This document shows, one piece after another, positions 1-32,000 of a DNA stretch of 32,000 nucleotides. The position numbers were made by a program, and so were the translations under genes. The DNA lies in contig NZ_MHZG01000015.1 of assembly GCF_001830325.1 (NCBI RefSeq), positions 32,570 through 64,569 of the forward strand, in the 5' to 3' direction. Source of the DNA: Polynucleobacter sp. GWA2_45_21. GTDB lineage: Bacteria; Pseudomonadota; Gammaproteobacteria; Burkholderiales; Burkholderiaceae. Within the stretch, counting starts at the first letter, position 1. Each line of letters opens with the position of its first letter. The notes beneath the pieces were generated by a model that worked only from the letters and a program-made list of their open reading frames with translations, did no database searches and was not told where the DNA came from.

Positions 1-177
1 ATTCTGAAAGGTTTGATTGAGCGTCATTTCCGCCATACCGGCTCTGAGCGTGCTAAAGCACTCTTAGCTGATTGGGAAAATGCCCGCGGTCGTTTTGTGA
101 AAGTGCTGCCTACTGAGTACAAACGTGCTCTAGGTGAGTTGTGGGAAAAAGCGCAAAACAAAACTGTTGCAGCTTAA
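1..177 (+). CDS. gltB: glutamate synthase large subunit, C-terminal fragment (5' end outside window)
   Basis: Frame 1 is open from the window edge to TAA at 175-177. The translation ...[27 protein letters not shown] resembles GltB C-termini, and gltD follows immediately. Confidence 0.7.
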
Positions 178-215
178 TCAATATAGATATTAAGAAAAGA
201 TACTAAGGATTCGAT

Positions 216-1679
216 ATGGGTAAGGTCACTGGATTTATGGAGTTTGAGCGCGTAGAGGAAACCTACGAAGCTCCCGTTAAACGCCTCCACCACTACAAAG
301 AGTTCGTTGCTGCATTAACGGATGAAGAGGCCAAAGTACAGGGCGCACGCTGTATGGATTGCGGCATTCCATTTTGTAATAACGGATGCCCAGTAAACAA
401 CATCATCCCTGATTTCAATGATTTGGTATTTCATAGTGATTGGAAGAATGCGTTGGATGTTTTGCAATCAACCAATAACTTCCCTGAATTCACTGGCCGT
501 ATTTGTCCTGCACCATGTGAGGCAGCGTGCACCTTAGGAATTAATAGTGATGCGGTGGGTATTAAGTCTATCGAGCATGCCATTATTGATAAGGGCTGGG
601 AAAATGGTTGGGTTAAGCCGCAACCATCCAAAACTAAGACAGGTAAGAAGGTAGCTGTTGTTGGTGGTGGCCCTGCTGGCATGGCAACTGCGCAACAATT
701 GGCACGCGTGGGCCATGACGTTACTGTATTTGAGAAGAATGATCGTGTCGGCGGGCTGTTGCGCTACGGTATTCCTGATTTCAAAATGGAAAAGTGGTTG
801 ATCGACCGTCGCGTTGAGCAAATGCAAGCCGAGGGTGTGAAGTTTGAGACTGGCGTATTTGTGGGTAAAGAGGCGATTGGCGCCGAAGTTAAAAACTATT
901 CCACAAAAACTGTTTCACCTGATCAGTTGATGAAAGATTTTGACGCTGTTGTGATTAGCGGTGGATCTGAGCAGCCACGTGACTTGCCAGTTCCTGGCCG
1001 TGAGTTGAAGGGTGTTCATTACGCTTTGGAATTCTTGATTCCTCAGAACAAAGAAAACGCAGGCGATTTCAAAAACGAAATTTCTGCAGCTGGTAAGCAT
1101 GTTGTTGTCATTGGTGGTGGTGATACCGGATCTGATTGCGTGGGCACATCCAATCGTCATGGTGCCGCCAAGATTACTCAATTTGAATTGTTGCCACAGC
1201 CACCAGAAACTGAAAATAAGCCTTTGGTATGGCCTTACTGGCCAACCAAGTTGCGCACTTCTTCATCACATGAAGAGGGTTGTGAGCGCGATTGGTCAGT
1301 TGCCACTAAGCGCTTTGAAGGTAAGGACGGCAAATTAGAGAAGCTCATTTGTGTGCGTTTGGAGTGGAAAGACGGCAAGATGACAGAAATGCCAAATTCT
1401 GAATTTGAGATTAAGGCAGATTTAGTATTTTTAGCAATGGGCTTTGTATCACCTGCAGCCCAGGTTCTGAATGCCTTTGGTGTTGAAAAAGATGCACGCG
1501 GCAATGCAAAAGCCACAGTTGATGGCCAAAATGCCTATCAAACCAATGTTCCAAAGGTCTTTGCTGCTGGCGATATGCGCCGTGGACAGTCTTTGGTGGT
1601 TTGGGCGATTCGTGAAGGTCGCCAAGCTGCTCAAGCAGTAGACGAGTATTTAATGGGGTCTTCTGTTCTGCCGCGATAA
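216..1679 (+). CDS. gltD: glutamate synthase (NADPH) small subunit
   Basis: 487 aa. Cys-rich Fe-S N-terminus ([12 protein letters not shown]; [10 protein letters not shown]) and two Rossmann GxGxxG motifs ([20 protein letters not shown]). RBS aagga upstream. Confidence 0.95.
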
Positions 1680-1689
1680 TATCGAGGAT

Positions 1690-2556
1690 ATGAACAGTAG
1701 CCACTCCAACTCGGTGGAAGTGAAGCAAAAAACCTCTAGCGGTGGCCATGGCGAAGTTGTAGTTCAAATTAAGGACGTCAACTTTTCCTATGCTCCCGGG
1801 GAGCGGCAAATTCTCTCGGGACTCAATATGGAGTTCCGCCGTGGGCAGGTTGTTGCCGTCATGGGTGGTTCCGGCTGTGGCAAGACTACTATTCTGAGAC
1901 TCATTGGCGGTCAATTCGCCGCACAGTCTGGACAAGTTTTATTTGAAGGCCAAGATATTGGCAAAATGAATGGCGCCGACTTAATGGCCGCCCGTCGTCG
2001 CATGGGAATGCTCTTTCAGTTTGGTGCACTTTTTACCGATCTGAGCGTTTTTGAAAACGTCGCTTTTCCTTTGCGTGAACATACCGATTTAAGCGAAGAG
2101 TTATTGCGCTCACTAGTACTCATGAAGCTAAATGCAGTTGGCTTGCGTGGCGCACGTGATTTAATGCCTTCGCAAATTTCTGGCGGAATGGCACGCCGTG
2201 TTGCTCTAGCAAGGGCGATTGCGCTTGATCCCCCTTTGATCATGTATGACGAGCCTTTTGCTGGCTTGGATCCAATTTCGTTAGGCATTACTGCGCGCTT
2301 GATCCGCAACTTAAATCAAGCTCTGGGTGCGACTAGTCTATTGGTGACACATGATGTTGAGGAAACATTTGAAATTGCCGATTACGTTTATTTCATTGCT
2401 AATGGTCGCATTGGTGCAGAAGGTACGCCAGAAGAATTGAGTCGCTCAAGCGATCCGTTTGTACGCCAATTCCTAGATGCCTCACCGGATGGTCCTGTGC
2501 CATTTCATTACCCAGGTCAAAGCCTTGCAGAAGATTTTGGGGTGAGCCTGAAATGA
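1690..2556 (+). CDS. mlaF: phospholipid ABC transporter ATP-binding protein MlaF
   Basis: Walker A GGSGCGKT, signature ISGGMARR, Walker B LIMYDEP. First gene of an mlaFEDACB-type cluster. Confidence 0.9.
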   Translation: MNSSHSNSVEVKQKTSSGGHGEVVVQIKDVNFSYAPGERQILSGLNMEFRRGQVVAVMGGSGCGKTTILRLIGGQFAAQSGQVLFEGQDIGKMNGADLMAARRRMGMLFQFGALFTDLSVFENVAFPLREHTDLSEELLRSLVLMKLNAVGLRGARDLMPSQISGGMARRVALARAIALDPPLIMYDEPFAGLDPISLGITARLIRNLNQALGATSLLVTHDVEETFEIADYVYFIANGRIGAEGTPEELSRSSDPFVRQFLDASPDGPVPFHYPGQSLAEDFGVSLK

Positions 2557-3350
2557 GTATCCTTCATAAGACCTTAGATCTTTTCGGTGACCTCGGTTTT
2601 TTTGTTCGTCGTAACTTAACGAGTCTTGGCCTTGCTGCTCGCATGTTTGCTGCAGTGATTTGGCGTTCCGGCTTTTTATTAAAAAGACCCCGTTTAGTTT
2701 CTGATCAGATTCTATTTGTAGGTAATCACTCCTTTGTCATCATTGCGGTATCTGGTTTATTCGTTGGTTTCGTCTTGGGTCTGCAGGGTTATTACACGCT
2801 CAATCGTTATGGCTCGGAACAAGCTCTCGGTTTATTGGTTGCGCTATCGCTCACTCGTGAATTAGGCCCAGTGATTACGGCTCTCCTATTTGCTGGCCGT
2901 GCTGGCACATCTCTCACTGCAGAGATTGGCTTGATGAAAGCCGGCGAACAGCTCAGTGCCATGGAAATGATGGCGGTAGATCCATTGAGTCGTGTGATTG
3001 CACCGCGCTTATGGGCGGGCATTATTGCGATGCCGATTTTGGCAACGATCTTTACAGCTGTTGGTGTGATGGGCGGCTACTTTGTTGGGGTGCCACTAAT
3101 TGGCGTGGACTCTGGCGCCTTCTGGTCTCAGATGCAGGGCGGGGTAGATCTCTTCTCTGATATTGGTAATGGCCTGATTAAGAGTCTGGTATTTGGTGTG
3201 GCGGTGACCTTTATAGCGCTGTATCAGGGTTATGAGGCAAAACCTACGCCTGAGGGCGTATCACAAGCTACCACCAGAACGGTGGTGATTTCCTCCTTAT
3301 CGGTTTTAGCATTGGACTTCTTGCTAACTGCAATGATGTTCTCGAATTAG
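2553..3350 (+). CDS. mlaE: phospholipid ABC transporter permease MlaE
   Basis: 265 aa polytopic membrane protein. ATGA start/stop overlap with mlaF. Context is MlaE/Ttg2B-like. Confidence 0.9.
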   Translation: MSILHKTLDLFGDLGFFVRRNLTSLGLAARMFAAVIWRSGFLLKRPRLVSDQILFVGNHSFVIIAVSGLFVGFVLGLQGYYTLNRYGSEQALGLLVALSLTRELGPVITALLFAGRAGTSLTAEIGLMKAGEQLSAMEMMAVDPLSRVIAPRLWAGIIAMPILATIFTAVGVMGGYFVGVPLIGVDSGAFWSQMQGGVDLFSDIGNGLIKSLVFGVAVTFIALYQGYEAKPTPEGVSQATTRTVVISSLSVLALDFLLTAMMFSN

Positions 3351-3371
3351 AAAGAATAAACTGGGACTCTT

Positions 3372-3854
3372 ATGAGAAAAAGTGCAATTGATATTTGGGT
3401 TGGAATCTTTGTAGCCATTGGTTTGCTGGCTGCTTTGTTTCTTGCATTAAAGGTCGGCAATATGAATGCTGTTTCTTTTGCGCCTACTTATAAAATCTCT
3501 GCCAGATTTGACAATATTGGTGGACTCAAGCCACGCGCACCAGTCAAGAGTGCAGGTGTAGTTGTTGGCCGTATTGCCAATATCTCTTTTGATGACAAGA
3601 CCTATCAAGCAACCGTCACCATGACGATTGAAGATACCTATAAGTTTCCTAAAGATTCTTCTGCAAAGATTTTGACCTCAGGTTTGTTGGGCGAGCAATA
3701 CATTGGTCTTGAGGCCGGTGGCTCCGACGATATGTTGGCTTCCGGGGATAAGATTACTCAGACGCAGTCCGCAGTGGTTCTTGAGAATCTAATCAGCCAG
3801 TTCTTGTACAACAAGGCGGCTGATAGCGGTCAAGACAAAGGTGCAGCCAAATAA
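3372..3854 (+). CDS. mlaD: MCE-domain periplasmic substrate-binding protein MlaD
   Basis: 160 aa with a single N-terminal TM helix (IWVGIFVAIGLLAALFLAL) followed by an MCE-like domain. Position is after mlaE. Confidence 0.85.
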   Translation: MRKSAIDIWVGIFVAIGLLAALFLALKVGNMNAVSFAPTYKISARFDNIGGLKPRAPVKSAGVVVGRIANISFDDKTYQATVTMTIEDTYKFPKDSSAKILTSGLLGEQYIGLEAGGSDDMLASGDKITQTQSAVVLENLISQFLYNKAADSGQDKGAAK

Positions 3855-4597
3855 TGATGCTGGCAAAGCTTAAACGTATAGCACTGCTTGGTATAGTTGC
3901 TGGTATGGTTGGTTGTGCATCAATTCCTGCGGGCGTTGAGCCGTCCCCACAGGATCCTTGGGAGCCGTTTAACCGCTCCGTTTTTGAATTTAACGAGGGC
4001 TTGGATGCCTATTTGCTCAAACCAGTAGTTGCTGGATATCGTTTTGTCTTGCCGGAGTTTGTGCGTGACGGTATTTACAACTTCTTTAGTAACTACAGTG
4101 ATATCTACACAGCATTACAGAACCTCTTACAGGGCAAACCTGACTATGCCTTTAGTGATTTGATGAGGGTGGTGGTCAATACCACCTTTGGTCTGGGTGG
4201 CTTGATTGATATGGCGACCCCTGGTGGATTGCCAAAACACAAGGAAGACTGGGGTCAAACCTTTGGTGTGTGGGGCATTCCATCGGGACCATATGTTGTT
4301 TTGCCATTCTTTGGACCAAGCAATGTGCGCGATACCTTTGGTACTGCGGCTGACATGGAGTCTGATTACTTATTTAGATTGCTGCCAGATGTTGCTCTTC
4401 GCAATAGCATTACTGGTTTGCGGGTAGTTAATGCCCGCAATACCTATTATGAAGCGGGCGATCTATTAGATGGAGCGGCTATTGATAAATATAGCTTTAT
4501 GCGGGATGCCTATATTCAGCGACGCGAATATCAAATTAATGAAGGGCGGGAAGATAGGGAGCCCCTCATGCCGGTTTACGAAAACCCCTACGAATAA
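3854..4597 (+). CDS. mlaA: outer-membrane lipoprotein MlaA (VacJ family)
   Basis: 247 aa. Lipobox-like signal (LLGIVAGMVGCAS), VacJ-like core (DPWEPFNR..., FGxWGIPxGPYxVLPFFGPS). Overlaps the mlaD stop by 1 nt. Confidence 0.85.
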   Translation: MMLAKLKRIALLGIVAGMVGCASIPAGVEPSPQDPWEPFNRSVFEFNEGLDAYLLKPVVAGYRFVLPEFVRDGIYNFFSNYSDIYTALQNLLQGKPDYAFSDLMRVVVNTTFGLGGLIDMATPGGLPKHKEDWGQTFGVWGIPSGPYVVLPFFGPSNVRDTFGTAADMESDYLFRLLPDVALRNSITGLRVVNARNTYYEAGDLLDGAAIDKYSFMRDAYIQRREYQINEGREDREPLMPVYENPYE

Positions 4598-4669
4598 AGG
4601 CGGTCAAGCCCAGCCCGATTCCTTTAAGGGCTAAAATGAGCTTCAATGACCAGCATTAATCGAGGACAC

Positions 4670-5317
4670 ATGAAAAGCCATCAAACCATTCAAAAATGCT
4701 TTGCCGTATTGCTATCAAGCTTGTTTTTGTTTGCCGGCAGCGTCTCTGCGCAAGCGGTTGATCAGTCAACGCCAGACGGTTTGATTAAGACTGTAGTTTC
4801 TGACGTAATGGCCTCCGTCAAGTCTGATCCAGAAATTCAAAAAGGGAATATCCCGCGTATCGTGGAGTTAGTGGATAAGAAAATTGTTCCCTATACCGAT
4901 ATGCGCCGCACTACTGAAATGGCAATGGGACCTAACTGGAAAAAAGCTACCCCAGAGCAGCAGGCTCAACTGGTGAATGAATTTAAGAGTCTTCTAATTC
5001 GCACATATTCAGGCGCTTTAAGCCAATTGCGTGATCAGACAATTCAATTTAAGCCTTTGCGTGCAGCTCCGGACGATAAAGAGGTCGTTGTGAAGACTGT
5101 AGTGATTGGTCGTGGTGATCCCATACCGCTCGACTATCGCCTAGAAAAAACACCTAACGGCTGGAAGGTCTATGACATGAACATCATGGGTGTTTGGCTG
5201 GTAGAGGCGTATCGCAATCAATTCGCTAATCAGATTAGCCAGAATGGTGTCGAAGGTTTAGTGAAGTTCTTGCAAGACCGCAATAAGCAGCTTGCTGCTG
5301 TAAAGCCTGCAAATTAA
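4670..5317 (+). CDS. mlaC: periplasmic phospholipid-binding protein MlaC (Ttg2D family)
   Basis: The ORF opens at 4646, but ATG 4670 has a gagga RBS and gives a signal peptide ending SVSAQA. Ttg2D-like sequence and context. Confidence 0.8.
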   Translation: MKSHQTIQKCFAVLLSSLFLFAGSVSAQAVDQSTPDGLIKTVVSDVMASVKSDPEIQKGNIPRIVELVDKKIVPYTDMRRTTEMAMGPNWKKATPEQQAQLVNEFKSLLIRTYSGALSQLRDQTIQFKPLRAAPDDKEVVVKTVVIGRGDPIPLDYRLEKTPNGWKVYDMNIMGVWLVEAYRNQFANQISQNGVEGLVKFLQDRNKQLAAVKPAN

Positions 5318-5351
5318 AGACCTCACAAGATCAATCAAAGATAATTATCAG

Positions 5352-5612
5352 ATGCCATTTTTATTGCCCATTTCAGTGACACAGAGCAACGTGCTGCAGT
5401 TGGAGAAAGATGGGCTTTTAAATCTTGCGTCATTACAAACCGTAGATTGCATCAATCTCAAAGATTTTGACTCCACCGTGCTAACAGTTTTGTTGGCATG
5501 GCAGAAAAAATTACAAGCGGATGGTCTACGGATTTCAGTAAAAAACGCACCAGAAAAATTAACTGTATTGGCTAGCGTATATGGCGTTGCTGAGTTGCTA
5601 GGTTTGTCATAG
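5352..5612 (+). CDS. mlaB: STAS-domain protein MlaB
   Basis: 86 aa small STAS-like protein at the last position of the mla cluster. Confidence 0.65.
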   Translation: MPFLLPISVTQSNVLQLEKDGLLNLASLQTVDCINLKDFDSTVLTVLLAWQKKLQADGLRISVKNAPEKLTVLASVYGVAELLGLS

Positions 5613-5613
5613 C

Positions 5614-6366
5614 ATGCATGCAGCAATATCGATAAAAAACGTATCAAAAAATTATGGCGCCCTACAAGCGCTTGATGATGTCTCCTTATCAATAGAGCAG
5701 GGCGAGTTCTTTGGCTTACTTGGCCCTAATGGTGCTGGGAAGACAACGCTCATTTCCATTTTGGCTGGCTTAGTGACTGCGGATCGTGGTCACGCTGCAA
5801 TTATGGGCGCTGATGTTCAGGGTCAATTTCGTGATGCTCGCCGGATGCTAGGGGTTGTGCCGCAAGAGTTGGTATTTGACCCCTTCTTTACGGTAAGAGA
5901 GACGCTGCAATTTCAGTCGGGCTATTTTGGCATTCGTCATAACGATGCTTGGATTGACGAGATCATGGCTAATTTGGATCTGACCAATAAGGCTGATAGC
6001 AATATGCGCTCCCTATCTGGCGGCATGAAGCGCCGAGTATTGGTAGCACAGGCTTTGGTTCATCGGCCGCCTGTGATTATTTTGGATGAACCAACAGCAG
6101 GTGTTGACGTAGAGTTGCGCCAATCTCTCTGGCAATTCATTAGTCGATTAAATCAAGATGGCCACACGATCGTCTTAACAACCCATTACCTTGAAGAGGC
6201 TGAGGCATTGTGTCAGCGCATTGCCATGCTCAAGCAAGGAAAGATTGTGGCTTTGGACACTACCGCCAATTTATTGAGTCAGTATGGCTCGGTGAAAAAG
6301 GATGGCGAGGGCAAGACGGATCTCGAAGATGTGTTTGTCAACATCATGTCGGGAGGCGCTCGATGA
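5614..6366 (+). CDS. ABC-2 type transporter ATP-binding protein
   Basis: Walker A GPNGAGKTT, signature LSGGMKRR, Walker B IILDEPT. Translationally coupled to the following permease. Confidence 0.9.
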   Translation: MHAAISIKNVSKNYGALQALDDVSLSIEQGEFFGLLGPNGAGKTTLISILAGLVTADRGHAAIMGADVQGQFRDARRMLGVVPQELVFDPFFTVRETLQFQSGYFGIRHNDAWIDEIMANLDLTNKADSNMRSLSGGMKRRVLVAQALVHRPPVIILDEPTAGVDVELRQSLWQFISRLNQDGHTIVLTTHYLEEAEALCQRIAMLKQGKIVALDTTANLLSQYGSVKKDGEGKTDLEDVFVNIMSGGAR

Positions 6367-7151
6367 AATCCACTTTGAATAAATTACCCATTTCTTATGG
6401 CAGCGGCTTCCCAACATTGCTCCGCAAAGAAATTAAGCGCTTTTATAAAGTAGCATTTCAGACGGTTGCTGCGCCAGTACTCACTGCTGTTTTGTATTTA
6501 ATGATTTTCGGACATGTGCTGGAAGGCAAAGAGGTCTATGGTCGCTTGAACTACACAGCCTTTTTGATTCCAGGCTTAGTCATGATGAGCGTGTTGCAGA
6601 ATGCATTTGCGAATACCTCTTCATCACTCATTCAATCGAAGGTGACTGGCAATTTAGTCTTTGTTTTGCTTGCCCCTTTTAGCCACTTAGAGTTTTATGC
6701 GGCTTATGTCTTGGCTGCGGTGTTTCGTGGGATTGTTGTTGGCTCAGGCGTGCTCCTCATTACGGCATGGTTTGCTATGCCATCTTTTGAGTATCCTTTT
6801 TGGATCATGGCATTTGCTCTGTTAGGCGCTGCAATTTTGGGAAGCATGGGTTTAATTGCCGGTATCTGGGCGGATAAATACGATCAACTAGCTGCTTTCC
6901 AGAATTTCATCATCATGCCAGCAACAATGCTGTCGGGCGTGTTTTATTCGATTCATTCTTTGCCGGCAGCATGGCAGGTGGTATCTCACTTCAATCCATT
7001 CTTCTACATGATCGATGGTTTCCGTTATGGCTTCTTTGGAGTATCAGATATATCCCCTTGGAATAGTTTGGCCATTGTGGCCTGTTTCTTTGTCGTAGTG
7101 TCAGCGATTGCTCTGCGCTTACTGCAAAAAGGCTACAAGCTCAGGAACTAG
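6363..7151 (+). CDS. ABC-2 type transporter permease
   Basis: The ORF opens at 6210, but ATG 6363 (MKSTLNKLP...) overlaps the ATPase stop (ATGA). The upstream part is out-of-frame overlap with the ATPase. Multi-TM ABC-2 membrane protein. Confidence 0.85.
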   Translation: MKSTLNKLPISYGSGFPTLLRKEIKRFYKVAFQTVAAPVLTAVLYLMIFGHVLEGKEVYGRLNYTAFLIPGLVMMSVLQNAFANTSSSLIQSKVTGNLVFVLLAPFSHLEFYAAYVLAAVFRGIVVGSGVLLITAWFAMPSFEYPFWIMAFALLGAAILGSMGLIAGIWADKYDQLAAFQNFIIMPATMLSGVFYSIHSLPAAWQVVSHFNPFFYMIDGFRYGFFGVSDISPWNSLAIVACFFVVVSAIALRLLQKGYKLRN

Positions 7152-7215
7152 CTATTGATCTTTCCTTAAATGCATATTGAAACATTGTTAAGAAATTAGA
7201 AATCAGGAGATTGTG

Positions 7216-7464
7216 ATGTTGCCAACCCCAGAACAAATTGAAGGCTATATTCAGCAAGGCCTTGCATGTACCCATGTCAAAGTGGAAGGTGATGGACAAC
7301 ATTTTTTTGCCACGATTGTGAGCCCAGAGTTTGAGGGTAAGCGTTTGATTCAGCGGCACCAATTAGTTTATGGAGCTATGGGTGACCGTATGAAAGCAGA
7401 AGTTCATGCCTTATCAATCAAGGCATTTACTCCTGAAGAGTTCGCACAAAACACCCCAACTTAA
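7216..7464 (+). CDS. ibaG: BolA-family protein (IbaG/YrbA-like)
   Basis: About 82 aa BolA-like protein. AGGAG at 7205-7209 is spaced correctly for ATG 7216 rather than GTG 7213. Sits between the mla cluster and murA as in enterics. Confidence 0.75.
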   Translation: MLPTPEQIEGYIQQGLACTHVKVEGDGQHFFATIVSPEFEGKRLIQRHQLVYGAMGDRMKAEVHALSIKAFTPEEFAQNTPT

Positions 7465-7497
7465 AATACGACATTAGCTTTTTACTGGAATAGATTC

Positions 7498-8772
7498 ATG
7501 GATAAATTACGAATGGTTGGCGGCACTCCGCTCAAGGGCGAAGTAGTGATTGCTGGCGCAAAGAATGCAGCGCTACCTATTTTGTGTGCTTGCTTGCTCA
7601 CAGACCAGCCCATCACTTTGCGTAATGTTCCTGACTTGCAAGATGTGCGTACCATGCTCAAGCTCTTGCAAGAAATTGGTGTGACTGTCGCTTTTCCGGA
7701 TGCGAATAATCGTAATTGCGTAGTACTAAACGGAGCCAATATTAAAAGCTCTGAAGCAACCTATGAGATGGTGAAAACCATGCGTGCTTCTATTCTGGTT
7801 CTAGGCCCCTTACTCGCCAGAATGCATAGTGCCAAGGTTTCTTTGCCGGGTGGTTGCGCTATTGGTGCACGCCCAGTGGATCAGCACATCAAGGGCTTAA
7901 AAGCCATGGGTGCCACCATTAAGATTAAGAGTGGTTACATTCAGGCAGAAACCAAATCTGCTACGGGTCGTCTGCAAGGTGCTTCTATATTGACTGACAT
8001 GATCACCGTAACTGGTACAGAGAATTTATTGATGGCTGCTACTTTGGCATCCGGCACGACCATTTTGGAAAATGCTGCACGCGAACCTGAAGTAGGGGAT
8101 TTAGCTGAGTTGCTCGTCAAAATGGGTGCGAAGATTACCGGTATTGGTACGGATCGCCTAGTCATTGAGGGTGTTGAGAAGCTCCATAGCGCAGAACATG
8201 CTGTGATTGCTGACCGAATTGAGGCTGGCACATTCTTATGCGCAGTTGCTGCTGCTGGCGGTGAAGTGCTAGTCAAGAACTGTCGTCCAGATACATTGGA
8301 TGCGGTGATTGTGAAACTCAAAGAGGCTGGCTTAGAAATGGAAGTGGGCCCTGATTGGATCAAAGCCTCCATGAAAAGTCGCCCCAAGGCTGTGAGCTTC
8401 CGCACTTCTGAGTACCCGGCTTTCCCGACGGACATGCAGGCTCAGCTCATGGCGGTCAATGCTATTGCTGAGGGCAACGCCACCATCACTGAAACCATCT
8501 TTGAAAATCGCTTTATGCATGTTCAAGAGATGAACCGCCTAGGGGCTGATATCGCAATTGAGGGTAACACCGCTATTGCGCAGGGCGTTGAGAAGTTATC
8601 TGGGGCTATCGTGATGGCTACGGATTTACGTGCTTCAGCCAGCCTGGTAATTGCAGGCTTGGCTGCTCAAGGCGAAACCCAGGTAGATCGGATTTATCAC
8701 TTGGACCGTGGATATGACCGTATGGAGCAAAAGTTGACCCTCTTGGGGGCCAACATTCAGCGGATCAAGTAA
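7498..8772 (+). CDS. murA: UDP-N-acetylglucosamine 1-carboxyvinyltransferase
   Basis: 424 aa. Typical MurA N-terminus ([29 protein letters not shown]) and active-site region [15 protein letters not shown]. Confidence 0.95.
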
Positions 8773-8792
8773 GCCTGATAGATAATTAGTCC

Positions 8793-9419
8793 ATGAAGTT
8801 AACTTTAGCCCTCTCGAAGGGGCGCATCTTCGAAGAAACCGCTGAGATCTTATCTAAGATCGGTATTCGTCCGCTTGAGGATCCAGAAAAGTCACGCAAG
8901 CTCATTATTGAGACCTCCAATCCTGATGTCCGCCTGATTATTGTGCGTGCTTCAGATGTGCCGACCTATGTTCAGTTTGGTGGAGCTGATTTTGGAGTTG
9001 CCGGCCTTGATGTCTTAATGGAAAGCGGCACCGATGGTCTATATGTTCCTTTTGATTTGAACATCGCTAAATGCCGTATGTCAGTTGCCGTTAAAGAAGG
9101 CTTTGATTATGCGGCTGCAGTAAAGCAAGGATCTCGTTTAAAAGTGGCTACCAAGTATGTCAATTGTGCACGTGAACACTTTGCTAATAAAGGCGTACAC
9201 ATCGATACGATTCATTTATATGGCTCAATGGAGTTAGCTCCATTGGTTGGCCTTGCAGATGCGATTGTGGATTTGGTGTCCACTGGCAATACCTTGCGTG
9301 CCAATGGTTTGGTTGAGGTTGAACCAATCGCCGATATCAGTGCACGCTTAGTGGTTAATCAGGCTTCGTATAAGCGTAAGCGTACACAGTTGCAGCCATT
9401 CTTTGAATTGTTGAAATAA
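8793..9419 (+). CDS. hisG: ATP phosphoribosyltransferase, short form
   Basis: 208 aa, [12 protein letters not shown]... short HisG with no C-terminal regulatory domain. First gene of the his cluster. Confidence 0.95.
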
Positions 9420-9431
9420 GCAAATATTCAA

Positions 9432-10754
9432 ATGTCAGCGCAAGTTAAAGTCAAACGGCTGAATAGCAAAGATGCTGGGTTTAAAGAAACCCTGCTTTCA
9501 AGCCTTTCTTTGCCGATGGCAGATGATGAGGCGATTGATGCCGCAGTAGTCAAGATCTTGGCGCAAGTAAAAGCCAATGGCGACGTGGCGGTGCTGGATT
9601 TCACAAAACAGTTTGATCGTTTAAATGTTGCTAGAGTTACAGAGCTAGAGATTTCTCAAGAAGAATTAAAAAATGCCTATGAAGGCTTATCAGTAGAGCA
9701 AAAAAATGCTCTTGATATTGCTGCGCAGAGAGTACGCGCGTATCACGAGAAACAAAAGATCGAAGCAGGTTGTCACTCTTGGGAATATGAAGAGGCTGAT
9801 GGCACGCGCTTGGGTCAAAAAGTCACGGCTTTAGACCGCGTGGGCATTTATGTTCCTGGCGGTAAAGCGGCTTATCCCTCTTCAGTATTAATGAATGCTA
9901 TTCCTGCCAAGGTTGCTGGTGTAAAAGAAGTCATCATGGTGGTACCCACTCCTGATGGCGCTCGCAACCCCTTGGTATTGGCTGCTGCCTACTTATCTGG
10001 GGTTGATCGTGTCTTTACGATTGGGGGCGCGCAAGCTGTTGGTGCCTTAGCTTATGGCACGCAGACTATTCCGCCAGTGGACAAAATTGTTGGTCCCGGT
10101 AATGCCTATGTAGCAGCTGCTAAGCGCAGAGTGTTTGGTACTGTTGGTATCGACATGATCGCCGGCCCTTCAGAAATTTTGGTTCTCTGCGATGGTTCTA
10201 GTAATCCCGATTGGATCGCGATGGATCTATTTTCTCAAGCAGAGCACGATGAGTTGGCACAATCTATTTTGCTTTGCCCAGATGAGAAATTTATTGAGCA
10301 AGTGCAAGTAAGTATTAATAAGCTACTGCCCGAGATGCCAAGAAAGAAAGTGATTGAAGCATCGCTTGCTAATCGTGCTTTATTGATTCAGGTAAGAGAT
10401 ATGGGCGAGGCTTGTGAGATTGCCAATGCCATCGCTGCTGAGCATTTAGAAATTTGTGCAACTGAGCCACGTAAATGGGCTGAGTTGATTCGTCATGCTG
10501 GCGCTATCTTTATGGGCAACTACACCAGTGAATCTCTGGGTGATTATTGCGCAGGTCCAAATCACGTTTTACCAACAGCACGTACTGCTCGCTTTTCTTC
10601 GCCTTTGGGTGTGTATGACTTTATCAAGCGCTCAAGCATGATTGAAGTGAGTGAGGCGGGTGCTCAAACATTAGGTGCTGTCGCTAGTACTCTCGCTCAC
10701 GGTGAGGGTTTAACCGCTCATGCCCGTGCTGCTGAGATGCGACTGAAAAAATAA
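9432..10754 (+). CDS. hisD: histidinol dehydrogenase
   Basis: 440 aa with HisD motifs ([24 protein letters not shown]). Confidence 0.95.
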
Positions 10755-10756
10755 AC

Positions 10757-11830
10757 TTAGGCGCTTGCTAGAATTTCTTTCAGAGCTGCAATCAATTCAT
10801 TTGTTTGATCATCCGTGCCAATAGTAATGCGCAGAAATTCTTCAATACGCGGTGACTTGAAGTGACGCACAATAATTCCACGATCGCGTAAAGCTTGATA
10901 CAGCTTCACGCCGGCATGTTTTGGATGGCGCGTAAAAATAAAGTTGGCTGTCGACGGCAGGGTGTCAAAACCCAGCGAGGCCAGCTCATTCACTAAGCGC
11001 TCACGAGTGTGAATCACTTTTTTGCTTGTGGATTCCAAATGGGCTTGATCTTGGATTGCAGCAATTGCTCCTGCTTGAGCCAAACGACCAAGTGGATAGG
11101 AGTTAAAACTATTCTTTACCCGCTCCAGACCTTCAATGAGATCTGGATGCCCCACTGCAAATCCAACGCGCAATCCTGCTAGGGCGCGTGACTTAGAGAG
11201 GGTGTGGACGACTAGGAGGTTTTCTGGACACGAATTTCCGCGAAGCAGGGGAATGCAAGACTCGGTTCCGTAATCCACGTAGGCTTCATCAATCACCACT
11301 ACGGAATCGGTATTTCTGCTCAACAGGGATTCAATATCTGATCGCGGAATAGCGCGACCAGTTGGTGCATTGGGATTGGGGAAAATAATTCCACCATTGG
11401 GGGTTTTGAAATCCCCTGTCTTAATCTCAAAATCAGGGCCTAGGGGGGCTGCTTGGTACTCAATCCCAAATAACTTGCAATAAACCGGGTAGAAGCTATA
11501 GGTGATATCTGGAAACTGAACGGGTTTGGTTTGTTTGAGCAGGCCTAAAAATACGTGTGCCAGGACTTCATCAGAGCCATTGCCTAAAAACACCTGTTTT
11601 GGGTCCAAGCCGTGTAAATCGGCAATAGCCCTCTTAAGAGCCGCACCTTCAGGGTCTGGGTAGAGCCTTAAATCATCCGTGTTTTGTTGATTTATAGCGG
11701 CTAGGGCCTTGGGCGATGGGCCATAAGGACTTTCATTGGTGTTGAGCTTTACCAGTCGCTGCATTTGCGGCTGCTCCCCGGGAACATAGGGGGTGAGGGT
11801 CTGAACAACGGGGCTCCAAAAGCGGCTCAT
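10757..11830 (-). CDS. hisC: histidinol-phosphate aminotransferase (class II aminotransferase)
   Basis: 357 aa with HisC-like motifs ([42 protein letters not shown] with the PLP lysine). On the strand opposite to the rest of the his genes. Confidence 0.85.
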
Positions 11831-11956
11831 GAGGGACTCTAGTCAAAAATCAGCAAAAATGAATAAACACCAGCAAATAAAATCAGCATTTATATCTGTA
11901 ATAGGAATGATATTATGAGGCTTCAATCAACACTTCGCCTCGCGGCGCACTGAAGC

Positions 11957-12544
11957 ATGCGGCAAGCCGACGTTACCCGAAACACTTCGGAAACCAAAAT
12001 TCAAATTGCTATCAATTTAGATGGCACAGGTAAAGCTGAGCTAGCCTCTGGCGTACCATTCCTAGACCATATGTTGGATCAAATTGCCCGTCACGGCATG
12101 ATCGACCTTAAAGTGGTTGCTAAGGGCGATACCCATATTGATGATCACCATACTGTTGAGGATGTGGGCATTACCTTGGGTCAGGCATTTGCTAAAGCGG
12201 TAGGCGATAAAGCGGGCATCACTCGTTACGGCCATTCTTATGTGCCTTTGGATGAAACCCTTTCTCGTGTTGTTATCGACTTTTCTGGTCGCCCAGGCTT
12301 AGAGTTCAACGTCCCATTTACCCGCGCACGTGTGGGTGACTTTGATGTTGATCTCAGTATTGAGTTCTTCCGTGGTTTTGTGAATCACGCTGGCGTAACT
12401 TTGCACATCGATAATTTACGCGGCATTAATGCTCACCACCAGATTGAAACCGTGTTCAAGGCTTTTGGACGTGCATTGCGCATGGCTCTGGAGCTTGATC
12501 CACGCGCTTCTGGTGTTGTTCCTTCTACTAAGGGCAGTCTCTAA
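11957..12544 (+). CDS. hisB: imidazoleglycerol-phosphate dehydratase
   Basis: 195 aa monofunctional IGPD ([27 protein letters not shown]). Confidence 0.95.
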
Positions 12545-12606
12545 TCTAGAAAATTTCTAGTGTTGAGTAGAAGACTGTCAACAAACTACAGAACATAGGC
12601 TAACAA

Positions 12607-13269
12607 TTGGCGCAAACCATTGCGATCGTTGATTACGGAATGGGTAACCTACGTTCCGTGTATCAAGCCTTTCATCATGTGGCTCCAGATGCGAATGTCC
12701 TGATTGCGCACACCCCTGAAGAAATTATCTCTGCAGAGCGGGTGGTGCTCCCAGGGCAGGGTGCTATGCCCGATTGCATGAAGCATCTCCAAGAGTCTGG
12801 TTTATTGGAGGCGCTATTAGATGCCGCTAAAAATAAACCCTTACTAGGCGTTTGTGTGGGTGAGCAAATGCTATTTGATCAAAGCGCTGAAGTGCGAGCC
12901 AACTCTAATGCCGCCTGGACACCTTGCTTGGGATTGATCCCGGGTGAGGTCAGACGTTTTGAATTAGCTGGCAAATTACAGCCAGACGGTTCTGCTTACA
13001 AAGTGCCCCATATGGGTTGGAACCAAGTGCGTCAGGATCGTCAGCACCCAATATGGGATGGCATACCTGACTTGACCAGCTTTTATTTTGTACATAGTTA
13101 CTATGTTGTGCCGCAACGCAAAGAAGATATTGCGGGCTCAACTGAATATGGCGATTGGTTTACTTCTGCCATTGCAAGGGATAATATTTTTGCAACACAA
13201 TTTCATCCGGAAAAGAGTGCAGAATACGGATTAAAGCTATACAAAAATTTTGTTTCTTGGCAACCTTAA
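12607..13269 (+). CDS. hisH: imidazole glycerol phosphate synthase, glutamine amidotransferase subunit
   Basis: 220 aa with a TTG start. [14 protein letters not shown], catalytic GVCVGEQ, C-terminal QFHPEKS. Confidence 0.9.
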
Positions 13270-13289
13270 TACTTCTCTAAGCTACCGCT

Positions 13290-14051
13290 ATGCTGCTGAT
13301 TCCCGCGATTGACCTAAAAGATGGCCACTGCGTTCGACTCGAACAAGGTGACATGGATAAAGCCACTGTGTTTTCTGAAGATCCAGGTGCGATGGCTGCG
13401 CATTGGATTAGTAAGGGCGCACGTCGTTTACATCTCGTCGATTTGAATGGTGCATTTGCTGGCAAGTTGAAGAATGAGTCTGCGATTAAATCTATTCTCA
13501 AAGCGGTAGGCGATGAGATACCAGTTCAGCTGGGTGGTGGTATTCGTGATCTCGAAACGATTGAACGATTATTAGATGACGGTATTAGTACAGTCATTAT
13601 TGGTACTGCAGCAGTAAAGAGTCCTGGCTTTGTGCAAGATGCCTGCACTGCCTTTCCTGGCCACATCATGGTGGGTCTGGATGCCCGTGATGGCAAAGTC
13701 GCAACAGATGGTTGGAGCAAGATCACCGGCCATGAAGTAATTGATCTCGCAAAAAAGTTTGAAGATTACGGTGTTGAAGCAATCATCTATACCGACATCG
13801 GCCGGGATGGCATGATGAAGGGCATCAATATGGATGCCACGATTAAATTAGCCCAAGCTATTCGGATCCCGGTGATTGCCAGTGGCGGTCTATCCAATAA
13901 TCAAGATATTGAAGCCTTATGTGAAGCCGAAGCTGAAGGCGTCATGGGTGTTATTGCTGGACGCTCAATTTACGCTGGCGATTTAGATTTAACTGCAGCA
14001 CAAAAATATGCTGATGAGTTAACTCTGAAGTTTGCTAAGAAAATTATTTAG
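13290..14051 (+). CDS. hisA: ProFAR isomerase
   Basis: 253 aa, [17 protein letters not shown]..., TIM-barrel HisA motifs. Confidence 0.9.
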
Positions 14052-14062
14052 ATTGTTTAATA

Positions 14063-14821
14063 GTGCTCACTAAACGAATTATTCCTTGCCTTGATGTCAC
14101 GGCAGGGCGCGTTGTGAAAGGCGTGAACTTTGTTGGGCTTCGTGATGCGGGCGATCCTGTCGAGATTGCCAAGCGCTATGACACACAGGGTGCTGACGAG
14201 TTAACCTTCTTAGATATCACGGCAACCTCAGACGGTCGAGATCTGATATTGCACATCATTGAAGATGTTGCATCTCAAGTATTTATTCCTCTGACTGTTG
14301 GTGGTGGTGTGCGCGCGGTAGCTGACGTGCGGCGCTTGCTGAACGCTGGCGCCGATAAGGTGAGCATGAATTCATCTGCGGTAGCGAATCCAGAATTGGT
14401 GTCGGATGCAGCTGCGTATTACGGTTCGCAGTGCATCGTGGTTGCCATTGATGCTAAAAAAACGGAAGCAGGCAATTGGGAGGTTTTTACCCATGGGGGT
14501 AGAACTGCTACTGGTATGGATGTTGTTGCATGGGCTTCTGAAGTGGCTAAGCGTGGTGCGGGGGAAATTCTTCTCACCAGCATGAATCGTGATGGTAGTA
14601 AAGATGGTTTTGATTTGGGCTTAACTGCCGCGGTGAGCGATGCAGTGAGCGTTCCAGTGATTGCCTCTGGCGGCGTAGGTAATTTGCAGCACTTGGTCGA
14701 TGGCATTACCAAAGGTCATGCCGATGCAGTTCTTGCAGCCAGTATTTTTCATTATGGTGAATACACTGTTGGTCAAGCAAAAGAATATATGGCGAGCCAG
14801 GGTATTCCTGTTCGCATTTAA
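14063..14821 (+). CDS. hisF: imidazole glycerol phosphate synthase, cyclase subunit
   Basis: 252 aa with a GTG start. [23 protein letters not shown] motifs. Confidence 0.95.
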
Positions 14822-14855
14822 GTACAGATAGATGCACTAAGAAAATCATTCGAAG

Positions 14856-15260
14856 ATGAGTATGAAAAATTCCTTCACTCCAGTTGAATCCCTAGAGGCC
14901 GGCGCATGGCTTGAGGCCGTAACTTGGAATGAGCAGGGCTTAGTTCCGGTAATCGCTCAGGAAGTCGGCAGTAAAGACATTTTGATGATGGCTTGGATGA
15001 ATCGTGATGCTTTATTGGCTACCTTGCGCTTAGGCGAGGCGGTGTATTGGACGCGTTCAAGGCAAAAGTTGTGGCACAAGGGTGAAGAATCCGGTCACAC
15101 CCAAAAAGTAAAAGAAATTCGCCTTGATTGTGATGGTGACACTATTCTTTTAATGGTTGAGCAGAAGGACGGAATTGCTTGTCATACTGGGGAACATAGT
15201 TGTTTCTTTCAGGAGTGGGATCCAATCAGTTCAAATTGGCGAAAAATCAGCAAGATCTGA
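14856..15260 (+). CDS. hisI: phosphoribosyl-AMP cyclohydrolase
   Basis: 134 aa monofunctional HisI ([33 protein letters not shown]). Confidence 0.9.
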
Positions 15261-15291
15261 CATAAATCATTAGTTTTTAAGATTTTCTTTA

Positions 15292-15341
15292 AACCCCTTA
15301 TGATTTAAAATGATATATACTTTGATATATACCAAGGGGTT
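15292..15341 (+). promoter_or_regulatory. candidate vapBC promoter/operator: 8-bp inverted repeat enclosing a tandem 10-nt direct repeat
   Basis: aacccctt (15292-15299) pairs with aaggggtt (15334-15341). tgatatatac occurs twice (15311-15320 and 15323-15332), TATA-rich, just upstream of the vapB start. Confidence 0.4.
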
Positions 15342-15344
15342 CAA

Positions 15345-15608
15345 ATGATGAGTCAAACAGCAAAAGTCTTTATGAATGGGCGCAGTCAGGCTATTCGCTT
15401 ACCGGCCGCCTTTCGTTTTGAGGAAAAAGAGGTGTTTATTCGGCGTGACACCAAAACTGGCGATTTAATTTTGTCTAGAAAGCCGGAAAATTGGGATGAT
15501 TTTTTTCTAGCTTTGAAGGGCGGGGGTATTCCAGCAGACTTTTTGAGCCCCGAAGATCGAAATCAAGGCTCGCAAAATCGAGATCCTTTTGTAGGAATCG
15601 ATAAGTAA
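15345..15608 (+). CDS. vapB: type II antitoxin VapB (AbrB/SpoVT-like)
   Basis: 87 aa. AKVFMNGRSQAIRLPAAFRF is a typical VapB N-terminus. Its stop overlaps the vapC start (TAATG). Confidence 0.8.
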   Translation: MMSQTAKVFMNGRSQAIRLPAAFRFEEKEVFIRRDTKTGDLILSRKPENWDDFFLALKGGGIPADFLSPEDRNQGSQNRDPFVGIDK

Positions 15609-16003
15609 TGAAATACATGCTCGATACTAATACGGTAAGTAGTTTCATAAAAGAAAATCCAAAAGTAAGCAAAAGAATCTCAAGTCTGCCTATGGATAGA
15701 TTATGCTTATCTGTGATTTCTGAAGGTGAGCTTTTATACGGTTTGGCTAAAAAACCAAATGCCCTTAATCTTCACAGAGCGGTTCGAGAGTTTTTAAAGC
15801 GAGTTGACGTGTTGAGCTGGGATAGCGATGTAGCTGAGTGTTACGGCTCTTTAAGGTCACAATTAGAGGCCTCAGGAAATTTACTTGGTCCGCTTGATAT
15901 GCAAATTGCCGCACATGCCTCTCAGGTTGGCGCTGTTCTAGTGACAAATGACCAAGCATTTAAACGGGTTCATAAATTAAAGGTAGAGGACTGGACGCTA
16001 TAG
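15608..16003 (+). CDS. vapC: type II toxin VapC (PIN-domain ribonuclease)
   Basis: 131 aa. MLDTNT (Asp), SEGEL (Glu), LDMQIAAHA (Asp), VTND (Asp) make up the PIN acidic quartet. Confidence 0.85.
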   Translation: MKYMLDTNTVSSFIKENPKVSKRISSLPMDRLCLSVISEGELLYGLAKKPNALNLHRAVREFLKRVDVLSWDSDVAECYGSLRSQLEASGNLLGPLDMQIAAHASQVGAVLVTNDQAFKRVHKLKVEDWTL

Positions 16004-16021
16004 TCTTACTAGAACGCTTCA

Positions 16022-16411
16022 ATGAACAACATTAAAAATTTAGATTCCGCTTTGTCTCATCTGGCTGATGTAGTAGACCAGCGACGTGATGCATTTAAGG
16101 CCGGCCAAGCTGATCCCAAGACCTCTTATACAGCCCTACTCTTTTCCAAGGGAGATGACGGTATTTTGAAAAAAATTGGTGAAGAGGCTACCGAAGCAGT
16201 CATGGCTGCCAAGGATGCTCGAAATGCCAATTTAGCCCCTGAACAACAAAAACTCTTGATAGGCGAGATGGCGGACCTCTGGTTTCATTGCCTAATTGCC
16301 CTTTCTCAGTTTGGTTTGAGGCCAGAAGACGTGATTACTGAGTTAGAGCGCCGTCTCGGCACCTCAGGCATCGAAGAAAAAGCCGCCAGAAAAGCTGCAA
16401 GCAAGGAGTAA
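16022..16411 (+). CDS. hisE: phosphoribosyl-ATP pyrophosphatase
   Basis: 129 aa MazG-like HisE ([17 protein letters not shown]). Confidence 0.9.
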
Positions 16412-16414
16412 TTG

Positions 16415-16771
16415 ATGTCCCACGACCCAAATTGCCTATTTTGTAAGATTTCCAAGGGTGAAATCCCATCCCAAAAAGTGTACGAGGATGAGGAGATTTA
16501 TGCCTTTAAAGATATTAATCCTGCCGCCCCTGTCCATTTTTTGATGATTCCTAAAAAACATATCCCTATGCTGGAATCTGCAGAAGTGGCTGATGCGCCA
16601 TTGCTAGGTAGAATGATGGAGTTAGCACCGCGTCTCGCCAAGGAGCAGGGTTGCCGTCCTGGAAAAGATGGCGGCTTTAGATTGGTAGTGAATAATGGTG
16701 CAGATGGTGGGCAAGAGGTTTATCACTTGCATTTGCATGTGATGGGCGGTCCGCGCCCCTGGAAAAAATAG
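16415..16771 (+). CDS. HIT-family (HinT-like) nucleotide hydrolase
   Basis: About 118 aa. CLFCKI..., histidine triad [12 protein letters not shown] 16415 is preferred over TTG 16412. Confidence 0.85.
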
Positions 16772-16787
16772 TCCGAGGAGATTAAAA

Positions 16788-17018
16788 ATGGGTTCATTTA
16801 GCATTTGGCATTGGTTAATTGTTTTAGTAATTGTGATGTTGGTATTCGGTACCAAAAAATTGCGCAATATCGGCACAGATTTAGGTGGTGCTGTTAAGGG
16901 TTTCAAAGATGGCATGAAAACGCCTGAGGGAACTGAAGAGCCAAAAGAGCAAATTCAGAGTGCTGCTACATCACCAGAGAAAACTGTGGATGTTCAGGCA
17001 AAAGACATCAATAAATAA
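16788..17018 (+). CDS. tatA: twin-arginine translocase subunit TatA
   Basis: 76 aa. [25 protein letters not shown] is a classic TatA/E N-terminus. Confidence 0.9.
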
Positions 17019-17046
17019 TTGTTGATAGAAATAATGCGTAGCTGCA

Positions 17047-17523
17047 ATGATTGATCTCGGAGTTTCAAAGCTTGCACTCATTGCAGTAGTTGCATTGGTA
17101 GTGGTCGGCCCGGAGCGACTTCCAAAAATTGCCCGTATGGCGGGTAACTTATTTGGAAGAGCGCAGCGCTATATGGCTGATGTCAAATCTGAAGTCAGTC
17201 GACAGATGGATGTAGAGGAGTTTAAGAAACTCCGCGAAGAAAGTGTCTCTGCCTTTAAAGATGTTGAGAACTCTATTCAATCTGCTACTCAAGAAGCTGG
17301 CGCTAATCTTAGCGATCAAGCAGACATCTTTGAAAATCATTTTACGAGAGCTCCTCTTGATGAAAAAGAAGTACTGCAAAAATCGATACGCCAAGGTCGA
17401 AAGAGTTGGGGTGTGAAGCGCGCTGCTAGACCTGTTTGGTTCAAGCATTCGACTGGTATGCGCACAAGAGTTCAGTCTGGGGCTGCACGGATGAAGCGCT
17501 TTCACCACAGCGCGGGCAAATAA
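17047..17523 (+). CDS. tatB: twin-arginine translocase subunit TatB
   Basis: 158 aa. MIDLGVSKLALIAVVALVVVGPERLP is a typical TatB N-terminus. Confidence 0.85.
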   Translation: MIDLGVSKLALIAVVALVVVGPERLPKIARMAGNLFGRAQRYMADVKSEVSRQMDVEEFKKLREESVSAFKDVENSIQSATQEAGANLSDQADIFENHFTRAPLDEKEVLQKSIRQGRKSWGVKRAARPVWFKHSTGMRTRVQSGAARMKRFHHSAGK

Positions 17524-17555
17524 ATTAGCCCAAAGAAAAGTAAATACGAATATCA

Positions 17556-18353
17556 ATGACGCAAAATAATTCAACAGAAGATTCCGGACTACAAGAATCC
17601 TTCTTGTCACATTTATTTGAGCTGCGTGATCGCATCATCAAGTCAGCGATTGCAATTATTGTAGTTTTCGTTTCCTTAGTTTATTGGGCGCCAGATATTT
17701 TTCATTTGTTTGCCCAGCCACTGCTTCAAGCATTGCCCGCAGGCGGCAAGATGATTGTGACTGATGTGACTGGTTCATTCTTTGTGCCGATGAAGGTCAC
17801 GATGTTGGTTGCTTTCTTGATTGCTCTGCCAGTAGTGATGTATCAGTTATGGGCGTTTATTGCCCCCGGCCTTTATCAGCATGAGCGTAAGTTGATAGTG
17901 CCTTTGGTTATCAGTAGCTATAGCCTCTTTATTTTCGGGATGGCTTTTGCTTACTTCTTAGTTTTCCCAACGGTATTTCAATTCATGGCTAGCTATAACG
18001 CCCCCTTAGGCGCTGAAATGTCGACTGATATTGATAAATATCTTGGCTTTGCAATGACAACCTTTTTGGCCTTTGGCATTACCTTTGAGGTTCCGGTTGT
18101 TGTGGTGGTGCTGGTTCGCATGGGCATGGTCCAACTAGCCAAACTTAAGGAGATTCGTCCTTATGTGATTGTTGGCGCTTTTGTGATTGCAGCAATTGTG
18201 ACGCCACCAGATGTGTTGTCTCAATTACTGCTAGCTGTACCTATGTGCTTGCTTTACGAACTCGGGCTTCTGATCGCTCGTTTCTATATCCCTAAGTCGA
18301 CAGACGACGAGGCTGGCACAACAACAAACCCAGATACTCAAGCAACCGTTTGA
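17556..18353 (+). CDS. tatC: twin-arginine translocase subunit TatC
   Basis: 265 aa polytopic protein. SHLFELRDR... TatC signature, follows tatAB. Confidence 0.95.
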   Translation: MTQNNSTEDSGLQESFLSHLFELRDRIIKSAIAIIVVFVSLVYWAPDIFHLFAQPLLQALPAGGKMIVTDVTGSFFVPMKVTMLVAFLIALPVVMYQLWAFIAPGLYQHERKLIVPLVISSYSLFIFGMAFAYFLVFPTVFQFMASYNAPLGAEMSTDIDKYLGFAMTTFLAFGITFEVPVVVVVLVRMGMVQLAKLKEIRPYVIVGAFVIAAIVTPPDVLSQLLLAVPMCLLYELGLLIARFYIPKSTDDEAGTTTNPDTQATV

Positions 18354-19816
18354 TCTTGTGAGAAGGTAGTAGTCAGCCACTCAGTTACTCGATCAAATCG
18401 ATAGCGTCTTTGTCTTAAATTACCTTCTAAGTCTGATTCGCTTCCAGCAAATACTTTTCCCGCTGCAAGCAAAGAGCGACGCTGCTGTGTGGTATCAATC
18501 TGAATTAATCTAGGCAGTATCTTTGGTAGCTCGTGGCGAATATCGACAACGACACAATGTTCGTGCTGTAACTGCCCAACCTCGCACAGTAATAGCTCAG
18601 CCTTGCTCAAATTAAATTGATTGGCGATGATGAGTCGGTGACATAGCAAGATCCACTCTTCATCTAATTTGTGTTCGGCGTGATGGTTTAATGCCTTTTC
18701 AGCATAAGTAGCTAATTCAAACCAATCATTGTTCTTTGGGCTGGAGACATTCTCCAGAATTTTCCCAAGTAATTCTTTTGCTTCGGGAACGCCTTGTTGG
18801 TGTGCTTGCCAAATCCAATAAGAAGCTTGCAGGCCACGAACCTTCTCTTCAACTTTTTCGCGTTTGCGCCAGAGGTTGGCGCCTCTTTTGAATTGAGCCA
18901 CTGGATGACCTAAATCTGCCGCACGATCAAGACAGCGATCACTCTCAGCCGCGTTGTAACCAGAGAATTGCGGACGGCGGTAAATTTCACCTAAAGCAAA
19001 CCAAGCATCACGATCACCATCCTTTGCTGCAAGCTCTAACCAGTAGGCTGCTTTTTTGAGGGAGGCATTGGATTTGCTACCACTCACCCCAGTAGCATCT
19101 TTTGAAGCAGAATCAACTTCATTGAATTGCGCTAGGCGTAATCCCAGTGTCAGTTTGGCAATCGTTAGCCCAAGTTCTGCTGCTTGTATCAGTGCTGCCT
19201 CATTTTTATCAGAGAGCCAGGCATTCCAAAGTGAGGAGAGCGCTTCATCTTTTGGCTGTAGCTTAATGAGTAGTTCTTTTGCATTGTTAGTAAATGGTGT
19301 TTCAGAATCTGCCAGACCCAATAAAAACTCTTTTGCTTTCTTTTGCAGAGACAGAAAGTCATCACCACCTTTGCCTTGCTTCAAAAGCCAGTTAGAGAGC
19401 TCAGCCTGTAAGTCTTTTTTAGCGGGATTCAGTAAAAGTTCTGCAAGCTGCCATTGCGCTACGTAACTTGCATCAATATTGGCCTTAGCTAACTTCCAGA
19501 ATGATTCCCACCCAAAAGTAAATGCCGGTGAATTAAATGTTCCCTCCAGTGGAACGGTCGAGATTTGCTCCAGCATCTCCAAAATCTCTGGGGAAGAGCT
19601 ATCTAAGACAGCAATTTCAGCATCACTTGAGCTCAACTGGCTAACTAATTGATTTTGAATGGAAAAATAAGATTTTTCTAACCAAATCAGGGCATTAGCA
19701 GGCTGGATTGGGGTTTTAAAAGCACCCGTAAGATAAGCGGAGGCTAAATTTTGTTGCGCAGAAACGTCACCAATACGGGCTAATTGGAGGATTTTTAGGA
19801 ATTCACGGCTTGCCAT
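18338..19816 (-). CDS. Sel1/TPR-like repeat protein
   Basis: 492 aa. Sel1-like repeats, e.g. AAYWLELAAKDGDRDAWFALGEIY and LDRAADLGHPVAQFKRGANLW. Its 3' end overlaps the tatC 3' end by 16 nt. Confidence 0.6.
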   Translation of the reverse strand: MASREFLKILQLARIGDVSAQQNLASAYLTGAFKTPIQPANALIWLEKSYFSIQNQLVSQLSSSDAEIAVLDSSSPEILEMLEQISTVPLEGTFNSPAFTFGWESFWKLAKANIDASYVAQWQLAELLLNPAKKDLQAELSNWLLKQGKGGDDFLSLQKKAKEFLLGLADSETPFTNNAKELLIKLQPKDEALSSLWNAWLSDKNEAALIQAAELGLTIAKLTLGLRLAQFNEVDSASKDATGVSGSKSNASLKKAAYWLELAAKDGDRDAWFALGEIYRRPQFSGYNAAESDRCLDRAADLGHPVAQFKRGANLWRKREKVEEKVRGLQASYWIWQAHQQGVPEAKELLGKILENVSSPKNNDWFELATYAEKALNHHAEHKLDEEWILLCHRLIIANQFNLSKAELLLCEVGQLQHEHCVVVDIRHELPKILPRLIQIDTTQQRRSLLAAGKVFAGSESDLEGNLRQRRYRFDRVTEWLTTTFSQDQTVA

Positions 19817-20006
19817 ATGACAATTTTGGCATTCCAGGCCTTAAAAAGACAGAAATCAAAGCCCTTGTTGTCCTGATACAACGAAGAAAGCCAAAAAACT
19901 GCCTTTTGACAAGCAAAAAGAGCTCCTAAATACCCTGACCCTCAGTCTGGCAGGGCAAAACAAGCAAAATTCGTAGGTCCCAGTTTTATTTGGGCATTAC
20001 TTTCAA

Positions 20007-20110
20007 TTTATGGAGATTTAAAGAATGAAAAAATCGCTATTAGCAGTTGCAGCAATGACAGCATTTGCTGGCGCAGCTCAAGCTCAGTCATCAGTGACTG
20101 TTTACGGTAT
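20007..20110 (+). repeat. direct repeat copy 1 (porin RBS + first 86 nt of CDS), identical to 26864-26967
   Basis: Manual alignment at offset 6857 gives no mismatch over 104 nt. The first difference is at 20111 (t) versus 26968 (c). Weaker similarity extends about 10 nt further upstream with a 2-nt indel. Confidence 0.9.
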
Positions 20111-21224
20111 TTTGGATGTTGGTTATGTTGGCGGTAACGCTAAGTCAACCGCAGCTGGAAAAAACTCCGCTGAAACTGTCAGCCTCGTTGGACAGTCAGC
20201 TGAAACAAGTTCCCGTTTAGGATTTAAGGGCACTGAAGATTTGGGCGGCGGCACTTCTGCTTTCTTTACATTTGAAACAGGTTTGAGCCCTAACTCAAGC
20301 ACAGTTTCTACTTGGAATAACCGTCAAGCATTTGTTGGCTTGAAGAAGAATGGCCTTGGCGCTGCAATGATTGGTACACAGTACACCCCAATCCACACAG
20401 CAATTGGTAAAACATCTGCCGGTCAGTACAACAACATCGTTGGCGATGTAATTTACCCACAGTCTTCTGGTTTGAATGCTGCAAACGCATCCAATGCAAA
20501 CCAAAACAACATTGGTTACACCATTCGCTCTAACAACATGTTAAAGCTCGAGTCAGACACATTTGCTGGCTTTAAAGGCACAGCATTTTATGCAGCAAAC
20601 AATAAAAATGAAAACCAAGGCGCTAACACAACTACTTACGCCCTTGATCCAGCATCGTCTACACCGGCTGTTAAAGCTACAAATGTAGGCGTTGGTGGTA
20701 CAACCAACGTTACAGGTTATGGATTGGGCGTTGATTACACTTGGAAGAAATTATTGGTATCGGCTAATTACCAATCCTTCAAAAACGAAACTGACTCCAG
20801 CCTAACAGCAACTGTTGCTGGCGTGAACTCAACTGATAACCAAATGTACGCTGCTGCTGCATATGATTTCGGCATCTTGAAGGCTTTTGCACAGTACAGT
20901 AACCGTAAGATTACTTCCAACCTGAACAGCAACCAGTATTTCAAGCGCTCTGCACAGCAGATCGGTGTTCGTAGCTTCATTACACCAAAAATTGAAGGTT
21001 GGGCTTCTGTAGGTAACGGCCGCAATCAAGCGTTTGGTCTTGGCGAGCCAACAGCAAACTTTACTGGTTACCAGTTAGGTTCGAACTACTGGCTCAGCAA
21101 GCGTACAAACTTGTATGCGATTTTTGGTGCAAGCCAAACTTCAAACGTTAGCTCGATCGCAAGCTCTGCTAACAATAGCTACAATGCAAACAACTATGCT
21201 CTTGGCGTACGTCACACTTTCTAA
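20025..21224 (+). CDS. general porin, Gram-negative OmpC/Omp32-type (allele 1)
   Basis: 399 aa. Signal peptide MKKSLLAVAAMTAFAGAAQA, mature N-terminus QSSVTVYGILDVGY, alternating beta-strand pattern, C-terminal YALGVRHTF. ggag RBS. Confidence 0.9.
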   Translation: MKKSLLAVAAMTAFAGAAQAQSSVTVYGILDVGYVGGNAKSTAAGKNSAETVSLVGQSAETSSRLGFKGTEDLGGGTSAFFTFETGLSPNSSTVSTWNNRQAFVGLKKNGLGAAMIGTQYTPIHTAIGKTSAGQYNNIVGDVIYPQSSGLNAANASNANQNNIGYTIRSNNMLKLESDTFAGFKGTAFYAANNKNENQGANTTTYALDPASSTPAVKATNVGVGGTTNVTGYGLGVDYTWKKLLVSANYQSFKNETDSSLTATVAGVNSTDNQMYAAAAYDFGILKAFAQYSNRKITSNLNSNQYFKRSAQQIGVRSFITPKIEGWASVGNGRNQAFGLGEPTANFTGYQLGSNYWLSKRTNLYAIFGASQTSNVSSIASSANNSYNANNYALGVRHTF

Positions 21225-21303
21225 TTGGATGCTAGCTTAGGCTAGTTGATAATTAGTTTGGCATCACTTAACCCACTGTGGCAACACAGTGGGTTTTTTC
21301 TTT
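21195..21303 (+). repeat. imperfect direct repeat copy 1 (porin 3' end + terminator), similar to 28078-28190
   Basis: gctcttggcgtacgtcacactttctaatt...gctagcttaggctagtt...attagtttggcatca...aacccactgtgg(c/t)aacacagtgggtttttt is shared with scattered mismatches and small indels. Confidence 0.8.
21270..21300 (+). terminator. rho-independent terminator of porin 1
   Basis: 11-bp stem aacccactgtg / cacagtgggtt, loop gcaa, followed by a T-tract. Confidence 0.8.
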
Positions 21304-21313
21304 ACAGAACTCA

Positions 21314-21475
21314 CTACACGCTAGCAACTTTACTTCGCTGTTGATTAAGTTTGACCTGTTGTTGACGGATACGTTCTTGCTTTACACGCTGTTGTGCTTG
21401 CCGAACCTGTGCTTGCATAGTTTTGATACGCTGCTGCTCTGGTGTTGGCGGTTTAATCACTTCTGAGATGCGCAT
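21314..21475 (-). CDS. small Gln/Arg-rich hypothetical protein (island trio protein C)
   Basis: 53 aa from ATG 21475 (MRISEVIKPPTPEQQR...). GGAG lies 7 nt upstream, and the gene starts 1 nt after the protein B stop. The same position is occupied by an ATG at 31996 in island 2. Confidence 0.5.
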   Translation of the reverse strand: MRISEVIKPPTPEQQRIKTMQAQVRQAQQRVKQERIRQQQVKLNQQRSKVASV

Positions 21476-21476
21476 G

Positions 21477-21620
21477 TTAGATCTCCGCAGGAATGCTGAT
21501 GACATTACCTGCACCAAATAGTGCTTGCAGTATTTTCGTGGCGAACGTGGTGTTTTCTGCATACACCACAGTGGTTACTACAACACCGCTTGCTCTCACA
21601 GTTGCACGAAATTGTTTCAT
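21477..21620 (-). CDS. 47-aa conserved hypothetical protein (island trio protein B)
   Basis: MKQFRATVRASGVVVTTVVYAENTTFATKILQALFGAGNVISIPAEI has the same length as 31850-31993 (MKQFRATVRASGIVVTTIVYADNVNFAIKLLQAQFGASNVISIPAQV). By eye, many nucleotide differences are synonymous or conservative, as expected for real coding sequence. Confidence 0.6.
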   Translation of the reverse strand: MKQFRATVRASGVVVTTVVYAENTTFATKILQALFGAGNVISIPAEI

Positions 21621-21759
21621 AACAATATTTATTGTGTTGTTGTTTGCTGATGTGCACACAACGCGAAAGCATCTTGGCATAGTGTCTCGTCTTTAAAACC
21701 GGGGTTCTTGTCAGCGCACTAGATAATTGCAAAACCCAGTGAATTCAGCAAGATTTCAG

Positions 21760-22206
21760 TCATTTCGCAAACCCCGCACGCAGTTTTGTTGCAGCAGCAT
21801 CAATTTGTGTATCTAGTTCACCAGCAAGTACAGCAGTTTTAATTGCATCTAGTGTGGCAGTTAAATCTTTAGCTTGTGCCACTTCCACTGCAAATTTGCC
21901 ACGTGCAAGTTCCAATACGCGACTACCGTAACGCACGCTAATTGCCAACTTTCCAGTCTGTGTTGTAAACCACCACGGTTTGACGGTGACATGTTGTTCG
22001 ATTTGTTTGCGTAAGCCAGTTTCCGTGTCTGTGTACGACTTGAACTTGGCAACACGGAACTGCATACCTTGTTCCTCCGCTTTAGCCAATTCAATCTGTT
22101 GCCAAACCCGTTTTGCCAGTTTGTTTCTGCGTTGTACCACTTGCGGAATTTGTTGCGGTTTGCGTGCATCTGTTAGTTTTAATGCTGAAAGTGCGGATGT
22201 TGTCAT
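21760..22206 (-). CDS. 148-aa conserved hypothetical protein (island trio protein A)
   Basis: AAGGAG RBS. Colinear homolog of 31365-31805, with roughly half the residues identical by eye (LKLT..KP..IP..V.RRNKL...W.QI.LAK, ETGLR.Q, WWF, AGELD.QI). Confidence 0.7.
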   Translation of the reverse strand: MTTSALSALKLTDARKPQQIPQVVQRRNKLAKRVWQQIELAKAEEQGMQFRVAKFKSYTDTETGLRKQIEQHVTVKPWWFTTQTGKLAISVRYGSRVLELARGKFAVEVAQAKDLTATLDAIKTAVLAGELDTQIDAAATKLRAGFAK

Positions 22207-22282
22207 GATGTCAGCTCCTTTAGTTATGTTGACAGCACAACTGTATTTTCGGATTAGTGCATTGCGCGACCGAAATCTGCTT

Positions 22283-22306
22283 GATCACATCAATTTGCCC
22301 AAAATC
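22283..22306 (-). promoter_or_regulatory. conserved block upstream of protein A gene (contains ATTTG-GG-CAAAT inverted repeat)
   Basis: The reverse complement reads gattttgggcaaattgatgtgatcaa. It matches 31274-31299 (aatttgggcaaattgaggtcgaccaa) in an otherwise diverged intergenic region. Confidence 0.4.
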
Positions 22307-22357
22307 TTCTAAAACCACCTAATAACGCATCACATTTAATGAGCTAATGTTTGGTCA

Positions 22358-22735
22358 GTGCTAAATACTTGCATGGATGATTTAACTTACACGCTAAACG
22401 CACGTACCCATAAAGATACCGCTAAAACGGATATATGGATTGCACAGCAACACATCACTGCCAAGCAATTTATGGATGCGGATGTGCAAACCTGCTTGTT
22501 GCAAGCGCAGAAAATGGCACGTATTACCATTCAGCACCACGCACGCTATCTATGTACGTACAACACCACGGTATTAAATGGGTTTTTACAGAAAATGGCA
22601 TTTGGCAAGTCGCGCAGCAAACTGCGTGAGCAACATGCCCGTGCTGTATTTCGGATATGCGCACAGGTTAACCGTAAGTTATATCAAACAGCAGATAGAC
22701 GCTGCACAAAGAAAGGTCAAAAAACCAGTTTGTAA
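22358..22735 (+). CDS. hypothetical protein (weak call)
   Basis: 125-aa ORF with a GTG start (ATG 5 codons in), no clear RBS and no recognisable motif. Divergent from protein A1. Confidence 0.3.
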   Translation: MLNTCMDDLTYTLNARTHKDTAKTDIWIAQQHITAKQFMDADVQTCLLQAQKMARITIQHHARYLCTYNTTVLNGFLQKMAFGKSRSKLREQHARAVFRICAQVNRKLYQTADRRCTKKGQKTSL

Positions 22736-23551
22736 TATAACGGCTAATGAGACTGGGCTTGTTGCATCAACACAGTAGATTGCGGTGCAACGCATAAGCA
22801 GATAATGCCATGGGTTAAGCAGTTCCCGTTCATACGCAAACCAATGCGTGTAATGGGTTGGGAGTTTCAAACATCTTTCTCCCGTAAAAACCAATCTACT
22901 GTGTGTGCAGGGACTTTTTACCGTCAAGCACCATGCAACGACTAATAGCGACAGAGTATTTCTCCGCTATAGCCGTTGTATGACTAGAACATTCTCCGTC
23001 AAGCTAACTGCACCAAAAGCAACTGCGTTGCTTTCGGCTTTCTTTTATCATGTGATAAATTATTCACAGAAAACGGTGTGAGCGAAAACGAAGTTTTTGC
23101 GAAACACAAGCAAACGCAGTTTGCTTTCACACTACCAGTTAGATGTAATTCACCAATACTACAGGTCTACTACACCTGCGAAAACTACAGTACAAAAATA
23201 CAGGGCTACGAACTGATTTTGGGCAGCACTACGCAGCAACACCTCAAAACACCTGCACACACGCAGATCGGGGCGGTAAACAACGCAATACCAGCAAGAA
23301 TACGTGCACACGCTACAGCGTTATTTTGATGTGTTGCATGTGCTGTCGTCTAAATGCCACGAATAAAACACCTGTGCATGTAAATTTGCGCTAAATACAT
23401 GACCAAATAGAATGCACAAACTCTTTGGTCAGTGGCATAAGTAACTGTTTTATATAGAAACGCATGACATACAACCCATATACATGTTCAGGTTGCTCTG
23501 CTAGCGCATAAGAATACATACTAAAAACGCACACATTATTTGGAGAAACCC

Positions 23552-24151
23552 ATGGCACAAGCAAAATCACTGACACAGCACGATATTGATGCAGTTTTAA
23601 ATTACATCACTACACGTACATACGCAACCCGCAACCGATTGATGTTTTTGTTTACGGTCTTAGCGGGGCTTCGCGTGTCTGAAGTCGCGCAATTAACGGT
23701 AGGGGATGTGCGCAATACCGATGGCAGTATTAAAACGCAGGTGTTCTTGTCCGCGCAGCGTGTCAAGCATGGACATGCACGCACGGTGTTTGTCAGTACG
23801 CAGTTGCAGCGTGAACTTAGTCTGTACTTAACAGCACGCATCTATGCGCAGGGTGATATTGGTGATGACATGCCACTATTTCATACGCTACGTGGTATTC
23901 GTAATGCATTTACTGCTTCCACACTGACCCAGCACTTTCATTACTTGTACCGTCGTGCACGGGTATTTGGTGCTAGCAGCCATTCGGGTAGACGCACATT
24001 CATTACTAACTTGAGTAATTCAGGCATCAGTGTGTTTGTACTTGCCAGTTTGGCAGGACACAAGAACATTGCGACTACTAACCGTTATGTTACGGTAAAT
24101 GACGAGCAAAAAAGACGTGCCGTAGACTGCTTTAGTTTGCAGGTAGCTTAA
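23552..24151 (+). CDS. small tyrosine recombinase, catalytic domain only (island 1)
   Basis: 199 aa from ATG 23552 (ggag RBS). Full R-K-H-R-H-Y set: GLRVSE, VKHGHARTV, SHSGRR, GHKNI, NRY. Homolog of 29712-30281. Confidence 0.85.
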   Translation: MAQAKSLTQHDIDAVLNYITTRTYATRNRLMFLFTVLAGLRVSEVAQLTVGDVRNTDGSIKTQVFLSAQRVKHGHARTVFVSTQLQRELSLYLTARIYAQGDIGDDMPLFHTLRGIRNAFTASTLTQHFHYLYRRARVFGASSHSGRRTFITNLSNSGISVFVLASLAGHKNIATTNRYVTVNDEQKRRAVDCFSLQVA

Positions 24152-24982
24152 TTAACTACGTAACTTGTGTTGTGCAAGTCGTTCTTTGAGCATTTCACCA
24201 GAACGCTCCAAACCATGATCATTAGCATCTACAATGTGTTCTTGACTGTACAGTAACTCCAGCGCAACTTGCACCAATGCTTCGCGTTGTCGCCAATATT
24301 GCCGCAGTCGCTGACCAACTGCAGGTGCAACAGACATCTGTGCGAATTTACTTTTGCTCCCACGAATGCGCGGAACACCTGTAATACAAGCATCAGGCTC
24401 AAAACCAAGTTCACAATTGACGTCACGATCTAACCAACGTTGTATTTCATGTGATTGTTGTACATCAGGCATGGGATTACGCAGTGGGTTGGTGTCAATT
24501 GCATTGGTAAGTAACATAACTGCTTCTTCGTAACAAGACTCTGCTTTTGTTTCCATGCGCTGAAATGCTGTTTTGCCATTAGCGTCCCGTTTAATAGAAC
24601 GACGAAACAAGTTGGCAAGACGAGTATATTTGTCACCGTCTTTTACATACTGCATGTAATCATACAAAACACTGGGCATGCTTTCTGTTGCGGTCCAATG
24701 ACTTTCTACATGTGAAATATCCCAGTCGTAGCTTTGCACGTATTCCAAGTAACGCTCTTTTCCCAATGCCGCAAGCATTTTTTGTTTTGGCACAGCACGC
24801 TGTGCAATCACAGATACCAGTGCAGCTTTGATTAAGCGTAATGATGCGTACTCCGTATCATTGATTAGGCGAAATGGAAGATCACGCAACGCATTGTAAG
24901 TAAGTTGATGTATGTACTGGCTATCATCAATGCTGCTACTGCATTTGATGGCGCGTAAGTCAAACAACACAGCGTACTGCAA
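24152..24982 (-). CDS. hypothetical protein, 276 aa
   Basis: Long ORF with a TTG start, 19 nt downstream of the H-NS-like gene in the same orientation as integrase 1. No motif recognised. Confidence 0.5.
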   Translation of the reverse strand: MQYAVLFDLRAIKCSSSIDDSQYIHQLTYNALRDLPFRLINDTEYASLRLIKAALVSVIAQRAVPKQKMLAALGKERYLEYVQSYDWDISHVESHWTATESMPSVLYDYMQYVKDGDKYTRLANLFRRSIKRDANGKTAFQRMETKAESCYEEAVMLLTNAIDTNPLRNPMPDVQQSHEIQRWLDRDVNCELGFEPDACITGVPRIRGSKSKFAQMSVAPAVGQRLRQYWRQREALVQVALELLYSQEHIVDANDHGLERSGEMLKERLAQHKLRS

Positions 24983-25001
24983 TGTACGCTGTGCATGCTG
25001 T

Positions 25002-25259
25002 TTAAACTTTTCTGCGTCGACTAGTGCTTTTGCGGGGTGCAGAACGTGATGATTTGGCTTTCATGACGCTGCGCAAGTCAGTTGCACTAAAACTGTGCGT
25101 TGTAATCAATCTTTTCACGGTTGCCAAATCTTCTTCACGTGTTTGCGTCAACAATGCTTCAATCTTTGCATTGAGTTCGGCTTGTGCCTTTTGTGCTGCT
25201 GCTAATTGGTCGCTAGCAGATTGCGAAGACGAAGTCATTTCAGTCATATCATTTCCCAT
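25002..25259 (-). CDS. small H-NS N-terminal-domain-like protein with basic tail (no C-terminal DNA-binding domain)
   Basis: 85 aa. The coiled-coil-like AAQKAQAELNAKIEALLTQTREEDLATVKRLITTHSFSATDL resembles oligomerisation regions of betaproteobacterial H-NS-like proteins. It ends in KSSRSAPRKSTSRRRKV. Confidence 0.4.
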   Translation of the reverse strand: MGNDMTEMTSSSQSASDQLAAAQKAQAELNAKIEALLTQTREEDLATVKRLITTHSFSATDLRSVMKAKSSRSAPRKSTSRRRKV

Positions 25260-25343
25260 TTAGTTACTGATAACAGAATTATTATCAATACTAGAAAATA
25301 TAAATTAAATCTTAACAAGTGTAATAGGTACATACGCTATGAT

Positions 25344-26645
25344 TTATCTTCTGCTGTGCAACATACCCACATTCATTTCTGGTGTAAGTTGACTGGCATA
25401 AAATCGTTCGATCATTTCCACGCTTGTACGTGCATTACGCGCCAGTGTCAGTAAATCAATTCCACGTCCGTATAACAACCTATATGTAATTGCTGTGTGT
25501 CGTAACGAATACAATGTGCGTCGCTGTCCAAGTGCGCCAAATCGTAATCCTGTTGCAAGCAGTATCTTTACAAAATACTTGTCAATCAATTGCATTGCAG
25601 CAGCACGGTCTTTAATCTGCGGTAAAAACAAATAGTCATCTGCAGTTGCCAAACCTTGCTGGTCGTAATAACTACGCAGATGTTCATATATGCGTACAGC
25701 AGGTTGCAATGTAATAACTGGTGCAGAGTGACGCTTGGTTTCAGGAATGGTTAAACGCAAGTAGATGTGACCATTACGTATCACTTCAATATGCTTGTGT
25801 TGCATTAGTTTCATATCAACTGGTCGTACAAAGCTGTTGACCATAAAACCAATTAACCAAGTCATTTCACGTGGAATGTTAGCGTCTGGTGCAAACAGAT
25901 TATTGTGTTTGGTACGATGAGTAACTTTAATTGGTGCACACACTTGATTTGCTAATACTTTACTGGCACGAAGTAATGCACGGTATTCAACAACACTAAA
26001 TCCACCACGTGGCGTACTAGATGATTTAAGTTTGGGGAAGGTTGGGACTTTTTCAATCCAGCCGTGTTTAAATGCGCACTCTAATACTTTGTGTAGTGCA
26101 TTCAAGTACTGCGTAATTGTCATTGACTTGTACTGCTTGTCACTTAGAAAGTACAAGAAGCGTTCTATGTCTGTGTGTTTAATGTCAGTTACTTGCACAG
26201 AGCCAAAGTACGGCAATACCCATTTGCGTATGCGTGACACCAGCATTACATAGGTGCCATTTGTAATCTCGTCACGTTTCACGCGTGCCGTTTCATTTGC
26301 AAGCATGATGTTGGTAACGGTGTTGACTGATAAATCTTGTGTATTTGCAACAGCACCTTGTGCAATTACGCCTGTGTCTATTAAATGCTGTTCATAAAAC
26401 AATTTAGCCAGTTGCAAAGCGTGTCGCTTGCTGGTTGTGCGCAAACTACGTATCACTGTCTTGTTATCAAAATAACAGCGCACTTGCCAGTAGCTACTTG
26501 CATTGGTCAAAAAGATACGTAATTTGTTTGGATAGCTGGGTACATATGTAATGGTGTGCAAGATTGGAAGCGTGCGACAACGTTTTGCGTAAAAGAATTC
26601 GTCGTTTGCCGATTTGGATTGCATATCGCAAGCGTACTGTCGCAC
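25344..26645 (-). CDS. tyrosine integrase (island 1)
   Basis: 433 aa (GTG 26645; alternative ATG 26624). Its C-terminal two thirds are colinear with 28266-29369 (GWIE..P.FPK, FVRPVD, ETKRH, TLYSLRHTAIT, LLTLARNARTSVEMIE.FY). Confidence 0.85.
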   Translation of the reverse strand: MRQYACDMQSKSANDEFFYAKRCRTLPILHTITYVPSYPNKLRIFLTNASSYWQVRCYFDNKTVIRSLRTTSKRHALQLAKLFYEQHLIDTGVIAQGAVANTQDLSVNTVTNIMLANETARVKRDEITNGTYVMLVSRIRKWVLPYFGSVQVTDIKHTDIERFLYFLSDKQYKSMTITQYLNALHKVLECAFKHGWIEKVPTFPKLKSSSTPRGGFSVVEYRALLRASKVLANQVCAPIKVTHRTKHNNLFAPDANIPREMTWLIGFMVNSFVRPVDMKLMQHKHIEVIRNGHIYLRLTIPETKRHSAPVITLQPAVRIYEHLRSYYDQQGLATADDYLFLPQIKDRAAAMQLIDKYFVKILLATGLRFGALGQRRTLYSLRHTAITYRLLYGRGIDLLTLARNARTSVEMIERFYASQLTPEMNVGMLHSRR

Positions 26646-26763
26646 ACCAAGTTATGCGACCAGTATATTTTTTGCAGATTTGCTTTTATCAAAACTCTGC
26701 CATTCCCAATCCATTTACCACTGTTAGAAAAAGTAAGCACGTTTTAGATAAACGTTTGCACTT

Positions 26764-26789
26764 TGTCGCACAGTCCCCAGTGTGCGACA
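26764..26789 (+). repeat. palindrome TGTCGCACA-N8-TGTGCGACA at the integrase-proximal end of island 1
   Basis: 9-bp arms at 26764-26772 and 26781-26789. Further half-sites at 26572-26579 (gtgcgaca) and 26638-26646 (tgtcgcaca, overlapping the int start). Confidence 0.6.
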
Positions 26790-26863
26790 GCGACACTCAC
26801 TTGTATAAGCAAGTAATGCGGTTTTAATGGAGCAAGTTAGTGATGCGCACATTCTTGTCAATT

Positions 26864-26967
26864 TTTATGGAGATTTAAAGAATGAAAAAATCGCTATTAG
26901 CAGTTGCAGCAATGACAGCATTTGCTGGCGCAGCTCAAGCTCAGTCATCAGTGACTGTTTACGGTAT
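26864..26967 (+). repeat. direct repeat copy 2, identical to 20007-20110
   Basis: See copy 1. Confidence 0.9.
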
Positions 26968-28108
26968 CTTGGACGTTGGTTACATTGGCACAAACTTGCG
27001 TGTTCCACAAACAGCTGCCCCTTTGACGGCAGTCCCTGCGTACAAGCTTACTCAAAATGCTTTCGGTCAATCTGCTGAGACAACATCACGTCTTGGTTTT
27101 AAGGGTACAGAAGACTTGGGCGGCGGTATGAATGCCTTCTTCACAGCTGAATTTCAATTGTTCCCACAAGATTGGAGTCTTTCAGGTTCTTCAGCATCTG
27201 CTTTGGGAACAGGTACATCTGCTAACCCAGCAGGCGGCCTACAAAACCGTCAAAGTTTCGTTGGTTTGAGCAAAAAAGGTCTCGGTCAAGCAGCGATTGG
27301 TACACAGTACACTCCAATCCACGTTGCTGTTGGCAAGACTGACCCAGGTCAACAAAACAATATGATCGGTAGCGTTATCTACCCAGCAAACGGCTCTGGC
27401 TTCACAACAGGTGCTTACACAGTTCGTTCAAACAATGCCTTGACTGCTGCAACCGATACATTCTCTGGCTTTAAATTGTCAGCAATGTATGCAATGAACA
27501 ATCAAGATCGCACACAGTTGGCTAATGGTGGAGCTACTGCTGCTGCAACAAACGGCGGTAATACCAATTCAAATGGCTGGGGTCTTGGTGCTGATTACAC
27601 TTGGAAAAAATTGTTTGTAACTGCAAACTATCAGTCATTCAAAAACGAAACTAATAGCACTACAGCTGCATTGCCAGCAGCGACAACTGGTAACGTAAAC
27701 GGTCAAAATATTACCGATAACCAAATGTATGTTGGTACAACTTATGACTTTGGTATTTTGAAGGCCTATGCTGGTTGGACAAGTCGTAAAGCAACATCTG
27801 GCTTAGACTCTAATAACTATGCCAAACGCTCTGGTCAGCAGATTGGTGTACGTAGCTTCATTACACCTAAGATTGAGGGTTGGGCAAACGTTGGTAATGG
27901 CCGTTTCACTTCATATGGTACCGGCTCCCCAACAGCAAACTTCACTGCCTATCAGTTGGGTGCAAATTACTGGTTGAGCAAGCGTACTAATTTGTACACA
28001 ATCTTCGGATCAACACAAACTAGTTCAAGCGCTGCAACAACAGCACTCCCAGGTGGTACTGCTGGTGGTGGTAATCAATACGCTCTTGGCGTACGTCACA
28101 CTTTCTAA
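26882..28108 (+). CDS. general porin, Gram-negative OmpC/Omp32-type (allele 2)
   Basis: 408 aa. Same signal peptide and first beta-strand as allele 1, conserved strand blocks (SRLGFKGTEDLGGG, IGTQYTPIH, DYTWKK, QQIGVRSFITPKIEGWA, NYWLSKRTNLY, YALGVRHTF), and divergent segments between them. Confidence 0.9.
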   Translation: MKKSLLAVAAMTAFAGAAQAQSSVTVYGILDVGYIGTNLRVPQTAAPLTAVPAYKLTQNAFGQSAETTSRLGFKGTEDLGGGMNAFFTAEFQLFPQDWSLSGSSASALGTGTSANPAGGLQNRQSFVGLSKKGLGQAAIGTQYTPIHVAVGKTDPGQQNNMIGSVIYPANGSGFTTGAYTVRSNNALTAATDTFSGFKLSAMYAMNNQDRTQLANGGATAAATNGGNTNSNGWGLGADYTWKKLFVTANYQSFKNETNSTTAALPAATTGNVNGQNITDNQMYVGTTYDFGILKAYAGWTSRKATSGLDSNNYAKRSGQQIGVRSFITPKIEGWANVGNGRFTSYGTGSPTANFTAYQLGANYWLSKRTNLYTIFGSTQTSSSAATTALPGGTAGGGNQYALGVRHTF

Positions 28109-28190
28109 TTTCTTGCTAGCTTAGGCTAGTTACGAATTAGTTTGGCATCAAATTAACCCACTGTGGTAACACAGTGGGTTTTTTTCTTTT
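28078..28190 (+). repeat. imperfect direct repeat copy 2 (porin 3' end + terminator)
   Basis: See 21195-21303. Confidence 0.8.
28155..28186 (+). terminator. rho-independent terminator of porin 2
   Basis: Stem aacccactgtg / cacagtgggtt, loop gtaa, T-tract. Confidence 0.8.
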
Positions 28191-28265
28191 CTAAAGTTTG
28201 ATTGTTCTCTTACAACTTTTTTGCTATACACATTAATTCTTTTAATTCAGATTTAAGGAAATTTA

Positions 28266-29369
28266 ATGTCCTCTAGTTTTTACGCGCGTGAAGCTGCAAA
28301 CGATAGTTTCATAGTCAATCTTGAAAATCAGTCTGAACTTAAATTGGAGGTTAGTATCAAACAAGGGGAAATAAATTTTTCTCAGGTAATAGCTATTGCA
28401 ACTGAAAAGGAGGAACAAAAGCAGAGATGCGGAGAAATAACTAAGCAAACTTTGAGTATGTTTCATAGCAGGGTCAATTCAAATATCTCAGAATACTTTG
28501 GACTACTAAAGACATCAGACATTACATCTAAGGTGATACTTGGATTTATTGAATTTTTAAGTGATAAATCAATTAAGGCAGTAACAATTAATCAATATTT
28601 GGGACTTTTAAAGAGGCTGTTAACCATTGCGGTATTAGAGGGCTGGATAGAGGGTTTGCCTGTATTTCCGAAAGTTAGAAGCAAGAGCATCCCAAGAGCT
28701 AGCCTTTCTATTGATGAGTACTTAGAAGTCTTACGTTGCGCTAAAAATATGTCTCGTCCCAAGATATCGACACAAGATTCTCATAGGAATATTGTCAATG
28801 GCTTCTACGTAAAGGATGCTCCAATTCCCAAAGAAATGGTCTGGTTAATTGGCTTCATGACTAATACATTCCTCCGTCCTGTAGATATGAAATTACTACA
28901 GCATAAGCATATAAAGATTGTAGAAGGCAAAAATCGATATCTTAAAATTAGTCTTCCTGAAACAAAGCGTCATACTGGTCAGGTAATATCTCTTAGGGCT
29001 GCCGTAAGAATATACAGGGAGTTGAGAGAGAATGACTATAAGCATGGGTTTGGTAATACTAATGATTACGTCTTTCTTCCCCAAATTAAAAATCGTGAAG
29101 TTGCAATCCAAGCAATTTCATTCCTATTTAGAAGAATCTTACTTAAGGCTAAGTTGGAATCTAGTAGCGATGGTCAAAAAAGAACGCTTTACTCTCTTAG
29201 GCATACTGCAATTACATTCAGACTAATATATGGGCAAGGAATTGATCTATTAACCCTAGCTCGAAATGCTAGAACTTCTGTAGAGATGATTGAGAAGTTT
29301 TATTCATCTAACCTCAAGGCAGAAATGAATGTTGATATGCTACAAAGCAAGAGAACAAAGCTTGGCTAA
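28266..29369 (+). CDS. tyrosine integrase (island 2)
   Basis: 367 aa with an aagga RBS. Catalytic region homologous to integrase 1, N-terminal ~100 aa unrelated by eye. Confidence 0.85.
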   Translation: MSSSFYAREAANDSFIVNLENQSELKLEVSIKQGEINFSQVIAIATEKEEQKQRCGEITKQTLSMFHSRVNSNISEYFGLLKTSDITSKVILGFIEFLSDKSIKAVTINQYLGLLKRLLTIAVLEGWIEGLPVFPKVRSKSIPRASLSIDEYLEVLRCAKNMSRPKISTQDSHRNIVNGFYVKDAPIPKEMVWLIGFMTNTFLRPVDMKLLQHKHIKIVEGKNRYLKISLPETKRHTGQVISLRAAVRIYRELRENDYKHGFGNTNDYVFLPQIKNREVAIQAISFLFRRILLKAKLESSSDGQKRTLYSLRHTAITFRLIYGQGIDLLTLARNARTSVEMIEKFYSSNLKAEMNVDMLQSKRTKLG

Positions 29370-29380
29370 ATTTTTTTCAC

Positions 29381-29399
29381 TGTCGTGTTCAACACGACA
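29381..29399 (+). repeat. palindrome TGTCGTGTT-C-AACACGACA
   Basis: 9-bp arms, 12 nt after the int2 stop, with no 3' T-tract. Same design as 30350-30368 and 31813-31837. Confidence 0.7.
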
Positions 29400-29711
29400 C
29401 CACGGCCCCTAAAAGTTCACCTCAAAAACCGTCTATGCGCTGTATGTTTGGCGCGCCAAATAGCTGTGCATCAGAGAGCCCCTGTTTTAAGCTTGTAGCT
29501 TGGATTTGAGGTGTTTGGGCAATTCCGTCGTCTTTATCCCACGAATGACATAAATACATTTAGCCCCACCAAAGATTATTGCTATTTTCTTTGGCGGAGC
29601 TAAATGCTAAGTCATTGATTCTTGGAAAGATTATTGATCACCCATTTTGGTCGTCCTTTGGAGCAAAAGAATACAAACTGCATACACAGTTTTATTTATC
29701 TAAAGGAAAAA

Positions 29712-30281
29712 ATGGCTCAAGCAAAAACACTCACCACAAATGAATTAGAACAAGTCTTACGCTACATCAGCAGCACAACTTATGCAGAACGCAATCGCGT
29801 AATGTTGCTCATGGGATATTGGGCGGGACTTCGCGTTAAAGAAATTGCCCAATTAAAAATGGGGGATGTATTAAATGACGATGGCACGATTAAAAGCGAA
29901 ATTCGTTTAAGTGCACAGCAAACTAAAGGGAATGACGGCAGAACGGTGTTCTTGCCAGTAAAGTTAAAAGAAGAATTGGCTGTGTATCTCAAAACTCGCC
30001 ATATCACCATGCCTGATATTCCCTTGTTCCACACATCCAAGCGTTTGGGCTGGACGCCTAATACCTTATGCCAGCACTTCTTTTGGCTTTATAAGCGAGC
30101 GGGTATTGCGGGTGCTAGTAGCCATAGTGGTCGTAGGCAATTTATTACGACCTTGGCAAATAAGGGCATCTCTGTGCGTATTTTGGCTAGCTTGGCGGGG
30201 CATAAGAGTATTGCGGTAACGCAAAAATATATCGATGTGAACGATGATATGAAAAGAGCGGCCGTGGAGTTGGTGGCGTAG
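29712..30281 (+). CDS. small tyrosine recombinase, catalytic domain only (island 2)
   Basis: 189 aa from ATG 29712 (aaagga RBS). GLRVKE, TKGNDGRTV, SHSGRR, GHKSI, QKY. The ORF-track TTG 29622 extension is not supported. Confidence 0.85.
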   Translation: MAQAKTLTTNELEQVLRYISSTTYAERNRVMLLMGYWAGLRVKEIAQLKMGDVLNDDGTIKSEIRLSAQQTKGNDGRTVFLPVKLKEELAVYLKTRHITMPDIPLFHTSKRLGWTPNTLCQHFFWLYKRAGIAGASSHSGRRQFITTLANKGISVRILASLAGHKSIAVTQKYIDVNDDMKRAAVELVA

Positions 30282-30349
30282 TGCGTTCTAAATGGAACAC
30301 ATTAACCCAGCGTCCAATAACGAGACGCTTACCAAATCAGGTATGGTGT

Positions 30350-30368
30350 TTGTCGGGTTACCCGACAA
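30350..30368 (+). repeat. palindrome TTGTCGGGT-T-ACCCGACAA
   Basis: 9-bp arms, about 70 nt after the small recombinase 2 stop. Shares the TGTCG...CGACA design. Confidence 0.6.
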
Positions 30369-30460
30369 GCTAGGTGTCTGGGGGCAAATTGCCAAGTGTC
30401 CTGTTTCGCGACGGTGCCTATTTAATGAGCACCGCTACTGGAAGTAACACGCATTAATGG

Positions 30461-30489
30461 CAAAAGAGTTGTTCCATTTGGAACAACTC
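30461..30489 (-). terminator. candidate rho-independent terminator of the 149-aa orphan gene
   Basis: 10-bp stem gagttgttcc / ggaacaactc, 4-nt loop. On the minus strand it is followed by cttttgcc. Confidence 0.55.
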
Positions 30490-30508
30490 ATCTTATCCCC
30501 TACGGGTT

Positions 30509-30958
30509 CTAATGCAAATCCACATTAGTAGCAATAAACACAGGCTTATTAGTGCCCGTTGCTTTGCAGTTGTGCACATTTAAAGTCCACTCATCTTGGG
30601 TTTGATTTGTGGGATCATCAATCGCAATATGGAGCTCCTTGCTATTGGGTGCATAAATGCAGTATCCGTTCGCCGGGGTTTTGGTTTTGCTCAGTGGCTC
30701 ATAGTGCAATAACCACGATAGCAAAATACCTGCTTGGGCTTGAATGCCTGCCCCCACTAACTTTGTGACGGTGTCCATTTGGACATCGGATTTGGCTAAG
30801 TGTTCCCAGTGATCAAAGGTGTAAAAATCCACTAAGTATTTTTGACTTGGACTGGCCAATTCCACGGAGCCATTAAAAACGGCTCGTCTAAATAATCCCT
30901 GACCAAAGCTCGTATTGAACTTTTCATTGGCAAATCCTCGAATGGCTATTTCTCTCAT
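30509..30958 (-). CDS. hypothetical protein, 149 aa
   Basis: ATG 30958 (MREIAIRGFANEKF...) is preceded by AAGGAG. The longer ORF-track start at 31039 has no RBS. No motif recognised. Confidence 0.55.
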   Translation of the reverse strand: MREIAIRGFANEKFNTSFGQGLFRRAVFNGSVELASPSQKYLVDFYTFDHWEHLAKSDVQMDTVTKLVGAGIQAQAGILLSWLLHYEPLSKTKTPANGYCIYAPNSKELHIAIDDPTNQTQDEWTLNVHNCKATGTNKPVFIATNVDLH

Positions 30959-30989
30959 ATCGTTCTCCTTTATATAAATTGATTGAGTT

Positions 30990-31125
30990 CTCACGCAGTT
31001 GCTAGTTAGTGGAGTTAGTTGCCAAAGAAGAGATCTCAAAAGATCAGTTGCTATGAGTGGGGTTGCTTTCCCAAAGGGAGAGTCACGCAGTAGCGTTGCT
31101 AGTCAGAGTAAGTCATTTGCTACTA
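30990..31125 (+). repeat. iteron-like cluster of GTTGCTA(GT)/TCACGCAGT motifs
   Basis: tcacgcagttgctagt (30991-31006), agttgcc (31017-31023), cagttgctatgagt (31045-31058), ggttgcttt (31061-31069), tcacgcagtagcgttgctagt (31083-31103), catttgctact (31114-31124). Confidence 0.55.
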
Positions 31126-31273
31126 CCAGTAACGACTCAACTCAAACACTCGAACTCCACTTACTCATGCAACTGTTTTTCTTTAAGCGACCTTACTTTT
31201 GTAACCAAGCAACTCGCAAAAATATTTATGCCTGCTAAACAAAAACAAACAAAAATAATGGCGATATTTGGTG

Positions 31274-31299
31274 AATTTGGGCAAATTGAGGTCGACCAA
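31274..31299 (+). promoter_or_regulatory. conserved block upstream of protein A gene (ATTTG-GG-CAAAT)
   Basis: Counterpart of 22283-22306. Confidence 0.4.
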
Positions 31300-31364
31300 A
31301 CCGCAAATCAGGTAATAAATTAAATGTGCCCATTAACAAACTAAACCCAAACAAGGAGAATTAA

Positions 31365-31805
31365 ATGAGCGCATTGGAATCACTCAAGCTAACAACAGCA
31401 AAAAAACCCACCCATATCCCTGCAATTGTATTTCGCAGAAATAAGTTATCAAGCAAACTGTGGGAGCAAATCCAGTTAGCCAAAAGTCAAATAGATGGCA
31501 CGCCATTTGTTGTGACCAAGTTCAAAAGCGTTAAAGATAAAGAAACTGGTTTGCGTCGCCAAGTAGAAGTGCCAAAGCGCATAAGAGAATGGTGGTTTAA
31601 GAACGAGCAAGGCAAGGTCTGTTTATCAGTCAAATACGGCACCAAGGTCATTGAGCTAGCCAAAGGCAAACACAGCATAGAAGTGGATAGTGCTCAAAAC
31701 TTGGTTAAAGCATTGGAAACCATCAAATCGGCCGTTGAAGCTGGCGAACTAGATAGTCAAATTGAATTGGCTAGTGGAGCATTAAAGCTTGGGTTTAAGA
31801 AGTAA
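31365..31805 (+). CDS. 146-aa conserved hypothetical protein (island trio protein A)
   Basis: AAGGAG RBS. Homolog of 21760-22206. Confidence 0.7.
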   Translation: MSALESLKLTTAKKPTHIPAIVFRRNKLSSKLWEQIQLAKSQIDGTPFVVTKFKSVKDKETGLRRQVEVPKRIREWWFKNEQGKVCLSVKYGTKVIELAKGKHSIEVDSAQNLVKALETIKSAVEAGELDSQIELASGALKLGFKK

Positions 31806-31812
31806 GGCCCTG

Positions 31813-31837
31813 GGGTGTCGTGTTAATCACGACACCC
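31813..31837 (+). repeat. palindrome GGGTGTCGTG-TTAAT-CACGACACCC
   Basis: 10-bp arms, 8 nt after the protein A2 stop, with no T-tract. Confidence 0.7.
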
Positions 31838-31849
31838 ATAAATAACTAT

Positions 31850-31993
31850 ATGAAACAATTTCGCGCAACTGTTAGAGCAAGTGGGATAGTGGTTACAACC
31901 ATCGTCTACGCTGATAACGTTAACTTCGCTATCAAACTGCTTCAAGCCCAATTTGGCGCCTCGAATGTGATCAGCATTCCAGCGCAGGTCTAG
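31850..31993 (+). CDS. 47-aa conserved hypothetical protein (island trio protein B)
   Basis: Below the ORF-track size cut-off and found by homology to 21477-21620. ATG 31850, TAG 31991-31993. Confidence 0.6.
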   Translation: MKQFRATVRASGIVVTTIVYADNVNFAIKLLQAQFGASNVISIPAQV

Positions 31994-31995
31994 CC

Positions 31996-32000
31996 ATGAA
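31996..32000 (+). CDS. start of the third trio gene (protein C), truncated by the window edge
   Basis: ATG lies 2 nt after the protein B stop, mirroring the B1/C1 junction. Only 5 nt are visible. Confidence 0.25.

Follow-up and report, generated by a model that had tools for sequence, protein, structure and literature searches.

The DNA analysed here, a 32,000-nucleotide stretch of Polynucleobacter sp. GWA2_45_21 (the window), contains two Porin_4 genes on the same strand with an integrase-bearing island between them. The locus raises the question of how two genes that differ along most of their length come to begin with identical sequences, and whether the island is responsible. An earlier note proposed that the island integrates at the 5' end of a resident porin gene and replaces its body. 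The features of the region are as follows, with the smaller island ORFs taken from gene calls and loci elsewhere designated by L numbers.

19817–20006, + strand: host upstream region, promoter region and 5' UTR (90–97% identical in L077 and L003A)
19979–19994, + strand: conserved hairpin in the host upstream region (from the hairpin listing)
20007–20110, + strand: 104-nt block, left copy, with RBS, ATG, signal peptide and first beta-strand
20011–20041, + strand: candidate att core, left copy, TGGAGATTTAAAGAATGAAAAAATCGCTATT
20025–21224, + strand: porin 1, 399 aa, Porin_4 (Pfam PF13609, E 6e-35), at the expression site
21270–21303, + strand: porin 1 terminator, a hairpin (21270–21295) and T-run
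21304–26863, − strand: island 1, ~5.6 kb (gene calls and family matches)
21314–21475 and 21477–21680, − strand: small ORFs
21760–22206, − strand: DUF6641
22373–22735, + strand: 120-aa ORF
23552–24151, + strand: small tyrosine recombinase
24152–24970, − strand: 272-aa ORF
25002–25247, − strand: 81-aa ORF
25344–26645, − strand: integrase 1 (int1), a divergent tyrosine recombinase of 426–433 aa (SAM-like N-terminal domains; PHROG integrase E 1e-23)
26646–26863, no strand: island-side arm ('up'), from int1 to the right block (85–95% identical to the L003 arm)
26864–26967, + strand: 104-nt block, right copy, identical to the left
26868–26898, + strand: candidate att core, right copy, inside the right block
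26882–28108, + strand: porin 2, 408 aa, Porin_4 (Pfam E 2e-40), integrase-proximal, ORF intact, RBS and ATG kept
28155–28184, + strand: porin 2 terminator (97% identical to that of porin 1)
28185–32000, + strand: island 2, running ~400 nt past the window end to a tRNA-Thr gene
28266–29369, + strand: int2
29712–30281, + strand: small recombinase
30509–30958, − strand: 149-aa ORF
31365–31805, + strand: DUF6641

Organization of the locus

The order described in the earlier note – block, porin 1 body, terminator, island 1, inward-reading integrase, block – is borne out, with int1 starting at a GTG (26645) or an ATG (26624, the gene call) 219–240 nt from the right block and reading into the island. 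Homologues of int1 number >3,000 in a large Burkholderiales tyrosine-recombinase family, and its candidate catalytic residues R274, K304, R382 and Y416 are conserved without exception in 13 of them; int1 is divergent and gives no match to the Pfam profile PF00589 at E ≤ 0.01. In family searches, none of the island 1 genes was recognisable as an excisionase or as having a role in replication or transfer. The island-side arm contains an 8-bp inverted repeat (GTCGCACA/TGTGCGAC, ~26767–26790) and is unrelated to the host upstream region, which is conserved in L004, L042, L044, L061, L074 and L079. At the other end of the island, similarity to the porin 2 flank stops at ~21303, after the porin 1 terminator.

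A second island related to island 1 (island 2) lies directly after porin 2, and has an ortholog in Polynucleobacter aenigmaticus (L077) at 83–88% identity. Its int2 is 46–49% identical to int1 but lacks the N-terminal ~65 residues (367 versus 433 aa), and the alignment begins at int1 residue ~94–108.

An identical block at the porin 5' ends

The porin genes had been described as diverged yet identical from 18 nt upstream of the ATG through codon 29, and computed alignment confirms this. All 104 of 104 bases are identical (20007–20110 and 26864–26967), from 18 nt 5' of each ATG (20025 and 26882) into codon 29, and identity is 97% when the run is extended to 126 nt (20007–20132 and 26864–26989). 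Outside the block the genes are ~60–75% identical (15–75% in 60-nt windows to its 3' side) and the proteins share 56–58% aa identity; we calculate the probability of a perfect 104-nt run at ~75% per-site identity as ~1e-13. To the 5' side of the block the two copies are unrelated except for weak similarity at about −40 to −18. The DNA left of 20007 is core, being 90–97% identical to relatives with or without the island (L077, L003A), and that left of 26864 is island, being 85–95% identical to the orthologous island of Polynucleobacter sp. UK-Gri1-W3 (L003B); the core/island junction at −18 is real, sharp, and conserved in several genomes.

The proposal that the block serves as att holds in placing the site at the porin 5' end, but att probably takes up less than the full 104 nt, since in sister loci the shared run is as short as 24–34 nt, extending from the RBS as far as codon 5; the shortest within-genome identical run is in L089 (33–34 nt, −18 to +15). 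A 31-nt core does not vary among 17 Polynucleobacter porin copies whose upstream flanks are of three different types, is found at porin starts only, and has just two sites in the window versus none expected from shuffles. The Polynucleobacter att core is thus probably ~31–34 nt, comprising the RBS, ATG and first five codons, and we infer the exact crossover point. Because the shared run is so short, the signal peptide is probably brought in with the new body and not supplied by the host, so that of the promoter, RBS and signal peptide that the earlier note had fused to the new body, the promoter is still assigned to the host.

Metagenome contigs show the 104-nt block, without a mismatch, in front of four more porin bodies, and the six bodies that carry it have 53–70% protein identity among them. 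The 104-nt identity is probably the att core together with a leader and first beta-strand common to the porin allele pool of this lineage. A tyrosine recombinase does not itself make such a run, and a shared allele pool or gene conversion must be added.

Related integrases and porins

In a sample of 80 loci retrieved by integrase alone there are 59 porins within 3 kb (≤3 kb) of an integrase, and porin geometry tracks integrase clade: divergent from the porin 5' end, co-directional after its 3' end, or convergent. Cluster 5 (int1-type, Polynucleobacter) has a divergent porin 170–236 nt upstream at all loci with enough flank (4/4), and L005 and L089–L097 also fit, as judged by core position. The divergent layout is shared by cluster 4 (5/5) and the Comamonadaceae of cluster 11 (16/18). 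Cluster 1 integrases (int2-type) have a co-directional porin upstream (8/8) and always lie directly after its terminator, and cluster 10 (Ramlibacter) has a convergent porin in nine of 11 loci. A sister clade, cluster 8, does not adjoin porins and behaves like an ordinary integrase; its island in L031 is flanked by a 121-nt direct repeat ~170 nt from int.

The island-at-porin layout recurs across many Betaproteobacteria. Six further genomes or populations have an int1-type island between two porins on the same strand, with identity beginning just 5' of the RBS, and loci with an island so flanked are L003, L004, L007, L010, L032, L068, L082 (tandem units) and L089. Exact within-genome 5' runs, all beginning just 5' of the RBS, are 104 nt in the window, 119 in L003, 68 in L007, 44–62 in L004, 1118 in L010 and 33–34 in L089. 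Orthologs of island 1 are present in L003 (81% nt identity), L089–L098 (~79%) and L004. In the L003 island, Int is 96% identical to int1 yet the integrase-proximal porin body is unrelated, similarity ending at 26994.

The integrase-proximal porins of Comamonadaceae cluster 11 lack the RBS, ATG and first 6–8 codons, and their bodies are uninterrupted (HMM positions 7–9 to 372); the far copy has a full leader, with identity starting at TTGCTCTGGCTGC, within the signal peptide. Such start-less copies are what a 5'-end integration model predicts. For cluster 11, a simple insertion of the island into one of two porins in tandem was also considered; it would leave a detached 5' stub at the island's far end, where there is none. 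Among Ramlibacter loci the flanks are collinear and the porin promoter/leader segment is inverted, L018 and L022 differing from L019, L029 and L033. The inverted core is ~11–20 nt long, co-varies within genomes (TGCTTTGGC, TGCCTTGGC, TGCCCTGGC), and is too short for efficient RecA recombination.

P. aenigmaticus (L077) is the closest relative by its tatC–sel1 flank (79%); it carries just one porin, and island 1 is absent. Its porin is overall somewhat closer to porin 2 than to porin 1, and shares the porin 2 3' flank (88–93% identity). L004 has the island and its closest relative L079 (86%) does not. Island 1 seems to be long resident and patchily distributed, not freshly arrived.

A model for porin replacement

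Taken as sequence comparisons, these data make it reasonably probable that island 1 is a small integrase-bearing element that recombines at the extreme 5' end of a major Porin_4 gene. Integration into a resident porin 5' end, as first proposed, is supported by the junction, its recurrence, the start-less copies and the island-free L077. The circular form would be arranged as core, own porin leader and body, terminator, cargo, int and island arm, and Int would join this core to that of a chromosomal porin. In the integrated state the host promoter and 5' UTR (19817–20006) would drive the incoming body, porin 1, which is linked to the host upstream region and would have come with island 1. The older body, presumably porin 2, would then be displaced beside int, behind island DNA and without its native promoter. 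Recombination between direct cores would excise porin 1 and island 1 and return porin 2 to the expression site, and between inverted cores, as in relatives, the same reaction would flip which porin body is expressed. Int1 is the putative catalyst of these events, and the element may still be mobile.

Scanning metagenomes with the 104-nt block gave four contigs, none of which has the predicted empty site (host upstream region, block and porin 2 body) or circle junction (island arm, block and porin 1 body); the excision circle and deletion joint sought for island 1 were thus not found among block-carrying contigs. Given that neither an excision junction nor an empty site was seen, we infer the activity of island 1. 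Displacement of the resident body agrees with the location of porin 2 behind island DNA but does not imply silence: porin 2 would be poorly expressed or silent under the model, but it retains its RBS and ATG and may be expressed, as the island arm could supply transcription.

Alternative explanations

The porins could instead be old paralogous cassettes whose 5' and 3' ends are homogenised by RecA recombination or gene conversion, the islands merely lying in a hot spot. Consistent with this, block identity is 68–80% when the window is compared with L003 but 100% inside either genome, within-genome paralogues are often more alike than between-genome alleles, identical runs vary from 34 to 1118 nt, inverted porin pairs have perfectly matching 5' runs too (95 nt in L079, 76 in L061, 136 in L027), and 3' ends and terminators are homogenised too. 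We nonetheless regard this as unlikely, because it does not account for three integrase clades at fixed positions and distances from porin ends across families, for integrase-proximal copies cut at one signal-peptide point with intact bodies, for inversion at a co-varying 11–20-nt core, or for the sharp core/island junction kept in several genomes.

The porin 3' ends (21195–21266 and 28079–28150; 90% identical) and terminators (21268–21299 and 28153–28184; 97%) are also alike, and L089 has an exact 44-nt run at the terminator, so that exchange at the 3' end is also possible. An island might then have brought porin 2 and its own promoter into the porin 1 3' end or terminator, adding a porin, with the 5' identity reflecting a shared allele pool. 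The similar 3' 100 nt and terminators (90–97%) bracket island and porin 2, the terminator is a perfect 11-bp palindrome whose copies differ in the loop only, int2-type integrases are always just after a porin terminator, and porin 2 keeps its RBS and ATG. In addition, the window and L089 are collinear from the island into the first ~300–500 nt of the integrase-proximal porin, a possible point against replacement that fits long vertical co-inheritance or a porin-carrying island. However, the Comamonadaceae integrase-proximal porin has no RBS or ATG and the element would therefore carry a dead gene, the L003 island has its unrelated integrase-proximal body despite the 96% identical Int (similarity ending at 26994), Ramlibacter breakpoints are at the 5' core and not the terminator, and the single L077 porin is if anything nearer porin 2, with the same 3' flank and island 2; 3'-end integration is therefore quite improbable. 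An assembly artefact, in which two strain alleles were joined through the common block, is very hard to credit even though the source is a metagenome-assembled genome (GCA_003505315.1) and several alleles in nature share the block, because the copies are separated by island DNA rather than allele sequence and the same architecture is present in the isolate UK-Gri1-W3 (L003) and in ~10 independent metagenome assemblies of a sister population (L089–L098).

Relationship to other systems

Replacement by integration at the porin 5' end can be compared with several known systems. The dusA-associated integrase (DAI) islands are highly variable, the sole constant being an integrase whose family is marked out by a single target at the 5' end of a protein-coding gene; that gene end is rebuilt from island sequence (Farrugia et al. 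2015, PMC4482086). The porin islands are alike in architecture, but whereas a DAI island keeps the same dusA gene functional by providing a promoter and a short substitute for its 5' end, the porin island side would supply a divergent body amounting to almost the whole gene, giving a different product and retaining the old body as an extra copy. A further difference is that the porin islands target a hypervariable surface protein and not a housekeeping enzyme. Elements e14 and phage 21 integrate into icd, and SXT/R391 into prfC, each inserting within a coding gene and providing a substitute segment to give a functional chimeric gene; the part replaced is a short terminal segment and the substitute a near-synonymous copy, whereas the porin island would replace ~95% of the gene with an allele 40–60% diverged.

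The Mycoplasma pulmonis vsa/HvsR locus and the R64 shufflon are site-specific inversion systems, and site-specific inversion has reportedly been described for a surface protein, Dichelobacter nodosus Omp1 (Moses et al. 1995, PMID 7476204, listed among the references of PMC5903667). These have one expression site (promoter and conserved 5' end), alternative silent bodies, a recombinase nearby and a short recombination site within the 5' end, and the Ramlibacter-type loci look alike. The window core sites are direct, unlike the inverted sites of these systems, and recombination between them would accordingly excise or integrate a cargo-bearing island; the window recombinase is also a large integrase-type tyrosine recombinase, and switching here is predicted.

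As in integrons, a fixed promoter and recombination site would be followed by a stack of promoter-less cassettes, the newest nearest the promoter, and tandem units occur (as in L082), but each porin unit has its own integrase and cargo and the cassettes are all of one gene type. No attC hairpins or IntI-type integrase were found at the porin islands, and the NCBIfam integron-integrase model gives only weak matches, to the small recombinase, far below its cut-off. In CdiA/Rhs orphan toxin arrays a new variable module is joined to the conserved part of the gene being expressed and the old one is displaced downstream, start-less and intact; that exchange is at the 3' end and probably proceeds by homologous recombination, whereas the porin exchange would be at the 5' end, adjoining a dedicated recombinase.

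Our literature search found no prior description of porin-targeting integrase islands. These integrases apparently form a recombinase family that has not been described before and whose dedicated role would be to alter a major surface protein that serves as a phage receptor, and if the model is correct, island 1 would be an element that exchanges such a protein.

Organization of the porin locus and its two islands

The window, which matches contig DNYG01000013.1 in the MAG GCA_003505315.1, runs from the his operon through tatABC and a Sel1-repeat gene (-) to a host upstream region, followed by porin 1 with its terminator, island 1, porin 2 with its terminator, and island 2; tRNA-Thr, sspB, sspA, petCBA and mscL lie 3' of the window. 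A MazE-like antitoxin gene (15345-15608) and a PIN-domain toxin gene (15608-16003) are present inside the histidine operon, between PRA-CH (hisI) and PRA-PH (hisE).

Features of the porin locus (window coordinates)
19817-20006, host upstream region
20007-20110, left copy of the 104-nt block
20025-21224 (+), porin 1, at the expression site
21270-21295, porin 1 terminator
21304-26863, island 1
23552-24151, ~200-aa recombinase of island 1
25344-26645 (-), int1
26646-26863, island arm between int1 and the right block
26864-26967, right copy of the block
26882-28108 (+), porin 2, integrase-proximal
28155-28180, porin 2 terminator
28185-32000, island 2
28266-29369 (+), int2
29381-29410 and 31805-31834, similar hairpin repeats bracketing a recombinase-DUF6641 module
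29712-30281, ~200-aa recombinase of island 2

The earlier note had described an integrase beside the right-hand repeat, and int1 (-) does start close to the right block, at a distance of 219-240 nt. Direct repeats at both ends of an island-bearing element with an integrase at one end are likewise present in L003 (Polynucleobacter sp. UK-Gri1-W3), L007, L010 and L089, the last from a metagenome sister population (L089-L098). A second island, absent from the earlier note, is a mirror image of the first, with the porin 2 terminator 82 nt ahead of the start of int2 (+). Each island encodes a large divergent tyrosine recombinase, a ~200-aa catalytic-domain-only recombinase, a DUF6641 protein and small ORFs. 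Island 2 reaches coordinate 15426 of the window's own locus (L001) and ends at the tRNA-Thr gene without a tRNA-derived repeat; its orthologue in P. aenigmaticus (L077) is 83-88% identical, with similarity reaching ~380 nt into the porin 3' end. The ~200-aa recombinases are about the size of the FimB/FimE invertases, the small recombinase matches NCBIfam PRK09870 weakly (E 2e-9), and its orientation relative to int is opposite in the two islands. A search inside the islands for segments that these recombinases could invert found just the hairpin-like repeats around the small recombinase-DUF6641 module of island 2.

The window has no compositional anomaly, no tRNA gene and no defence-system match (PADLOC); with zero PADLOC matches, a cargo of defence genes is rejected. 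The tRNA-Thr gene is also rejected as the attachment site, as it lies just beyond the window and there is no tRNA-derived repeat at any island boundary.

The shared porin 5' block and a candidate attachment core

Direct alignment and a repeat search confirm the identical porin 5' block proposed previously: 20007-20110 and 26864-26967 agree at 104/104 nt, and identity is still 97% when the pair is extended to 126 nt. As had been stated, it extends from 18 nt 5' of each ATG (20025 and 26882) into codon 29, and the porins are diverged outside it (56-58% protein identity; 15-75% in 60-nt DNA windows). Both ORFs match Porin_4 (Pfam, E 6e-35 and 2e-40), and by arithmetic estimate the chance of a perfect 104-nt run at such divergence is ~1e-13. 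The last ~100 nt of both genes and their terminators are also 90-97% identical, a similarity absent from the earlier note; the terminators are perfect 11-bp palindromes differing at one loop base. Judged from these terminators and the ~100 nt preceding them, the porin genes are putative cassettes with conserved ends at both sides. In L089 the two porin terminators have a 44-nt exact run in common.

The block is 100% identical inside the window and inside L003, yet only 68-80% identical between them. The per-genome exact runs all begin just 5' of the RBS and vary in length.

Exact run between the two porin copies of a locus
Window: 104 nt
L003: 119 nt
L007: 68 nt
L004: 44-62 nt
L010: 1118 nt
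L089: 33-34 nt (-18 to +15)
L028: about 24 nt

The L010 run is a 100% direct repeat (8678-9795 and 15305-16422) around an int1-type island, beginning at the RBS and containing most of the porin, and looks like a very recent event or conversion.

In 17 Polynucleobacter porin copies, which have three different upstream flanks, the 31-mer TGGAGATTTAAAGAATGAAAAAATCGCTATT does not vary; it is confined to porin starts, and we therefore place the likely att core at roughly -18 to +15. Beyond this core, the 104 nt would consist of a leader common to alleles of the window lineage, since four further porin bodies on metagenome contigs carry the exact block, with identity stopping at +100 to +125. A metagenome scan with the exact block returned just these four contigs, all with other porin bodies, and three of them run on into an island-1-type distal end. 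The six bodies on the exact block are 53-70% identical. A run of identity this long calls for gene conversion or for a pool of shared alleles, and these bodies are evidence for the latter.

Neither the block nor the 5' UTR has an Rfam match at gathering thresholds, and a known RNA element there is rejected on that ground. A hairpin in the host 5' UTR (19979-19994, CCCAGTTTTATTTGGG) is kept in all Polynucleobacter expression-site copies and is missing upstream of displaced copies. Porin 2 retains an RBS and ATG, and a scan for a promoter of its own gave fewer matches than in shuffled sequences. By analogy with dusA after insertion of a dusA-associated integrase (DAI) island, porin 2 might be transcribed from the island arm.

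Junctions, recurrence and putatively displaced porin copies

The sequence upstream of the left block is 90-97% identical to that in L077, which lacks island 1, and in L003, whereas that upstream of the right block is unrelated to the host region and 85-95% identical to the integrase-porin spacer of the L003 island. Because the left flank matches host relatives and the right flank matches an island spacer, position -18 is, on this comparison, a real core/island junction. The layout of an island between two porins recurs in L003, L004, L007, L010, L032, L068, L082 (as tandem units) and the L089-L098 population, and every locus with an integrase 95-98% identical to int1 is built alike, none being in a different state. 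The layout is found in isolate genomes and in independent assemblies, which excludes an assembly artefact.

In the Comamonadaceae loci (integrase cluster 11), integrase-proximal porins are without an RBS, an ATG and the first 6-8 codons. Homology begins within the signal peptide at ..TTGCTCTGGCTGC.., with an in-frame stop a few codons 5', and the bodies continue uninterrupted through the last HMM position. The far-end porins of L032 and L068 have a complete leader, and identity within each pair starts exactly at the TTGCTCTGGCTGC point. The truncated copies mark the integrase-proximal porin as the probable displaced body. A full porin and its terminator abut the far island end in these loci and in the window (21303/21304), with no orphan 5' stub, and the element would thus have to bring a porin body with it. 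Plain insertion into the second member of a tandem porin pair is rejected for the same reason, as it would strand a 5' stub where a full porin is found.

The integrase family and its association with porins

The integrases are divergent. SAM-like N-terminal core-binding domains are recognized in int1 (PF13102, 1e-06; PF14659; PF02899) and int2 (PF13102, 7e-08), and both match the PHROG integrase family phrog_1 (E 1e-23 and 2e-21); neither matches PF00589 at E <= 0.01, although some homologues do. The candidate catalytic residues R274, K304, R382 and Y416 are invariant across 13 sequences, and, judged from the sequence, the two catalytic His positions appear to be substituted. int1 has >3,000 homologues, and no curated NCBIfam family accommodates it. 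In IMG/VR the integrase family is all but missing, with two weak partial matches among 2.9 million contigs, and the PHROG matches in the window are to the integrases and three to four families of unknown function, with no other phage genes. With no phage genes besides integrases and an integrase family nearly absent from viral contigs, a prophage or phage satellite is rejected.

A genome scan seeded with the integrase alignment alone identified 80 loci, mostly in Burkholderiales, and a porin HMM built from these loci placed 59 porins within 3 kb (<=3 kb) of 86 integrase genes. Clustering of the integrases shows that porin geometry tracks integrase clade.

Porin position by integrase cluster
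Cluster 5 (int1-type, Polynucleobacter): porin divergent, upstream of int; 4/4 with flank
Cluster 4 (full-length integrases): porin divergent, upstream of int; 5/5
Cluster 2 (full-length integrases): porin divergent, upstream of int; 2/2
Cluster 11 (Comamonadaceae): porin divergent, 5' ends 135-320 nt from int; 16/18
Cluster 1 (int2-type, N-terminally shorter): porin co-directional, just upstream of int; 8/8
Cluster 10 (Ramlibacter): porin convergent, 55-104 nt after int; 9/11
Cluster 8 (Limnohabitans and others): no porin adjoining int; 0/14

A divergent porin 5' end adjoins the integrase in at least 27 loci of several genera, with a clade-specific junction position; int2 itself is N-terminally shorter, and its clade is always co-directional and directly after the porin terminator. 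Cluster 8 is ordinary integrase behaviour at another target: in L031 the island lies between 121-nt direct repeats of non-porin sequence, ~170 nt from int. These repeats (L031 9711-9831 and 20794-20914) open with a tRNA-like 5' half (GGGGTGTAGCTTAGTCTGGTAAAGCGC...) that has no ARAGORN or Rfam call.

Inversion of porin segments in relatives

The Ramlibacter-type loci have collinear flanks, and the ~1.5-2 kb between two divergent porins is inverted in L018 and L022 relative to L019, L029 and L033. In the former, the integrase-adjacent body has the leader, which consists of promoter, RBS, ATG and seven codons; in the latter, the other body has it. The body left without it is start-less. In this region (~11300-15400 of each locus, offset by ~-2000 in L033), the inverted segment contains COQ7-like and OsmC-like genes together with the porin promoter and leader, and the integrase is just outside. 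The inverted core is only ~11-20 nt long, and its variable positions agree inside each genome, as expected of putative partner sites for a site-specific recombinase. In Polynucleobacter, convergent porin pairs that flank an int2-type gene exist in either relative orientation (L061 in one, L074 and L079 in the other) and also have exact 5' runs of 76-95 nt.

Mobility and ancestry

Island-1-type elements are patchy relative to the flank phylogeny: one is present in L004 and missing from L079, the nearest relative of L004 (86%). Identity among the window, L003 and L089 is 79-81% for the islands and slightly lower, 75-76%, for the flanks. Recent transfer and long residence punctuated by occasional gains and losses are equally likely. 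L077, the relative of the window with the closest flanks (79%), has no island 1; it has one porin with island 2 behind it, as would be expected once island 1 had been excised. A near-identical strain with the exact empty site was not found. Among the four block-bearing metagenome contigs there is neither the predicted empty site (host upstream joined to porin 2) nor a circle junction (island arm joined to porin 1). The L077 porin is a mosaic about equidistant from porins 1 and 2 (53% and 55% protein identity), slightly closer to porin 2 at the nucleotide level and with a 3' flank clearly in common with it; as evidence for which porin is ancestral, this is suggestive.

The segment from tRNA-Thr through sspB, sspA and petCBA to mscL (L001 15427-20032) comes after the porin locus in both the window and L077 and is reversed in L003, L004, L028, L061, L074 and L079; in L089 it is missing from the porin locus and a glycosyltransferase gene is directly next. 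The pattern points to larger rearrangements that end at the porin locus. A metagenome contig, L084, is a mosaic relative to window positions 18099-22063, with a Sel1 gene at ~70-78%, host upstream and block at 88-100%, and part of the DUF6641 gene 100% identical. The mosaic indicates a probable exchange of porin-locus pieces between species.

Proposed site-specific integration and its alternatives

The earlier note proposed that the element integrates into the 5' end of the resident porin gene. The junction, its recurrence and the start-less copies lend comparative support to this, with the att core at about -18 to +15 in place of the whole 104 nt. With these refinements an integrase-island mechanism at the porin 5' end is, in our judgement, somewhat better than evenly supported, its activity being what we infer from comparison of loci. 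More tentatively, and with a little less than even confidence, we propose a Burkholderiales tyrosine-recombinase family dedicated to the few dozen bases at the very start of the major porin gene which, together with stored promoter-less or start-less bodies, constitutes an expression-site/cassette system for changing the main porin. With direct sites, as in the window, island integration or excision would make the change; with inverted sites, as in Ramlibacter, inversion would do so.

Two alternatives survive, because no excision or empty-site junction was found, because the identity run needs an allele pool or conversion, and because the porin 3' ends are homogenised; collinearity of the window with L089, which extends 300-500 nt into the integrase-proximal porin, and the RBS and ATG retained by porin 2 also keep them alive. 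RecA-driven concerted evolution of the porin copies would fit the homogenised ends, and RecA exchange would be inefficient at the Ramlibacter core, which is only ~11-20 nt; we consider it unlikely. Integration at a porin 3' end by an island carrying porin 2 fits the L089 collinearity but not the start-less Comamonadaceae copies, and seems slightly more improbable still.

Relationship to known systems

The nearest analogue in the literature for integration at the porin 5' end is provided by the dusA-associated integrases, a family whose variable islands enter a single gene at its 5' end (PMC4482086); porins are unmentioned in that account, and DAI islands rebuild the same gene whereas the porin islands would exchange the gene body. 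There is also a conceptual likeness to inversion switches such as D. nodosus Omp1 (PMID 7476204), to integrons and to CdiA/Rhs orphan arrays. The inverted sites in gene 5' ends typical of Omp1, Vsa and shufflon systems are absent from the window, where both sites lie in direct orientation and an inverted copy is lacking; they do occur in L018, L019, L022, L029 and L033, and as inverted pairs in L061, L074 and L079. The integron-integrase models TIGR02249 (cut-off 265 bits) and NF011946 (cut-off 435 bits) score 30 and 16 bits, in each case on the small recombinase and nowhere else, and no attC-like repeats were found. In agreement with the earlier note, full-text literature searches on porins, integrases, genomic islands and these taxa turned up no account of a porin-targeting integrase. 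We class the system as a site-specific integrative island whose target class is new and whose outcome is replacement of the gene body.

Porins are the most abundant outer-membrane proteins, common phage receptors and targets for predators. How receptor diversity arises in abundant freshwater plankton such as Polynucleobacter and Limnohabitans relatives lies at the heart of how phages and hosts coexist, and a recombinase that swaps whole porin bodies would, if the proposal is true, be a concrete source of that diversity, with six bodies on one block in a single lineage. Free-living bacteria of freshwater and soil would then have a programme of surface variation that the islands themselves disseminate, and a recurrent hypervariable locus that breaks MAG assemblies would be accounted for. 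The short candidate att site and integrase pair may offer a natural genetic tool for bacteria that are hard to manipulate. The 5' end of a surface-protein gene would join tRNA genes, dusA, icd and prfC as a new class of integrase target, and would provide a mechanistic bridge between island integration and the inversion switches of pathogens.

Follow-up and report, generated by a model that had tools for sequence, protein, structure and literature searches.

Two genomic islands on either side of a single porin gene in the chromosome of a freshwater Polynucleobacter probably represent diverged relatives from a single family of small site-specific integrative elements, inserted independently at the two ends of that gene. 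The window analysed here (a stretch of 32,000 nucleotides) is a hot spot for genomic islands, neighboured by the his operon, tatABC, and a Sel1-repeat gene. The gene in question, porin 2 (26882–28108, plus strand; 408 aa, PF13609, E = 2.4e-40), has an intact ORF and is abutted by both integrase 1 (25344–26645, minus strand) and integrase 2 (28266–29369, plus strand), each of which reads outward, as the first-pass annotation had described. Its signal peptide is identical to that of porin 1 (20025–21224, plus strand; 399 aa, Porin_4 family), a protein with which it shares 56% identity.

The integrases, small recombinases, A genes, and B genes of the two islands had been paired as homologues at first reading, and these pairings were borne out. 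The protein identities were 49% for the integrases (E = 2e-115), 54% for the small recombinases, and 52% for the A proteins, while B1 and B2 shared 73% nucleotide identity across a 155-nt inverted repeat. By these alignments, the pairing of the islands far exceeds chance, and the 49–54% protein identity rules out a recent duplication, as had been claimed. The small recombinase lies on the strand opposite to the integrase in island 1 and on the same strand in island 2; the latter orientation is repeated in L034–L036, L042, and L047, and the difference is, judging from L042 and L047, a lineage feature. Island 2 had been described as AT-rich, which holds for the island as a whole (GC content of 0.405, compared with 0.43 in island 1 and 0.46 in the core) but is mostly due to the integrase 2 gene (0.36). 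Because each island has near-identical counterparts of some of its segments at other, separate loci, the two insertions would be independent, as was also suggested: integrase 1 (97%) and an 85-aa ORF (100%) of island 1 are found in L001, A1 is 99% identical in L008, and the blocks of small recombinase 2 and A2 show 89 and 83% nucleotide identity in L042, respectively.

Absent from the first-pass annotation were the near-identical ends of the porin genes. At the 5′ end, direct repeat D1 consists of two segments of 126 nt with 97% identity (copy 1, 20007–20132, plus strand, −18 to +108 of porin 1; copy 2, 26864–26989, plus strand), which contain the ribosome-binding site and the first ~36 codons and are proposed to be the left and right att-like repeats of the island 1 unit. 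Across 22 porin copies, whose upstream flanks include at least five unrelated ones, this block did not vary. Among the residues identical between porins 1 and 2, identical codons were used for 30 of 33 in the 5′ segment and 100 of 203 in the gene body; at the other gene end, eight of nine codons were identical. The porin ends, synonymous sites included, are thus constrained at the nucleotide level, and the body is not. At the 3′ end, repeats D6 and D10 comprise copies of the gene end and terminator with 90–97% identity (copy 1, 21195–21303; copy 2, 28079–28189; both on the plus strand). A terminator scan located their hairpins at 21270–21295 and 28155–28180, respectively, and the hairpin CACTG-N-CACAGTG was found again at porin terminators in many loci. 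The second 3′ copy is the proposed attL of island 2, and the junction of this segment with an integrase-2-like gene also occurs in L034 and L035. The upstream edge of the 5′ segment is sharp and coincides with the Shine–Dalgarno sequence, so its position may be due to function and not mark a recombination junction.

Integrase 1 (433 aa) is a large tyrosine recombinase (phrog_1 integrase, E = 1e-23) with SAM-like N-terminal domains, and the R, K, R-H, and Y positions are invariant in the integrase alignment (alignment A2). In each of the five locus families studied closely, its clade adjoined the conserved porin 5′ segment. The cargo includes the 85-aa ORF (25002–25259, minus strand), previously labelled H-NS-like, a label that lacks profile support, with no match in Pfam or NCBIfam even at E ≤ 5. 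The 276-aa ORF (24152–24982, minus strand) travels with integrase 1 in L001 and L012 (88 and 83% identity, respectively), and profile searches against Pfam, NCBIfam, and PHROG gave no family match. Small tyrosine recombinase 1 (23540–24151, plus strand; PF00589, E = 1e-22) consists of a catalytic domain only (~200 aa); its best PDB relatives were XerC-like, XerA, and XerD, and it fell under the cut-off for all NCBIfam subfamilies. A small recombinase was found in most loci of the element family. The island 1 unit, composed of the porin body, C-B-A, the small recombinase, and the integrase with 126-nt 5′ segments at its borders, is the usual form in Polynucleobacter. The gene order first given for island 1 was upheld, but the island is better delimited by the two 5′ segments (20007–26989), so that porin 1 is included. 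A block shared with L001 (22684–26978, 83.9%) stops inside the second 5′ segment copy, and porin 1, C-B-A, and o125 are common to L008 as a single 93.5% block; elsewhere, the module and the porin that converges on C-B-A are inherited together, and the integrase-side porin does not follow them. Since the repeating unit contains a porin body between 5′ segments, porin 1 most likely arrived with island 1, which most likely displaced porin 2 from its native upstream region.

A1 (21760–22206, minus strand; DUF6641, 148 aa; PF20346, E = 5e-11; phrog_31551, E = 7e-23) has 2070 homologues, mostly from Polynucleobacter, including those at 80–93% identity in P. sphagniphilus, P. paneuropaeus, and related genomes, and its AlphaFold model (pLDDT 81) had no fold match in PDB or BFVD. 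B1 (21477–21620, minus strand; 47 aa) weakly matched phrog_28551 and comes after A in many loci. C1 (21314–21475, minus strand), a small basic coiled-coil protein of 53 aa from an internal ATG, had no match in Pfam; its cluster contained 18 ORFs across loci, every one of them located after A and B. The adjoining stretch (22207–23539), which had been taken as non-coding, holds the conserved o125 gene and structured non-coding blocks. The o125 gene (22358–22735, plus strand; likely start ATG 22373) is divergent from A and encodes a small helical protein with a low-confidence structure model; homologues were present in 14 loci, each between A and the small recombinase, and 10 were retrieved from databases, with no family match found. 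Directly 3′ of o125, X1 (22688–22807, plus strand) is a non-coding element with three stem-loops, for which RNAalifold gave 24 pairs, 13 of them with compensatory changes; 96% of cells were paired, compared with at most 43% when slid, a result matched by none of 500 shuffles. Its covariance model (R1) detected 25 loci, on the small-recombinase strand every time, and an Rfam search gave no match. We regard X1 as a covariation-supported structured RNA-like element. X2 (23075–23135, plus strand) is also non-coding, contains a covarying hairpin followed by a T-rich tail, and is conserved in ~12 loci, and AAGCAAAC/GTTTGCTT alternates with AAGCGAAC/GTTCGCTT in its alignment.

Integrase 2 (367 aa) belongs to another clade of the integrase 1 family. 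Its nearest relatives (66–68% identity) likewise come after a porin, and the order POR+ INT+ srec+ cargo− is retained among those with 67–68% identity. In the window, as in L034 and L035, genes of this clade adjoin the porin 3′ terminator, and this clade-specific adjacency agrees with the earlier proposal of one insertion per porin end. The palindrome TGTCGTG-N5-CACGACA occurs twice in the window (0.06 expected), directly after the stop codons of integrase 2 (29381–29399) and A2 (31816–31834), where the flanks of the two copies make a 30-nt inverted repeat (I3); ~30 copies were found in related loci, behind integrase or A stops. The mosaic blocks shared with L042 begin and finish at these palindromes, and the one over A2 ends at the second. 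Small tyrosine recombinase 2 (29712–30281, plus strand; PF00589) has 189 aa from ATG 29712, within an ORF from 29622; it and the 149-aa ORF are gene calls, the recombinase call being taken from contig L007. The 149-aa cargo ORF (30509–30958, minus strand), divergent from A2 and extending to 31039 (176 aa) from an upstream TTG, holds the place of o125; its relatives (33–58%) were found in L042, L047, L076, L084, L088, and L105, and profile searches, NCBIfam and PHROG among them, gave no family match. The trio consists of A2 (31365–31805; DUF6641, 146 aa), B2 (31850–31993; 47 aa), and C2 (31996–32163), all on the plus strand. C2 starts in the window, and the Logan contig L007 supplied some of the sequence to the right of position 32000 that had been sought and completed the trio. 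Near 32228–32243, this contig carries a hairpin-like candidate attR, to the right of which lies the 3′ end of a minus-strand tRNA-Thr gene. In the sequence up to ~32337, the presumed far end of island 2 showed no repeat of the porin 3′ segment, with a 16-nt hairpin-like match only.

The gene set of large tyrosine integrase, ~200-aa tyrosine recombinase, DUF6641 protein A, B, and C was found at >60 loci in Polynucleobacter, Limnohabitans, and other Burkholderiales. This neighbourhood survey, which detected the set in 26 A-anchored genome loci and many of 79 integrase-anchored metagenome loci, corroborated the idea of one element family with conserved co-occurrence. L001, L003, L009, L010, L012, and others keep the order INT+ cargo srec− (o125−) A+ B+ C+ POR−, which reaches as far as Limnohabitans and other Burkholderiales. 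In three relatives, direct repeats derived from tRNA-Phe (L013, 45 nt), tRNA-Lys (L014, 50 nt), and tRNA-Met (L016, 53 nt) mark the boundaries, which identifies the family as a true integrative element; the integrase lies 114–127 nt from the tRNA in tRNA-integrated relatives. The feature upstream of the integrase was a divergent porin in 24 or more loci, a co-directional porin in at least 7, and a same-strand tRNA in 4. The porin 5′ segment is where blocks with 98–99.8% identity between L001, L003, and L010 terminate. At one site, a 6.4-kb unit lies between two 5′ segments in L003, and L004 has a single segment, with 99.2% identity in the flank; they form an occupied/empty pair from metagenomes, that is, an indel polymorphism flanked by 5′ segments. 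The usual arrays in other genomes are tandems in one orientation, so the mirror arrangement in the window is exceptional, as the first-pass annotation had supposed. Mosaicism inside modules and porin bodies indicates that homologous exchange is also active, and core segments beside the locus are inverted between genomes, indicating that rearrangements without these att sites also occur here. Intact solo integrases located beside porins, with core genes directly after them (L046, L058, and L040), misfit the simple element model. Neither a circular junction nor an excision product was seen.

Members of the family (~4–11 kb) have a large tyrosine integrase facing inward from one end, variable cargo in the middle, and, at the opposite end, a catalytic-domain-only recombinase, a small helical ORF or its positional substitute, a structured non-coding element, and a divergent A-B-C operon. 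Elements of some genera reside in tRNA genes with classic att repeats, and separate integrase clades in Polynucleobacter are tied to each conserved end of the major porin gene. The island 1 clade is tied to the 5′ segment, with a mobile unit that would consist of the porin body, terminator, C-B-A, small recombinase, cargo, and integrase. A crossover within the 5′ segment would place the incoming porin 1 behind the native upstream region and shift the resident porin 2 to the integrase side; repeated integrations of this kind would yield the same-orientation arrays of other genomes. In the island 2 clade, the integrase is located directly after the porin terminator and reads away from the porin, like a classic integrase from a tRNA gene, and the two integrases therefore face outward from porin 2. 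We infer that the crossovers are catalysed by the integrases rather than by RecA. The small recombinase and A, B, and C probably function in excision or regulation, and porin expression may be affected.

Crossover in 110–140 nt of near-identical sequence could also be RecA-mediated, and there is some chance, albeit a low one, that the locus is a homologous-recombination cassette locus, where porin segments serve as RecA anchors after natural DNA uptake, the integrases are relics that formerly used other att sites, and the mirror arrangement stems from homologous or illegitimate events. The length and near-identity of the shared segments, the mosaic breakpoints within modules and porin bodies, the inverted core segments, and the sharp segment edge at the ribosome-binding site are all consistent with such a locus. 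However, the integrase clade is strictly coupled to the porin end across loci with porins of only 25–60% identity, the integrase-to-segment distance (77–218 nt) agrees with the 114–127 nt found in tRNA-integrated relatives, where the att repeats are genuine, and the integrase ORFs are intact with conserved catalytic residues.

It is rather improbable that the host has domesticated a porin-switching system, integron- or shufflon-like, in which resident integrases, and perhaps small recombinases, capture, invert, or exchange porin units and thereby change the expressed porin allele. No locus pair was seen with the same sequence in both orientations, the element also occupies tRNA genes without any porin, the small recombinase is far under the invertase and integron-integrase cut-offs, and promoter evidence does not split the porin copies into expressed and silent ones. 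These observations weigh against the solo intact integrases directly behind porins with core genes next (L046, L058, L045, and L040), the arrays with several intact, diverged porin genes, the lineage-dependent orientation of the element body relative to the integrase, and the palindromes at mosaic boundaries, all of which would fit switching. That island 2 is an inverted copy of island 1 that arose by local duplication and subsequently diverged, or an assembly artefact, is highly implausible. The islands are homologous, mirror-oriented, and bordered by assembly-breaking repeats, and contigs stop ~170 nt beyond C2; nevertheless, their proteins share only the 49–54% identity given above, the relatives of each island elsewhere are much closer to it than its neighbour is, the junction and internal order of island 2 are repeated in the independent metagenomes L034 and L035, and an independent Logan assembly reproduces the stretch from porin 2 to C2 exactly.

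None of the described ICE, IME, PICI, GInt, integron, or prophage architectures fits the integrative elements proposed here, in agreement with the first-pass annotation, and the islands contain no recognisable genes for mobilisation, replication, or packaging. Prophages in icd, such as e14 and phage 21, bring a copy of a target gene segment and replace only the 3′ end, and the target gene stays intact because the element carries this copy. Junctions are similarly marked by duplicated gene ends here, but the resident 5′ end appears to receive an entire alternative allele behind it, the old porin allele is kept intact downstream, and phage structural genes are absent. Additive genomic islands, the classical kind that target tRNA genes and accrete in tandem, also have a tyrosine integrase facing inward from one end, are flanked by direct att repeats, hold variable cargo, and form arrays of a single orientation at a hot spot; they differ in that the docking sequences in Polynucleobacter come from a protein-coding gene, namely the two ends of a porin gene, the unit of one clade carries a whole replacement porin, and a module of second small recombinase, A-B-C, o125, and X1 is conserved. 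Tycheposons of Prochlorococcus and other streamlined plankton are likewise small cargo elements in genome-streamlined planktonic bacteria (bioRxiv 10.1101/2020.12.28.424599), with a site-specific tyrosine integrase that faces inward from one end, a small conserved module at the opposite end, integrase clades that each keep to particular sites, and tandem arrays that constitute genomic islands. They are defined by a lineage-specific integrase and hallmark genes, including excisionase and primase/helicase (bioRxiv 10.1101/2020.12.28.424599), none of which was found here by Pfam or PHROG, and the targets here, unlike theirs, include a porin gene. GInts, too, are islands that insert site-specifically and encode multiple tyrosine recombinases, and unrelated GInts target the beginning or end of one gene, ssb, an outward promoter compensating for 5′-end insertions (PMC5385486). 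Their definition requires a ginABCD operon, with three consecutive recombinases and ginD at one end (PMC5385486), whereas the elements described here have two recombinases that lie far from each other, in most cases on opposite strands, without a ginC or ginD equivalent.

Overall, the comparison with other genomes suggests that the islands use the conserved ends of porin genes as docking sites and can import new porin versions, and the element family to which they belong is undescribed but widespread.

The left 20 kb of the window consists of core chromosome, comprising his genes, tatABC, and a 492-aa Sel1-repeat gene (18338–19816, minus strand). Homologues of A, the DUF6641 protein of both islands, were found at 80–93% identity in P. 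sphagniphilus, P. paneuropaeus, and related MAGs; on sequence grounds, the source organism is Polynucleobacter. The Sel1-repeat gene adjoins porin 1 (20025–21224, plus strand), and its N-terminal part and the intergenic region are kept between genomes (82–94% nucleotide identity), while its central part is poorly conserved. Island 1 then carries C1 (21314–21475), B1 (21477–21620), and A1 (21760–22206) on the minus strand, a 1.3-kb stretch (22207–23539), small tyrosine recombinase 1 (23540–24151, plus strand), and, again on the minus strand, a 276-aa ORF (24152–24982), an 85-aa ORF (25002–25259), and integrase 1 (25344–26645). Porin 2 (26882–28108, plus strand) is followed by island 2, which comprises integrase 2 (28266–29369) and small recombinase 2 (29622–30281) on the plus strand, a 149/176-aa ORF on the minus strand (30509–31039), and A2 (31365–31805) and B2 (31850–31993) on the plus strand. 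C2 starts at 31996, and the rest of it was read in an independent Logan contig (L007) that matched the window exactly. The amino acid identities between the islands were 49, 54, and 52% for the integrases, small recombinases, and A proteins, respectively; together with the gene order, these values bear out the first-pass description of two related islands mirrored around porin 2. The 1.3-kb stretch of island 1, which had been taken as non-coding, holds a small ORF divergent from A (o125, 22358–22735) and two blocks conserved at the nucleotide level (X1 and X2). No tRNA gene was found within the window.

Both integrases matched the integrase family phrog_1 (E values of 1e-23 and 2e-21), and their catalytic positions R204, K234, R312-H313, and Y346 were invariant among 15 homologues, although neither matched Pfam PF00589. 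The small recombinase, which consists of the catalytic domain alone, matched PF00589 at an E value of 1e-22 and was nearest to Xer-type enzymes; its scores fell short of the cut-offs of all NCBIfam subfamilies, those of invertases and integron integrases among them. A1 matched DUF6641 in Pfam (43.2 bits against a gathering cut-off of 27). The structure model of A was confident (pLDDT 81) and comprised a helix, a five-stranded sheet, and then further helices; a Foldseek search of this model against PDB and BFVD gave no match with E ≤ 0.001, and a PDB sequence search with A and integrase 1 retrieved nothing. Profile searches assigned B, C, o125, and the cargo ORFs to no family, and the o125 model (pLDDT 57) was too poor for a structure search. 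Likewise, PADLOC matched no island protein to a defence system. In the literature, we found no paper mentioning DUF6641 and none on porin-linked or porin-associated islands in Polynucleobacter.

The family was surveyed twice, with A as the anchor in genomes limited to one for each species, and with the integrase as the anchor in metagenomes. The set of integrase, small recombinase, and A-B-C was found again in dozens of loci in these two surveys, so the co-occurrence is conserved in other genomes, and homologues of DUF6641 and the integrase numbered in the thousands in lake metagenomes, with roughly 3000 for the integrase. With A on the plus strand, the canonical order is integrase (+), cargo (+), small recombinase (−), o125 (−), A (+), B (+), and C (+), and it was present in several Polynucleobacter species, two Limnohabitans contigs, Comamonadaceae, and other Burkholderiales MAGs. 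In three relatives, the 3′ part of a tRNA gene is repeated perfectly and in direct orientation at both ends of the element, and the integrase adjoins the tRNA: tRNA-Phe in L013, tRNA-Lys in L014, and tRNA-Met in L016, with repeats of 45, 50, and 53 nt and elements of 10.8, 6.4, and 8.0 kb, respectively. Given these tRNA-derived repeats, the family consists of site-specific integrative elements, with the integrase at one end and the A-B-C operon at the other. The link between A and the integrase reaches beyond Betaproteobacteria, as in two marine Rhodobacterales loci (L031 and L032; Pelagimonas and Sulfitobacter) a distant DUF6641 protein (33–37% identity) is encoded directly upstream of a related 437-aa integrase. 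The cargo of five relatives (L013, L015, L022, L023, and L027) included a recurrent three-gene set, namely an RFC-like AAA+ ATPase (PF00004, with a KYRPQTIDDF motif) and two ORFs without assigned function, and further cargo among these loci encoded a beta-lactamase-fold protein and a hydrolase. Among all integrase copies with enough upstream sequence, the upstream neighbour was a divergent porin at 24 loci (and at 5 more recognised only by the 5′ segment of the porin gene), a co-directional porin at 7 (and at 3 more with the porin further upstream), and a same-strand tRNA at 4.

The porins themselves show an important detail that is absent from the first-pass annotation, namely near-identical ends. 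Porins 1 and 2 have only 56% protein identity, and yet they have in common a 126-nt 5′ segment (−18 to +108, 97% identical) and a 3′ segment of ~105 nt that includes the terminator hairpin (90–97% identical). Among identical residues, identical codons were used at 30 of 33 positions in the first 36 codons and at 8 of 9 in the last ten, against 100 of 203 in the gene body, which indicates that the nucleotide sequence of the gene ends is kept constant. Across 22 porin copies, the invariant 5′ block starts at one fixed nucleotide (AT|GGAGATTTAAAGAATG), upstream of which at least five unrelated sequences were found. A promoter scan returned 14 sites, against 24.3 expected from shuffled sequence, and does not separate the expression of porin 1 from that of porin 2.

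The porin, the Sel1 gene, tatCBA, and the his operon mark a hot spot where other genomes carry between one and three modules, all oriented alike and each followed by a porin (for example, L003, L009, L010, L012, and L001, the last with two modules and part of a third). Island 1 has exactly the orientation of these arrays, and its closest relatives are pieces of them: integrase 1, the 85-aa ORF, and the 276-aa ORF were 97, 100, and 88% identical to their counterparts in L001, respectively, and A1 and porin 1 were 99 and 96% identical to those in L008. Blocks common to L001 and L003, L001 and L010, and L003 and L010 were 98–99.8% identical and ended inside the porin 5′ segment. Comparison of such high-identity blocks showed that the porin convergent with C-B-A travels with the module, whereas the integrase-side porin does not. 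In two loci from one lake series (L003 and L004), whose Sel1-gene flanks were 99.2% identical, L003 has a 6.4-kb unit (porin body, C, A, small recombinase, cargo, and integrase) between two 5′ segments where L004 has a single porin 5′ segment; these loci are an occupied and empty pair for a relative, not for the window's own islands. Island 1 is likewise bounded by a direct repeat, formed by the 126-nt porin 5′ segments, and its integrase lies 218 nt from the segment, compared with 114–127 nt in the tRNA relatives. A search for short att repeats that pair the porin 1 terminator region with the sequence upstream of integrase 1 found none, leading to the view that the porin ends are themselves the repeats. 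From these comparisons, we conclude that the island 1 unit most plausibly spans 20007–26989, with the porin 1 body included, and that porin 2 would be the resident, or earlier, allele. In a P. rarus locus (L025, 9602–10080), the reverse strand of a truncated A gene is joined to what is left of a porin, namely a C-terminal fragment that has its own terminator; a second copy of the terminator hairpin there, considered as an att site, turned out to be the 3′ end of the truncated porin and was discarded. The fusion is a deletion remnant showing the decay of an older tandem array.

Island 2 represents a second type. Integrase 2 forms a clade of its own, with its nearest relatives (66–68% identity) on short contigs. 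In L034, the order is porin (+), integrase (+), small recombinase (+), and cargo (−); L035 starts at the porin terminator and continues in the same order, and in L036 a small lipoprotein gene (784–1002; 72 aa, with a signal peptide and a lipobox-like LSAC) lies between the porin terminator and an integrase-2-like gene. Family integrases co-directional after a porin were also found in L040, L045, L046, L058, L062, L067, and L080. Within island 2, the small recombinase lies on the integrase strand and the 149-aa ORF takes the place of o125; L042 and L047 have the same internal order, there combined with a clade-1 integrase and canonical flanks, and the blocks that L042 and island 2 have in common were 83–89% identical at the nucleotide level. 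No convincing inverted repeats able to account for the flipped small recombinase 2 were found. An origin of island 2 by in-situ inversion or duplication was rejected in view of the divergence of the islands and the recurrence of the junction elsewhere. The own integrase clade and the recurrent porin-terminator junction agree with the original proposal of separate insertions rather than a recent duplication, and the mirror arrangement would be explained if the porin 5′ end is the docking site of one clade and the 3′ end that of another, each with its integrase adjoining the docking segment.

To the right of position 32000, the only sequence found was the 5.4-kb Logan contig L007, which extends for 170 nt beyond C2. 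This extension reaches the 3′ end of a minus-strand tRNA-Thr(TGT) gene, located ~140 nt after C2 (5348–5384 of L007, corresponding to approximately 32300–32337 of the window). Local alignments for a repeat of the 3′ segment or of tRNA-Thr at either end of island 2 were no better than shuffles. Beyond C2, a stretch of 16 nt matches the terminator hairpin core CACTG-N-CACAGTG, a pattern that elsewhere in 1 Mb of related loci occurs almost exclusively at porin terminators, and this match is no more than a candidate attR. In terms of direct repeats, only the left site of island 2 was recognised, and the right site is uncertain.

X1 (22688–22807, plus strand), situated just 3′ of o125, folds into three stem-loops with compensatory changes in 13 of 24 pairs, and 96% of cells were paired, compared with at most 43% in slid controls. 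Its core is an invariant 32-nt sequence, CCAGTTTGTAATATRACGGCTAATGAGACTGG. A covariance model located X1 in 25 related loci, always between o125 and the small recombinase and on their strand; X1 is not in Rfam, and an Rfam search of 19800–32000 at E ≤ 1 gave chance matches only. X2 (~23075–23135, plus strand) is a conserved block with an optional inner hairpin, followed by a covarying hairpin and a T-rich tail, and may terminate the o125-X1 transcript or a small RNA. We infer a divergent control and excision module, one arm of which would hold o125, X1, and the small recombinase and the other A-B-C. Island 2 carries neither o125 nor X1. A palindrome with invariant arms, TGTCGTG-N5-CACGACA, occurs after the stop codons of integrase 2 (29381–29399) and A2 (31816–31834), i.e., in two copies in the window, compared with 0.06 expected. 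It was also found just after integrase or A stops in 11 other loci (L001, L003, L010, L034–L036, L038, L039, L042, L047, and L048), of which L042 contained four exact copies and one with a single arm mismatch. The palindrome lies at the edges of mosaic blocks common to elements and could be a protein-binding or recombination site.

The islands belong to the additive, tRNA-type genomic islands with tandem accretion, and several described systems resemble them in part. In tycheposons, cargo lies between an inward-facing, site-specific integrase and an optional small module at the opposite end, and an excisionase, primase/helicase, and others are the hallmark genes for mobility and replication (bioRxiv 10.1101/2020.12.28.424599). 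The layout and ecology are common to the present islands, but the hallmark excision and replication genes have no counterpart in either island, where no Pfam, NCBIfam, or PHROG match to an excisionase or primase/helicase was found; this comparison concerns layout and gene content. The only replication-like gene was the RFC-like AAA ATPase in the cargo of some relatives. GInts are defined by the ginABCD operon, with three consecutive tyrosine recombinase genes and ginD at one end, and provide a precedent for unrelated elements at either end of one gene (PMC5385486). The present islands, unlike GInts, have two recombinases that are separated by cargo and usually lie on opposite strands, and they are not GInts because the ginABCD operon is absent. 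For a phage satellite or prophage, the PHROG matches were limited to integrases and families of unknown function, without replication, packaging, capsid, terminase, or helper-interference genes; a tblastn search of A in 50,697 phage records gave no match, and IMG/VR contained no A relatives and only integrase relatives of 28–34% identity. For an ICE or IME, no relaxase or type IV secretion domains were found among the island proteins, though an unrecognised oriT may be present, and tblastn of A in a plasmid collection gave only weak partial matches in 6 plasmids. Integron-integrase models scored 16–30 bits (cut-offs of 265–435), no attC-like array was present, and the TGTCGTG-N5-CACGACA palindrome is a different motif from attC. 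An invertible segment might be suggested by the 30-nt inverted repeat that flanks small recombinase 2 through A2; tyrosine invertase models scored 19–38 bits against cut-offs of about 221, and no locus had one sequence in both orientations, the orientation differences lying between diverged lineages. By these domain tests, the islands are none of prophage, PICI, ICE/IME, integron, or known defence island, and profile searches placed the gene set in no known ICE, IME, or prophage family.

Homologous exchange is clearly active too, given that mosaics occur inside modules and inside porin bodies, and core segments beside the hot spot are inverted between genomes. In L040, the same tRNA-Thr(TGT) as in L007 (3400–3475) and the cytochrome bc1 genes after it directly follow a solo integrase that adjoins a porin; in L033, this core segment (tRNA-Thr at 4951–5026) has the opposite orientation relative to the porin, so that several kb beside the hot spot must have been inverted. 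A further rearrangement at this hot spot is found in L009, where the block of ABC transporter, porins, and element is flipped with respect to mscL and the protease genes when compared with L005. Intact solo integrases were found directly after a porin in L046 (6767–9083), L058 (57–2537), and L045 (467–3301) with no other element genes, and with core genes, an amino-acid ABC transporter among them, within a few nucleotides. Such intact solo integrases by porins (L046, L058, and L040) leave room for a host-side role.

At the sequence level, the comparison demonstrated a conserved family, tRNA att repeats, clade-specific adjacency to porin ends, gain or loss of a unit between 5′ segments, and independent assortment, and as a whole it showed the first-pass interpretation of one element family with separate insertions to be essentially right. 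The integrases, rather than RecA, probably catalyse crossover within the porin end segments, such that island 1 would have brought porin 1 and displaced porin 2, and island 2 would have integrated at the porin 2 terminator. The fuller reading, which we put forward tentatively as a possibility somewhat below even chances, is that an undescribed mobile family has its attachment sites at the conserved ends of the major porin gene, with one clade carrying a full alternative porin. That clade would integrate into the resident 5′ end, so that the native expression signals would come to lie in front of its own allele, and the old allele would be archived downstream of the new one. Arrays of intact porin variants would thereby be built up in a bacterium that is one of the most numerous in fresh water.

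Polynucleobacter and Limnohabitans rank among the most abundant bacteria of fresh waters, and to our knowledge, gene gain and swapping in their streamlined genomes are poorly understood. The family described here is one of unannotated, abundant small integrative elements, the Polynucleobacter members of which are tied to porin genes, with one clade carrying them, and it would represent a concrete vehicle for such gain and swapping. The locus provides testable att sites, a two-recombinase system, an orphan protein fold (DUF6641), and a candidate for a new structured RNA, which would be part of the element's control region; the resident solo integrases might serve as capture platforms. If the expressed porin allele is indeed exchanged, this would be an element-driven replacement of a cell-surface receptor, a likely target of phages or grazers, linking mobile DNA to variation of a major surface protein, with a bearing on phage and predator pressure and on strain coexistence.
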